A DNA stretch of 64,000 nt from Flavobacteriales bacterium (GTDB lineage Bacteria; Bacteroidota; Bacteroidia; Palsa-965), in contig JBEIPA010000005.1 of assembly GCA_040377305.1 (NCBI GenBank), positions 32,001 through 96,000 on the forward strand, in the 5' to 3' direction. Positions 1 through 64,000 of the stretch are shown in pieces. The notes under the pieces were generated by a model. That model was not told the DNA's origin, did not search any database, and saw only the letters and a program-made list of their open reading frames with translations. Numbering within the stretch: the first letter of the stretch is position 1; every line of letters begins with the position of its first letter. Position numbers and translations under genes: made by a program.

Positions 1-432
1 GTTTATTGTATTTTTTTGTTTTACGCTTATGGCTACACAGATGAGTGGACCCACCAATATGAAAAACAAACCGCATTTTATTTTATACCCATCCTTACCC
101 TGGCCATTTGTGATCCCCTTGCCGCACTGGCAGGAAAACGTTTCCCGATCAAATTCTATAGGGTTGGTGAAGGAAATAAATCATTCGGAGGTTCAATTGC
201 ATTTTTTATTTCAGCAGCATTGATCTGTTTAATTATTGTCTATGGCGGTCTTGCAGGAATACATGCGCTTTCCAGTGCATTGATCATGTCGTTAGTCATA
301 GCTTTGCTCACAACACTTGCCGAAGCTGTCAGCCGCAACGGATTCGACAACCTTACAATTCCGGCTACAGCAATGCTTGTTTTGTATCTGTTTTCACACT
401 TCACGGATCTTTATCATACTATTCATCGCTGA
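1..432 (+). CDS. Dolichol/phytol kinase-like (cytidylyltransferase family) membrane protein, 5'-truncated by window edge
   Basis: Frame open from base 1; motifs DPLAALAGK, KSFGGS, EAVS..GFDNLTIP; multiple TM segments. Confidence 0.75.
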   Translation, partial: VYCIFLFYAYGYTDEWTHQYEKQTAFYFIPILTLAICDPLAALAGKRFPIKFYRVGEGNKSFGGSIAFFISAALICLIIVYGGLAGIHALSSALIMSLVIALLTTLAEAVSRNGFDNLTIPATAMLVLYLFSHFTDLYHTIHR

Positions 433-1439
433 TGCTTTCGGTCGAAACGTTTTTGCCATCACAAACGCACCGGCTTTTTGCTGAGTTGCCGCCGGTATTG
501 TACCCGGCAATTTTACTTCCCCTGCAACGCACAGGTGATACGATCAACATGCAATATGCAGCTGCGGGAATTGCCGTGCTGGAAAACGGAAAGATTGCCG
601 GGCGATTGGTTCTGTACGCTGCTACCGGAATTTTAATGGGTGGAAAAAAGACACTTGTGCTTGGAAATTATGAGTGTATCAATAATCAACAAGCGGCGGC
701 GCATTTACTTGAAGCCGCTGAACACTTTGCCCGCATGGAGGGATTTGAAATCCTTCTCGGTCCAATGAATGGAACAACATGGGACACTTATCGTTTTTGT
801 ACAAATCCAGAAGCGGGATCATTTTTTTCAGAGATGGTACATCAACCGTATTACCCGGGACAATGGGAACAAGCGGGATTTAAGTCCATCGCAGATTATA
901 TTTCCACCATCGACAAAAATAAAAGTTGCGATAACGAAGCCACACTCCAGGCAGAAAACAAATTGATCGCAAACGGCATCCGTTTCCGAAACATTAATCT
1001 CGCGCGTTATGAGCAGGAATTAGAAGCGCTTTTTCCTTTATGCGAAAAAGCATTTTCGCGTAATTTCCTGTACACACCCATTTCGTGGAATATTTTCAGA
1101 GAGAAATACCTTGCTGTACGTCCTTATATCGTATCCGAAATGGTTTTTATCGCTGAACGCGCAAATGGTTCATTGGCGGGTTTTGCATTTAATTTTCCCG
1201 ATCATTTATGCAAAACTGAAAAGCGAATGATCGTAAAAACCCTCGCGCGCGATCCTGAACCTGATCTGAAAGGATTGGGTGACGTGTTGGGGAATTATTC
1301 ACAACGTTTTGCGCGCGATAATAATTTCGATGCAATCATTCATGCGTTGATCTACAGCGGAAATTATTCACGCAACCTTTCGGAGCAATACAGCGCATCG
1401 GCTTTTAAACAGTATTCGCTTTATGCTAAAGAAATATGA
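432..1439 (+). CDS. GNAT-fold N-acyltransferase-like protein
   Basis: 335 aa; GNYEC..GPMNG motif and C-terminal KTLA..P..KGLG acetyl-CoA-binding-like loop; coupled to neighbours. Confidence 0.6.
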   Translation: MLSVETFLPSQTHRLFAELPPVLYPAILLPLQRTGDTINMQYAAAGIAVLENGKIAGRLVLYAATGILMGGKKTLVLGNYECINNQQAAAHLLEAAEHFARMEGFEILLGPMNGTTWDTYRFCTNPEAGSFFSEMVHQPYYPGQWEQAGFKSIADYISTIDKNKSCDNEATLQAENKLIANGIRFRNINLARYEQELEALFPLCEKAFSRNFLYTPISWNIFREKYLAVRPYIVSEMVFIAERANGSLAGFAFNFPDHLCKTEKRMIVKTLARDPEPDLKGLGDVLGNYSQRFARDNNFDAIIHALIYSGNYSRNLSEQYSASAFKQYSLYAKEI

Positions 1440-2032
1440 AGCGACGGACCAAAATATTTATCGGCGTATTGCTAACCCTTGTTGTGACCGGATGTCTCAC
1501 GATCTGGTTTAGCCCTTATGGTAAACACAACGGTTACGAGTACAAGTTGGTCTATACTTCAATTGACATTGATGTGCCGCCGGATTCAGTTTTTAAGTAT
1601 TTAGGAAATTCTGATAACGCGCAGGATTGGTCAGTGTACGTCGATCATATTATTCCGCTCAACAACGATAGTTTTCCGGATGGTGTTGCCGGTGCAAGAA
1701 GACGCTGTTTTCAAAATGCGGACGAAAAAGGGATTTGGTGGGATGAGTTAATTACAGTCGTTGAGCCCGGTAAACGCCGGCAGCTTACGATCTATAACAT
1801 GCATGATTTTCCAATAGATGCAAATGGACTTGCGACAGAACAATTGTATGAACCGCTTGCCAATGGATCAAAATGCCGGTTGACGTTTACCGTTTTCTAT
1901 TTGAATCACGAGCCATCCATCGGGGAAACACTTAAAACTTATTTTGCTGGGTATACAATTAAAAGTGTTTTTGAAAATAATCTTGCCAATATAAAGCGGC
2001 TTACCGAGGAAAAATATGCAGCAAAACAATAA
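1436..2032 (+). CDS. SRPBCC (polyketide cyclase/START-like) family protein with N-terminal membrane anchor
   Basis: SIDIDVPPDSVF..L....DW pattern, C-terminal helix ENNLANIKRLTE; N-terminal hydrophobic segment. Confidence 0.7.
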   Translation: MKRRTKIFIGVLLTLVVTGCLTIWFSPYGKHNGYEYKLVYTSIDIDVPPDSVFKYLGNSDNAQDWSVYVDHIIPLNNDSFPDGVAGARRRCFQNADEKGIWWDELITVVEPGKRRQLTIYNMHDFPIDANGLATEQLYEPLANGSKCRLTFTVFYLNHEPSIGETLKTYFAGYTIKSVFENNLANIKRLTEEKYAAKQ

Positions 2033-3530
2033 CGTCAGCGAACTTTTTTTTGCAGCAGCAGAAAAATGGCCCTCGAAACCTGCGCTAATCAGTTCGGATG
2101 ATCGCGTACTTACTTTCGGTGAGCTGGCGCGTGAGGTAAATGATACGGCGGCGTATTACCGTTCGAAAGGAATCGGTAAAGGCGATCGTGTGCTGATCTT
2201 TGTGCCGATGGGAATTCCATTGTATCGTTCCTTGCTTGCGTTGTTCCGCATTGGGGCAGTTGCTATTTTTCTCGACGAGTGGGTGAGCAAAGAGCGATTG
2301 GAAGTTTGTTGCCGGCTGGCAAAATGCAAAGTTTTTATTGCACCCTTAAAATTGCGCGCGCTGGCATTGTTTTCGAAAGAAGTCCGCAAAATTCCTATCT
2401 GGCTAGGACCGGATCATAAAAAAGTTGCTGCACAAACTTTTGAACAAACTACTTCTGATGATACAGCGCTGATCACATTTACAACCGGCTCAACCGGCAT
2501 TCCAAAAGCAGCTGATCGCACGCATGGATTTCTTGCTGCGCAATTCAACGCGCTCGTTGATAAGATTCAACCGAAAATTTCAGACATCGATATGCCGGTG
2601 TTGCCAATCGTGCTGCTGTTAAATCTCGGAACCGGAGTTACCTCTGTCATTGCAGGATTTAACGCACGCAAACCCGAAACAATTGACACGAATGCAATCT
2701 GGCAACAGCTCGTTCGCCATCGTGTGAATCGATTCACTGCTTCGCCTTATGTGGTGGAACGATTGGCTGCAACAGAATTTAGCGGTAAACCGGCTATTCG
2801 TTTTTTTACCGGTGGTGCACCTGTATTTCCTATGCAGGCGAATGTAATGCTGAACGGCTTGCCGGGTTCAACCATAGAAATTGTTTATGGTTCCACCGAG
2901 GCTGAACCCATCAGTAGCATTGCAGCAACAGAGCTTGCCACACAACAGCACATGCTGGAAAATGGTTTGCCCGTGGGTGCAATTTATGAAGGAACAAAAT
3001 TGATCATTCTGCCAATCGTTGATGCGCCGGTTGAAATTGATTCTGATGATGGATTACGGAAATTATCTTTGCCCGCAGGAAGTGTCGGGGAAATTACAGT
3101 AAGTGGTGCGCATGTGCTGAAACATTATATCGATAATCCGGAAGCGGAAAAACGCAACAAAATTTTCACTGCTGAGCAAGTCTGGCACCGCACGGGCGAC
3201 GCAGGTTTTGTGGATGAAACCGGGAAACTTTTTCTCTGCGGACGTTGCAGCATGCTCATTCATGTAAACGGTAAAATGCTTGCGCCGTTTTTATGGGAAG
3301 GTTGGTTTGCCGCGCTTCCCGGCATCCGCACCGGTACGCTATTGAAAAAGGAGGAGCAGATCATTGCTGTATTAGAAGCCGGCGCAGATTGCAACAAGGA
3401 AGAAATCAAAAAACAAACAATGGAGAAATTTCCTTTCGATAAGATCATCTTCACCGAAAAAATACCGCGCGACCCAAGGCATTTTTCAAAAATTGATTAC
3501 GGGAAATTAACTGAGGAAATTAGATTTTGA
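2016..3530 (+). CDS. AMP-dependent synthetase/ligase (OleC-like)
   Basis: ANL motifs FTTGSTGIPK, YGSTEAEP, WHRTGDAG; C-terminal DPRHFSKIDY typical of OleC-like ligases. Confidence 0.85.
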   Translation: MQQNNNVSELFFAAAEKWPSKPALISSDDRVLTFGELAREVNDTAAYYRSKGIGKGDRVLIFVPMGIPLYRSLLALFRIGAVAIFLDEWVSKERLEVCCRLAKCKVFIAPLKLRALALFSKEVRKIPIWLGPDHKKVAAQTFEQTTSDDTALITFTTGSTGIPKAADRTHGFLAAQFNALVDKIQPKISDIDMPVLPIVLLLNLGTGVTSVIAGFNARKPETIDTNAIWQQLVRHRVNRFTASPYVVERLAATEFSGKPAIRFFTGGAPVFPMQANVMLNGLPGSTIEIVYGSTEAEPISSIAATELATQQHMLENGLPVGAIYEGTKLIILPIVDAPVEIDSDDGLRKLSLPAGSVGEITVSGAHVLKHYIDNPEAEKRNKIFTAEQVWHRTGDAGFVDETGKLFLCGRCSMLIHVNGKMLAPFLWEGWFAALPGIRTGTLLKKEEQIIAVLEAGADCNKEEIKKQTMEKFPFDKIIFTEKIPRDPRHFSKIDYGKLTEEIRF

Positions 3531-3691
3531 TTTTCTCTATGCGCCGTTGTGTCTTAGCTTGCCTGTTGGATCTACAATTCTCCGGATTCACTGCGCTTGT
3601 TGATTGTGTAGCACCGTTGTTTTCTGAATCACAGAAATATCGCGACACTGGTGTCATTGTGCATGGTGACAAATTGAAAATCAACCGCCAA

Positions 3692-3709
3692 TCCCGATAG
3701 CTATCGGGA
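3692..3709. repeat. Short palindromic REP-like element TCCCGATAGCTATCGGGA
   Basis: Perfect 18-bp palindrome; related CCCGATAAAATCGGG at 63550-63564. Confidence 0.5.
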
Positions 3710-3744
3710 GCCAAAACGCCAAGAGGATTGTTGTAAATTGCGTT

Positions 3745-4620
3745 ATGCGATCGTGGTTAATGGTTCTTTTGTGCTTCGCGTCGAATATGTGCTTCGCGCA
3801 AACGAACACGCTTAGTGGTGTCGTGCAGGATTCGTTGGACAATCCGATTCCGTATGCAACCGTGGTTGAGCAGCACGGACGCGCAGGTGAAATTGCTAAC
3901 TCAGTTGGCTATTTTACGATCATCATTCCCGACTCTTTGATGAATTCAGTCATCACGATTTCTTGTCTCGGTTATGAGTCGAAACAGGTAACGATTAGCA
4001 CGTTGAAATCTGACATGACGAATACGATCGTGCTCAGGGAAAAAACAGTGGTTTTGACTCCTGTCTCTGTTGTCGCATTACAAACGAGATACTGTCCCGA
4101 TGTAGTTGGCACGAAAAAGAAACGAGCGTTCGGCAACTTTCTCATGAAGGCGGGATGGGAAATGGCGGTCCTGATTCCAACGACACTTGCCGACACCGGA
4201 TTCATTAGCGCGGTTAGATATTACATTACCAAGGAAGGCGTTCCGACTGCTCCGTTTCGTGTAAAACTGTACGACGTCGATCCTGTAACGCAACAGCCGG
4301 GCAACATTTTATTGGATCACGATACGATTGTTCATGCAGTGAAAGGGGGCCAATGGCTGGAAGTAGACCTTCGTTCATTTAATATTCCGATTCCGGCAAA
4401 TGGTTTCTTTGTAGCAATGCAATGGCTTCCAACAGCTGAGGAATATTCGAAAACACTTGGTGACAGAACAATTATTGCGAACGGACAAGCAGTTGGTTTG
4501 TACAGGGATGATACAAGGATCCACTACGTAAGAGATATGACACATGACTGGTTCTGCTTCAACCAAATTGCGGCGCAACATCCAATGTTCGGAGCTGTAC
4601 TGTCGAAGGAATGTAAATAA
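3745..4620 (+). CDS. Secreted carboxypeptidase-regulatory-like domain protein
   Basis: Signal peptide; G.V.D....PIPYATV and ISCLGYE motifs. Confidence 0.75.
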   Translation: MRSWLMVLLCFASNMCFAQTNTLSGVVQDSLDNPIPYATVVEQHGRAGEIANSVGYFTIIIPDSLMNSVITISCLGYESKQVTISTLKSDMTNTIVLREKTVVLTPVSVVALQTRYCPDVVGTKKKRAFGNFLMKAGWEMAVLIPTTLADTGFISAVRYYITKEGVPTAPFRVKLYDVDPVTQQPGNILLDHDTIVHAVKGGQWLEVDLRSFNIPIPANGFFVAMQWLPTAEEYSKTLGDRTIIANGQAVGLYRDDTRIHYVRDMTHDWFCFNQIAAQHPMFGAVLSKECK

Positions 4621-4650
4621 CCATATCCCGTTTTCGCTGGACAGTATCCC

Positions 4651-4818
4651 GGCTTTTATATTCGACCCCTTCAGGGTCGGGTTGAATCACGGGCATTTTT
4701 TCTATTAACATTGAAACCCTAACGGGGTTCACTTGCAAGCGACGCTGAAGGCGTCGAATGTTAATAGAAAAAATACGTTCTCGGTACACCGACCCTGAAG
4801 GGGTCGAATATAAAAGCC
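4651..4818. repeat. REPIN-like nested inverted repeat
   Basis: Perfect 30-bp IR (4651-4680/4789-4818) and inner perfect 18-bp IR (4695-4712/4757-4774), with small GC hairpins such as GACCCCTTCAGGGTC; between convergent genes. Confidence 0.8.
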
Positions 4819-4829
4819 ACAATCCGTTC

Positions 4830-7800
4830 TCAGAAAGCAATCGGCGTCAACGTCCTGATCGCTGATTTCACACTCGTAATTCCCTCGAAACTCAACGTCA
4901 ACTTCTGGTTGTTCTCTTTCATCTTCACCTGACGATTCGCCTGAACGAACTGCAGCACTTTTGTAAATGCTTCTGATTGGTAATACGGAGAAGTCTGCTT
5001 CTGGATGAAGTAACCAGTCATGCGGCGATTCTTCAGCACCAGTCGTTCGAAACCGATTGCCATCGCGAGCCAACGTAAACGCACAGTATCGATGAGCTCT
5101 TCAACCTGCGAAGGAATTGCTCCGAAACGATCGCGCAGCATATTCTCGAAGCGGTTGAGATCGTCGTCTGTCTTGCTGTCATCGAGCTGACGATATAAGG
5201 AAAGTCGTTCGGTGATATTTTCCACATACCCATCCGGAATAAGAATTTCCATGTCGGTGTCGATCTGCGTGTCTCGAACGAAAATTCCGCGGTGCTTGGT
5301 GTGAACTGTTCTCTCTTCGGTGCGCAGTTCGGCTTCTTCCTGCTGGAACAAATCTTTGAACTCGGTTTCTTTGAGTTCCTGAATGGCTTCGTCGAGAATT
5401 TTCTGATACATATCGAAGCCAATATCACCAATGAAACCACTTTGTTCTCCACCCAAAAGATTTCCTGCACCTCGAATGTCGAGATCGCGCAAGGCAATAT
5501 GAAATCCGGAACCGAGATCAGAGAATTCTTCGATCGCTTTCAAACGACGTTGTGCTTCTCCGGTGAGCATGAACGCTGGCGGAGCAATCAGATAACAAAA
5601 CGCTTTCCGGTTCGACCGCCCTACCCGGCCGCGCATCTGGTGCAAATCACTCAATCCAAAATTCTGCGCGTCGTTGATGATCATCGTGTTTGCATTCGAA
5701 ACGTCCAAGCCGGATTCGATGATGGTTGTAGAAACCAGAACATCGTACTGACCTTCCACAAAATCGACCATGATTTCCTCGAGCTTGCCCGATTCCATTT
5801 GTCCGTGACCGATGGCAACACGCGCATTCGGCACAAGACGTGAAATCATTCCGGCCGTTTCGCGAATTGAACTCACGCGATTGTGTACGAAGAAGACTTG
5901 TCCGCCCCGTTGCAATTCGTAAGAAACGGCATCCCGTACTAATTCTTCACTGAACGTATGCAATTCGGTTTGTACCGGAAAACGATTCGGTGGCGGTGTG
6001 TTGATGATGCTCAAATCTCGCGCACTCATCAGCGAGAACTGAAGTGTACGCGGAATCGGTGTTGCAGTTAAGGTAAGCGTATCAACTTCTGTACGCAGTG
6101 TTTTCAGTTTGTCTTTTGCAGCAACACCAAACTTTTGCTCCTCATCGATGATGAGCAATCCAAGGTCTTTGAACTTCACGTCCTTCCCAACGATGGAATG
6201 TGTTCCGATTAGAATGTCGACTTCTCCTTTCGCGACCCTGAGCAAAGTTTCTTTTTTCTCCGCAGCAGTTCTGTAGCGATTGATGTACGCCACATTCGCA
6301 GGAAGATCCTTCAGGCGCTCGCTGAATGTTTTATAGTGTTGCAAAGCAAGAATCGTTGTGGGCACAAGCACTGCAACCTGCTTACTATCGCACACCGCTT
6401 TGAATGCAGCACGTATAGCAACTTCTGTTTTTCCGAAACCAACATCACCGCAAACGAGTCGATCCATCGGACGCTCTTTCTCCATATCGCGTTTCACATC
6501 CTGCGTTGCCTTCAGCTGATCGGGCGTGTCTTCGTAAATGAAGCTGGCTTCGAGTTCGTGTTGCAAGTAGTTATCCGGAGAAAAACGGAATCCCTTCTGC
6601 GACTTTCGCTGTGCATAAAGCTTGATCAGATCGAACGCAATTTCCTTGACGCGAATTTTCGTTTTCGCTTTCAGATTCTGCCACGCCTGTGAACCGACTT
6701 TGTCAATGCGCGGAACTTCGCCTTCTCTACCCGCAAATTTCGAAATGCGATGCAGGGAGTGAATGCTCACGTACACAATATCTCCATCGCGGTACACGAG
6801 ACGAATAGCTTCCTGCAACCTTCCACTCACCTCGATTTTCTCCAGTCCGCCGAAACGACCAACACCGTGATCGATGTGTACAACATAGTCGCCCGGATTC
6901 AATCCGCGTAATTCTTTCAGCGACATTGCCTCCTTCTTTCGCTGGAAGCCGTCGCGCAAACGGAAACGATGATATCGTTCGAAAATCTGGTGATCGGTAA
7001 AACACGCGAGCTTTAATTCATGATCACTAAAGCCTTCGTGAATCGACAACACCATTGGATGATAATCGAGCTTACGACCTATGTCTTCAAATATCTTGTA
7101 AAGTCGCTCCGACTGTTTTGCACTGTCGGTGAAAATTACGTTCGTGTATCCGGCTACCGTATTCTTCGAAAGAGCCTGGGTTAACAGATCGAAGTTCTTC
7201 TGGAAAGTTGGTTGCGGAGAAATATTGTAATCTGTTCCATCAACATCTTTAAACAGAAAACGATTTCCGAATTCGATTACGTGAAAATTCAGAATGCCTT
7301 TTCTGAACGCTTCATCGCTGATGTATTGATCGATCGGAGGTAATCGCGCAATAGCAGCATCCTTTATTTCTTCGTCATAAACTTTTTGCGCGACATCGAA
7401 TTCTTTTTGGATCGCGCCTTCGCTTTGCTCTACATCGTAGATCCAAAGGGCATTTGGAGCCTCGCCGTGACGCGCACTCTGAAAATAACTCAGGAATGAT
7501 TCGCGATTTTCTGAAAGCAGTTTGCCCTGTACGTTCGGAATGATCGTCAGGTGATCGATATTTTTCAGCGACAATTGCGTGAGTGCGTCGAATGTGCGGA
7601 TAGAATCGACTTCATCGCCGAAAAACTCCAAACGATACGGGTGTTCGTGCGCGAATGAAAACACATCGACAATTCCACCACGCACCGCGTATTGTCCGGC
7701 TTCGTAGACGTAGTCACTTCTTTCGAATCCGTACGTGTCAAGCAGATCGGTGATGAATGAAATCGATACTTTTTCTCCGCGTGAAAGTCGCAAGGTATTC

Positions 7801-8249
7801 TTCTCGAGTAGCTGTCTTGTTACCACCATTTCCGAAAGAGCATTCGGATACGTAACTACGATAACCCGTTTCTCACGACGAATTCTGTCGAGCACTTCTG
7901 CGCGCAACAAAACATTGGCGTTATCTGTTTCTTCAACCTGGTAGGGACGACGATACGACGAAGGGAAAAAGAGAACAGGAATCTGTGTTACGGTTTCTCC
8001 ATCTTCCCGTAATTCTCCCAGCAGACTTTCAAGATCGTTGAAAAAATAAGCGGCGATTTCCTTATCCGGAAGAATGAAGAGATGCGACTGAGAAGAAAGT
8101 TTCGTTGTTGCAGCTGCCACAAAAGACGCTGAAGAACCGGCTAATCCGCGGAGTTGGTAGCGATTGGGCAAAGAAGATCCCAGCACGGAAACGATTTTAC
8201 CCGTCCGTGAATCCGTCGCGACCCGCTCCAAAACTTCCCTCAACGTCAT
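4830..8249 (-). CDS. mfd: Transcription-repair coupling factor
   Basis: 1139 aa; UvrB-like N-terminus, RID ([14 protein letters not shown]), [27 protein letters not shown] motif. Confidence 0.98.
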
Positions 8250-8269
8250 TCGGGCGCAAAGGTAATGCT

Positions 8270-8344
8270 CAATGCGCAGTATTCAATACGCAATTCGCAA
8301 TTTTCCGCTGCTATTGTGCATTGCGAATTGTCCACTGCGCATTG
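8270..8344. repeat. Imperfect inverted repeat in the mfd/SRAP divergent intergenic region
   Basis: CAATGCGCAGT...ACTGCGCATTG and CAATTCGCAAT...ATTGCGAATTG arms. Confidence 0.5.
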
Positions 8345-8356
8345 TACTTTTGAGAA

Positions 8357-9079
8357 ATGTGTTATACAGTCGCCATTAACAAACGTAAAGACGAACTCGC
8401 CCGTCGCTTCAAAGCGTCATTCGATGACGTGACGTACGACGCATCGTATGCAGTGTCTGGATTTGTGCATCCGAAGTTGCCGGTGATATTCTCCGGTTCT
8501 CCGGACAAGATTGGTGTTGCACAATGGGGATTGATTCCGCATTGGGTGAAGTCGCGTGAGCAGGCCAACGAGTTGCACAACCAAACGTTGAACGCAAAGT
8601 GCGAAACGATTTTCGAAAAGCCGAGTTTTCGTTCTTGCGCTTCCGAGCGAAAATGTTGCATTCTCGTGAATGGATTTTTCGAATGGCACACGAGCGGAAA
8701 AATAAAAATACCGCATTTTATTTATCTGAAAGATCAGGAACCATTTGCGTTGGGCGGATTATGGGAAGAGTGGACAGATCCAGTAACCGGAGAACTAATC
8801 CGTACGTGTACGATAATTACAACACCTGCCAATGAGTTGATGTCGAAAATTCACAACGAGAAGTTGCGCATGCCGTTGATCATTCCGCATGGAGAAGAAA
8901 ATAAGTGGCTAAGCACAACGGGTGAAGAGGCATCAAAACAGCTGATGCTTCCCTTTGATACTACGCAGATGTTGGCGCATCCGGTTTCAAAACTTGTGAA
9001 TGGTCGCAGCGGAAACCCGAACGTTCCGGAAGTGCAGTTGCCTGTTGCGCCAGAACCAGTTCAGGGTTCTCTTTTCTGA
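8357..9079 (+). CDS. SOS response-associated peptidase (SRAP/YedK/HMCES family)
   Basis: N-terminal MC, WGLIPHW, NAKCET, GFFEW, IHNEKLRMPLI. Confidence 0.93.
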   Translation: MCYTVAINKRKDELARRFKASFDDVTYDASYAVSGFVHPKLPVIFSGSPDKIGVAQWGLIPHWVKSREQANELHNQTLNAKCETIFEKPSFRSCASERKCCILVNGFFEWHTSGKIKIPHFIYLKDQEPFALGGLWEEWTDPVTGELIRTCTIITTPANELMSKIHNEKLRMPLIIPHGEENKWLSTTGEEASKQLMLPFDTTQMLAHPVSKLVNGRSGNPNVPEVQLPVAPEPVQGSLF

Positions 9080-9171
9080 TTTAGTTACGGAATTTGTCCT
9101 GAAAAGGTCTTAGGAGGGACATCATTAAGACTTGCCATACTCAACACGCTGCTTGCAGCCAGAGTGTAATT

Positions 9172-9984
9172 CTATCCATCCTTTCCAGGATGCGGATCGC
9201 GCGGAGGTTTGATTCCGGTGGGGTCTTTCCTCCACAAAATCAAGTACAAAGCGTACAGAATTAGCAACACCACACCAACTCCAATGCCAACGACAATGCC
9301 ACCTCCACTGAGAATAATTCCGACCCAACCAAGAATTGCGGACGCACTTAGTGTCAAAGCAAAACCGAACGAGATCATCAACGATGCAGTGAAATAGATG
9401 TAGAGTAAAATCTGTAAACGATGAAAGTGCGCACTTAACCGATACTTATCTCCTTTTTCTCCGAGGGATCTTAACGTCACGTATTTTCTTCTCAACTGCA
9501 TTGCAAGTGCAAACAACAGGGCGGCTATCAGCGGAATTGCTATCAGAAACACATACGGATTGCTCGCGAGTGCACCAGTCAATTCCAAAACAATAAGGGA
9601 CAATGGAATCACAAACGCCGCGCCTACCATGGAAGAAATAGTAGGACTCATTCTATCGTGTCCTTCTGGTTTGGGGTCATCAGCACGTTCGACCGGGCGA
9701 CTCGTTGACTCCGATCGTGTTGCTGTCGACTCACCAACTGAAGGTGCAACATCCAAATTCTCATCTGCAACAACAAGTGCGGGGTGGCTAGCTTCTGTTG
9801 GCACAATTTCTGTCCCACCACTTGCCGAAGATTCACAGAATACCGTGTCACACGTTCCTTCACGTCCGGAATTAGAATGCCAATTCACATAAAATCCGGT
9901 GCGATAGTGACGCTTCTCAACAGCACATGAGGAGAGCAATATGACTAACGACAATACAAAGAAAAGGGTGCTGAAGAGTTTCAC
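9172..9984 (-). CDS. Hypothetical lipoprotein/membrane protein
   Basis: Lipobox LSSC, low-complexity linker, about four C-terminal TM segments. Confidence 0.55.
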   Translation of the reverse strand: MKLFSTLFFVLSLVILLSSCAVEKRHYRTGFYVNWHSNSGREGTCDTVFCESSASGGTEIVPTEASHPALVVADENLDVAPSVGESTATRSESTSRPVERADDPKPEGHDRMSPTISSMVGAAFVIPLSLIVLELTGALASNPYVFLIAIPLIAALLFALAMQLRRKYVTLRSLGEKGDKYRLSAHFHRLQILLYIYFTASLMISFGFALTLSASAILGWVGIILSGGGIVVGIGVGVVLLILYALYLILWRKDPTGIKPPRDPHPGKDG

Positions 9985-10184
9985 TAAACATGAAGATACA
10001 AATTAGAATATGCGCTTGTATTTCCTGACTTCAAAAGGTCCCCGCCAAAGGATTGCTTGCTGGCGACAGAAACATTAAGCTAATCCGTGAATTGCGCAAC
10101 ACCAGAACAACAAAGTGTAACTCAATATTTCCCCCAGTCTGCATCTTTACTATAATAATTACATCCTTTAAAACTCAATCCTGA

Positions 10185-10337
10185 ATGAACAATTTACTCT
10201 ACGCCATTGCAGTGATCCTTATCATTCTTTGGGCTATCGGTTACCTCGGATACAGTTCCGGCGGGCTTATTCACATCTTACTCGTTATCGCTGTGATCGC
10301 AATAATCTTACGCCTGATCAGAGGATCCCGTCCTTGA
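10185..10337 (+). CDS. lmo0937 family small membrane protein (missed by ORF track)
   Basis: Translates to MNNLLYAIAVILIILWAIGYLGYSSGGLIHILLVIAVIAIILRLIRGSRP. Confidence 0.85.
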   Translation: MNNLLYAIAVILIILWAIGYLGYSSGGLIHILLVIAVIAIILRLIRGSRP

Positions 10338-10373
10338 AAATCTTAATTCATAAACTAATAAAATAATTAACCC

Positions 10374-10619
10374 ATGGAAAATTCAAACAACACTGGAAAA
10401 ATGATTGGTGCCTTGTTAATCGGTGTCGCAATTGGCGGCGCGCTCGGCATTTTGTTTGCTCCCGCGAAAGGAAGTGAAACACGCAAGAAACTTGCAGGTG
10501 CTGCAGGTGATTACACCGATGTACTTAAAGAGAAATTTGAAGAGTTCATCGCACAAGCGAAAAAGGAATACGAGACTCAGAAACATCAGGTAGAACAGAC
10601 CATTGAGGAAAACGCCTAG
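10374..10619 (+). CDS. YtxH domain-containing protein
   Basis: [29 protein letters not shown] signature. Confidence 0.9.
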
Positions 10620-10661
10620 GTCTGTCCTGTTACCATACTTTCATTATTAAACTTCTTCAGG

Positions 10662-11003
10662 ATGGAAAATATCACTGACCAGGTGGGCGCGCTTGTAGAT
10701 GAAACTAAAAAGTTTGCGCAGACCAGCGTTGAATTATATAAGCTGAAGGCTATTGACAAATCAGCCGACATTATTTCAACGCTTGCTGCGCGACTTGCAG
10801 TCATACTCTTCGCAATTCTGTTTATCCTGATGGTGAACATTGGTATCTCCCTGTGGGTAGGCGAAATGATGGGCAAAAATTATCTCGGCTTTTTGATTGT
10901 ATCGGGATTCTACGCAATAGGAGGCATTGTTTTCTATGCGATGCGGAACCGATGGATCAAATCATCCGTGCGTAATTCTATTATTGAACAGGCCTTAAGC
11001 TGA
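10662..11003 (+). CDS. Holin-like 2-TM membrane protein (phage holin family annotation; chromosomal stress-operon type)
   Basis: ELYKLK motif followed by two TM helices; typical neighbour of YtxH. Confidence 0.7.
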   Translation: MENITDQVGALVDETKKFAQTSVELYKLKAIDKSADIISTLAARLAVILFAILFILMVNIGISLWVGEMMGKNYLGFLIVSGFYAIGGIVFYAMRNRWIKSSVRNSIIEQALS

Positions 11004-11009
11004 TCTCCC

Positions 11010-11420
11010 ATGAACAAACCAGATCCCGTACAGCTTCTTAAAGAACTGATCGCAGCCAAAGAAGTCGAACACGCGGCTCAGGAGATCGTTGTAAGAAAAC
11101 AATTACTCCAGACGTACGAGAGTTTAAAACCTCTGAACCTGATCAAAAACACATTGCGCAACGTAGTTTCATCACCAGAGCTTCGAGGCAATCTCGGAAA
11201 TACAGCAATAGGATGGCTCTCCGGAGTTGCAGTGAAAAATCTGATTCAATTCGGCTCGAGTAATCCGTTGGTAAAAATATCAGCGACCATTATTCAAATG
11301 ATTGTTGCAGGCAAAGTCACCCAAAATGCCGAAGAAATAAAATCCATAGGCGCACTCGTTGTTAAGAAAATCCTTAACCACTTCAGCTCTCCCCGACCCC
11401 CAAACCAAGTGAATGACTAA
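11010..11420 (+). CDS. Hypothetical protein of the YtxH operon
   Basis: 136-aa ORF coupled to neighbours. Confidence 0.65.
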   Translation: MNKPDPVQLLKELIAAKEVEHAAQEIVVRKQLLQTYESLKPLNLIKNTLRNVVSSPELRGNLGNTAIGWLSGVAVKNLIQFGSSNPLVKISATIIQMIVAGKVTQNAEEIKSIGALVVKKILNHFSSPRPPNQVND

Positions 11421-12612
11421 CCGTATACTCCTACTACCGCGCTACGCGAAATTTTCCCTGATCATGCTGGCGATCTGCCTGCTTATCCTGTTGCTCTACG
11501 TTGCACAGCATATTCTGATTCCTGTTCTTCTCTCGCTCATCTTCGCGATTCTTCTTAGACCTGTAGTCAATTTTCTCAATCGTCGGCTCCGTTTCCCGAA
11601 TGTAATCGCCGTGCTGGTAGCAGTGGTCGTTTTTATAGCGTTCATCGGTGCCGTTGTCTTTTTCATTTCATGGCAAATCAGTGATATCGCAAGTGACTGG
11701 ACAAAAATTCAGCACAACCTCACGGTACATTTCGAAAACGTACAATTGTGGATCAAGCAAAAGATGGGCATGAGCTACAATACGCAGCAAGGCTACATCG
11801 ATACAGTTACAGGCGATAACATGACCGGCAACAGCGAGTTAATGGGTAACACGCTGAATTCATTCACCGATACGGTGGTGAACATCATGCTCATTCCCAT
11901 TTACACATTCCTTATGCTATTGTATCGCAACTTGTTTGTAAAGTTCCTTACAAAAATCGTGAAGCGTGAAAAGCAACATGTTCTGGTCGACGTTCTCGGG
12001 GAGGTAAAGATTGTCATCCAAAGTTACGTTGTAGGCCTGCTGATCGAAACCGGCATAGTTGCAGTACTTACCACAGGCGGACTAATGCTCCTCGGAGTGC
12101 AATACGCAATATTACTCGGTGTGTTAACTGCTGTTCTGAATCTCATTCCATACATCGGAATCATGGTTGCTGCGGTAATTACGATTCTCGCCACGCTAGT
12201 GAACACCACAGATTTCTCACTCGTACTCGGTGTGATCGGGCTTAGCATTCTTGTTCAGTTTATTGACAACAACATACTCGTACCCCGCATCATCGGTAAC
12301 AAAGTTCGTATCAATGCACTGGTTTCAATGATCGGCGTTATAATCGGTGGAAGCATTGCTGGCGTTGCCGGAATGTTCCTTGCAATTCCATTGATCGCAA
12401 TCATCAAAGTAATTTTTGATCGTATCGAACCACTTGCACCACTCGGTTACCTCATGGGCGACGATTTAGCGAAAACCTACACGTGGGGTAAAATCAAACT
12501 GCCCGACTTCAATCAGGGCAGCAACAACGAAGTCTGGCCAACGCAAGAGAGAGAGCCTTTAGCTGATGAAAAAACGAAAGATGAACTGCGGCATGAGCCA
12601 CCTGTAAAATAG
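11413..12612 (+). CDS. AI-2E family transporter
   Basis: ~8 TM; LNLIPYIG, QFIDNNILVPRIIG, GMFLAIP motifs. Confidence 0.92.
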   Translation: MTNRILLLPRYAKFSLIMLAICLLILLLYVAQHILIPVLLSLIFAILLRPVVNFLNRRLRFPNVIAVLVAVVVFIAFIGAVVFFISWQISDIASDWTKIQHNLTVHFENVQLWIKQKMGMSYNTQQGYIDTVTGDNMTGNSELMGNTLNSFTDTVVNIMLIPIYTFLMLLYRNLFVKFLTKIVKREKQHVLVDVLGEVKIVIQSYVVGLLIETGIVAVLTTGGLMLLGVQYAILLGVLTAVLNLIPYIGIMVAAVITILATLVNTTDFSLVLGVIGLSILVQFIDNNILVPRIIGNKVRINALVSMIGVIIGGSIAGVAGMFLAIPLIAIIKVIFDRIEPLAPLGYLMGDDLAKTYTWGKIKLPDFNQGSNNEVWPTQEREPLADEKTKDELRHEPPVK

Positions 12613-12664
12613 AAAATGCAGAAAGTTTGGTACGTGGTATAAGGTCGCTTTTGTATCTTAGAAC

Positions 12665-14473
12665 ATGATTCGTCTTTCGCTGCTTCTCACATTCCTTCTG
12701 ATTTCCTCCCCATCATTTTCGCAAAACGGTCTAATCGCACCGAAGGGAAAGCAGTTTGTGTACCGTGGAGAAAGTGGCATGTTTCGAACGAAATATGAAT
12801 CAATTCGGAATTTCTCAGAAGGACGTGCAGCCGTAAAACAAAACGGCAAATGGGGATTCATTGATGAGAAGGGAATTCTCATCACACCATGCAGATACGA
12901 TAGCGTGCTTGATTTTCATGTTGGAATGGCTCGGGTTGCATTGGGTGGTCAAGCTCTAAAGTGGGGATTAATTAATGCGAAAGGTCAAGGTAAATGCGAA
13001 CTACACTACGACTCTATTGTGTATCTCGACAGTTTTGCACTCGCCTATCGCAAAAGTACAGCGAATCCAACACGTGTGATCTGCCACGTTTACCATTGCA
13101 CTGCCTACATCAGCGACCGACACGAAGCACTATCCTTTGAGAGGATCGGTGAAAATTACATGCTAAATCTTGCTACTCCTGCATCTGGAAAGTGTAAATA
13201 CTTCAAGTTGATTTTGGATCATAGCGGTCGTGAAGTCACTCCTGAAATCGGCGTTCGTGATTCAGTACTTCATTTTCCCTGCCCTGTGTGGAAATGTAGT
13301 TGGGGAGATGGCGCAATTTTGAAGGAAGATCTTTCGACATCCAAATGGTATTCCGGCTTTCACGAATATGACGACGGATTCTATTCCTTCTCAGAAAATG
13401 GAAAAAACGGAGTCGTAAACAGAAATGGGAAAGAAATAATCGCTGCGGAGCACAAGTTTATTTCCAAGGTTGGACCCGCCTTTATTTCTAGCACAGAAAA
13501 AAAATACACGCTTTGGGATACAACTGGAAGACGTCTTACTCCTGAATGCTACATTGTTCAGCACCTCGGGCAAGGTGTTTACAGATGTAAGGTAGATTCA
13601 GTTGCGCCTTATCAATTGTTTAAGGCAAACGGGGAACTGATTCCAGGTAAATTCTCAGAAGCCCATTTTTTTCACAGCAGCGTTGCACGGGTCGTCAGTG
13701 AAGATCAAACACAGTTTGGTTACATAGATAGCACGGGAAGAATGATCGGCGGATGGTATCCACGCAGAGTAAATTACTATAGCAACACGGCACAAATTGG
13801 CAACACAACAATTCACTATGTGCGTGCCTTGACTTATCAAAGCATCAATGAGAAAGGCGAGATCGTAACGGATTCGATTGTAAAGCGGGAATTGAAACCA
13901 TACAATTCATCTTTTACCGGATTGGATTTCGAAAACGGCTATGGAATATATACCGTTGCGCAAAAGCGTCCATCGCCCAACCCCCATGGAGAAGAACCTG
14001 CGTTGCTGGGAGTCATTGATTCCACCGGAAAAATTGTTGCAAAAGCACTTTACTATAGCATTACGATTGAAGATACTTTCATCGTGGTATTCTCGACCGA
14101 TGCAAAACGCGGTTTACGATGTCCCTGCGGGGTGCAGCTGTTACCTGCGGTATATGATGGATTCATCGATTACATCGGAAACGGGTTCTTTAAAGTACAA
14201 CGCGAGGATTTCGGAGACTACGCGATTTACAACGCAAGAGAACGGAAGTTCGTCACGAAATTTATTTACGACGATGTTGACCTTGGAGGTGATTCGATGT
14301 CTATCGTGACGTACAAATCCTTGAAAGGTTACGTAAACTATAATGGCACCCAGATCGCACCGATGAATTTCAGGTCAGCTGGAGAGTTTAAAGACGGTCG
14401 TGCGAAAGTAAACCCTGGCTATCTCCCAAAAGAAGAATTCTACATCGATAGCAAAGGAAAACGGATTGAGTAG
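12665..14473 (+). CDS. WG repeat-containing secreted protein
   Basis: Signal peptide; repeated FSEG.A.V..GKWGFID..G units. Confidence 0.85.
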   Translation: MIRLSLLLTFLLISSPSFSQNGLIAPKGKQFVYRGESGMFRTKYESIRNFSEGRAAVKQNGKWGFIDEKGILITPCRYDSVLDFHVGMARVALGGQALKWGLINAKGQGKCELHYDSIVYLDSFALAYRKSTANPTRVICHVYHCTAYISDRHEALSFERIGENYMLNLATPASGKCKYFKLILDHSGREVTPEIGVRDSVLHFPCPVWKCSWGDGAILKEDLSTSKWYSGFHEYDDGFYSFSENGKNGVVNRNGKEIIAAEHKFISKVGPAFISSTEKKYTLWDTTGRRLTPECYIVQHLGQGVYRCKVDSVAPYQLFKANGELIPGKFSEAHFFHSSVARVVSEDQTQFGYIDSTGRMIGGWYPRRVNYYSNTAQIGNTTIHYVRALTYQSINEKGEIVTDSIVKRELKPYNSSFTGLDFENGYGIYTVAQKRPSPNPHGEEPALLGVIDSTGKIVAKALYYSITIEDTFIVVFSTDAKRGLRCPCGVQLLPAVYDGFIDYIGNGFFKVQREDFGDYAIYNARERKFVTKFIYDDVDLGGDSMSIVTYKSLKGYVNYNGTQIAPMNFRSAGEFKDGRAKVNPGYLPKEEFYIDSKGKRIE

Positions 14474-14488
14474 TACCCAATCCGGTTA

Positions 14489-15535
14489 TCAGAAATAATT
14501 TCCGACTGCAAACTCAAACTGCTCACCGAAAATGCGCTTGAACGGTGTGGCAATGTTTTGCTCGTAAAAAATAAGCATCGCCTTTTTGTATTCGAGCGGA
14601 TCAACCGTTCGGAATGAAAGCGGACAATATTTGTGATGAATAAGTACCGCGTTACTCACGATGCGTGCAGTGCGTTTGTTTCCGTCTTCGAAAGGCTGAA
14701 TGTACGAGAGCATCATCAGGGTAAGCAAAGCCGCCGAGAATACATTCGACTGACGATTCACAAGCTCGCACATTTTCTCCATCGCCTCACGAATCTGAAA
14801 CTCGTTGTCAATCGGACGGTAATTTGTTCCGGAAATTCCTACAGTACGCTTACGAACGTTTCGTGAAATTCCCAGGTCATCCACAAGCTTCATGTGAATG
14901 TCTTCAATTGCACGTACAGTCAACGGCCAAACGTAACTCTGATTTTCAAAAATAAAATCGAGTGCACGTTTATGATTGAGAAGCATTACCGCGTCGTCTT
15001 TCGTTTTTCCTGCAGCCGTGAGACTATGCTTCAGCAACTGTTCCGTTTCGAGCAGTGAATAGGTGTTGCCTTCAATCTGCGACGACTTCCAACTCAGATC
15101 AATTGCGAGCCGTTCCATTTCTGCGCGATAGCTCTCCTTCGACTGCTTCGAAACTTTCAGCTCGAATTCCTCCTGCCATGCATTGAGCACATCAAGCTCT
15201 TTGGCGTTGAACAATGGAGTTGTGTTCAGCTCATACCAAATGTCGAAGTTGAAACGCGAAATGATCTTGCGATCGTCCTGCTCTTTGCTGAAATATTCTT
15301 CTACGTCTACCGCACTGCGCAATTTGTTGGTGCGAACAATCGAGTAACGTGTGCTTCTCGCCGCACCGGTGACCACAATTTTTTTCTCTTCCACCAGATC
15401 TTTCAATGCGCGTTTCAAAGTCGCAAGACTCATCTGCTGACGAAAGTGTGCGTGAATTTCAGCCGAAGAAATTTCGGTGTGCTCGCTAATAAACTGGAGC
15501 AGAACTCCCATAAAGCCGTCATTGAGCTTTCCCAT
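14489..15535 (-). CDS. Fic family protein with N-terminal wHTH; non-canonical active site
   Basis: SSQIEGN inhibitory-type motif and IQPFEDGNKRTAR Fic loop; N-terminal SLATLKRALKDL..G..RSTRY wHTH; start uncertain. Confidence 0.88.
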   Translation of the reverse strand: MGKLNDGFMGVLLQFISEHTEISSAEIHAHFRQQMSLATLKRALKDLVEEKKIVVTGAARSTRYSIVRTNKLRSAVDVEEYFSKEQDDRKIISRFNFDIWYELNTTPLFNAKELDVLNAWQEEFELKVSKQSKESYRAEMERLAIDLSWKSSQIEGNTYSLLETEQLLKHSLTAAGKTKDDAVMLLNHKRALDFIFENQSYVWPLTVRAIEDIHMKLVDDLGISRNVRKRTVGISGTNYRPIDNEFQIREAMEKMCELVNRQSNVFSAALLTLMMLSYIQPFEDGNKRTARIVSNAVLIHHKYCPLSFRTVDPLEYKKAMLIFYEQNIATPFKRIFGEQFEFAVGNYF

Positions 15536-15547
15536 GAAGAGCAATTT

Positions 15548-15680
15548 ATCGGCTCAAATATAATCATTTATCGGCTCATATTATATTCTACTGAGCTGAT
15601 ATATAACTACTAATGAGCCATTTTTAATCATAAAGGCTCATTTTCCTTAAATATCGGCTCAAATTGGAAGAATCGGCTCA
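15548..15680. promoter_or_regulatory. Array of seven ATCGGCTCA-like boxes upstream of fic (putative operator array)
   Basis: Copies start at 15548, 15570, 15592(inv), 15614(inv), 15632, 15653, 15672. Confidence 0.6.
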
Positions 15681-15830
15681 AATCAGTGGTGCATTCCACT
15701 CGGATACAAATATGGCCCCAATAACACAGAAGTGATCGTGTCCGCAGCCCCTTGTGATTCGTAAAAACGCATTCACACAAATAGCTTGGCAAAATTGTAT
15801 CATTGCCGCCGCAATACGTTATCCGTGCAC

Positions 15831-16856
15831 ATGCGTCTCCTGCTCATCCTAATTCTTCTCACAAACACGCTCTGCGCTCAGCACATACTACGCGATGACT
15901 ATTCCGTTAACGATCCGTGTCCCGACCCGAAGAAGAATAAAATTGAGTCGCGAAAAATCTATACGAACACTATTGATCCGGAAGGCAAACAGTTGAAATA
16001 CGCCGACACGGTTTATGAGCGATACGATCGCAATGGAAATCTCCTGGTTGAGAAATATTTTGATGAACGACATCCTAAAGACGGCTACAGTGTAACACAC
16101 GAATACGCATACGACGAGAAAGGAAGAATAATTACGGCGCGCAGCTCGGTCAATGAAAACAACTGGCGTGTCACCTACACGTATAGTGAAACGGGAGATT
16201 CCGTTGTGGTTCATGCTATGCGCTCCGACAGTTCGAGTCTCCCGGTATTTCGATTGGTGCGTTATTCGCAAACAGACACGACTGAATATGGTTTGGCTCA
16301 GGACGGTGATACGATTCACTATTTGTATCATTCGAAATTTAAGTACATCTCCATCTGGTGGAAGCGTGATGAAGCACATCAGAAAGTGATGATCGATAGT
16401 ACAGTTGAAATTCGATCGCCGAAAAAGATTTTCTCCACTTCGCGTTATCTTGATCGCCACGGGGAATATGCTACTTCAGAAGACGTGTATCTTCTCGACA
16501 AGAAAGGCCGCGTTACCGTAGAGCTTGGATATCTCAACAACCATGTGCTGCGCGATTCGGTACACTACACGTACAACAAAAAAGGAGAGTGTATTCTCAC
16601 TACTGCTGTCATCTTTCCGATGCGAGAACAAACAAACGACACTACGATTTCCCGTTGGCAAACAAAATATCTGCACGACAAAAGCGGCAAACTCGTGCAG
16701 ACACATGAAACAAATTCAGCGCGACCGAATTTACGTTTCGTAAGCAGTTACATCTACAACGAGCGCGGACTACTCACCGAAATTCACCGAGTTGATCTCG
16801 ACAACGGACACATTGTTGATGAGTCGCGGGAACATTGGGTGTACACGTATTACTGA
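15831..16856 (+). CDS. Secreted YD/RHS-like repeat protein (paralog 1)
   Basis: Signal peptide, D.CPDP..N.I..R motif, repeated Y.YD..G units. Confidence 0.7.
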   Translation: MRLLLILILLTNTLCAQHILRDDYSVNDPCPDPKKNKIESRKIYTNTIDPEGKQLKYADTVYERYDRNGNLLVEKYFDERHPKDGYSVTHEYAYDEKGRIITARSSVNENNWRVTYTYSETGDSVVVHAMRSDSSSLPVFRLVRYSQTDTTEYGLAQDGDTIHYLYHSKFKYISIWWKRDEAHQKVMIDSTVEIRSPKKIFSTSRYLDRHGEYATSEDVYLLDKKGRVTVELGYLNNHVLRDSVHYTYNKKGECILTTAVIFPMREQTNDTTISRWQTKYLHDKSGKLVQTHETNSARPNLRFVSSYIYNERGLLTEIHRVDLDNGHIVDESREHWVYTYY

Positions 16857-16987
16857 TTGATCAATCTGCAATCTTTAAGCCGGCATGCTTCCATTCATCA
16901 CCTATTTTCGAAAATTATGCTGGTCACCGCATGGCAGGTTAGCCAATTGCTTGATTTCCTGAAATCGAAAATTGTCTAACTTTCAGA

Positions 16988-17344
16988 ATGATCTACTCGT
17001 TTCCCGCAGGCGATTCATACACCAGCCTCACCGATTTCAATCAACCACGCGCACTATGCCCATACTGTAAACACCAAACAGTGATGGTGTCTGTATTTCA
17101 GAAATACAATCACATCAGTTGGTTTCCGATGTACACGAAGGGACGCACGTATGAAGTGGTGTGCACGAATTGCCGTGGCTTCGATAACGCCGATCAGAGC
17201 ACGCTACCGCCGGATATAAATCAGCACGCAATTATCCAGTGCAGGCTTGCCGATAAACGCGCTCGACTACTCCCGTCGCTCGCAGCAATATTCTGGATAA
17301 GTCTCGGCGTATTCGCATTGTCACTTGTAAAGATGTTCTCATGA
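16988..17344 (+). CDS. Zinc-ribbon domain membrane protein
   Basis: CPYC...CTNC with intervening Y.HI.W.P; C-terminal TM. Confidence 0.7.
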   Translation: MIYSFPAGDSYTSLTDFNQPRALCPYCKHQTVMVSVFQKYNHISWFPMYTKGRTYEVVCTNCRGFDNADQSTLPPDINQHAIIQCRLADKRARLLPSLAAIFWISLGVFALSLVKMFS

Positions 17345-17829
17345 AATTTCAATTCACGCTGCACGGAAACCTCGATCCGCTTCATCGATTTCTGCAGAAT
17401 AACATTAGCGGTCCACACCACGGTATTCACCGGATAGAAGCGCCTTATACAGGCAATCTCTATAACGGAGGATTTAAGTGTACCCCTACTGAATCCACAT
17501 CGTCCGTAACTCCACGCATTGTTGGAGAAATTTACTCTGCAGGCAAGCAGCATACCGTAACCGTTCGTTTACGCCGAATGTTTCTCTACCATTTCATGCT
17601 CGCGTTTGTTGCTATTGTTCCGCTGAGCACTTTTGCGTTAACGACTGCACTAATCTCCATGGACATTGAAGACGGACGCGGTTTTCACTGGTCCAGTTTG
17701 TACATGCCGATACCCATGATGCTCATTGCCACATTGCCGTTCCTGTGGATGTGGATCAACGCTACTTGCAATGCGAAAAAAGAAATGCGCATCTTTTGTG
17801 AGCAGTTGATTCGCGGATCGCGGGCGTAG
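17341..17829 (+). CDS. Hypothetical 2-TM membrane protein
   Basis: ORF overlapping upstream stop (ATGA); two hydrophobic segments. Confidence 0.55.
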   Translation: MKFQFTLHGNLDPLHRFLQNNISGPHHGIHRIEAPYTGNLYNGGFKCTPTESTSSVTPRIVGEIYSAGKQHTVTVRLRRMFLYHFMLAFVAIVPLSTFALTTALISMDIEDGRGFHWSSLYMPIPMMLIATLPFLWMWINATCNAKKEMRIFCEQLIRGSRA

Positions 17830-17921
17830 AACTGTGGAGCTATTTACAAACGAAACGCGTACTATTTGTTTGGTACTTGTGGCGATGGAGAGTTGGGAGA
17901 TACGGTAACTGCAAGAATCCG

Positions 17922-18332
17922 CTATGCAGCCCGTTTCTTTTTCTTCAACCCAGTCAAGGGGTATGGACGGTTAAAAGTCTCCTGCTGAACACGGAACTTC
18001 TCCGCGAGTTTGCGCACCATCTCCTTCGAAAATTCTCTTTTGTAGTTAAGAATTTGTGAAATGTATCCTTTTGTTACCCCCAGCTGGTTTGCAAGATCAA
18101 CAGCTTTTAAATTGTGATCCTTCATGAGGAGTATCAACATTTCGACAGGATTCAGTGTAGGAATTGAATAATGCACTCTATCATAAGTTTCGATCAATAG
18201 CACGAGCAAGTCAATTTCATCGAGTATTGCCTTCGTCTTTCTTCCTTTGGAGAAATCCAGATTGTACAAAATGCTGCAGTACTCGTTATACTGCTTAAGT
18301 GTTTTAATAACAGTGTATTTCATTGTTTCCAT
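17922..18332 (-). CDS. higA: HigA-type HTH antitoxin (copy 1)
   Basis: METMKYTVIK...EIDLLVLLIETYD...Cro/C1 HTH LANQLGVTKGYISQILNYKR; start reassigned to ATG 18332. Confidence 0.88.
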   Translation of the reverse strand: METMKYTVIKTLKQYNEYCSILYNLDFSKGRKTKAILDEIDLLVLLIETYDRVHYSIPTLNPVEMLILLMKDHNLKAVDLANQLGVTKGYISQILNYKREFSKEMVRKLAEKFRVQQETFNRPYPLTGLKKKKRAA

Positions 18333-18336
18333 CTCG

Positions 18337-18669
18337 TCAGAACTGTGTAATTGTGTATTGCTTATTCTCCTTACAGAGCTTGCTGTAATCACTATGAGTC
18401 CCTATCCAGCATACATACAACCTAACTCGGCGTAACATAAATGCATAACAACAAATCATTCGATACTTATTTCCACCTATATCGAAAACTACCCGCCTCG
18501 TGCCCCTTCCCAACAAATCTGCCGATGGAAACGTTTCGAGAATATTCTCTGGCGTTTTCCAATCTGCACTTCTCACAGTTCGAATCCATGCTTCAATGGG
18601 TTTCAACGCTTGCTGTCTCGAAAGAGAAAACACTTTCAAATTTGCTACACTGATAATCTCGATCTTCAT
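18337..18669 (-). CDS. higB: HigB-type mRNA interferase toxin (copy 1)
   Basis: W..P......FPSAD, RVVFDIGGNKYR, WIGTHSDY; toxin-first order. Confidence 0.9.
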   Translation of the reverse strand: MKIEIISVANLKVFSLSRQQALKPIEAWIRTVRSADWKTPENILETFPSADLLGRGTRRVVFDIGGNKYRMICCYAFMLRRVRLYVCWIGTHSDYSKLCKENKQYTITQF

Positions 18670-18670
18670 A

Positions 18671-18709
18671 CAAATATAGTTTAAATCATGATGTTTACAT
18701 TTTGTAAAC
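18671..18709 (-). promoter_or_regulatory. Bacteroidota -7 box (TATATTTG) abutting higB start, plus GTTTACA-TTT-TGTAAAC operator-like palindrome
   Basis: TAnnTTTG match at 18671-18678, also conserved at 26900-26907; IR at 18693-18709. Confidence 0.55.
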
Positions 18710-18834
18710 TCTAAAAATATTGCCAAATCCAGAGTCTGACAATGTAAACCGTGAGTTTCACACTAGTCGGGAGCAAATGTTTGAAAACGGATAAAATCCT
18801 CCTCCTTGGGCTTTTTCCGTAATTTTCGGGTACA

Positions 18835-19881
18835 ATGACTCGCTGGTTCATATTCCTTCTCATTTTTCTGGCCAGCACTTCAGATGCCCAGGAATCACTT
18901 TTGCATCCCCACTATTTTTTAGACACTTGTCCCGATCCGCTCACCAATCACATCGCATCACGCAAATATTTCAAGATCGAAACAGACACAAACGATCGCT
19001 GGACTATAAACGATACAGTGATTGAATACTACGATATCGAAGGGAAACTCACTTCAGCAATTTGTCAGAACGCACGATACACGCAAGACCGTGGATTCAA
19101 GAGCTGGTGCAACTTCACCTATGATCAAAAAGGACGAATTGTTTGCGATAGTTTTTCGGAGTCAGGAAAGCTTGCCGTTACTACTTATGAATATCACGGC
19201 AACCAGGCAATAATCCACAATCCACCTTCTAAGTGGTCCGATATTCTGCCCACGGTGTACATCAACTACGACGACAACTACAATCGCATTTCTCAATATC
19301 GCGTAAACGAGTATGGCGACACGGTCAACTTCTGGGAAGTGAATGGCAATACAACAACTGATCGTTGGATGTCGCGTGAAGATGATGGAACATACACAAT
19401 AAGCAGCACCACCAGTGAAGTGATTGCGCCCCGACAAAAATGGGAGTTCGTGACTATCTATCATCAGGAAGAAGACGACACTTCACACACGGCGTATTTG
19501 TATTCTTATAACTCCACAGGACAACTCATTGAAAATATCTACGTTGGAGAAGAAGAACGACGCGACACCAGTTATTACTACTACACGAACAATCGGCTTA
19601 CGTTTTATGAAAGAAAAGTTTGGGTTCGCGAAGATTGGAAGTTTGTGCAATGGGAGACGTATCAATACAATGATCGTGGTCAGCTCATAGAAAAACGGGA
19701 GTTCGGCGATGGCTCTGAGAATTATCCCACGGTAACCTCATACCGCTACAATGAACGTGGATTGATTGCAGCTATTGACGTGTGGCACCAATATCCTGAC
19801 GATCGGCCCAATTACTATGTGCGAAAAGAGAGATTTGAGTACACGTATTACGCACAAACGGATTCGGAGAAGAAGCAATGA
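18835..19881 (+). CDS. Secreted YD/RHS-like repeat protein (paralog 2)
   Basis: Signal peptide, DTCPDPLTNHIASRK, Y.YN..G repeats. Confidence 0.7.
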   Translation: MTRWFIFLLIFLASTSDAQESLLHPHYFLDTCPDPLTNHIASRKYFKIETDTNDRWTINDTVIEYYDIEGKLTSAICQNARYTQDRGFKSWCNFTYDQKGRIVCDSFSESGKLAVTTYEYHGNQAIIHNPPSKWSDILPTVYINYDDNYNRISQYRVNEYGDTVNFWEVNGNTTTDRWMSREDDGTYTISSTTSEVIAPRQKWEFVTIYHQEEDDTSHTAYLYSYNSTGQLIENIYVGEEERRDTSYYYYTNNRLTFYERKVWVREDWKFVQWETYQYNDRGQLIEKREFGDGSENYPTVTSYRYNERGLIAAIDVWHQYPDDRPNYYVRKERFEYTYYAQTDSEKKQ

Positions 19882-19934
19882 TCTACAGGTGTTGGGGATG
19901 ATTTATTTATCTTCGTCCTATTCAAATTTCTACA

Positions 19935-20165
19935 ATGCCACAAGACAAAGATCGAATTCCACAAGCCGGAGAAACCGTTTACCTGCGAGACGATTTAAAA
20001 TGCGTCGCCATGTATCTGGACAGAGTGTACATCAAAGACAAAGTAGAATATGCTCAATGCACGTGGACCGCGTACGAAATGTTCGACGATGAACTGCTGA
20101 GCAAAAATCACGAGAAGGATTTTCTGTTGAGTGAGTTGACGGTGTATCCGCCGGTGAAGTCGTAG
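19935..20165 (+). CDS. Small YodC/DUF2158-like protein (paralog 1)
   Basis: G..V.L....M........C.W....F...EL pattern; clear paralog at 21741. Confidence 0.55.
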   Translation: MPQDKDRIPQAGETVYLRDDLKCVAMYLDRVYIKDKVEYAQCTWTAYEMFDDELLSKNHEKDFLLSELTVYPPVKS

Positions 20166-20292
20166 ATTACATCGTCCTCCACAAAATTCTATCAAATCAA
20201 GATTGATTGTTTCCCAATGCTTCCCGCACAAACAAACGCGGTGCACGAGAACGATTTTTGCTCCATTTTTTCTAAAAAAGTAGAAATGCAAA

Positions 20293-21306
20293 ATGTTTCC
20301 TGCGTACCTTTTCTCAATGCAAATCCGTCTACGCCAAGCGATTTTCTTATCCCTATTCGTCACAGCAGTCTCAGTTGCAGCCCAGGAAATTCGACCTACC
20401 CCAATTGTCAATTTCGTGCGCAACTGGCAGAATCAGCTTGCGGAAGAAGAATTCAATAAAGAACAAATGGCGAAGTACTACGCTGCACAGGTTTCCTGGT
20501 ACAACACGTCTGTTGCGAGCGATTCAGCACTTACTATTATTTCCTCTACGTATGACATGCAACAATGCATCTTCTGGAGAGATCCTACAATTGTAACACT
20601 AACAGACAGCAGCCACGCGACTTGGCAGGTGTTTTTTGACGAATGCAATGGAGTTGTGTCCGGAATGCAACAACATTACTTGCTCGTTGAGTCCGACGCA
20701 AGCGGAACACTTCACATCACTGCGCAATCGAGTCTTGCCGATGACGCATGGTTAATACGAAAAACGGAAATTGCGAATGACACAATCGTTCATGAAAATA
20801 AACGATACTACGTTTTGAACCGTAGCTATTCCGGACATCCATCCAGCAATCACGTCATCTTCTTTCTAACCGATTCGCTTAAATTCGACGAGGCCAACTG
20901 GATTCCGGTTTGTACAGATGATTTTGGATTTACTGCTTCCGGAAATATTTTCTGCGCACTTGCAATTCTCGATCCTCAAACAATCATTGCATTCAAAGAC
21001 ATCACCCTGGAACTAAATCAATCGCCTCTCGAAGAAGCCGAGCTTACATTTGGTGGATTCTTGTGTCTGCACACGCAAGACAGTCTGACGATTGAGGGAA
21101 AACATGCAGGTTTTCACTGGAGGACACCGGTGTTGAACGTCACATACGATCGGCATCATAAAACAAGTGTTTTGCTCAAGACCGACTACAACTACGGTGA
21201 CGCGTGCTGGAGCGCCGAAACAACCATTCTGTTCGATAGCAAAAAGAAAAAGATCACGACGAAACAATTTATCCGGAAGCCACACAAGGATGCGAGACCG
21301 GGGTAG
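20293..21306 (+). CDS. Hypothetical secreted protein
   Basis: 337-aa ORF with signal peptide ending VAAQ. Confidence 0.55.
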   Translation: MFPAYLFSMQIRLRQAIFLSLFVTAVSVAAQEIRPTPIVNFVRNWQNQLAEEEFNKEQMAKYYAAQVSWYNTSVASDSALTIISSTYDMQQCIFWRDPTIVTLTDSSHATWQVFFDECNGVVSGMQQHYLLVESDASGTLHITAQSSLADDAWLIRKTEIANDTIVHENKRYYVLNRSYSGHPSSNHVIFFLTDSLKFDEANWIPVCTDDFGFTASGNIFCALAILDPQTIIAFKDITLELNQSPLEEAELTFGGFLCLHTQDSLTIEGKHAGFHWRTPVLNVTYDRHHKTSVLLKTDYNYGDACWSAETTILFDSKKKKITTKQFIRKPHKDARPG

Positions 21307-21444
21307 CCCTTAGAGTTACGCGAGCGCACCATTCTCGTTTCTTCAGCTGCGACTGAACCTATTTTCGTTTCAAAGTGCACAATTGTCACTTCGAGGCACT
21401 AAAATCACGCGGTCAACAGTTGTACCCGTCTCCTATGCGGTAGG

Positions 21445-21667
21445 GGCCGCCAAATATTTTCAGCCGATTTTTCCGTTGGAACGTGCGCCTTAAGCGGACC
21501 AAGCGCGGCGAATAAAGTTGATGGATCTACAATGTTTTTGCTCCGAAGTACGCTTCTTATTTGAGTCCAAATCGCGCCTAGGGACGCGGCGCACGTGTAG
21601 ACGAGAAAAATTGGCTGAAAATATTAAGCGGCCGATTTTTGCTCCACTTTTTCTAAAAAAGTGGAAA
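21445..21667. repeat. Long imperfect hairpin element (MITE-like or structured RNA) plus terminal TCCACTTTTTCTAAAAAAGTGGA hairpin
   Basis: AATATTTTCAGCCGATTTTTC pairs with GAAAAATTGGCTGAAAATATT; ACGTGCGCC pairs with GGCGCACGT; terminal ~35 bp also at 20252-20286. Confidence 0.6.
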
Positions 21668-21740
21668 GCGTCGTGACAACCACATTTCGTAACTTCATTG
21701 CGCCTGTTCGTAACCGGCATCATGACCAAATCAAATAACA

Positions 21741-21998
21741 ATGCCAAAACTTCCTGACGGCGGCGCAAGAGCGAATGCAATAAAACCACAAGGTGGCGAC
21801 AGAGTTTTTCTGCGCAACGACGCGAAGCGAATCGCCATGTACCTCGAGCGCACGTATATCAAAGACAAATTAGAATACGGCACCTGCTCCTGGACAGTAT
21901 ACGAGATATTCGATGATGAACTCATCGGGAAAGAGATGCAACAGGATTTTTTGGTGAGCGAGCTGACGTTGTTTATTGATGCACCCCGCAAAGGCTAA
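21741..21998 (+). CDS. Small YodC/DUF2158-like protein (paralog 2)
   Basis: Shares AMYL.R.YIKDK.EY..C.WT.YE.FDDEL..K....DFL.SELT with 19935..20165. Confidence 0.55.
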   Translation: MPKLPDGGARANAIKPQGGDRVFLRNDAKRIAMYLERTYIKDKLEYGTCSWTVYEIFDDELIGKEMQQDFLVSELTLFIDAPRKG

Positions 21999-21999
21999 A

Positions 22000-22212
22000 T
22001 CAATCCTTCCACTTGATTTGAAATTCAATTTCATTTTCTCCGTCTCCAACTTCGTGCTCAATCGAGAACGTTGCGCGATCCGGAACGTAAATGTCTTTTC
22101 CTGCAATTGATATTCTGAAATTATCTCCGCTCTCTATGGAGTCTGCAAGTCTTCTGAGTTTCTCAACGAAGTCTGCGTTGGAGTATGTTTTTTCAATGTC
22201 GCGTGATGCCAT
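22000..22212 (-). CDS. Amphi-Trp domain-containing protein
   Basis: RDIEK.YS...FVEKLRRLAD....EIEFQIKW. Confidence 0.85.
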   Translation of the reverse strand: MASRDIEKTYSNADFVEKLRRLADSIESGDNFRISIAGKDIYVPDRATFSIEHEVGDGENEIEFQIKWKD

Positions 22213-22304
22213 GGTTGGTGGTTTTGAAAAGTGTTTTCGAGTTTAAAGTATTCTTTGGGATTGATATAACCTTTCAACCTTCAATGCGAAGGTTCGTTTT
22301 TATT

Positions 22305-25202
22305 CTATCTGCAAACTGCGAGCTTCAACGTGTACATCGCCTCGCCGTTTGTGACCTGCACAAAGTAAACGCCAGCAGCCCAGCCTTCCGACGAAACTGT
22401 CGTGTTCGAAGTGAGATTAGAAAGCTGTTGCACGCGCTGACCACTCGTGTTCGTCACTATACAAGTCCATGAGCCGGAATTAACAGGGACACTCAATGTG
22501 AAGTATTCCTGTGCAGGATTGGGATACACGCTAAATTGCGTTTGTTGAACTTCATGCAATCCTGTTAAAGCAGGATCAATATAAATCGTGTCTGAATACG
22601 CGAGCGGATAAGTCAAATTGCGGTTCGCATCAGTCAACACGACATCAGTGAGATCAAAATGAAAATTGGTCATCGAACTGATGCCCGTGTCAATGACAAC
22701 CGTGATTGAAGCTGTCGTAAAAATTCCACTGGTGTCGGAATGGTCGTTTCGAACAAGACTAACTACACGATAACCCTGTGAAAGTTCTTTGTTCAGACGC
22801 AGATGAGTAGAGTTGGTATACGGATTCATAAAAATCAGAGCGTCGTTGCTCCATGTTTTTGAAGTATCCCAATTAACGGATGCGCCGAACCCATAGAACG
22901 AAGTAATCGGATTCATACTATCTCCCACTACGAGGTTGAATGTCACTGTGTCGCCGGGTGCAACTGTATCAGCAATTCCGGTGTAGCGCAGATAAACCGT
23001 TTCGTTGGTCGAGAATGGATCTGATGCATACCGACCTACATGCATAAGTGAAAAATTATTTTGCACGGCAAGCGTATCGCTCATGTCTACAATACTGTCA
23101 CCATTACAATCGGCATGCTTCATATTTACACCGCTGAGTTGTGTTGAATCCCAATCGTCGGAAATGAACGGATGCCACTGCATGCCTTGTGCACTTCTTG
23201 CGATTCCAGTATCACCGTACGCAAGACCGAGATCCAGAAAATCAGTTACGTCTACAACGTTGTCGTCGTTAACATCGCCTGGCCACATCAACTGACAACT
23301 TTGACCAGAAGATGTAAATGGCGATGGACTACGCCACACCGCATAATTATTATCCAGTGATCCGAACAACATTTCTTCGGCATTCATGGTTACCTCATTA
23401 AATATCGCCCCGCCGTTCCCCGCGAAAGTCCACGTCGCTCCATTATCTTCCGACATATAAAATCTTCTCCAGTCAGAGATTGTATCAACCTCCACCAGCA
23501 ATTGTCCGCATCGCGCAGCAAAAAAGTTCCATGTGCGTATGCCGGGACCTGTAGGTAAACCGTTCGTGTCGGTCTGCCACGTCAGGCCATCATCATACGT
23601 TACGTGAAAACCTCCCCCATCCGGAAAACCGAAGAATGTTCCTGAGAGTTGATTGTAACCGGATGTTCTCACACTGGAAGGCCCAACGTTGAAGGCCCAC
23701 GTGGCACCACCGTCGTAAGAAATAAATCGCGGACTGTTGTTCAGTCCACATGCAATCAAGGCACCACTCGATTGGTTCACCAATAATTTCGCACACGCAA
23801 ATGGCAACGTTGGGAACGTACTGAGATAACTCCACGTCAATCCGCTGTCGGTTGATTGATAGACGTCATCCAGATAGGCATATCGCATCGTATGGTCAGG
23901 CATAATCACAATACTCGATGCAGCAGTTGGAGAAACGCAGGTGTCCCACGTTGCACCGGCATCAGTGGATTGATAAATTATTCCGGGATTGAAACTTTTA
24001 TGATTGCACACAAGGACTCCATCCGAATACTGCACCATCGTAGTTGGGCACGCAGTTCCGAATCCGACATCAACACGATCCCAATTTTCTCCATTGTCTT
24101 CCGACTGGAAATGAATGTACCAGGTATTGTTACTGTTGAATTGTCCTACGTACACTGTGGTGTCGTTGTAAAACGAAAACACATAAGCATCAGTTCCGCT
24201 CGTCCCCTGATATAGTCCGGTACCAACTGACCCATCCCCGGTTAACGTTGGGTAAATAAGCCACCGGCTCATAAATTGTCCACGCTGATTACCAATAAGC
24301 AGAATAGAATCATTTTCTATCCCGGCGAGAAAGTGAACGATGTTTGAATTGGTCTGAACGTTCTGCCAGAAAAAATTCGCAGGCTGAGGTACACTGTCGT
24401 AGTAAATAGAATTTCCCGCGCGTACATAACAAATTCCTTGTGGTGAAATCCACATCGTTTCCGCATTGAACGACACCTGACCGATATTGTTCCAGGTTAC
24501 ACCTCTGTCGGGCGATCTGAACACATTTGATCCTCCGATCACAATCAGCGTATCGGATGTTCCTATCTGTGCAATCTGTGTGATGCCAGTTGCAGAAATA
24601 GCGGCGTAACAACTGTCCCACGTCATTCCGCTATCCGACGACAAATAAAATATACGTGTGTACGTGTTGTGCGCAATCAAAAACGTTCCGCCGTCGGATG
24701 TAGTGACGCGTGCTGCATCAAACAACGAATCCAGAAATACTTCATTCCACGTTTGTCCGGAATCAAGAGACGTGTAAAGATTGCCAGGATTGTTGCTGGT
24801 GGAAAACCAATGTCCACTGGGCGCTTGCACGAGACTGCGCACCATGGTATCCGGAGATCCGACTTGTTGCCACGTGATACCACGATCCAGACTTTTCCAT
24901 ACGCCTATCGTGTCCAGTGTGCCTGCATAAATAGCTTGCTCAGCATTCACCCAAAATAGGCTGCGCACTTCTTTATTGTCGCCCGGAATTCTGCTTTCAC
25001 GAATCGTGTTCAGGCCATCGTTACTATACAATACGATCCCACTGTCGCAACCCACAAATATCTCGTTGCCAGGTGTAACTTCACAGCAAATGTCTTTGTA
25101 ATCGTAGTTTCCGTCAACAGGAACAAAGTTGACTTGCGCAATCACCGGAAAACTCATCCCTGCGAGAAGAGTAACCATCAGGATTCTGAAAAACGTTTTC
25201 AC
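22305..25202 (-). CDS. T9SS-secreted BNR/beta-propeller protein with dockerin-like and cohesin-like domains
   Basis: Many S.D.G.TW repeats; WPGDVNDDNVVDVTD and ADCNGDSIVDMSD; C-terminal VYPNPA...GVYFVQV; GTG start inferred. Confidence 0.85.
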   Translation of the reverse strand: MKTFFRILMVTLLAGMSFPVIAQVNFVPVDGNYDYKDICCEVTPGNEIFVGCDSGIVLYSNDGLNTIRESRIPGDNKEVRSLFWVNAEQAIYAGTLDTIGVWKSLDRGITWQQVGSPDTMVRSLVQAPSGHWFSTSNNPGNLYTSLDSGQTWNEVFLDSLFDAARVTTSDGGTFLIAHNTYTRIFYLSSDSGMTWDSCYAAISATGITQIAQIGTSDTLIVIGGSNVFRSPDRGVTWNNIGQVSFNAETMWISPQGICYVRAGNSIYYDSVPQPANFFWQNVQTNSNIVHFLAGIENDSILLIGNQRGQFMSRWLIYPTLTGDGSVGTGLYQGTSGTDAYVFSFYNDTTVYVGQFNSNNTWYIHFQSEDNGENWDRVDVGFGTACPTTMVQYSDGVLVCNHKSFNPGIIYQSTDAGATWDTCVSPTAASSIVIMPDHTMRYAYLDDVYQSTDSGLTWSYLSTFPTLPFACAKLLVNQSSGALIACGLNNSPRFISYDGGATWAFNVGPSSVRTSGYNQLSGTFFGFPDGGGFHVTYDDGLTWQTDTNGLPTGPGIRTWNFFAARCGQLLVEVDTISDWRRFYMSEDNGATWTFAGNGGAIFNEVTMNAEEMLFGSLDNNYAVWRSPSPFTSSGQSCQLMWPGDVNDDNVVDVTDFLDLGLAYGDTGIARSAQGMQWHPFISDDWDSTQLSGVNMKHADCNGDSIVDMSDTLAVQNNFSLMHVGRYASDPFSTNETVYLRYTGIADTVAPGDTVTFNLVVGDSMNPITSFYGFGASVNWDTSKTWSNDALIFMNPYTNSTHLRLNKELSQGYRVVSLVRNDHSDTSGIFTTASITVVIDTGISSMTNFHFDLTDVVLTDANRNLTYPLAYSDTIYIDPALTGLHEVQQTQFSVYPNPAQEYFTLSVPVNSGSWTCIVTNTSGQRVQQLSNLTSNTTVSSEGWAAGVYFVQVTNGEAMYTLKLAVCR

Positions 25203-25315
25203 TACAGGTATTTTGGTTGGAGGTTGAGTTCTAAAGATCGGAAAATAAAGTGTTAAAGTGGATGTAGCGCAGAAAATGGGCGGGAGGCTACATAACATTC
25301 TTCCTATATTTATTC

Positions 25316-26295
25316 ATGCCCTCCCGAAAAACCCTCGCCGATCTCTCCGTTGCTGCTAAACATTTCGGTGGCAAATCGCTCGCGAAAGAATACAAGAACA
25401 TGCACGCTCCTGTTCCATGGATGTGCAAGAAAGGACATACCTGGGATGCACCGTTCGAATATATCGTAAGCGGACAATGGTGCCCTCAATGCTATCGCGA
25501 TGAAAAGAAACGTGCATGGATTGAGCGGATGTATGACACGGTAAAAAAACGCGGAGGAGAAATCATCTCGCCTGAACCCGAAAAGACTAGTTCAAAAATA
25601 AAAGTCCGGTGCGACAGGAAACACATATTTACTGCCGACGCAAAATTTTTACATGACGGCTGGTGGTGCAAGCAATGTGCAACTGAGAAGATGAAGGAGC
25701 GGTCGTTTATACGCATTCAGGAAATAGCAAAGAAAAAGGCGGCGTGTGTTTGTCAACTAACTACATTGGCATTGCGGGAAAGTTGAAATTTCAATGTGCG
25801 AAAGGGCACACGTGGAGCTTCAGTGGTCATCACGTGAAGACATCCTGGTGCTCGCAATGTCTGATTGAAGCGAAAAAAGAAAAGCAGTTGAAGTCTTTCC
25901 GCGAACACGCTAATAAAAAAGGCGGCAAACTTCTCTCAACTCTCTTTAAGGACACGCACTCCAAAGTAATGTGGGAGTGTAAAGAAGGACATCATTGGTT
26001 GTCATCACCGCACTCCGTCACAAGCGGCAAAAGCTGGTGTCCGGAATGTGGCGAAAAACAAAGAGCAAAGAACAGACGTCGGCACACGATAGAAGCCATT
26101 CAGAAAGAAGCAAAGAAGCGTGGCGGGAAACTTCTTTCAAAAGAATACACGTCCACCGAACAAAAGCTTCATTGGGAGTGCGCGAAAAAACACCGGTGGT
26201 ATGCCGAGTGGAGTAACGTATTGCACAATGGCGCGTGGTGTCAGAAATGCTATTGGGAGAGAAGAGAACGGGATGAGTTTGGGAGGTATGCGTGA
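25316..26295 (+). pseudogene. Five-repeat zinc-ribbon (treble-clef-like) protein split by a 1-nt frameshift near 25735
   Basis: ORFs 25316..25786 and 25744..26295 carry the same GG..LS..Y......W.C..GH.W.........WC..C repeat; one extra A restores AKKKGGVCLS. Confidence 0.75.
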
Positions 26296-26384
26296 GAGAA
26301 CTTAAACCGGGACTACCGCACAAGTGCCAGTGTAAAAATCGTCATACATAGAATGCAGAGTGGCGAATATACTAGCGCAAAGAA

Positions 26385-26792
26385 TCAAGCCGCTTTCTTC
26401 TTCTTTGTTTTCCTCAATCTATAAGAGCGGTTGAGTACTTCCTGCCGTACATTGAATTTATCAGCGAGCTTGCGAACTACGTCTTTAGGGATCGTCTTTC
26501 TGTAATTCAGAATCTGGGAAATATATCCCTTCGTCACACCAAGTTCAGTTGCCAGATCCACAGCCTTTACGTTTTGTTCTGCCATTAGTACGGCAAGAAC
26601 TTCCACCGGATCCAGCAACGGATAATCACGCTGCTCTTCGTCATACGTTTCAATCAGTAGAGTGAGTAGTGCAATTTCTTCTTCCTGCTCTGCACTTTTT
26701 TTGCCTTTTGAAAATACGATCTTGTCCAGAATGTCGCAATACTTCAGGTACTGTTGATCCGTTCTGATGACTTTATATTTCAATGTTTCCAT
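26385..26792 (-). CDS. higA: HigA-type HTH antitoxin (copy 2)
   Basis: METLKYKVI...LGVTKGYISQILNY; paralog of 17922..18332. Confidence 0.88.
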   Translation of the reverse strand: METLKYKVIRTDQQYLKYCDILDKIVFSKGKKSAEQEEEIALLTLLIETYDEEQRDYPLLDPVEVLAVLMAEQNVKAVDLATELGVTKGYISQILNYRKTIPKDVVRKLADKFNVRQEVLNRSYRLRKTKKKKAA

Positions 26793-26793
26793 T

Positions 26794-26898
26794 TTAATAA
26801 ATTGATACTGTGTACTGCTTACCCTGCTTGCACAATTTCGAATACTCCGCATGAGTTCCGATCCATCGCGTACGCTCCTTGATCAAATGAACCTTCAT
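26794..26898 (-). pseudogene. higB: Internally deleted higB toxin remnant (34-aa in-frame mini-ORF)
   Basis: MKVHLIKERTRWIGTHAEYSKLCKQGKQYTVSIY; C-terminus matches copy 1 WIGTHSDYSKLCKENKQYT. Confidence 0.8.
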
Positions 26899-27149
26899 AC
26901 AAATATAGAGCTAAATAAATAGTTTACCAATGGTATACTTTTGTAAAATATCGATATGGGCGCAAGTTAATTTGAAAGTTTTGAGATAGTCGGGAGCAAA
27001 TGGTTCGACAGGCTCACCACACGCTGTTTGAAAACGGATAGACGTGGCGCCAATGTGAAAAAGATGCCGCCGCAGTCTTCAAAACAACCCCGCAAGCGTT
27101 TAACCCTTGCAGGGTTGTATCCAAACACCACTCCACCGTTATAGTACAA

Positions 27150-27620
27150 ATGCATCGCCTCCTTCCCTTTTTTCTGCTCATCACATTTTACGGCTGTTCT
27201 TCCGATCAACCCGACACGCTCCGGAAGTACCACGCGCGACTTGATACCTGTTGTAACACCACAGCACTGTCTGAGTACATGGTGCCAGTGGACACAAACT
27301 ACCTGAAAACACTAATCGGAAAAACAGTTGGCGAAGTACTCGATTCGTTGAAGCTCCATCATGTTCGCACCGAACACGGCTTTCCTTCACTCATGGGTAT
27401 TTGTTGTCTCAGTCACTATCACATTCAACTACCGAACAGGTATCACATGCACATTTATGTCAGCGATTACAAATTCATTGATCCCTGCGAACAGTCTTAT
27501 GAACGGTGGGATGAAGCCGGGTTCATGTTGGAGACCGTCGGTGTAATTACGGTGCAGCGGAGAATGGGCTGCTATTTCAGAACGGACTGGGAAGAGTTTG
27601 CTGCCTACAACAACATGTGA
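27150..27620 (+). CDS. Hypothetical lipoprotein
   Basis: Lipobox FYGC. Confidence 0.55.
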   Translation: MHRLLPFFLLITFYGCSSDQPDTLRKYHARLDTCCNTTALSEYMVPVDTNYLKTLIGKTVGEVLDSLKLHHVRTEHGFPSLMGICCLSHYHIQLPNRYHMHIYVSDYKFIDPCEQSYERWDEAGFMLETVGVITVQRRMGCYFRTDWEEFAAYNNM

Positions 27621-27720
27621 TCATATCACCTCGGCTAGCACCCGGTCCAACGTCCGCCGCGGCGGATAACCCTTCCAGTGTTATCCTGTATCTTTCTCTC
27701 CTCTTCCACATTATGAATTC

Positions 27721-28749
27721 ATGAATCACCTTTGCGTTTTTCTCCTCGTACTCATCACCACGCTTTGTTCCGCACAGCCGCGCCTGACCAGATATTACCA
27801 TGCCATGCACGACACCTGTCCTGATCCACTCAAAAATCACATCAGGCAACGCACGATTTACACGCGCTGCGGAGATGTAGGCTGGTGCCGGGAAGACACA
27901 ACCATTGAAAAATTCGATCGGCAAGGACGCCTCATCAGCATTGAAAAGCACAGCACAGATTCGTACGGCAACCGTTTGCTGCATCACGACTTCACGTACG
28001 ATTCCCTCGGACGCACTGTTCGCGACACCGGAATTTACGATGAGAAAACAGCCTTCTTCCCTGAAGGATATCTCGTCGAATATGAATATCCCGATCGGTA
28101 CACCGCAATTGAACGTGTGTTTTACCTCGGAAAGAAAATCGTGACCACGCGACAATACAACAAGGACTACGTGCTCACGCATCTGCTCACCATCGAGAAC
28201 GGGAGAGACACCGTGCAACATATCTACACGCGTGGCGATACCACCATTACTTTGACCTGGGCAAACTTTCTGCGGTTAACTACACCAGACGCATTCACGC
28301 TTGACGACAGCAGCATCACCATAAAAACGAAAGACCTGTATTATACCTACAGCAGCAAAGCAGACGGGGCTCACTGGCAACCAGTCGCTACGCTCATCCG
28401 ATACGATTCAGAAGGACGAATGATTTACAAGCTGCGTTATCATCACGGAAATATTCTTGCGGATTCCATCGTGCCAACCTACAATGACAAAAACCAACTC
28501 ATCAAAGAAACATGGTACGGTCGCAGTGAGAATGGCGAAAAACATATCCGATATCACATTCAATACACATACAACAAGAATCAATTGATTGAATCGCGCG
28601 AGTGGGAAGAGCATCATCCAGATCAGCTTTCAATTCGTCGGTTTGCCTACAACAGAAAAGGACTGCGCACCAAGTGGGAATTTATCTGGACGAACGAGGA
28701 AGGAAAACAGGAAGTGCACATGACGGAGGTGTGGGAGTTTGAGTATTGA
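27721..28749 (+). CDS. Secreted YD/RHS-like repeat protein (paralog 3)
   Basis: Signal peptide, DTCPDPLKNHIRQR, YD..GR repeats. Confidence 0.7.
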   Translation: MNHLCVFLLVLITTLCSAQPRLTRYYHAMHDTCPDPLKNHIRQRTIYTRCGDVGWCREDTTIEKFDRQGRLISIEKHSTDSYGNRLLHHDFTYDSLGRTVRDTGIYDEKTAFFPEGYLVEYEYPDRYTAIERVFYLGKKIVTTRQYNKDYVLTHLLTIENGRDTVQHIYTRGDTTITLTWANFLRLTTPDAFTLDDSSITIKTKDLYYTYSSKADGAHWQPVATLIRYDSEGRMIYKLRYHHGNILADSIVPTYNDKNQLIKETWYGRSENGEKHIRYHIQYTYNKNQLIESREWEEHHPDQLSIRRFAYNRKGLRTKWEFIWTNEEGKQEVHMTEVWEFEY

Positions 28750-28957
28750 TGAGGGTGCTCATAAGGAGCAGGGTTACACGTGCGTGTGAATTACAATTTC
28801 GTATTGGTGCAAGTCGGCTTACATACTAACGTCCGTATTGCCACGCACCGCCCCTACCTTCTTTACGTACTTCTACGCGAAGAACTACGTAATCGCTCGC
28901 GTTTTTGAAATCGTGTTTTCTTGTTTTGTTTTTTTGACAAACTCAAAAACAAAAAAC

Positions 28958-29242
28958 ATGTCCAGTTATCTAAGATTGAAAAAGCCTTCATTTAAAGATG
29001 GCCACCTAAAAGTTCGCATTGAATGGAAAGTCTCTGCGAAAATTCTAATTCACCAAATCAGTTACAGTGATCACTACGCGTTCGAGCGAAAAGTCGGACT
29101 CAATAAATGGATCACGGTAGCCGATGTGAAATACGGCAAGATCAAATTGAAGGTTACGAGAAAAGATGTTTGTGCGAAGTGGAGCGTCGACCTTCCGGAT
29201 CCATTCAGGGATATCACGCTTAAGGATTGTAAAAAATTCTAA
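28958..29242 (+). CDS. Hypothetical basic protein
   Basis: ATG after A-rich Bacteroidota-type initiation region; 94 aa. Confidence 0.45.
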   Translation: MSSYLRLKKPSFKDGHLKVRIEWKVSAKILIHQISYSDHYAFERKVGLNKWITVADVKYGKIKLKVTRKDVCAKWSVDLPDPFRDITLKDCKKF

Positions 29243-29350
29243 GTGAGTTTCAGTAGAGAGGAAGAGCGTGTTTTGAATCGCTGTTCCTTTAGCGAGGAAA
29301 GCCCTGGATTCGTACGAACTCTGCAGGGTTAGAAACCGTATCTTTTCCCC

Positions 29351-29815
29351 ATGTCCGACAACATCCGCAAATACGTTGAAGTCCTCGCAGCTCTGCGCGA
29401 AGATGGAATCCTCACTGATAAAAAAGACTTTACCTGCCAAATAGGCGAATGGTTAGTCGAACAGCTTTACAACGGCAAGCGCGCCGCCAGCACCATTCAA
29501 AAAGGTTGGGACATAAAAGTCGGAGATGAATTCTGGCAAGTGAAGACACATTCAAAGAATGAAGGCAACTCAAGTCGCTTTACCGCTATCAAGAGCGACC
29601 CGGGAATTCAGGTCGACGTGTTAATCATCATCGTGTTTACTTACGACTACAAGTTGAAAGAGTTTTATAAAGTGCCGTGGGCTGTTGCGCAGAAACTGAT
29701 AGAACGCAGAGGCGGACTTGTGCAGAAAGAAGTGTTGAGGTGGAAGGAGATTGAAAAGTATCGGGTGGATACTGGGGAGTTGCCGAGGCAGGAGGTGGTG
29801 GGGTTGTTTAGGTGA
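29351..29815 (+). CDS. Putative PD-(D/E)XK nuclease-fold protein (DUF6998-like)
   Basis: IGEW...QKGWD.....QVKT motif. Confidence 0.6.
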   Translation: MSDNIRKYVEVLAALREDGILTDKKDFTCQIGEWLVEQLYNGKRAASTIQKGWDIKVGDEFWQVKTHSKNEGNSSRFTAIKSDPGIQVDVLIIIVFTYDYKLKEFYKVPWAVAQKLIERRGGLVQKEVLRWKEIEKYRVDTGELPRQEVVGLFR

Positions 29816-29887
29816 ATCTCATGTTGCCAGCCTACCATCGGTTCTTTTGCGTCTACTGTTATTTTAGTACAGCGATTTCTTACCTCT

Positions 29888-31018
29888 CTAATTTTCCTGA
29901 ACCAAAGTCAAAACAGATCTATCGAGCTTAACAAGATTGTTCATTGGTTTCGTGAAAGCCGCATGAGCATAATCATATTCATGACCACACAACAACAATA
30001 CCACCGGTCCTCGATTACTCCAGATTTCAGAGTATCGCGTTATTTGTCCCACCGCTCTATCCGTCGAACTCGTGCTTCTATCTCCACGTTTCATCTCGAT
30101 CATTATCGTTTCATCAATCACAATATCCGCCCGGCCCTTGTTGCCATGTTCATTATCACCAATTGGAAATTCAAGTTCGACTTCTGAATGCGGCATTGCG
30201 TTCTTCAAATGACGATATAGCAAATCTTGATACTCATATTCATATTTACATTTTTCAGGATGCCAGTTATGCAATGCACTAATAAAATCATTGAATAATT
30301 TTGAACTGCTTTCCGCCATGGCGTGACTAACGTGTTCATGCTTTTTTGTATTTAAAACTAATTTGTCGCTGCTTGTATTAAGTCGTATCACATCGCGCGA
30401 ACCGTGACCTCTTCTTCTACCGAACAAGTGAATTATATCATTTTTAATCCGTTTCAGAATATTCGGATTCGAACGGTATAGAATTACCATTATTACGACA
30501 CCAGTTATTAGTGGCAACCAAAACCACTTATATGTAAAATTCTCGAAACGGATATAACGAATCATTGTATGCCCGGTGAAACTTTGGATTGGTTTGCGGA
30601 TAAAAATCGAGAGTATTTGAAGAGATTTCCATCCTAAAGCACCAAAAAACAACCACCAACCAAGATTGTAGAGAATTTCATCGCGCGAAGTGGTACGAGT
30701 CGTCTTTGCAGTATCGCGAAAGGTGTAATAATAAGTTTTTAACCTCGAAATTGCACGCTTACCCGTCCAACGTCCAGTGTCATCACGCCAGCCACTCACC
30801 CATGCCAAAATAATAATTGCACCGTAAAACATGAAGAAAAGCGTCGCATGCCATGTTAGTCTATCGTATGGCACCTCTAAATACCAATCTAAAATTGGAG
30901 CAACGATTAGAACGCATACAGCCCCGATAAGAAAATTCTTCATTTTTCTTCCGTACAGATATCGATCAACGTTATCAATTGCATCCCAAAATTTTGATCG
31001 AGCTTGGTTTTGTTCCAT
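29888..31018 (-). CDS. Multi-TM protein with C-terminal PD-(D/E)XK nuclease-like domain
   Basis: About four N-terminal TM segments; EYEYQDLLY, GRADIVID...IEMK, GQITRY. Confidence 0.65.
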   Translation of the reverse strand: MEQNQARSKFWDAIDNVDRYLYGRKMKNFLIGAVCVLIVAPILDWYLEVPYDRLTWHATLFFMFYGAIIILAWVSGWRDDTGRWTGKRAISRLKTYYYTFRDTAKTTRTTSRDEILYNLGWWLFFGALGWKSLQILSIFIRKPIQSFTGHTMIRYIRFENFTYKWFWLPLITGVVIMVILYRSNPNILKRIKNDIIHLFGRRRGHGSRDVIRLNTSSDKLVLNTKKHEHVSHAMAESSSKLFNDFISALHNWHPEKCKYEYEYQDLLYRHLKNAMPHSEVELEFPIGDNEHGNKGRADIVIDETIMIEMKRGDRSTSSTDRAVGQITRYSEIWSNRGPVVLLLCGHEYDYAHAAFTKPMNNLVKLDRSVLTLVQEN

Positions 31019-31348
31019 ATCAGTGGATTTATTTGTAACGCTCTAATTTGTCTTCAATACAACAAACTGTCTCCTACTTATTGGCTTCAATCACGAATCA
31101 GTTTTCAAGCTTTTCTTCGAAGAATCCATGTTGTTGCATGCCCGTTATCATTCCTGCATGGTGGAAACGTCTCTCCTTTGGACAATGGAATCTCATTCTG
31201 CGGATGACGCACACAATAGTAAACTCCACTAGTCTGACATTTTTCTCCGGTTGTTCCGCGTTCTGCTGATGCACTCATAACTGTTCATATTATAGATAAT
31301 GCTTACTCTGTTCCGGATTTTCAGCCTCCTCCGTTTGGTGTATATTGA

Positions 31349-31657
31349 TTAAGGAGGTGGTACACATACCTTGCACGCCTCATATTCTTGTTGCTTTGCC
31401 TCTATAATCGATATTGGAATTCTGCTTTTTTTCAGATATCGGCATTCGCTGCGATGATACTTTTCCCCGGTATTGGTTATGTAAACAACTGTATCTTCCG
31501 ATGAATGAATCTGATCAACAACCTCACCTTTATCCTCACTTATGGTATCATGATTCCCACAAGATGAATTGGAGTTGAGTATCAGAACCAGCAGCGGAAG
31601 ACAAAGAATAGTCGTGATTCGAGACCTGAATCTCATCCAGCAATCAATCCTTTGCAT
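31349..31657 (-). CDS. Small exported protein with Ada-like metal-binding tail
   Basis: VYITNTGEKYHRSECRYLKKS...ACKVC; hydrophobic N-terminus followed by SSC. Confidence 0.65.
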   Translation of the reverse strand: MQRIDCWMRFRSRITTILCLPLLVLILNSNSSCGNHDTISEDKGEVVDQIHSSEDTVVYITNTGEKYHRSECRYLKKSRIPISIIEAKQQEYEACKVCVPPP

Positions 31658-31731
31658 ACTTCAAAAATCAAACTCTGGAGTCGAAAACTGAAAACTGTTT
31701 TTTGAAAGACCGGAATTTCTTTCCCAACCGG

Positions 31732-32841
31732 CTATTTGATATCCCGAATTTTCCAGGAACCGGCAACATGATCCAGTACGAATTCTTCTTTTGGTTTAAA
31801 ACCCATCAACCGCACATGTTGGCGCAGTTTGTGATTGAGCGAAGAATAGTGAAATGTGTAATACACAATGCGTACGTTATTACGATAGCTGACGTACATG
31901 TGAACAGCGGAGTCTCCATCATTCATGAACACCGTGTCTATTTTAAAAATTACCGCAGTAATATCGCAGAACGCCAACACCTGCTTAAAAGAGCTGTCTG
32001 TTTGTTCGCGCCCTAGACGCCATGTACACGAGGAATCAAGACCGTATGCTCCATGAGGAGAAAGTGCAAGGCTTATCCCGATGTTATTTTCAATGTTGTT
32101 TCGTCCTGAGATATTCTCATATCCATTTGAAAAAATGAAATCGTTTCTTGATTGATAGCTGATGCGCTCGTACTGGTTGTAAATTTTACGGACCGAGTCA
32201 AGCTCAATCTGAGCTCCATCTGTTTCCGCCTGATTTTTCAGCAGTTCATTTTTCAGATCTTGTTCAAACAATTCAATACGGTATTTAACCAACGCCTCCT
32301 GCTCCTCAACAGAAGGCAGGTGTACAGCATCACTGAAAGTAAATTGCGGAATGATTGCAATTGCTCCCAGAGCAAAGAGTACAAGGGCAACAATACATTT
32401 CAGGAAAATCCTGCGCCACTTCTCTTTATAGGCAGCTTTAATTTCAGCATGAAGGCTTTTGACAATGAATGGGACTCCCTTGTCAGTTGTGACCGCATAC
32501 CGATCGATCAGCTCCGGAAAATTTCTCGCAACTTGGCTCGCAACAATGCGATGCCATACAGGGAACGCTAGTTTTCTTCCAGTCTCTTTTTCACGCTGCA
32601 GAATGTAGTTGCGTTCAATGATCGGCCATTTGCGGACATAGTCGGGACTGAGTACCAGCACATAAAATTCCGACTTCTCAAGGCCTTCGTGAACTACTTC
32701 CTCCACCGACTTTCCAATAGTCAATTTATCACCTACAAAATAGACATTCAGACCTTTAGCTGTTAGACCATTCGCAATTCCCACTGCAATATCGGCCTTG
32801 TCTTCAATTGCGTAGGACATGAAAACGTCGTAAGGTCTCAT
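31732..32841 (-). CDS. TIR domain - TM helix - extracytoplasmic domain protein
   Basis: YDVFMSYA.EDK, VLSPDY..KWPIIE, PVWH; TM IFLKCIVALVLFALGAIAII; ~200-aa C-terminal domain. Confidence 0.85.
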   Translation of the reverse strand: MRPYDVFMSYAIEDKADIAVGIANGLTAKGLNVYFVGDKLTIGKSVEEVVHEGLEKSEFYVLVLSPDYVRKWPIIERNYILQREKETGRKLAFPVWHRIVASQVARNFPELIDRYAVTTDKGVPFIVKSLHAEIKAAYKEKWRRIFLKCIVALVLFALGAIAIIPQFTFSDAVHLPSVEEQEALVKYRIELFEQDLKNELLKNQAETDGAQIELDSVRKIYNQYERISYQSRNDFIFSNGYENISGRNNIENNIGISLALSPHGAYGLDSSCTWRLGREQTDSSFKQVLAFCDITAVIFKIDTVFMNDGDSAVHMYVSYRNNVRIVYYTFHYSSLNHKLRQHVRLMGFKPKEEFVLDHVAGSWKIRDIK

Positions 32842-32879
32842 GAATGGAATTTGATAACAATCCGAAATTGAATACCTGA

Positions 32880-33371
32880 TTACTCCTTCAGATCAAATCG
32901 CTTACTCACGTCTTCATAATTATTCCAGTCAAGATCCGGATTAGCAGCCTTCGCCGAAGAAGGTACTACCACCACTTTGCACTTGACGTTCACACCGTAG
33001 TAGGTATTAGGATCGCTACCCGATGAAGGGCCATCATACAACCAGCTAACCTCAACGTTTCCCGGCGTGTATCGAAATCCCATGTAGTAGTTATGAAGTG
33101 TTCCGTAAACAGTATATGGTACAGATGTCCATACATTAGACTGTGTGCTGTAATAAACCATAACACCCGCCGATTCCAGATTGCTCGCCGTGATTTCAGG
33201 AACGGAAAGATTAATATAGTGATGTGGCGTGGACCAATACCAGGATGTAACCGTAAACGTGTGCGATTTCACCTGCGTCGCGGGATCGACCTGAGCGTCT
33301 TCGCAATTGGTCAAAAAAAGACTGATCATGAAGAACAGCAGAGTAAAGGATGTAGTGTAGACTTTTTTCAT
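32880..33371 (-). CDS. Lipoprotein (paralog of 40140..40658)
   Basis: Lipobox LTNC from ATG 33371; C-terminal VVP....ANPDLDWNNYE.VSK. Confidence 0.7.
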   Translation of the reverse strand: MKKVYTTSFTLLFFMISLFLTNCEDAQVDPATQVKSHTFTVTSWYWSTPHHYINLSVPEITASNLESAGVMVYYSTQSNVWTSVPYTVYGTLHNYYMGFRYTPGNVEVSWLYDGPSSGSDPNTYYGVNVKCKVVVVPSSAKAANPDLDWNNYEDVSKRFDLKE

Positions 33372-33381
33372 TTTACTTAGT

Positions 33382-33999
33382 TTAATTATTGGGTGATAAG
33401 GGATGTGTATTTCGTATTGCCGGATCTCTTGGCGCTTCTTCAATCAGTGCAAAGTATCCAAACACAAGAAGGAGCAGCGCGACCACCATAAACAACAGAA
33501 TTTTACCGGTTGATGAGTTCGGCATTTTACGTTGTTCTATTTCCCTTCCTCCTTCCGTCACTTTATTTTTTTCACCTTCTTCGCTTTTTCTTTTATGAAT
33601 TGCTTTCTGCAAATGATCCGCTACCGCATCCAATCCCGTATCAGTAGAAGGAGCATAATGATCAATAAGTTCAGGAAAGTGAAGAGCGACATCGTCGTAT
33701 GAAATATTGTTCCAGACAGGGAATACCAACTTCTTACCTTCTTTCTTCTGACGGTGCAGAATATAATTGCGCTCTATTGCTGGCCACTTGCGCCGGTAGT
33801 TATGACTGACAATCAACACGCAGAAATGAGATTGATCCAGACCATTATTAACAGTATCCGAAATCAAATCACCCGAGGAAAGTTTGTCTCCAACGAAATA
33901 CACATTCAAGCCCGATTTTTTTAACCGCTCTGCTATTCCTGCAGCCGTCGGAAACTTGTCTTCAATTGCGTAAGAGATGAATACATCGTATTTTTTCAT
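33382..33999 (-). CDS. TIR domain protein with C-terminal TM anchor
   Basis: YDVFISYAIEDK, KWPAIERNYIL, PVWN; TM ILLFMVVALLLLVFGYFAL. Confidence 0.85.
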   Translation of the reverse strand: MKKYDVFISYAIEDKFPTAAGIAERLKKSGLNVYFVGDKLSSGDLISDTVNNGLDQSHFCVLIVSHNYRRKWPAIERNYILHRQKKEGKKLVFPVWNNISYDDVALHFPELIDHYAPSTDTGLDAVADHLQKAIHKRKSEEGEKNKVTEGGREIEQRKMPNSSTGKILLFMVVALLLLVFGYFALIEEAPRDPAIRNTHPLSPNN

Positions 34000-34034
34000 A
34001 GCGAACTTTTAACCAAATGAGTGTCTTGATTTTA

Positions 34035-34565
34035 TCATGCTTCAGCATTACCGCCCAGAACAATTACACCCACACTTTGTGCGTCCTGACCTTCTTCCTG
34101 ATCACGATTAGGTGTGTGCTTATCCATTCGCGCTGGCACAGTTCCATCTGACTCTTTTGCAACCAGATCCAAAACTTTAGCAAGTACAGGATTCAAGCCT
34201 CTTCGTGACGATATCGCATCGCGATCTGATATTGCAGATTTATTTTGCTTCAGCATTTTCAGCGTCACATTGCAAAGCACAAGCAGAATCCTGTTATCAA
34301 TTTTCTTTTTGGACAGTAAAGTTCCCAGTTCTTTTGTCGCCCATTTTTTTGAGATGAACATAGGGCTGATTATCACTATGCCATATCGCGACAGTTTCAA
34401 TGCATTGGTGATAGAGGTTGTAACGGAAGTTTTTTTCTTCAATTCAGCATTCAGGTACCACACACGAAGTCCGCTCTTTTTCAGAGCCAGCACCAGCTCC
34501 TGAACAAATGCGCTATGATCTTCATAGGTGTGAGTAATGAAAACATCATAAAATTGTTGGCGCAT
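34035..34565 (-). CDS. Soluble TIR domain protein
   Basis: YDVFITHTYED, GLRVWY, IISPMFISKKWATKEL. Confidence 0.85.
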   Translation of the reverse strand: MRQQFYDVFITHTYEDHSAFVQELVLALKKSGLRVWYLNAELKKKTSVTTSITNALKLSRYGIVIISPMFISKKWATKELGTLLSKKKIDNRILLVLCNVTLKMLKQNKSAISDRDAISSRRGLNPVLAKVLDLVAKESDGTVPARMDKHTPNRDQEEGQDAQSVGVIVLGGNAEA

Positions 34566-34621
34566 GAATGTTATCGGTCTTAGGATATTTTATCGATTTA
34601 CCGATAATGAGCAATACATTT

Positions 34622-35182
34622 TTAGATCTTCCCAAGGCGTTTTAGTTCCCAAAAACATTTTGCTGTTGCTGCAATATCTGCAGCAGCGTTGTGTGCCTGC
34701 GGAAAATCTTTTCCAAAAAGTTTGTAATGCAGTTCGGAAAGCTTTGGCCATTTATTTCCAGGAAGCGCACAAAACGAAGTCGTGCTGTGCATCGTGCAAA
34801 TTTTACTTTTTTCTGCTACCGCGTTTGGAATCTTATTTCGGATAAATTCAGCGCCAACAATTTTTTCATCGAAACTCATATTATGAGCAACGAGATACTC
34901 CGCCTCATGGATCAACGACTGAAATTGCTTGAGGACGCTCAAAAGGACTTTTCCTTCTTTCAGCGCCTTCTCGGTTGAGATTCCGTGAATCCTGGAAGCC
35001 GCCAGGGGAATTGAAAAACCATCAGGTTTTATAATATAATCACCCCCTGATATTTTGTTTCCTTGCTTGTCATAAGCCAAATAAGCTAACTGCACCATTC
35101 GTGGCCAGTTATCCACATCGGTTACAGGTGCTTTCCAGCTGGCAGGTAGTCCAGTTGTTTCTGTGTCAAAAAATAAATACAT
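34622..35182 (-). CDS. DEDDh 3'-5' exonuclease (DnaQ-like)
   Basis: FDTETTG, AHNMSFD, AHNAAADI. Confidence 0.9.
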   Translation of the reverse strand: MYLFFDTETTGLPASWKAPVTDVDNWPRMVQLAYLAYDKQGNKISGGDYIIKPDGFSIPLAASRIHGISTEKALKEGKVLLSVLKQFQSLIHEAEYLVAHNMSFDEKIVGAEFIRNKIPNAVAEKSKICTMHSTTSFCALPGNKWPKLSELHYKLFGKDFPQAHNAAADIAATAKCFWELKRLGKI

Positions 35183-35227
35183 AACGCTTCTTCGCCTTTG
35201 ATTACGTGACGAAATAAGCTAACGCGC

Positions 35228-35296
35228 TTTCCGGACGAAAAACAAGTTTCCGAAACGCCCAATAAGATTTCTGAATCCTGTGTTTTTCTTTCCCGA
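35228..35296 (-). promoter_or_regulatory. Direct repeats (TCRGAAA-like, 19-21 bp period) upstream of the exonuclease-TIR operon; candidate LytTR sites
   Basis: tttccgg 35228, tttccga 35247, tttctga 35268, tttcccg 35289. Confidence 0.45.
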
Positions 35297-35301
35297 TCAA
35301 A

Positions 35302-36048
35302 TCAGATCATGGAAAATCTCCGATGTACTTCGTCCCGATAACTATCACTGGTAGGAACCTCTGCTTTTCCTATTAAAAGCATATTCCCTTTGATTGCAGT
35401 TACTTTGTCAATATTGACTGCGAACGAACGGTGCACGCGCATAAGAAGCGGGTGGTCGAATTTTTCCTGAAAAGCCTTCAGACTGTACGTTAAAGTAAAC
35501 TTCCGACTCATCGTGTGAATGTGGCAATATGATCCGCCCGCTTCAATCCAAAGAATATCATCCAGATTAATCCGGTAAAAAGTATCATCATCCTTTACAA
35601 GGATGCGATCCTTGAATGGAAAAATGGTTTCTGTAGTTTTCTCATTCTTTACCGGAAGAGCAATTTTCTTACTGCTCGCGTTATAAAACGCAATCTCAAT
35701 TGCTATCAGTAAATCCTGCGCTTTGAATGGCTTCAGCAAAAACGCTGCGGGATGCGTGTGCTTGGCACGCTCAATAGTCTTCTCATCGTGAAGGTCTGTG
35801 AGATAGATAATGGGAATAGAATAATTTGCGTTGATCCGTTCTGAGGTCTGTATCCCATCCATTTCTCCGGAAAGATGAATATCCATCAGGATCACATCCG
35901 GCTGCTTGTTCTTGATTTCTTCAAGCGCCGCCTCACCCGATGTCACTATCTTCTTTACAACATAACCGGCCGTTGTGAGTGTTTCAGCAACCGACTCGGC
36001 TATTATGACTTTATCTTCAACAATTAAAACTGAAACAGGTGCTATCAT
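35302..36048 (-). CDS. LytTR family response regulator
   Basis: REC (VED, ILMDI, LLKPF) plus LytTR (WIEAGGSY, RVHRSFAVN). Confidence 0.93.
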   Translation of the reverse strand: MIAPVSVLIVEDKVIIAESVAETLTTAGYVVKKIVTSGEAALEEIKNKQPDVILMDIHLSGEMDGIQTSERINANYSIPIIYLTDLHDEKTIERAKHTHPAAFLLKPFKAQDLLIAIEIAFYNASSKKIALPVKNEKTTETIFPFKDRILVKDDDTFYRINLDDILWIEAGGSYCHIHTMSRKFTLTYSLKAFQEKFDHPLLMRVHRSFAVNIDKVTAIKGNMLLIGKAEVPTSDSYRDEVHRRFSMI

Positions 36049-38300
36049 TTTACCTCTGGTATTTCCAATGTTACAATTGTGCCGCGCTCATCCGAATGCG
36101 TGAGTAATGTTGCTTTGAGCTCGCGCGAAAATAGCTGAATCAATCGCAACCCGAATGATCTGTTAAGCTCTGCTTTATTACCCGCAGGAATTCCGGTTCC
36201 GTTATCGGAGAAACGAAGCAGCTTGCCGGTGAACTCAATATGAAGTGTTGCATCGTCATTCTTCTTCAGAACATGCTTGAACCAGTTACTGATGACTTCA
36301 TTGCAAACGAAACCAAGACTCAGCGCTTTATCTGCATCCAACTCAATAGATGCAACGTCTTTGCTGATGTTCAGTTCTGCCGCGGCATAACCGTAAGACT
36401 GACAGAGATTATCAATCAATGCCTCAATGTAAGTACGCATGTTGACCTGCGATCCGACATGGTCGCCATAAAGTCCCTGATGAATCAACAACATCGCCGT
36501 TAATCGCTGATCAATCTCCTGCATAAGTTCTGCCATTGCCGGATCCTGGATACGCGATTGCTGAAGTTCCAGCAGGCTGGAAAGCACCTGCAGATTATTT
36601 TTAATACGGTGATGCAACTCACTCATCATCGTTTGCTTCTGCTCTATGATGGTTTGCTTTTGTTCAATAATCACCTTGCTTTGACGGAGTGCAAGACGAC
36701 GTGAACGGATAGCAACAAACAACAATGCTACTACCACAAGAAGCAATGCGGCTCCAACTACGAGCGAGTAAATCAATGTATGCTGCCGCTCAACAGTTGC
36801 TTCCTTCACCTTGTCTCGTTCATTCAGTAAAACGATTTCGTGTTCTTTGCTCTCACTGTCATACTTCACTTCCATTTCTGTAATTGCTTTCTGCTTTTCT
36901 TCATTTAATACGGAGTCCTTCATTGATATGAAAAGGTCCATGTACAGCAAAGCGGAATCTGACTGTCCCTCCGTCAGGAAAATATCTGTTGTAATCTTAT
37001 AGTTATCCAACAGATATTTTTTTGCGCCAATCTTTTCTAACCGGCTACGCGCAGCCTTGAGATGTTCCAATGCATCATGGTTCTTGCCCATCGCCTGATA
37101 TAGCCTGCTCAACTTGTTTAACGTAAGAGCAACTAGCTTGGGGTCATCTGCAATCGATTTTAACTCAAGCGCCTTCTTATAATATGCTTCCGCTTTGTCG
37201 AATTCCTTTTTGTGATAATATGCTTCGCCCAATAGGTCAACAGAACTAGCGATGAAGTCTGAATCACCTAATTCATTCTTAATAAGTAGTGAACGATTTA
37301 AATAACTGATAGCGGTATCGTAGTCTCCCAACAGAATATAAGCCTGCCCAAGATTCGTAAGGGATCCGGCAATCCCTCTTTTATTCCCAATTGAATCACG
37401 AAGATGCAATGAGCGTGTATGATATTCTATTGCCCTTCGCGGCTCCTCTACCTCACAATACAAATTGCCAATGCTATTATAACAGGACGCAAGTTCTTTT
37501 GCATATTGAATCTGCTCGAAAAATGGAGCAGCAAGTAACAGATGATGTAACGCACTATCGTAGGAACCTTGTTCCCGGAATACTATTCCAAGATTAAGAT
37601 TAAAGATTGCGAGATTTGTATCATCGTCAAGTCGCTCGGCAATTACAAGTGCTTTCTGATACGAATGGATACTGCGGAGATAGTCTTCGTTATCAGAATA
37701 AACCATCGCTATGTTGCTATAGCAAGCCGCCATCGCAGAGGAGTCATGAAGAGCTGTGTCGTACTTAATTTCCTCATTCAAGTATTTCAAAGCGTTTGCA
37801 GAATCGCGCTCGATCAGGTAGTAAATACCCAACTCCTGCAGAGCAAAAGCAATGTCCTTGTCGCTTCTGGCGTTTGTGCCGATCAGTAACGCTTCTTTCA
37901 TCGAAGCAACTGCAGAATCAGGTCGCTGTAGTTCGAGGTAACACTTTCCCGTTTTTATCAAGGCCCTTACCTGCTCATGAACAAGATTAGCTTTCTCCGC
38001 CTGATTAGCCGCATGAATGTAATAATAGAGCGCTGAATCAAAATTTGCTTGCGTGCTATAATAAACTCCCAATGCATTCAGCGCTCTGATCCTGTTATTG
38101 ACATCGCCTGATTCAGATGACACCGCTCTTACTTCCTGCACCCACGCTGCAGTGTCAGTTGTGCTATCCAGCACGGGCAGGATCGACTCTGCGGTTTGAT
38201 TGTTGCACGAAAAATAATTCAGGCTAACCAGCAGAAGGAATACAAAACCTCCAGCCGATTTCGCAATCGGAATGCATCTGGTTCGCAGATAGGCAGACAT
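36045..38300 (-). CDS. TPR-repeat sensor histidine kinase (HisKA_2 type)
   Basis: N-terminal signal/TM, many TPRs, TM, ELHHRIKNNLQ, NE.ISN, DNGTG, FGL.LI. Confidence 0.92.
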   Translation of the reverse strand: MSAYLRTRCIPIAKSAGGFVFLLLVSLNYFSCNNQTAESILPVLDSTTDTAAWVQEVRAVSSESGDVNNRIRALNALGVYYSTQANFDSALYYYIHAANQAEKANLVHEQVRALIKTGKCYLELQRPDSAVASMKEALLIGTNARSDKDIAFALQELGIYYLIERDSANALKYLNEEIKYDTALHDSSAMAACYSNIAMVYSDNEDYLRSIHSYQKALVIAERLDDDTNLAIFNLNLGIVFREQGSYDSALHHLLLAAPFFEQIQYAKELASCYNSIGNLYCEVEEPRRAIEYHTRSLHLRDSIGNKRGIAGSLTNLGQAYILLGDYDTAISYLNRSLLIKNELGDSDFIASSVDLLGEAYYHKKEFDKAEAYYKKALELKSIADDPKLVALTLNKLSRLYQAMGKNHDALEHLKAARSRLEKIGAKKYLLDNYKITTDIFLTEGQSDSALLYMDLFISMKDSVLNEEKQKAITEMEVKYDSESKEHEIVLLNERDKVKEATVERQHTLIYSLVVGAALLLVVVALLFVAIRSRRLALRQSKVIIEQKQTIIEQKQTMMSELHHRIKNNLQVLSSLLELQQSRIQDPAMAELMQEIDQRLTAMLLIHQGLYGDHVGSQVNMRTYIEALIDNLCQSYGYAAAELNISKDVASIELDADKALSLGFVCNEVISNWFKHVLKKNDDATLHIEFTGKLLRFSDNGTGIPAGNKAELNRSFGLRLIQLFSRELKATLLTHSDERGTIVTLEIPEVK

Positions 38301-38379
38301 ACAATAAGCTTTGAGAAAACTGATTTACACACTTCTAAGGTAGATTAAATAATCATGACAATTTCCGCAATCTTTCATG

Positions 38380-38415
38380 AAAAAAACGGGACTTTGCATA
38401 CAGCGAAGTCCCGTT
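38380..38415 (-). terminator. Rho-independent terminator after 38431..38817
   Basis: AACGGGACTT/AAGTCCCGTT stem followed by a U-run on the minus strand. Confidence 0.65.
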
Positions 38416-38430
38416 GAATTCTACATCACA

Positions 38431-38817
38431 CTAGGGTGCAATCAGCGTGTCGATACGCACGACTTCAGAAGAAAACGTAAGGTTCACGTTTTTCGGAAGA
38501 TAGCCCGTTCTTGTGAAGTTCAGTACGTAAGTACCGGATTCAAAACCACCCATGCAATACTCGCCTGATGAATTTGTAGTCGTCTGATTCTGCACAACTC
38601 CACCTTGCAGCAGCTTCACCGTAACATTATTGATCGGTGTTCCGGTTACAGTTAATGCATGACCTCTCACAATGATTGGTTCTTCATCGCAATCCGGTGA
38701 AATCACACCGGTGAAACAGGTTGCACTCTTTGAACACTTTTCAGAAATAGAAGTGGTCGGGTGAAATGTTCCGAAAAGGAATACAATCACGCTTACGACC
38801 TTAATGATATTTGTCAT
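38431..38817 (-). CDS. Small secreted carboxypeptidase-regulatory-like (beta-sandwich) protein
   Basis: Signal peptide; G.PI..V.V.L....TTTNSSGEY....G.Y.L.F...GY. Confidence 0.7.
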   Translation of the reverse strand: MTNIIKVVSVIVFLFGTFHPTTSISEKCSKSATCFTGVISPDCDEEPIIVRGHALTVTGTPINNVTVKLLQGGVVQNQTTTNSSGEYCMGGFESGTYVLNFTRTGYLPKNVNLTFSSEVVRIDTLIAP

Positions 38818-39300
38818 GTTGATTTAGTATTAAGGTTTGACATACCCGGTTGGCCCGTGCGCACCATGCACACTGTCGGTTCCGGATTTTAAGCGGGACA
38901 TTTCTCCGTTCCTGTTGCGCAGACCAGCGATCAGCTTTATCGCTTTTTGCCTATCCCTGAGCAAAGAGTCTTTGCAACAGGAGCGGAGTGTATTTATCAG
39001 TTCAGTATCATGAAACCGGAACTTCGATTTATCCTTTCGGATCGGGTAGTCGCCCGTGCGATTCAGTTCACTTTATCATTTCAACTGCACTGATGTTGTG
39101 ATCAGCAACACGGTAAATTTTTACATAAAGGATAACCGGCCGCGAAACTTTTCCCGGTAACGTCCGGCGATCTTCCGGCGATGAACTAGAATTTCCGGCG
39201 ATGTTGTACTTCCGGCTTTTAGGAAAGAAAAACGAGTGATTCGGAAAATAAATTCGGTTACGGCTTGCCCGAACCATTCATTTGTCGGCGAAATCCGGTT

Positions 39301-40143
39301 ATGAAGTTCAGCAGGGACATATTGAAAAGACTGCTTTCTGAAATTCAGAATGCGATCTATATGGATGTAACCAGTGGAAATGGTGCTGCCGTAAATGCTG
39401 CCTTGGGTGCGAAATACAAAGAATATCGCAAAGTTCCCTATCCGATTACCAATCCGGAATTTGTTTATCGCACCGTCAAGGCAAAACTGAACGATAAGAA
39501 AAGAAAGGGTAAAGAACTTCCATTGCTCACCGGCAACTTTGAAATTTTAGTACATGCTCTGGGTTACAAAGGAATCCCTGACTTCATTAATGGAAAGCAT
39601 CCCGCTGTCAGCACAGATCTGAAGGGTTGTGAAGGTTTCTGGTATAGCTACGTACGTTGCAATTCAGGACAACCTTTTGTGTTGCGCGCTCCAGTGGAGA
39701 TCGTTGTGCGATATCGCGACGTTGAAATGGAATTGAGAGGAAGCCGAAGAACTTTCAAAGGTAAAATGAAGCTCGAAGGTGATTGCATCTTTTGCCTGCT
39801 GGAAAGTGGCGACACAAAAAACCTTCACTTGATATTTAAAACCGGTCTCGAATCAACACCTAATGTCTTACAAGGCGTTTTCTCAGGACTGTCAACTGCC
39901 AATGATCCAATCGCAGGTCGAGAAATATTGATACGTCAACCCGGTATGGATGATTTGAAGAAATTGACAAACGATCGCTTGTCCATTGACAAACTACTCT
40001 CGTCCGGAACAGAAGACGAGAAAATAATTGCACGTTATTTCAGTAACGTCGATGAAAATATTCTTAAAGCCGGGCGCAGCAGCAATTTTGAAATTACAGA
40101 TCTCATTAAACCAGAACAGAAACCTAAAACCAGAAAAAAATGA
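39301..40143 (+). CDS. Hypothetical protein; putative N-terminal helical DNA-binding region and C-terminal beta-rich domain
   Basis: 280 aa from ATG 39301; EILVHALGYKGI.DF helix motif, then GFWYSY...QGVFSG beta-strand pattern. Confidence 0.6.
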   Translation: MKFSRDILKRLLSEIQNAIYMDVTSGNGAAVNAALGAKYKEYRKVPYPITNPEFVYRTVKAKLNDKKRKGKELPLLTGNFEILVHALGYKGIPDFINGKHPAVSTDLKGCEGFWYSYVRCNSGQPFVLRAPVEIVVRYRDVEMELRGSRRTFKGKMKLEGDCIFCLLESGDTKNLHLIFKTGLESTPNVLQGVFSGLSTANDPIAGREILIRQPGMDDLKKLTNDRLSIDKLLSSGTEDEKIIARYFSNVDENILKAGRSSNFEITDLIKPEQKPKTRKK

Positions 40144-40658
40144 AAACAGCTAAAATTTACATCCTGCTTGTCACTATTGTTTCGCTTGTCACTGCCTGCA
40201 AAAAAGAAGGGCCTGCCGGTCCTGCCGGAAAAGATGGAAATGCGAATGTTATTTCATCAAACACGCTTACGCTGAATAATTGGATTACGGTTTACGATGA
40301 TGGCACAGAGTTTACGTACTCTTCGAATCTTACCTGGGGCGAGATCACACAAGAAGTGCGCGATGGTGGATTGCTCATTACATACCTGAAAGACAACACA
40401 ACATCAACGTGGTATGCTATGCCTTATTCATACGCAGGTGACGGTTATGGGTACACATTCAACTACGATTTCAATATCGGTACTGCGAATATCTATTATG
40501 AAGGTTACGACAATTCAGGATCGCCAGGAGCCAATGCGCTGAATGGACTCTTTACAATTCGTTTAGTTGCCGTTCCTCCTGCAATTCGTGAAGCGAATCC
40601 GAATATCGATTGGAACAGCTATGAACAGGTTAGTAAACTGATTACTGCACAGGAGTAA
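40140..40658 (+). CDS. Lipoprotein with short collagen-like linker (paralog of 32880..33371)
   Basis: Lipobox VTAC, GPAGPAGKDGNANV, C-terminal ANPNIDWNSYE.VSK. Confidence 0.75.
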   Translation: MKTAKIYILLVTIVSLVTACKKEGPAGPAGKDGNANVISSNTLTLNNWITVYDDGTEFTYSSNLTWGEITQEVRDGGLLITYLKDNTTSTWYAMPYSYAGDGYGYTFNYDFNIGTANIYYEGYDNSGSPGANALNGLFTIRLVAVPPAIREANPNIDWNSYEQVSKLITAQE

Positions 40659-40715
40659 TATTATTTATATCCAAAATACAATCCAACGCATCAGCCAGTT
40701 CTAATAGCTCAGTTC

Positions 40716-40943
40716 ATGGAATACAAAGCAGTTTCAATCGTCCCCGTTCAAGGTGAAAAAGAAGATGGGCGTCACGTCGCTCAGAATCTGGAAGACCTTC
40801 TGAAAAAGTATCACGCCGAAGGTTGGGAATATGTGAGAGTAGAAAGCCTGCAGGTATGGGTTAATCCCACTGGCGGATGCTTTGGTTTTGGACAAACGCC
40901 GGGTTACTACGCAGCGCGGCAAATGGTGATTTTCAAAAAATGA
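40716..40943 (+). CDS. DUF4177-like small protein
   Basis: MEYK.V...L......EGWEYV...IFKK. Confidence 0.7.
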   Translation: MEYKAVSIVPVQGEKEDGRHVAQNLEDLLKKYHAEGWEYVRVESLQVWVNPTGGCFGFGQTPGYYAARQMVIFKK

Positions 40944-41248
40944 AATTTCTGTTGACGATACCGATCCGGATGTACTGGAAGCTGATTCGTATTTCGCGCA
41001 GGCGACAGTGCATTTTCAAAGTTTCATGTTCGCAGCACGTTCACTCTACAGTAGTGAAAGACGGATTACTCTGCGGGATCAAAGCACTCGTATACAGAAT
41101 GCAAACATGCAGACCGGGTTATGAAATAATCTCACTGAAACAAGAGAACACATTGTTGCTTGTTCTGAAGAACGGAAATGTCCTGCAGGAGAAGGAAATA
41201 TCGGAATCACTTATAAGGCAACAATGTTTCTCCATCGACACGAATTAA
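40940..41248 (+). CDS. YidD-like (haemolytic domain) protein
   Basis: I..YW......R.CIF..SCS.H....G...G......R...C. Confidence 0.7.
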   Translation: MKFLLTIPIRMYWKLIRISRRRQCIFKVSCSQHVHSTVVKDGLLCGIKALVYRMQTCRPGYEIISLKQENTLLLVLKNGNVLQEKEISESLIRQQCFSIDTN

Positions 41249-41258
41249 ACTGTATCCA

Positions 41259-41621
41259 ATGAAAAAGAACATTCTGATTTTTGCAATTACACTGTCATCA
41301 CTTGTATTCATTTCCGCTACGGTATTAGACGGCAGTCCAACGGAACACGAAACGTATTGCCAGATCATCGGCACGCGTCAAATGTTCTCCACCAAACTGA
41401 CCATTACAGTTGACTACGGTGAGCCCCGAAAATGGTTTTCGGATCAGCGCATAAAAGATGAAACCGGAAAAATTCAGAAGTTCAACAGTATGATCGATGC
41501 GATGAACTACATGGCTGACCAGGGATGGACTTTCGTTTGCGCGTATCCGGTTACGCATGATAACTCGGATGTGTATCATTATACGTTTAAGAAGGTGGTG
41601 GTGGAGACGGAGGCGGAGTAG
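41259..41621 (+). CDS. Conserved-type hypothetical exported protein
   Basis: Signal peptide; FNSMIDAMNYM...GW.FV. Confidence 0.6.
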   Translation: MKKNILIFAITLSSLVFISATVLDGSPTEHETYCQIIGTRQMFSTKLTITVDYGEPRKWFSDQRIKDETGKIQKFNSMIDAMNYMADQGWTFVCAYPVTHDNSDVYHYTFKKVVVETEAE

Positions 41622-41683
41622 GTTGTGCTCTTTATTATTCTCCTTGAAATCAAAAATTCATATTCAATCTAAAAGCTGAAAGT

Positions 41684-42385
41684 ATGTCAAGATGTACAGC
41701 ACCAGTTCATGGTCATCGCACAGCAAGCGGAGCGGCAAACTGTCCCGCATGCAGCGGCCAGTATGGCAGATATAATTCATACTCATCCTACCCATCATCA
41801 TATTCACCGCCTTCATACAGTTCAGGAAGCCGTGGTAACAGCAGCGGAAACTCCAGAAGTATGAAACCGCGTTGGTCTAAGGCAGGTTCAACACTTTTAT
41901 ACTCGCCTGCTGAAATAAGAACGCTTACACCAGTTCGTGAGAATGTTGAGAAGCGATCGTCCATCCCTGACCTACGCGATGTTTTTCTTTGCCACGCTTG
42001 GGATGATCGAAAAGGAGCTGCCAAAGAGTTGCATGATCTGCTTGAGTCCCGAGGTATCACGGTTTGGTTCAGCGAAAAGGATGTTTCGCTTGGTTCGTCA
42101 TTGCTTCGCGAAATCGATAAAGGGTTGGCAAAGTCTCGAGTAGGAATAGTATTGGTCACACCTTCGTTTCTAAGTCGCGTCATAGGAGAAGGCATAGCCG
42201 ACAAAGAGCTTTCAGCGCTATTAGCACGTGACTTACTCGTTCCTGTTATGCACAATACAACATTTGAAAAATTACGCGAGGTCAGCCCTCTCCTAGGCTC
42301 CAGAAGCGGCCTAAGCACACTGGAGGAATCAATGGCAGACGTTGCAGCCAAATTAGCGGAACTAGTATCAGTACAGTCTCAGTGA
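41684..42385 (+). CDS. TIR domain protein with N-terminal Cys/His motif and Ser-rich linker
   Basis: CTAPVHGH...CPAC; RDVFLCHAWDDR, VWFSEKD, LVTPSFL, ADKELSALL. Confidence 0.85.
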   Translation: MSRCTAPVHGHRTASGAANCPACSGQYGRYNSYSSYPSSYSPPSYSSGSRGNSSGNSRSMKPRWSKAGSTLLYSPAEIRTLTPVRENVEKRSSIPDLRDVFLCHAWDDRKGAAKELHDLLESRGITVWFSEKDVSLGSSLLREIDKGLAKSRVGIVLVTPSFLSRVIGEGIADKELSALLARDLLVPVMHNTTFEKLREVSPLLGSRSGLSTLEESMADVAAKLAELVSVQSQ

Positions 42386-42501
42386 ATGGGACGCAAAGGT
42401 TCTATCCTCTGAAGGTTAAACCTTCGAAGGAGCGACTTTTCGGACTTAGATTAGAACAATTACGAAGACATAAAGAAATATTTCTCTTCCCAATAAACGA
42501 C

Positions 42502-42879
42502 ATGACCATGCAATTGAAGCAATACATATTATTAGCGCTCCTAACATTCCTGATAATTTCATGTGAGTCAAAAAGTTCATTCGAAGAGCGTCGTGCTGCT
42601 GCCAAGATAATCCTCTCCTCCAAATGCGCCGTAGTTGTTGACGCGTCCACTGAGTTTATCAAAGATAAACGTCCGATTATTGGTGCACTGGTTGCAACCG
42701 TTGTTGAATCAAAATGCGATTGTATTACAGATTCTTTAGCTGTTCAGTTCGCCAATGAATACGACTTGCAGACAATTAAAGACATGGAGCACGAACCCAT
42801 CGAATCGCTTGCAGTAATATTAAACAAATGCATGGATAAGAATGACAAGGTGGTGGTCGACTGTGTGACAGAGTGGTAA
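42502..42879 (+). CDS. Hypothetical lipoprotein
   Basis: Lipobox IISC; CDC motif; start reassigned to ATG 42502. Confidence 0.55.
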   Translation: MTMQLKQYILLALLTFLIISCESKSSFEERRAAAKIILSSKCAVVVDASTEFIKDKRPIIGALVATVVESKCDCITDSLAVQFANEYDLQTIKDMEHEPIESLAVILNKCMDKNDKVVVDCVTEW

Positions 42880-42888
42880 AGTCGATCG

Positions 42889-43000
42889 ATCCAACGCATT
42901 TTTGGGGCAAATTCAACCCAGTTTACAACGATGAAATACAAAGCAGTTTCAATCGTCCCTGTTCACGGCGCAAAAAAGATTGTCGTCACATTGCACAAAA
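42889..43000 (+). pseudogene. Degenerate 5' fragment of the DUF4177-like gene with its upstream ATCCAACGCAT motif
   Basis: ATGAAATACAAAGCAGTTTCAATCGTCCCTGTTCA matches 40716-40750; frameshifted afterwards. Confidence 0.7.
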
Positions 43001-43190
43001 CAACAAAGAGCTAATATAAAAAGGTTCCATCCTTTGAAGGTTAAGGCTTTGAAGGGCTTTCTTAAATCATCGTCATTAAAGTTCACAAGGAACGAGACGC
43101 CGCTCAGAAAGTAAAACGCATAGTTCAGAAAGTAATTATGGAACCGCGCGTAAATGATATAATCTTCGTCTGTAAACCAAATTTAAAATC

Positions 43191-43409
43191 ATGGAACGGT
43201 ACAGAAATTTATCAGGAGATTCGGGTGTCCACTCCTTCGAAATTGGCGTGGACTACATCACGGTCAAATTTTCAGGAACAGCGCGAACATACACTTATAG
43301 TTATAGAAAAGCAGGTTCCGCTCATGTCGAGGCAATGAAACTTCTGGCTCAAAACGGCAGTGGTCTCAATAGCTACATCAATCGAAATGTGAAGAATTCA
43401 TACGACTAA
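43191..43409 (+). CDS. Small conserved KTSC-like protein
   Basis: Y.N..GDSGV..FEIG...I.V.F....Y.Y....AG...V..MK.LA..G.GLNSYI. Confidence 0.65.
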   Translation: MERYRNLSGDSGVHSFEIGVDYITVKFSGTARTYTYSYRKAGSAHVEAMKLLAQNGSGLNSYINRNVKNSYD

Positions 43410-43424
43410 TTACCTCCTCTTAAA

Positions 43425-43805
43425 ATGAGAGTCTACCTGACCATTTTTTTATTGACCATCACGTGTATTACGAAAGCGAATTTCTGGTCATCATACGAAT
43501 GCACGCTGAGATATGGAATAGACAATGGATGGTATGCGTCGACGGTTGATTATACAAATTATGGTAACGGTACATACGCTACGTATTCGCTTGCAGTTTA
43601 CGTCGAGTATAACCGGGTAACCGTTATTGACTTTGGAAATGGAGGTTCAGTGCACTCTGGAATCAACAATGAAGGCTACTACTATAGTGGTGGATATTTG
43701 AACTTTGAATACCAATATGGAACCATGAATATCGTTGCTGCAACTACGACAGTTACGGTTATGCAGGATGGATCGAGCAGGTATTATAAAATCCGGATAG
43801 AATGA
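43425..43805 (+). CDS. Hypothetical secreted protein
   Basis: Signal peptide, beta-rich 126 aa. Confidence 0.55.
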   Translation: MRVYLTIFLLTITCITKANFWSSYECTLRYGIDNGWYASTVDYTNYGNGTYATYSLAVYVEYNRVTVIDFGNGGSVHSGINNEGYYYSGGYLNFEYQYGTMNIVAATTTVTVMQDGSSRYYKIRIE

Positions 43806-43870
43806 TTTGTGAAAAAAGACGGCTACAGCTAACAAGAAGTTAATTGGTTAACCTCTAATATAAAATACAA

Positions 43871-44191
43871 ATGAGCAAATGGGCAGATTACCTAATTTCT
43901 GGAGTGTGGTTCACTACCCAGAATAATTCCAAACGCATTTCGCATGTTATGTTACATGCCGATAGTGATAGTGGTTTTGAACACGGTATCAAGACATCAG
44001 AATCGGAAGTCATCAAGTTGCTGAAAAATAAAAAAAGTGTAATAACGATAACATGGAATTATCCAGGTTGGCAGAAAGGTGCTGCCGTAACCTATGAAAC
44101 TGTCCAGGGCCAGGAATACTTGCGGACAGTAGCTAACGCAACAACCAAAGACAATCTGGACAATTCCATTTCAATGCAGGCTATTGCCTGA
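43871..44191 (+). CDS. DUF3892 domain protein
   Basis: ADYLIS.V...EYLRT.AN.TTKDNLDN. Confidence 0.75.
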   Translation: MSKWADYLISGVWFTTQNNSKRISHVMLHADSDSGFEHGIKTSESEVIKLLKNKKSVITITWNYPGWQKGAAVTYETVQGQEYLRTVANATTKDNLDNSISMQAIA

Positions 44192-44240
44192 TCCTTTGAA
44201 AGGTTTGCTCTATTAAAATAAGTTCTAAAACTTAGATGAC

Positions 44241-44495
44241 TTGAAAGCCCTATTTGTTTCACTCTTTGGTCTTTTTGCAGTAACCGCTATTATCACTCAT
44301 ATCTGGACAACGATTATTGGTTTTGATGAAGGAGGATTCTGGGGTGGCGTTGCCACGCTTTTCCTCCCATTTCTTTCAGAAATTTATTGGACGTTCAAAA
44401 TGTATGGGGAGAACAATGTGTATGCGGTAACTGCATTAATTCATTTAATCCTGGCGATTCCATTTTCGATGGTTGATAGAAGCGAAAGACATTGA
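44241..44495 (+). CDS. Hypothetical membrane protein
   Basis: TTG start; three hydrophobic segments. Confidence 0.5.
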   Translation: MKALFVSLFGLFAVTAIITHIWTTIIGFDEGGFWGGVATLFLPFLSEIYWTFKMYGENNVYAVTALIHLILAIPFSMVDRSERH

Positions 44496-44563
44496 TCAAC
44501 TTCAATCGTATCTGTAAGGTTCCACCCTTACAATGCTACCTTGAAAAAGAACCCTAACGCCAT

Positions 44564-44767
44564 GTCGAGGTTCTGATCATCATCGTGTTTACTTACGACT
44601 ACAAGTTGAAGGAATTTTATAAAGTGCCGTGGAGTGTTGCGCAAAAATTGATTGAACGCAGAGGCGGACTTGTTCAGAAAGAAGTGCTGAGGTGGAAGAC
44701 GATTGAAAAGTATCGGGAGGAGATTGAGGCGTTGCCGCGGCAGGAGGTGGTGGGGTTGTTTAGGTGA
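44564..44767 (+). pseudogene. 3' 204-bp copy of gene 29351..29815 (diverged direct repeat)
   Basis: Ungapped match to 29612-29815 with 21 mismatches by manual count. Confidence 0.85.
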
Positions 44768-44965
44768 TTGCGCGTAACATCCACTGCAAGTGTGTCAGCT
44801 TGTAAATGGCAGGATGTCAGAACAGTCCTGACATTTATTGCTTAGAACAGAATTTTTGTCTGTGCAAAACATCATACCAGTTCAAATTCCAAGCATTGAG
44901 CAGAACCCATAAAAAACGGTACGATTATTCCGGAGTCCCGTGTGTTAAACTAAAAAACAAATACA

Positions 44966-45289
44966 ATGACTCCTACATTTCAAATTCTTACTGGCAACGA
45001 CCAGAAGATCTACTTCCGACTGGTAGCTGCTAACAATGAGATTATTCTCAGCAGCGAAGGGTACAACTCACGACAAGGTTGCCTCAATGGTATCGAGGCG
45101 GTACGGACGAACGCACCCTACAACACTCGTTATCAAACTAAAGTCGCGTCCAACTGGAAAAACTACTTTGTGCTACATGCGAGTAACGGCGAGATTATTG
45201 GCACAAGTCAACTATATGATTCTGCTCAGGGATGTGCGAAGGGAATTCTTGCAGTAATCGATGCTGCTCCTAAAGCTATTATTAAATAA
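44966..45289 (+). CDS. YegP family (DUF1508 tandem) protein
   Basis: YF.L.A.N.EII..SEGY....C..GI..V repeated twice. Confidence 0.9.
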   Translation: MTPTFQILTGNDQKIYFRLVAANNEIILSSEGYNSRQGCLNGIEAVRTNAPYNTRYQTKVASNWKNYFVLHASNGEIIGTSQLYDSAQGCAKGILAVIDAAPKAIIK

Positions 45290-45298
45290 CTTATTTCT

Positions 45299-45685
45299 AT
45301 GACACGCATTTTACCTCAAATTGAAGCACTACAGGAAATACCATTTTTTCACCGAACTTATGCTAAGGCTATACTTGGTCACATTGCCAACAAAATCGCT
45401 GAAACAGATGAGATCGAAGTGGGTACTTTTAGCAATGGCGAGCAGTCGGGCTCATTTATCGGATTTGATACTGATGACTTTGAGGATACAAGAATAGAAC
45501 TTCGCTACGATCATACGGAGTTCTTTCTAACCGTTGAAGATAATTACGATGATATGCGGTGCAGCACATTTGAATATAGAATACCTGAAGATTCAGAACT
45601 GAGCGGAATGATTCCAGCTGCTGTTGTTTCTCGATTATTTCAAGTTGCAAATTCTGATGAGTTTGAACTCGAGGAAGAAGAATAG
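45299..45685 (+). CDS. Hypothetical acidic protein
   Basis: 128-aa ORF 9 bp after the YegP gene. Confidence 0.5.
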   Translation: MTRILPQIEALQEIPFFHRTYAKAILGHIANKIAETDEIEVGTFSNGEQSGSFIGFDTDDFEDTRIELRYDHTEFFLTVEDNYDDMRCSTFEYRIPEDSELSGMIPAAVVSRLFQVANSDEFELEEEE

Positions 45686-45720
45686 AAAGTAAAGTTTGAA
45701 TCTCACCTACTTTCGCTGAT

Positions 45721-45750
45721 TATCCGTTTACAAACGTTTGTAAACGGATA
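45721..45750. repeat. Perfect 30-bp palindrome TATCCGTTTACAAACGTTTGTAAACGGATA
   Basis: Half-site matches GTTTGAAAACGGATA at 18779, 27026 and 51950. Confidence 0.75.
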
Positions 45751-45900
45751 CGACCTCATGATGCAATGCTTTACTGACTAATATTTTTAGTTTTTTAAAA
45801 ATATCTATTCGATTTTAGACCAAAAAACAGGTTCGGTATAACGCTGATCAAAACCTATCCATAGTAGTTGTAATTTGTCACAGCTAATACTAACATCATC

Positions 45901-47784
45901 ATGGAATCTTTGGACGAGAAAAAAACTCTCTCAAAATCATATTGGGACTACTGCTTCGACCTATTCACCCAACCAGTACTTAGTGACTTTTTTCGTTTAG
46001 CGAAAAAGAAGTCCAGCGCAAGAAAAGATGCCAAACTTTCTTATAAATCTTTTGAAATAAAGAACTTCAAAGGAATTGATCATGTTTCGATTGATTTGAT
46101 AAAAAATAATCTGGTGCTATTACTCGGGTTGAATGAGTCGGGTAAATCAACGATTTTGAAGGCGATTGAAGCCTTCGACTACTTAAACGATCCAACCCAA
46201 GAAGATGATGAAAAGTACTTTCAAAATATTCGAAATAAATCACAAGTGAGTTCCAATAAGGACGTTGTGTTAACAGCCCGAATATCAATTGAACAACCCA
46301 TACCCGAGTTGCAAACTCAAAAAAATGCAGAAAGGCAATTATCGAATGATGAGAAAATTGAAATTAATGAATTTATTAATAAGATAAATTCTGATGGTGA
46401 AGTTTATATTTCCCGCGTGTTTCCTTTTAAGAGCGGTAAACTGTCCAAGTATCATTATCGAATTGAATCAAAACATCCGTTCTCGAATAATCTTCTATCG
46501 CGACAAGTGGCTGCGGAAATTGTGTCCATTTGCCCTTATATTATTTATTTCGAAGATTTCAAAGATCGGATTCCCGAAAAAATATTTGTAACAGAAAAGT
46601 CGGATGCATTTGACAGCTCGTGGTTTGATATCATTAATGGACTTTTCTTTAATACCGACGAGGAGTTGAGCATCGAGGAATTCAAAAAGTATTACTCCAA
46701 AAACAATAAGCGACCAGACGATGCACGGACAGTGCTCAAGCGTGTCAACAAAAAACTGAACGAAACATTTACAAAAAAGTGGAAAGACCTATCTGGGGTA
46801 AAAGATATTGATAGCGCAGAGTTAATTTACGAAAACAAACAGAGTCCGCATTTCATTCTAAAGATCACAGATTCCGACGGAACCACTTATTCAATAGACG
46901 AGCGAAGCAGGGGTGCACTATGGTATTTATCCTTTCTAATGAAGACTGAATTTAGAAGTAAACGGTTACGTAATGACCATGGCAAGCCAGTCTTCCTTAT
47001 CGATGAACCCGCTTCCAACTTGCACTCTAATGCTCAGCAAAATATGACTGAAGACTTCGGAAGGCTAGCAGAGAATACTTCCCTAATTTATACCACACAC
47101 AGTCAGTATTTGATTTCATTGCATAACATTAAGAACACTTATATTGTTGAACGAAAAAATGGGTTAGTAGTTGCCAGTCGATGGAGTGAATTTATTCAAC
47201 GGCCAGAAAATAAACGACCTGTCTCCTACTATCAGCCTCTTGCCAATCTGTTGAATATAATACCCACAACATTTGATGTTCCATGGAAAAAATGCTTGAT
47301 AACTGAAGGCCCTTCTGATAGACATATACTGTATACTATGTATTATGCTATCTATGCGGTCAAACCTGATTTCGTCATATACCCTGGAACCTCAGCCAAT
47401 GACTTGGATAATTTAATAGCGTTGAACATTGGATGGAATGCAGATTTTAGGATTGTTCTAGACTCAGATAAGAAGGGCATTGAACAACAAAAAAGATATA
47501 TTGATAAATTTAATTTGAGTGATAATCAAATAATGACTCTGCCCTTACAGAACGGCGACATTGAAGACTGTTTCGAGGAAAGCGAGCTCAACGATGTTTA
47601 TTCCTTGGCGGTGGGGAACGATCCTAAGACCCAGTTATCAAAAAAAGAAATATCCGCTGCTTTTTCAATTTTATCAAGCCGTGAAGATTTGCTTAAGAAG
47701 ATGGTCCGCCAAAACGTGTTTCACGTTAAAACCTTAAACATTTTCAAAACTATTTTCAATACACTTAGCAATCACAAAAAATAA
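45901..47784 (+). CDS. OLD-family-like ATP-dependent nuclease (ABC ATPase + TOPRIM)
   Basis: IKNFKGI, GLNESGKST, RSRG, LIDEPASNLH, TTHS, TOPRIM TEGPSD and LDSD..G, DIED. Confidence 0.85.
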   Translation: MESLDEKKTLSKSYWDYCFDLFTQPVLSDFFRLAKKKSSARKDAKLSYKSFEIKNFKGIDHVSIDLIKNNLVLLLGLNESGKSTILKAIEAFDYLNDPTQEDDEKYFQNIRNKSQVSSNKDVVLTARISIEQPIPELQTQKNAERQLSNDEKIEINEFINKINSDGEVYISRVFPFKSGKLSKYHYRIESKHPFSNNLLSRQVAAEIVSICPYIIYFEDFKDRIPEKIFVTEKSDAFDSSWFDIINGLFFNTDEELSIEEFKKYYSKNNKRPDDARTVLKRVNKKLNETFTKKWKDLSGVKDIDSAELIYENKQSPHFILKITDSDGTTYSIDERSRGALWYLSFLMKTEFRSKRLRNDHGKPVFLIDEPASNLHSNAQQNMTEDFGRLAENTSLIYTTHSQYLISLHNIKNTYIVERKNGLVVASRWSEFIQRPENKRPVSYYQPLANLLNIIPTTFDVPWKKCLITEGPSDRHILYTMYYAIYAVKPDFVIYPGTSANDLDNLIALNIGWNADFRIVLDSDKKGIEQQKRYIDKFNLSDNQIMTLPLQNGDIEDCFEESELNDVYSLAVGNDPKTQLSKKEISAAFSILSSREDLLKKMVRQNVFHVKTLNIFKTIFNTLSNHKK

Positions 47785-47795
47785 CATTTTAACCC

Positions 47796-48974
47796 ATGGA
47801 TTTAAGTCGTTATCTATCTGTACTTAGTGATTTGAACAACTACTCGCAAAATGAAGCATTTAAGCAACTGATATCTCAGTTAATTAATAGAATTGCTGAA
47901 AACAAACAACAAACAGAGATACAAGCCTCTATTGATGAAGTTCATGCGTTTACTCGTGCAAGTCCAGTGAATTACTATACCCCCTCCAGAATATACATTC
48001 TGAATAAGATTGGAGCCGCTCACTTTTATGGCGACGCTGCATTCAAATTTCTATCCGATATTCTAACAAAAAATTATTTCAATGCAAACAGCATTATTGA
48101 AGAATTGAATGCATACCTGCGTGATTTTAGTGATTGTCTAGAGCGGATCAGTCGCTCATATAATGTATTAACTGAACAAGGCTTTGTTCCCCACAAAATT
48201 CCAAATGACATATTCGAGCTAGGTGTGATTCTACCAACTGAGGTCACACATGATGAAATAATTCTCTTTGAAAAACAACTTCATCGATGGAACCTGACCG
48301 TCAAAATGTTCAATGAGTTGACATCTGGTGAGACTTCCAACCCTAAACTGATCAGTATAGAGAAGGGTTCTCCGCTTCAAGTGTTTATTGAAACATATGC
48401 ACCAACTGCAGCGTGCATTGCATTGGCAATAGAACGTATTACGGCCTTTTACAAAACAATTCTAGAAATCCGCCAGTTGCACACACAACTTGAGGAAAAA
48501 ACGGGAATGAAGTGGGAAGCAGTTAGTAAACATGAAAAGCAATTATACAACAATCTATTATTGGAGATAAAAAAATTAATTTGGGATAGGTTTGCAAACA
48601 AAAATGTTATTGCTGAAGAAAAACGTGCGAATGAATTAGATAATCACTTAACTAAAGAAATAAAATTCATTGCTGAAAGTATTAGCAAAGGTGTAGACGT
48701 AGAAATTAATGCTCCTCAGCCTGATCCAGAACCAATACAAAAATCAGAAAGCCCTTCGGAAGAAGATCGCAACCAATTTGAGAGAGAACTCGAGGCATAT
48801 CGCCAGAAATTATCTGAAATTTCTGAAATTCGAGATCATGGTAGCAGTCTAAAAAATCTGCCGCCAAGAAGTGAAGTTTTCTTGTCCATGCTAAGCGAAG
48901 AAAATTCCGAATTTGTTGACGGTGACGATAAGCCAGAAGAGAAAGATGAGGAGAAAAAACCTAAGAAGAAGTAG
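47796..48974 (+). CDS. Hypothetical helical protein coupled to the OLD-like nuclease
   Basis: 392-aa ORF 11 bp downstream; SIEKGSP motif, acidic/basic tail. Confidence 0.65.
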   Translation: MDLSRYLSVLSDLNNYSQNEAFKQLISQLINRIAENKQQTEIQASIDEVHAFTRASPVNYYTPSRIYILNKIGAAHFYGDAAFKFLSDILTKNYFNANSIIEELNAYLRDFSDCLERISRSYNVLTEQGFVPHKIPNDIFELGVILPTEVTHDEIILFEKQLHRWNLTVKMFNELTSGETSNPKLISIEKGSPLQVFIETYAPTAACIALAIERITAFYKTILEIRQLHTQLEEKTGMKWEAVSKHEKQLYNNLLLEIKKLIWDRFANKNVIAEEKRANELDNHLTKEIKFIAESISKGVDVEINAPQPDPEPIQKSESPSEEDRNQFERELEAYRQKLSEISEIRDHGSSLKNLPPRSEVFLSMLSEENSEFVDGDDKPEEKDEEKKPKKK

Positions 48975-48985
48975 TAAACTTTAGT

Positions 48986-49708
48986 TTAAGTAAGAAAGAG
49001 CTCCCTACCTTCTATTTGATTCCAATACTTATCATTCAGCGAACTGCACAGCTTCTTGGATTCATCCAAGCGCTGACCGACAAGTTCATTTTTATTTTCA
49101 ATCAGCTCTTTCCAGTGATTATAGTAAATATGTTTGAGCGTAAATAGTACAAACTTTAGAGGAGTAATGAGTTTATCACACGGCAAGCGCACCTGATTGC
49201 CGTTTCCAATGTGAAAATGCGCAGCCGAATGAATACACGGCCTGTACGAAGCTTCATCGGTATCATATCTCATCGACAATGAACTTGCATTCAATTCAGC
49301 TTCTATAGTATACTGCTCATGTTCTTCTAAAAATGTTTCACCTAGAATATCATTCGTTTCAGATTCAACTATTCCGTCCTCGCGAAGTTTATTTAGATAT
49401 TCATTGTAAGAAATGTAGTACTGAGGGTTTTGAAAATACGCGTAACGGATAGCTGGTAACTTTTCGAATTCTTGAATTTTGAATTCGAATTGAAAAAACG
49501 ATTCGTCAGACAGTAAAAAATCAAAATCAAAATTTCGCTTACCAGTGCTATAGCAATCAACGTAATCAGCACGCTGAGATGCAGCCTTAAATTCATCTGA
49601 AACTCCGTCGGAATTAATAATTTTCACTCCACGCATTTTGAGGAGGCCAAATTCCTTAAGGATTTCTGCAGACTCTTCAATTGAAATCTTGAATGCGGCC
49701 TCTGTCAC
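48986..49708 (-). CDS. DUF2290-like protein
   Basis: LLSDESFFQF, RYAYFQNP, RYDTD....HSAAHFHIG....R; downstream of an SF1 helicase. Confidence 0.75.
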   Translation of the reverse strand: MTEAAFKISIEESAEILKEFGLLKMRGVKIINSDGVSDEFKAASQRADYVDCYSTGKRNFDFDFLLSDESFFQFEFKIQEFEKLPAIRYAYFQNPQYYISYNEYLNKLREDGIVESETNDILGETFLEEHEQYTIEAELNASSLSMRYDTDEASYRPCIHSAAHFHIGNGNQVRLPCDKLITPLKFVLFTLKHIYYNHWKELIENKNELVGQRLDESKKLCSSLNDKYWNQIEGRELFLT

Positions 49709-51873
49709 TTCTTTTTCTTTTTAATGTTTGATAGTTCACTTCCGAATTTGTCCAATATTTCTTCAATCGACATATTTAATTCTTTAGATAATTTATCTGC
49801 AAGGCGCTCAAGTTCATTCCTAGCCGATTGCACGTTATTAATGTCTTGGCGGATAGTTCGAACGTCCGCTTCACTCGGTTGAATAAAATCCAGAACGTAA
49901 TTTTTGTTTTTCAATATCTCCAATTCTTCGCGACAATAATTCACCGAAGTTCCAACGCCAGAAAGAGTAATCCAACCCAATCCGCGGGTCATTGCTGTAA
50001 ATATTTTATTTCTTTCAGTAATGTCGTTTTTATTTGTAAACACTTAATCAATACCTATTATATAAACTGACCCTGCTTCATTACCTTTTGCCCTAAATAT
50101 CGAGGATAACGTGACATGATCTTTGACTTTAAACACACTATTGTTCGTTGGAACATTTAAAAGATTAAAACACTTGACCCCATTAGCAGACAACTTTTGT
50201 TCGATAAACCCAAAGTAAGTTTTGGCATTCCGATTATCCATACAGACCACACTAATGTCTTCAGGATTAAGTTCCTTCGATAAATCTTCAAGTATTAAAT
50301 CAGCAACGCTTGCGCATTCCTGAGCCATACCTTCAAAATGCAAAACCTTAATTATTTCATTGGGGTCATCTAAGAAAGTATTTTTAAGTTCAAAACTATT
50401 CGCGAGTGGTCTAGAGATCACCATTTTCGAGCCAGGAGATGAATCACCAGATTCAACTTTAAAGCCAAGACTTTCCCAATGGTCGTTGCTTTCAAGTCGT
50501 TGAAGTACTTTTGCCTTCTCACTTTTAGCGTCAGTGTTGTAAATTCCAATTCCTAAAGAAAATGCAGCGATAAGAATTTTTCTGGGATTTCGGTAACATT
50601 TATGCAAGACAAGATCCTGTAAATGATCAATGCTTCTTTCAAAGTCGATGTACCATTCTCCGTTTAAGTCCCGGCCAAATGTTTCCTTTTCACTTTGAAG
50701 TTTAATGTCCAGAATATTTTGAAAATCGTCATAGGCCCAAACAACCCGATTATTTCTCGTAAGCGCTCGGCACAATCGATAAAAACTAATTGGAAAGTCT
50801 TGTGCCTCATCAAGCAAGCAATAGTCATACTGTGTTTTCAATACGTTCTTATTGAGTTCCTGACAGATGAAATCGAAAGGCTCTTCAGTTGATTTGAACC
50901 GCGCAGAATCCAGTGACATCGGATAAACGCCATTGTTCTTACATGCGTTATAATATACTCCTTCCAAACTTTTCCCTCCCCACGCGTGCATAATGTGGAT
51001 CTTATTCCAATTGGGATCCTTCTCCGCGAACTGACGATAAAAACGCGTAACCAGTCGTTTGACTAGATCATTTAGACTCTTAGTATAATATGTATAAAGG
51101 ATTTCTGCATCTGGATTCTGTAAGTGAATCTGTGCGGCCTTCATTGCTAGAATAATTGTTTTACCAGATCCAGCCAAACCACGAATACGTTGAGCCCCAT
51201 CAATTGTAAACAGCGCTGCTCGCTTTTGTTCAATGTCAAAATTGTACATTGCACTTTCAATCAACGTAAGGATCGCGCCCTTCGAATTTTTATAATCGAC
51301 TTTATCCTTGAGCTTCCTCTCACTAACTTTAGGAATACCTTTAGATCCCTCGATTGTAGCTTTCAAATCTTTAAAATCAGCATCGCTAAGTGGTTCTCCA
51401 TTGTACTTTTCCAATAGTGATTCCAGACCAGACTGATTAGAAATAAAATCAATATCCTGAGAATTTTCAACTAGCTTCGTTTGTCCATCGGCAGATAAGT
51501 AGTAAATCACTGGAGTGATAGTTACTTTCAGTTCTCGTCTTGCGCGCTGCAAACCTGGCGCATCTTTGAGGATTTTTGCAAAAATAATTCGATCAATTTC
51601 ATTAAGATCTTGCACAATTTGCTCAAGATTAATTTCAGCCCGATCTGAAAATTCCGCGCACTCAAAAATTACAACACCGTGACTCTGGCTAACAAGAAGG
51701 AGACTCGGAGTTACGATTTTTCTACCTGTTTCATCAGGGTATAATGGAAATTGATGGTATATACTAACATTACCCAGATCCTTCTTTCGGTCAATAGAGC
51801 CTAACATCTCAATCAACGACTGAACGCTTGGTTGTTCTTTGACCAAAACCTCGTTCATATTTCTCTCTATCAT
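49705..51873 (-). pseudogene. SF1 (UvrD-like) helicase with N-terminal nuclease-like region, interrupted by in-frame TAA at 50044-50046
   Basis: GLAGSGKT, DEAQDF, CYRNP, AKGNEA in 50044..51873; motif VI RNKIFTAMTR in the same frame just after the stop. Confidence 0.85.
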
Positions 51874-52097
51874 CGCTCTTGATATTTCAATTATTATAAA
51901 TTAACTATTTCAAATATAATCAATACAATCAGGGAGGATTTGTTTAACCGTTTGAAAACGGATATTCTTCAAAATTGGCCAAAAACAAAGCCCCACAGTT
52001 ACCCGCACGGCTTTCCTTGACTAAATGATTTCTGATTCAGCCTACCCCTCCTCTTCCATCATCCGAATCGCGGAGACGCAACGTAATCGGAGATGCG

Positions 52098-52126
52098 GCG
52101 GTCCGGACGGGACTCGAACCCGCGAC
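52098..52126 (-). mobile_element. 3' fragment of tRNA-Asp (att-site remnant) at the edge of the accessory region
   Basis: Minus strand GTCGCGGGTTCGAGTCCCGTCCGGACCGC is a T-arm plus acceptor 3' strand; no 5' half present. Confidence 0.7.
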
Positions 52127-52130
52127 TTTA

Positions 52131-52165
52131 TAAAACCGAAAGCGCCACCATTTCTGGTAGCGCTC
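52131..52165 (-). terminator. rpoC Rho-independent terminator
   Basis: GAGCGCTACCA-GAAA-TGGTGGCGCTT followed by a U-rich tail. Confidence 0.75.
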
Positions 52166-52192
52166 TCTTTTCTATCTGACCAAAGTCTCGGC

Positions 52193-55100
52193 CTACGCCT
52201 CCTCTTCCATCGTCTCTTTCTTCGCTTGCATCAATTTCTCGAACTCTTCTTTCGATCCTACTACAAGCTTCTCGTAAGCGCGGAGACCCGTTCCCGCAGG
52301 AATCAAGTGACCAACAATTACGTTCTCTTTCAAACCTTTCAGGTGATCCTGCTTGCCGTTGACAGCTGCTTCGTTCAGGACTTTTGTAGTCTCCTGGAAC
52401 GATGCTGCAGACACCCACGAATTAGTCTGGAGTGATGCTCGTGTAATACCTTGAAGAATCTGTGATGAAGTTGAAGGAACTGCATCGCGTGCATCAACAA
52501 GCTTCTGGTCTTTGCGCTTCAACATTGAATTCTCGTCGCGCAAACGACGTGCAGAAATAATTTGTCCTGCTTTCAGACTTGCTGAATCTCCTGGTTCGAT
52601 AACAACTTTCTTCGCGAACAAACGATCGTTCTCTTCCATGAAATCAGCTTTGTTGATGATCTGAGTTTCAAGGAACATAGTATCGCCCGGATCTACGATG
52701 TCTACTTTGCGCATCATCTGGCGGACGATTACTTCAAAGTGTTTGTCGTTGATCTTCACACCCTGCAAACGATATACTTCCTGTACTTCGTTTACAAGAT
52801 ATTCCTGCACCGCAGTTGGTCCTTTGATCGCGAGGATATCTCCAGGGCTGATGCTTCCATCAGACAATGATTCTCCTGCACGAATAAAGTCGTTCTCCTG
52901 TACAAGGATGTGTTTCGACAGTGGAATAAGATAAGTCTTCTTCTCACCTGTACGCGACTCAACCATTACCTCACGGTTACCACGTTTGATTTTTCCGAAT
53001 GTAACTACACCGTCGATCTCAGAAACCACAGCAGGATTGCTTGGGTTACGTGCTTCGAACAATTCTGTTACGCGTGGAAGACCACCTGTGATATCGCCTT
53101 GCTTACCAAGTGCGCGCGGAATCTTAACGAGAATTTGTCCCGCCTCAATTTTCGCTCCGTCCTCAATAACAATATGCGCCGCTACCGGAATGTTATAGTT
53201 CTTCAGAATCTCCGCTCCACCGATGATTCGGATAGAAGGGTTCTTCGTCTTGTCTTTTGATTCAGTAATTACTTTCTCACGGAAGCCGGTCTGTTCGTCA
53301 GACTCTTCGCGGAACGTAATACCTTCTTCGATGTGATCGAATTCAACTTTACCAGCGAACTCAGATACGATAACAGCGTTGTACGGATCCCAGTCGCAGA
53401 TCGTCTGACCTTTCTTAACTGTATCACCGTTCTTCACATACAGTACAGATCCGTAAGGAACGTTTCCTGTTGTAAGTACAATTCCTGTATTCGAATCAGA
53501 AATGCGCATCTCAGCTGAACGGCCGATTACAACATCCTGCATTCCGTCTTCTGTTTTACGCTTCACTGTACGGAGCTCGTCCATCTCAATGATACCGTCG
53601 TACTTCGCTTCCAGTTTAGAAGCTGCAGCAGAACCTCCCGCAACCCCACCAACGTGGAATGTACGGAGTGTAAGCTGTGTACCCGGCTCACCGATTGACT
53701 GTGCTGCGATAACGCCAACAGCTTCACCTTGCTGAACCATGCGGCCCGTTGCAAGATTACGTCCGTAACATTTTCCGCATACACCTTGCTTCGATTCGCA
53801 AGTGAGTACCGAACGGATCTCAACAGTTTCGATTGCTGAATTCTCAATACGTGTTGCAAACTCTTCCGTGATCTGCATTCCCGATTCAATGATCAGGTCG
53901 CCGGTCTGCGGATCGTATACATCATGTACAGTTGTGCGTCCGAGTACACGATCGTACAACGACTCTACAACTTCGTCTGACTTCTTCAATGCACCAGCAA
54001 CGAGTCCGCGCAATGTACCGCAATCGTCGTCTGTGATTACAACATCCTGTGCAACGTCAACGAGACGACGTGTGAGGTAACCCGCATCCGCCGTTTTAAG
54101 TGCTGTATCGGCAAGACCTTTACGCGCACCGTGAGTTGAAATGAAGTACTCCAAAATCGAAAGACCTTCTTTGAAGTTTGAGATAACCGGGTTCTCGATA
54201 ATTTCTCCGCCCGATGATCCTGCCTTAGAAGGTTTCGCCATCAGACCACGCATACCACCGAGCTGTTTGATCTGCTCTTTAGAACCACGTGCACCTGAAT
54301 CCAACATCATGTAAACAGGGTTGAAACCTTGTCTGTCTGATGAAAGCTGATCAAGTACTCGCTTCGTGATACGGTTATTTGTGTGTGTCCAGATGTCGAT
54401 GATCTGGTTATAACGTTCGTTGTTCGTGATGAAGCCCATGTTATAGTTGCTCTTCACTTCGTCAACGAGTCCGTTTGCTTCTTCAATCATCTTCACCTTC
54501 TCAACAGGTACGATGATGTCGCCAAGGTTAAACGAAAGTCCACCACGGAATGCTGCCATAAACCCGAGCTGCTTGATATCATCAAGGAACTTCGCGGTGT
54601 TAGCCATTCCGGTTTCTTTCAGTACGTAACCGATGATGTCACGCAACGATTTCTTCGTAAGAAGTTCGTTGATGTAACCTGCATCGTGCGGTACAACCTG
54701 GTTGAAAATGATTCGTCCAAGCGTTGTCTCAATAATTTTTGGAACAAGCGTGTTGTCTTCATTTCTGTGATTCGGAACTTTTACTTTCACGAATGCATTG
54801 AGGTCAACACGTCCTTCGTTGTACGCGATGATTGCTTCTTCTGCATTGTAGAATGTAAGTCCTTCTCCTTTGATCACCAATGTCTCATCTGTCTTACGAC
54901 CTTTCGTCATATAGTACAGACCCAACACCATATCTTGCGATGGTACAGTGATAGGAGCACCGTTCGCAGGGTTAAGGATGTTGTGTGACGCAAGCATCAA
55001 CAATTGTGCTTCAAGAATTGCAGCGTTACCGAGTGGAACGTGCACTGCCATCTGGTCACCGTCAAAGTCAGCGTTGAATGCTGTACATACGAGTGGGTGA

Positions 55101-56488
55101 AGCTGGATTGCTTTTCCTTCGATAAGTTTCGGCTGGAATGCCTGGATACCGAGACGGTGAAGTGTTGGTGCACGGTTCAGAAGAACCGGGTGACCTTTCA
55201 AAACGTTCTCAAGAATATCCCACACTACTGCGTCTTTACGGTCAACGATTTTCTTCGCCGATTTCACCGTCTTCACAATTCCTCTTTCGATGAGCTTGCG
55301 AATAATGAATGGTTTGAAGAGCTCCGCTGCCATGTCTTTTGGAAGACCGCACTCGTGCAATTTCAACTCAGGACCTACGACGATAACTGAACGTGCAGAA
55401 TAATCGACACGCTTACCAAGAAGGTTCTGACGGAAGCGGCCTTGTTTCCCTTTCAATGAATCAGAAAGTGATTTCAGAGCACGGTTTGATTCTGTCTTCA
55501 CCGCGTTTGACTTACGCGAGTTGTCGAACAGGGAATCAACTGCTTCCTGCAACATACGTTTCTCGTTACGGAGAATTACGTCTGGTGCTTTAATTTCAAT
55601 AAGACGCTTCAAACGGTTGTTACGGATGATCACACGACGATACAAGTCGTTAAGATCCGACGTAGCAAAACGTCCGCCATCCAGTGGAACAAGAGGACGA
55701 AGTTCAGGTGGAATTACCGGAACAACTTTGATGATCATCCACTCCGGACGATTCTCAACATTCTTATTCGCCTGACGGAACGCTTCAACAACCTGAAGGC
55801 GTTTCAATGCTTCGTTCTTACGTTGCTGTGAAGTCTCGTTGCCCGCTTTGTGGCGAAGCTCGTACGACAACTCATCAAGTTTAGTGCGCTGGAGAAGATC
55901 GTAAAGAGCTTCTGCACCCATTTTCGCAATGAACTTGTTTGGATCGGTATCATCCAGGTACTGGTTCTCTTTTGGAAGCGTCTCGAGAATTTCGAGGTAC
56001 TGATCTTCCGTAAGGAAATCCATGTGGTTGATTCCGTCTGCACCTTTAATACCAGCGTTGATTACAACATAACGCTCGTAGTAAATGATCATGTCCATCT
56101 TCTTCGTTGGAAGACCGAGGAGATAACCGATTTTGTTTGGCAGTGAACGGAAATACCAGATGTGTGCAACAGGCACAGTAAGGCTGATATGCCCCATGCG
56201 CTCGCGACGAACTTTCTTCTCTGTTACTTCAACACCGCAACGGTCGCACACAATACCCTTATAACGGATACGCTTGTACTTACCGCAATGACATTCCCAA
56301 TCCTTAACCGGTCCGAAAATACGTTCGCAGAACAAACCATCACGTTCAGGCTTGTACGTACGATAGTTAATCGTCTCCGGCTTCAGCACCTCTCCGCTCG
56401 AACGCTCAAGAATCGATTCCGGAGAAGCGAGACTGATCGTGATCGTCGAGAAGTTGCTTTTTATTTTGACATCTTTTCTGAAAGACAT
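52193..56488 (-). CDS. rpoC: RNA polymerase beta' subunit
   Basis: [23 protein letters not shown] zinc motif; start reassigned to MSFRKD. Confidence 0.99.
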
Positions 56489-56509
56489 GTTCTTGTATTT
56501 AAAGTTATG

Positions 56510-56537
56510 ATCGACGCAGGAAAAATCCTGCGTCGAT
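56510..56537. other. Perfect 12-bp hairpin in the rpoB-rpoC spacer
   Basis: ATCGACGCAGGA-AAAA-TCCTGCGTCGAT. Confidence 0.6.
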
Positions 56538-56550
56538 ATTGTCAAATCAA

Positions 56551-60366
<3,816 letters not shown>

Positions 60367-60400
60367 TTTTTATTCTTTGTGATGAAACGCACTGTAAGCA

Positions 60401-60453
60401 ACAAAAGGGTTTAGACCAGTGCTACGTGTACACGTGGCAACCTGGTCTAAACC
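60401..60453 (-). terminator. rplL-rpoB attenuator/terminator hairpin
   Basis: GGTTTAGACCAG...CTGGTCTAAACC long stem followed by CTTTTGT on the minus strand. Confidence 0.65.
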
Positions 60454-60473
60454 TTAAAAGTTATTGAAGGAGA

Positions 60474-60842
60474 TTACTTGATCTCAACTTCAGCACCAGC
60501 AGCTTCGAGCAGTTTCTTAAGTTCTTCAGCTCCGGCTTTGTCGATACCTTCTTTAATAGGTTTCGGTGCACCGTCAACGAGATCTTTCGCTTCTTTCAGT
60601 CCGAGTCCGGTTGCGTCTTTCACAACTTTCACAACCTGAAGTTTCTGACCACCACCTGATTTCAGGATGACATCAAATGTTGTCTTTTCAGCAGCAGCAG
60701 CAGCGCCACCACCAGCAGCAACTACTACAGCTGCAGCAGCTGGTTCGATACCGTAATCGTTCTTGAGAATATCAGCAAGGTCTTTCACTTCTTTTACTGT
60801 GAGGTTAACAAGCTGCTCAGCAAATGCTTTAACGTCTGCCAT
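60474..60842 (-). CDS. rplL: 50S ribosomal protein L7/L12
   Basis: [24 protein letters not shown]. Confidence 0.99.
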
Positions 60843-60914
60843 TGTATTTTGGTTTTTTTGAGATTAGACTTAGTTTGTAATTTTTCTATTTGAGTTCCGG
60901 AGTAACAATAAGTT

Positions 60915-61439
60915 TTAAGCCGGAGTTTCAGAAGATGCTTCAGCACCTCCCTCTTTCTTTTCTGCGTTCGCAACGAGGCCTGAAATTACATTCCGGGCAG
61001 GAGCCATGAGAGCTGAGATTACGTCGGCAATCATTTCGTTTTTCGATTTGATTGCTGCCAGTCCGTCCAGTTGGTCATCACCAACGTACACACTGTTCTC
61101 AACATAAGCTGCTTTCAATACAGGCTTCTTGTTCGTTCTGCGGAACTCTTTAATCAGTTTCGCCGGACCTGCGCTTGTTTCAGAAAACATGATTGAAGTT
61201 GAACCTTTCAACGCAACATACATTCCATTCCATTCTGCGTCGTTGGTTTTCTCCAATGCTTTCCGAAGCAACGTGTTTTTTACCACTACCAGTTTAATGT
61301 TCTGGTCATAGCATTTTCTACGGAGCTCACTAGTCTTGTGAGACGGAAGCTCCGAAGTGTCTGCCAGGTAAAAATTCTTGCTTGACGCAAGAAGTCCCGC
61401 GATGTCTTCGATGATCTGTGATTTATCTACTTTGTTCAT
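60915..61439 (-). CDS. rplJ: 50S ribosomal protein L10
   Basis: LRR....VVKNTLL; position. Confidence 0.97.
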   Translation of the reverse strand: MNKVDKSQIIEDIAGLLASSKNFYLADTSELPSHKTSELRRKCYDQNIKLVVVKNTLLRKALEKTNDAEWNGMYVALKGSTSIMFSETSAGPAKLIKEFRRTNKKPVLKAAYVENSVYVGDDQLDGLAAIKSKNEMIADVISALMAPARNVISGLVANAEKKEGGAEASSETPA

Positions 61440-61450
61440 CTGTCGATTAG

Positions 61451-62143
61451 TTAAGCAATTGACTTGCTTTCGATTTGTACGCTTGGGCTCATTGTGCTAG
61501 ACACGTATACTGAACGCATATAGTCACCTTTAGCAGAAGCAGGTTTCAGTTTCAAAATCGTTGACAGGATTTCGTTTGCGTTATCAGCAAGCATATCTGA
61601 AGAGAAAGAAACTTTTCCGATAGGAACCGCAATGATTCCCGCTTTATCAACTTTGAAGTCGATTTTGCCGGCTTTTGATTCTTTCGTTGCTTTCGCAACA
61701 TCCATCGTAACGGTGCCGGTCTTCGGGTTAGGCATCAGACCGCGAGGCCCGAGTACTTTACCTAAAGCACCAACTTTACCCATCATAGACGGTGTTGTGA
61801 TGATAACGTCCACATCAGTCCAGCCTTCACGAATTTTCGTGATGTAATCGTCACCACCAACGAAATCAGCTCCGGCAGCAGTTGCTTCGGCTTCTTTATC
61901 TGGTGTGCAGATTACAAGTACGCGTACATTCTTACCTGTTCCGTGCGGAAGAGATACAGAACCACGTACCATCTGGTTTGCTTTACGCGGATCAACTCCG
62001 AGGCGGATACTTAAATCTACCGATGAGTCGAACTTTGTTGTGGTGATTTCCTTAATGATTTTGGTTGCATCAAGAACGTTGTACGACTTTGTTGCGTCGT
62101 ACTTGCCAATGATGGTCTTCCTTTTTTTAGTCAGTTTAGCCAT
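61451..62143 (-). CDS. rplA: 50S ribosomal protein L1
   Basis: [23 protein letters not shown]. Confidence 0.99.
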
Positions 62144-62213
62144 TGAACCGATTTTGTGACGTTCGAACGATTACTGCCTCATTGCAGTGATCTCCGTCTG
62201 ATTTAACTTCTGT

Positions 62214-62657
62214 TTACTTGTTGAGCGGGCTCTCACCCGTTACAGATACACCCATGCTGCGAGCTGTTCCTGCTACCATGCTCATTGCTGAGTCTACAGT
62301 AAAGCAGTTGAGATCGGGCATTTTTGCTTCTGCAATTGTGCGCACCTGTTCCCATGAGATTGAACCAGCACGTTTGCGGTTCGACTCTCCTGAGCCAGCC
62401 TGGATTTTAGCATGTTCCATGATCTGCACAGCTACCGGCGGAGTTTTGATGATAAATTCAAATGATTTATCAGTATACACCGTGATGATAACCGGAAGAA
62501 CTTTTCCAGCCTTGTCCTGCGTACGAGCATTGAACTGCTTGCAAAACTCCATGATGTTCACACCTTTCGCACCCAATGCAGGTCCGATCGGAGGTGAAGG
62601 GTTAGCAGCGCCACCCTTGATCTGAAGCTTAATTAATGCACCTACTTCTTTTGCCAT
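62214..62657 (-). CDS. rplK: 50S ribosomal protein L11
   Basis: [28 protein letters not shown]. Confidence 0.99.
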
Positions 62658-62750
62658 TGTACTTTACTTTTTTTCGTTGTGCCCCGATGTTTACCATCGT
62701 GACGATTCTGTTATTTGTGGAAGCGCGTAACAGCGAGTTAATGATGCAGA

Positions 62751-63314
62751 CTATTCTTTTTCTACCTGCATGTAGTTGAGCTCAAGCGGCGTCTTTCTTC
62801 CGAAAATTTTCACCATTACTTTGAGCTTCTTCTTCTCTTCGTTGATCTCTTCGATCACACCAGAGAATGTATTGAATGGTCCGTCGATTACTTTAACCTG
62901 CTCACCTACTACAAACTGGTTGAGCATAGTTTCTTCAGCACCTGCCATCTCATCGACCTTACCAAGAATACGGTTGATCTCAGAATGTCTCAGCGGAACA
63001 GGATCTCCTGTTTTCGAACCGAGGAATCCGATTACACCCGTAATATTTTTCAGCAAGTGAGGAATCTCACCTACCAATGAACCTTCAAGCATTACATATC
63101 CCGGGAAGATGTTACGCTCTTTGCTCACTTTTTTTCCGCCACGGATCTGAATTACCTTCTCCATTGGAATGAGCACCTGCGTTACATAATCTCCAAGACC
63201 GAGACGCGTGATTTCAGATTCGATGTACTGCTTGATCTTCTTCTCCTTGCCGTTCACCACGCGAAGTACATACCACTTCTTAACCTGCGAATCGTTATTT
63301 TGAACTTCAGCCAT
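62751..63314 (-). CDS. nusG: Transcription termination/antitermination factor NusG
   Basis: WYVLRV..GKE, FPGYV, KOW DGPFNTFSG, IFGRKTPLEL. Confidence 0.98.
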   Translation of the reverse strand: MAEVQNNDSQVKKWYVLRVVNGKEKKIKQYIESEITRLGLGDYVTQVLIPMEKVIQIRGGKKVSKERNIFPGYVMLEGSLVGEIPHLLKNITGVIGFLGSKTGDPVPLRHSEINRILGKVDEMAGAEETMLNQFVVGEQVKVIDGPFNTFSGVIEEINEEKKKLKVMVKIFGRKTPLELNYMQVEKE

Positions 63315-63336
63315 TGTAGCTTCGTATTTCAATCAA

Positions 63337-63525
63337 TTACATTGAGTAAACAAGTTCCATTCCTGTCTGGAATGCAAAGTCCATCGCGAATACTACGATT
63401 GCAAAAATTACAGTTGCAATCATTACGATGATAGCGCTCTCTTGCAACTCAGCCCAGCTTGGCCATGTTACTTTGTTCACGAGCTCGTCGTAAACTTCAT
63501 CGAACCATACTCTCATTTTGTTCAT
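63337..63525 (-). CDS. secE: Preprotein translocase SecE
   Basis: ELVNKVTWPS..EL plus one TM. Confidence 0.97.
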   Translation of the reverse strand: MNKMRVWFDEVYDELVNKVTWPSWAELQESAIIVMIATVIFAIVVFAMDFAFQTGMELVYSM

Positions 63526-63583
63526 ACTCGATCTTTTTTGCTGCCGGTTCCCGATAAAATCGGGTCGGATTAATTTTTCGTTG

Positions 63584-63654
63584 CACGGGCACCAGGACTC
63601 GAACCTAGATCAACGGTTTTGGAGACCGCTATTCTACCATTGAACTATGCCCGT
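63584..63654 (-). tRNA. tRNA-Trp (CCA)
   Basis: ACGGGCATAGTTCAATGGTAGAATAGCGGTCTCCAAAACCGTTGATCTAGGTTCGAGTCCTGGTGCCCGTG; 3' CCA not encoded. Confidence 0.97.
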
Positions 63655-63698
63655 AGGTGTTAATCATTCACGCTACTCCTCGCTCAATTCGGGTAATT

Positions 63699-63725
63699 TG
63701 TCATGCTGAGCGTAGTCGAAGCATG
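63699..63725. repeat. REP-like element TGTCATGCTGAGCGTAGTCGAAGCATG
   Basis: CATGC/GCATG stem around TGAGC..GTCGAA core; related core at 27001-27019 (reverse). Confidence 0.55.
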
Positions 63726-63799
63726 CACCCGTATTTGGCAGCGAAAGGAGTACGGCATTTTATAGCCGCACTCCTTCGTCTGCAAATTGTATTTCAGTC

Positions 63800-64000
63800 T
63801 TATCGTGTAATCTCGATAACCTGACCAGCACCTACTGTGCGGCCACCTTCACGGATTGCGAAACGAAGACCTTTGTCCATTGCAATCGGAACGATCAATT
63901 TAACTGCGATCGTTACGTTGTCACCAGGCATAACCATCTCACGTCCTTCAGGAAGTGTGATCTCGCCAGTAACGTCAGTTGTACGGAAGTAGAACTGTGG
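63800..64000 (-). CDS. tuf: Elongation factor Tu, 3' end only
   Basis: [12 protein letters not shown]...EMVMPGDNV...[16 protein letters not shown]. Confidence 0.99.

What the first reader, a model, noticed from the sequence alone, without database searches (positions are those of the whole stretch)
31732..33999. Two paralogous membrane-anchored TIRs, one with a ~200-aa ectodomain, flanking a lipoprotein
Seen: the TIR domains share YDVF.SYAIEDK, GLNVYFVGDKL, KWP.IERNYIL and FPELID.YA, so they arose by duplication. One ends shortly after its TM helix; the other continues into an unrecognised domain. Inference: a receptor and co-receptor pair with cytoplasmic TIRs, and the lipoprotein as outer partner or inhibitor.
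Basis: partly seen in the sequence, partly recalled or inferred. Interest (0 to 1): 0.7.

Follow-up and report, generated by a model that had tools for sequence, protein, structure and literature searches.

The report
Bacterial Toll-like membrane receptor cassette
These genes encode two membrane-anchored TIR proteins with intact NAD-cutting motifs. One carries an unclassified, likely periplasmic sensor domain and the other likely uses the neighbouring lipoprotein as its sensor, so the cassette would be a bacterial counterpart of animal Toll-like receptor signalling, which I did not find described.

Summary

The ectodomain defines an unnamed family (196 clusters) with a confident NTF2-like model and no clear solved match. 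In all 109 TIR-TM-ectodomain clusters examined the catalytic Glu is kept, and the charge bias puts the TIR inside. Other members join the ectodomain to a helical HTH-like domain or a short N/G/I/V-rich motif instead of TIR, as expected of a sensor.

The receptor/co-receptor trio is not supported. The ectodomain protein has no second TIR nearby in 7 of 19 TIR-type loci. The lipoprotein follows the TM-short gene in 11 genomes, 8 of them with a motif in place of the TIR.

In relatives, soluble TIRs end in amyloid-like motifs that match the N-terminus of an inactive STAND or of the motif-TM protein (own partner best in 7 of 7 pairs). Here that motif is truncated and no STAND was found.

Best reading: two parallel envelope receptors that switch on TIR NADases, probably for defence. 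No function has been tested.

The parts
31732..32841 (-). TIR-TM-ectodomain protein P0001 (369 aa): TIR aa 1-135 with W72-x3-E76, TM helix aa 146-164 (32350-32406), ectodomain aa 170-369 (31735-32334)
   Evidence: E76 kept in 109 of 109 homologous clusters; ectodomain model pLDDT 96.9
32880..33371 (-). Lipoprotein P0002 (163 aa; Cys23 at 33305), predicted beta-sandwich, member of the clade that follows TM-short genes
   Evidence: (pLDDT 91.2)
33382..33999 (-). TIR-TM-short protein P0003 (205 aa): TIR with W-x3-E, TM aa 168-186, conserved 19-aa outer tail with two prolines
   Evidence: P203 invariant in 13 of 13, P193 in at least 90%
34035..34565 (-). Soluble TIR P0004 (176 aa) with W-x3-E; the tail keeps only a remnant (GVIVLGG) of the C-terminal motif seen in relatives
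34622..35182 (-). DEDDh exonuclease (RNase_T family); accessory, also near the cassette in G029, G308 and G360
35302..36048 (-). REC-LytTR response regulator, core of the cassette
36045..38300 (-). TPR-sensor HisKA_2 histidine kinase, core of the cassette
38431..38817 (-). Small secreted CarboxypepD_reg-like protein, core of the cassette
39265..40143 (+). Divergent protein (likely start ATG 39301): helical N-terminal domain (HTH-like by recall) plus beta-rich C-terminal domain; core of TIR-type cassettes; no family hit
31349..31657 (-). Small lipoprotein-like protein with a His/Cys metal-finger-like motif (YITxTGxKYH..C..C..C); frequent accessory just downstream of the ectodomain gene
40140..40658 (+). 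Distant paralogue of the lipoprotein (26% identity), outside the TM-short-linked clade

Best explanation
The locus likely encodes two parallel inner-membrane receptors whose cytoplasmic TIR domains are predicted to cut NAD+ when a periplasmic cue clusters them: a one-piece receptor (TIR-TM-ectodomain) and a likely split receptor (TIR-TM-short plus the lipoprotein). Shown: gene order, intact W-x3-E motifs, single TM helices with inside-positive charge, the conserved kinase/LytTR context, and the separate travel of the two modules. Inferred: (1) the NTF2-like ectodomain binds an envelope ligand or peptide and oligomerises; (2) this drives TIR assembly of the AbTir type and NAD+ cleavage; (3) the lipoprotein does the same job for the short protein through its conserved tail; (4) the soluble TIR joins the assembly and, in relatives, passes the signal through an amyloid-like motif to an inactive STAND protein, an arm that is degenerate in this genome; (5) the outcome is a defence or danger response (NAD+ loss or an ADP-ribose-type signal), with the two-component pair setting expression.
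For: Catalytic Glu in 109 of 109 and Trp in 108 of 109 TIR-TM-ectodomain clusters. The closest solved TIRs are PdTIR 3h16, a TIR protein 7uxr, TcpB 4lqc, 7uwg and AbTIR 8g83 (E 1e-16 to 1e-15). PMC11374754 (passages read) states that most bacterial TIR NADases depend on the WxxxE glutamate and that AbTir forms a filament with an NAD+ analogue. Topology: TM score at least 1.6 in 100 of 109; mean 4.8 K/R before versus 1.6 after; no further TM in 109 of 109. Bacteroidota O-glycosylation sequons occur 115 times in the ectodomain against 50 expected from shuffles (motif from PMC8698959). Output swapping: 21 of the 150 listed clusters lack TIR and carry 1 or mostly about 3 TMs after a short motif or a helical domain. 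A LytTR gene lies in the cassette in 19 of 19 genomes whose contig reaches it (plus window). Lipoprotein directly after a TM-short gene in 11 genomes. 7 of 12 P0003 homologues share a longest-contig length with a lipoprotein homologue. Motif pairs: the own partner scores highest in 7 of 7 rows, 1 of 5040 permutations. Patchy spread (9 of 35 in the order; 12 of 401 in the class sample) and defence-type neighbours in the window.
Against: No ligand, activity or phenotype is known. The ectodomain fold match is only middling (Z 6.9, rmsd 5.1, 103 aligned), within the range of common arrangements. The sequon excess is also 1.5-fold in the TIR itself (49 versus 33). Many Bacteroidetes lipoproteins with acidic N-termini go to the cell surface (PMC5080379, abstract). 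P0002 begins C-E-D-A-Q-V and G013's begins C-N-K-D-E-T, so the lipoprotein may be out of reach of a 19-residue inner-membrane tail. The lipoprotein/TM-short link lies in one clade, so it is one origin kept for long, not many independent ones. One close lipoprotein (G030) has no TM-short gene upstream. Motif pairs were picked by eye and the genomes are related. In this genome the soluble TIR's tail scores at background (15-19 versus mean 17) and no STAND homologue was found. Tight linkage to a two-component pair and a putative regulator fits ordinary signalling as well as defence.
Confidence: 0.5

Rival explanations
1. Housekeeping-type signal transduction rather than defence. The receptor TIR makes a small ADP-ribose-type messenger that the beta-rich domain of the divergent 39265-40143 protein binds, and its helical N-terminal domain then changes transcription together with LytTR.
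For: The divergent gene is present in 15 of 15 TIR-type loci with enough DNA (plus window). Full-length close homologues were found in 3 of 251 class genomes, and all 3 hold the TIR-ectodomain gene. In the 3 loci where the ectodomain protein has no TIR, only the helical domain is kept, joined to a motif. In 5 listed clusters the helical domain is fused to the ectodomain protein itself (E 3e-11 to 9e-9).
Against: No family or structure hit for the protein; 'HTH' and 'ligand-binding barrel' are recalled resemblances, not results. Distant homologues occur with no TIR within about 1.5 kb. STAND and amyloid-like partners are typical of immunity loci.
Confidence: 0.25
2. One reading: the long and short TIR proteins form one receptor/co-receptor complex and the lipoprotein is its outer partner or inhibitor.
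For: The genes are 10 and 38 nt apart. The TIRs are 54% identical and of one clade, so they could co-assemble. All three genes are together in G000, G008 and G013. Two P0003 homologues share contig lengths with ectodomain homologues. The best fold match, the ARC6 intermembrane domain, was solved in complex with PDV2 (entry title); that it binds PDV2's short C-terminal peptide is recalled.
Against: The ectodomain protein has no other TIR nearby in 7 of 19 loci and has the close lipoprotein beside it in only 4 of 22. TM-short plus lipoprotein occurs in G016, G025, G026 and G027, where the ectodomain profile found nothing. In G008 and G013 the short protein's TIR is of the other clade.
Confidence: 0.15
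3. The membrane anchor and outer domain are only a tether or assembly scaffold (as VirB8 or ARC6 are), keeping a constitutive or cytoplasmically triggered TIR at the membrane; nothing is sensed outside.
For: The nearest folds are structural periplasmic or intermembrane domains (ARC6 Z 6.9, VirB8-like PrgL Z 6.7). Few ectodomain positions are conserved (4 nearly invariant columns in 123 sequences).
Against: The ectodomain is kept at near-constant length in the 150 listed clusters and is re-wired to three kinds of cytoplasmic module, which is the pattern of a sensor. No secretion or division genes were seen in the cassette.
Confidence: 0.1

Closest known systems
Bacterial TIR NADases of the AbTir / TcpB / PdTIR / TcpC group
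   Same: Closest solved sequences; same SxAxEDK and W-x3-E motifs; activity tied to the glutamate and to assembly (PMC11374754, passages).
   Different: Here the TIR is N-terminal, followed by a TM helix and an outer domain or tail, inside a conserved two-component cassette.
Animal Toll-like/IL-1 receptors with the TRIF adaptor (TIR plus RHIM amyloid motif)
   Same: Logic: outer sensor, single TM and cytoplasmic TIR, then a soluble TIR carrying a short amyloid-like motif matched by a downstream protein. TRIF as a RHIM protein was seen in a search listing only (PMC9444067 abstract start); the rest is recalled.
   Different: Reverse polarity (type II, TIR first), no LRR or Ig ectodomain, catalytic Glu kept, no RHIM Pfam hit. 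An analogy, not homology of the receptor.
BASS amyloid signalling pairs (Dyrka et al., bioRxiv 10.1101/2020.01.06.895854)
   Same: C-terminal motif on an effector matched by the N-terminal motif of an adjacent NLR-like gene; TIR2-BASS pairs are mentioned; motifs are about 25 aa and rich in Q, N, G, V, I (Results read in full).
   Different: The partner here is a STAND-like protein with a degenerate Walker A, not NB-ARC/NACHT by Pfam. The motif also sits on membrane proteins and on a helical domain; the paper's main text has no occurrence of 'transmembrane'. In this window the motif is truncated.
[quoted passage not shown]
   Same: TIR effectors, inactive STAND partners and coupling by a shared homotypic module (passages).
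   Different: No MoxR/vWA or GTPase core recognised in the loci (judged from ORF listings, not a family scan of every ORF); 'LytTR' has 0 occurrences in PMC7159879 and 'lipoprotein' 0 in PMC8195603.
Thoeris (ThsB TIR plus ThsA)
   Same: Weak TIR-domain matches to ThsB models (E 1e-13 to 1e-17).
   Different: Matches cover only the TIR; the NCBIfam ThcB4 score is 14 against a cut-off of 220; no ThsA-type gene recognised in the cassette.
ARC6/PARC6 intermembrane-space domain and VirB8 (NTF2-like)
   Same: Best structural matches of the ectodomain (Z 6.9, rmsd 5.1, 103 aligned; Z 6.7, rmsd 5.7, 92 aligned); single-pass proteins with an outer NTF2-like domain (recalled).
   Different: Middling Z, 5-9% identity, no Foldseek hit at E 0.001 or better; the ectodomain is longer (200 aa).

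Membership tests
TIR domain (Pfam TIR_2) | Score above gathering cut-off | tested here: met
   51.4, 58.6 and 56 bits versus cut-off 28 for P0001, P0003 and P0004
Bacterial TIR NADases (AbTir group) | Catalytic W-x3-E motif | tested here: met
   Present in all three window proteins; E in 109 of 109 homologues
Bacterial TIR NADases (AbTir group) | NAD+ cleavage and assembly-dependent activation | not testable with these tools
   Needs an enzyme assay
Toll-like / IL-1 receptors | Single TM between outer domain and cytoplasmic TIR | tested here: met
   Hydropathy and charge bias; prediction only
Toll-like / IL-1 receptors | N-terminal LRR or Ig ectodomain with C-terminal TIR | tested here: not met
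   TIR is N-terminal; the ectodomain model is alpha+beta with a long curved sheet
BASS amyloid signalling pair | Matching motif at effector C-terminus and adjacent NLR-like N-terminus, in relatives | tested here: met
   4 TIR/STAND pairs (G020, G023, G308, G502), scores 47-65 versus background maximum 41; own partner best; 1 of 24 permutations
BASS amyloid signalling pair | The same, in this window | tested here: not met
   P0004 tail scores 15-19, at background; no STAND homologue found in G000
BASS amyloid signalling pair | Partner is an NB-ARC/NACHT protein; motif belongs to BASS1-10 | tested here: inconclusive
   Only sub-threshold nSTAND hits and no RHIM hit; BASS profiles are in supplements that are closed
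BASS amyloid signalling pair | Fibril formation and cross-seeding | not testable with these tools
   Needs experiment; only composition was checked (N+G+V+I+Q 0.43-0.67 in the 7 tails versus background mean 0.30)
Thoeris | Full-length ThsB model match plus a ThsA partner | tested here: not met
   TIR-only matches, far below the ThcB4 cut-off; no ThsA among the window proteins scanned
NTF2-like (ARC6 IMS / VirB8) | Structural match well above unrelated rows | tested here: inconclusive
   Z 6.9 and 6.7, next rows 5.8; no Foldseek hit at E 0.001
Bacteroidetes surface lipoprotein (LES) | K-(D/E)2 or Q-A-(D/E)2 after the lipidated Cys | tested here: inconclusive
   P0002 C-E-D-A-Q-V is acidic but not an exact match; G013 C-N-K-D-E matches

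The most novel reading that the evidence does not exclude
Bacteroidota carry a complete Toll-like pathway built from their own parts. A single-pass receptor with a new NTF2-like ectodomain, or a lipoprotein-coupled split receptor, nucleates TIR filaments at the inner membrane. A soluble TIR adaptor with a RHIM-like amyloid tail relays the signal to a STAND protein. In other versions the amyloid motif is attached directly to membrane receptors and to a transcription factor, which would be the first bacterial transmembrane signalling through an amyloid motif and a one-to-one parallel of TLR-TRIF-RHIM signalling.
Probability: 0.25. Interest if true: 0.92.

Novelty: new variant of a known kind. 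Interest (0 to 1): 0.72.

Why it matters
Most studied bacterial TIR defences respond to cues inside the cell (recalled). A conserved family of TIR proteins with an outer sensor domain would show that bacteria can trigger TIR enzymes across the membrane, as animals do. It offers a small, testable system: in the minimal cassette a single 370-aa receptor is the only TIR gene. The swapping of TIR, amyloid-like motif and helical domain under the same sensor makes it directly testable whether amyloid motifs can carry signals from membrane receptors in bacteria.

Tried and rejected
Complex prediction of the lipoprotein with P0003 aa 166-205 gave no verdict (scores 0.01 and 0.00, controls not folded); it is no evidence either way. 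The ectodomain-lipoprotein pair was never folded.

Fold searches gave no clear match for the lipoprotein (best Z 5.4; no Foldseek hit at E 0.001) or for the ectodomain. The Atlas did not hold the ectodomain sequences; for a lipoprotein homologue it returned only unnamed Bacteroidota clusters and one collagen-repeat cluster.

Pattern scans of genome contigs found no relative, and of metagenome contigs only 2 loci. No ectodomain match in 78 genomes of another order or in the plasmid collection. Promoter and terminator counts were within about one standard deviation of the shuffles. No RNA holder was listed.

Literature searches that found no description of this cassette. The library lacks most subscription papers, and bioRxiv supplements (BASS Fig. 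S5, Table S2) were closed and could hold such pairs. One paper fetched was the wrong one and PMC12419801 was irrelevant.

Rejected: Thoeris membership; a recent in-locus duplication (54% identity, and a separate family of 12 P0003 homologues exists); catalytically dead adaptor TIRs (Glu kept). Trees used the first 140 aa of 36 TIRs and the last 135 aa of 52 lipoproteins (rows of 120 aa or fewer left out).
Full report
Observation. The window comes from a 5.2-Mb, 99.99% complete genome. Homologues are labelled Bacteroidia/Bacteroidota by their sources. Four of the genome's five TIR_2 matches lie in this window. Gaps along the minus-strand run are -4, 119, 56, 35, 10, 38 and 74 nt, which fits one operon.

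The ectodomain family. A profile of 10 ectodomains found 196 clusters at 50% identity, of which the best 150 were listed. Of the 150, 109 are TIR-TM-ectodomain, 1 is a longer TIR form, 21 lack a TIR and 19 are short or partial. Among the 109: Glu76 is kept in 109, Trp72 in 108; the TM score is at least 1.6 in 100; K/R residues are more numerous before the helix in 98 (equal in 8); and none has a further TM. The TIR-less forms mostly carry about three TM helices and a weak CarboxypepD-like segment before the ectodomain. They start either with a short motif such as GKYIAGRDI or with a helical domain related to the N-terminus of the divergent gene. One or three helices after a cytoplasmic N-terminus leaves the domain outside in each case. 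O-glycosylation sequons are 2.3-fold over shuffles in the ectodomain and 1.5-fold in the TIR, which is weak extra support. The AlphaFold model is confident (pLDDT 96.9, pTM 0.91). Foldseek gave only sub-threshold, mostly NTF2-like rows, and VIA-align ranked the ARC6 intermembrane domain (Z 6.9, rmsd 5.1, 103 aligned) and a VirB8 domain (Z 6.7) first. That suggests but does not establish an NTF2-like fold.

Conserved context. The ectodomain was found in 9 of 35 genomes of the order, 12 of 401 of the class sample, 7 of 15 of another family, 3 of 119 and 0 of 78: 22 distinct genomes, all read. A LytTR gene lies in the cassette in 19 of 19 genomes whose contig reaches it, with the kinase and secreted protein in 18 (G334 is cut inside LytTR). 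G001, G013 and G020 are cut, but metagenome contig L084, which resembles G013, shows the full cassette. The divergent gene is present in 15 of 15 TIR-type loci with enough DNA. In 7 of 19 TIR-type loci (G152, G187, G334, G360, G410, G425, G522) no other TIR lies in the fetched stretch, so the ectodomain protein appears able to work alone. The counts include G012, which is marked unpublished; it contributes one locus and rows of two alignments.

The lipoprotein belongs with the short protein. The lipoprotein family is common (50 of 301 class genomes). Of 32 ORFs read, 5 had a short TM gene directly upstream. With G008, G013 and G368 these fall in one clade (support 96/85), where 8 of 8 genomic members with upstream DNA have it. 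As a fresh test, 3 of 5 newly found homologues had it too (G016, G020, G025); G030 did not, nor did a distant G023 copy. That makes 11 genomes. In 3 the short protein bears a TIR (G000, G008, G013); in 8 it bears only an N/V/I-rich motif before the helix. P0003 has its own family of 12 homologues with a conserved outer tail, and 7 of the 12 share a longest-contig length with a lipoprotein homologue, an indirect sign of adjacency. A tree puts P0003's TIR in the receptor clade (100/99) but the TIRs of the G008 and G013 short proteins among the soluble ones, so the cytoplasmic module has been swapped on a constant TM-tail-lipoprotein unit. The close lipoprotein lies beside the ectodomain gene in only 4 of 22 loci, and the short-TM/lipoprotein pair occurs in four genomes of the order without an ectodomain match. 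The lipoprotein model is a beta-sandwich (pLDDT 91.2). Its location is open: an acidic N-terminus may send it to the surface (PMC5080379, abstract only).

Amyloid-like coupling in relatives. In G020, G023, G308 and G502 the soluble TIR ends in a G/N/I/V-rich motif, and the adjacent 864-895-aa STAND-like protein begins with a matching one; its Walker A reads GGxGFDK (three sequences aligned). In G368 the TIR's tail matches the motif-TM protein in front of the lipoprotein. In G382 and G305 the helical-domain protein's tail weakly matches the start of the 3-TM ectodomain protein. The own partner scored highest in 7 of 7 rows (1 of 5040 permutations). The five TIR pairs scored 43-65 against a background maximum of 41; the two others scored only 29-31. 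Pairs were chosen by eye, G249's pair (similar to G382's) was not scored, and the genomes are related. This mirrors BASS pairs, for which TIR2 versions are mentioned (bioRxiv 10.1101/2020.01.06.895854; abstract, Results and term passages read; supplements not seen). In the window the tail stops after GVIVLGG, scores at background, and no STAND homologue was found, so this arm is degenerate here.

Mechanism. The nearest solved TIRs are PdTIR, TcpB and AbTIR, whose activity depends on the WxxxE glutamate and goes with filament assembly (PMC11374754, passages). The simplest model is two receptors in parallel, each clustering TIRs at the inner membrane after an envelope cue, with the soluble TIR amplifying or relaying. 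Patchy distribution and neighbours such as a PD-(D/E)XK-like nuclease (sub-threshold), a ThsB-model TIR and a SMC/AAA_15-type ATPase favour defence (0.5). The fixed link to the divergent gene, whose close homologues occurred in 3 of 251 genomes, all with the receptor, leaves a messenger-to-transcription role open (0.25). The trio model gets 0.15 and a mere tether 0.1. Ligand, product and phenotype are all inferred.

Novelty. No Pfam, NCBIfam or PADLOC model covers the ectodomain, the lipoprotein or the divergent protein. Eight literature searches on the system and passages of two Aravind-group papers showed no description of the cassette, within the limits of the library. An earlier unchecked note of this scan describes a TIR-CHASE2 membrane receptor with a lipoprotein partner in another genome, an analogous wiring I did not test. 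The parts (TIR NADase, motif pairs, inactive STAND) are known kinds; their assembly under membrane receptors is what is new. Verdict: new variant of a known kind, interest 0.72.

Noticed in passing
window 41684-42385 (+): A fourth TIR protein with a Cys/His N-terminus matches PADLOC ThsB model PDLC00424 over its full length (E 2e-116); no ThsA was recognised next to it.
   Followed up: partly
window 39265-40143 (+): Unclassified helical plus beta-rich protein that tracks the TIR-type cassette; distant homologues lie beside a LytTR gene (G133) or a SusC-like gene (G255, label by eye).
   Followed up: partly
window 45901-51873: Low-GC stretch (36-38%) before rpoC holding a SMC/AAA_15-type ATPase, an unknown 392-aa protein, a DUF2290 protein and a UvrD-like helicase; looks like a defence island.
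   Followed up: no
window 29351-29815 and 44585-44767 (+): The short ORF at 44585 nearly repeats the C-terminal 60 residues of the DUF6998-like ORF at 29351, on either side of the cassette; possibly a trace of insertion or duplication.
   Followed up: no
window 29888-31018 (-): Membrane protein with a C-terminal PD-(D/E)XK-like domain (sub-threshold hits), 330 nt downstream of the cassette; not found in the relatives' loci.
   Followed up: no
window 17922-18392 and 26385-26852 (-); 15786-16856, 18835-19881, 27721-28749 (+): Two similar HigA-like HTH antitoxin genes (label by eye; HTH_3 hit for the second) and three paralogous secreted YD-repeat-like proteins.
   Followed up: no
L012 7412-8509 (G020): A second, tandem copy of the TIR-TM-ectodomain gene interrupted by one TAG stop.
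   Followed up: no
L039-L047 and L092-L095: In the outer families the histidine kinase gene is inverted relative to the secreted-protein and LytTR genes, while in the window's family all three are collinear.
   Followed up: no
L090 6345-10572 (G341): A TIR-like protein (by eye) ending SIQIQGDLNSDGSISIS precedes a STAND homologue carrying FQYQGNMHAAGDISIE near its start: another likely motif pair, in a genome without the ectodomain.
   Followed up: partly
L045, L046, L047 (G360, G187, G152): The cassette sits among integrase- and relaxase-like genes (labels by eye), suggesting carriage on integrative elements.
   Followed up: no
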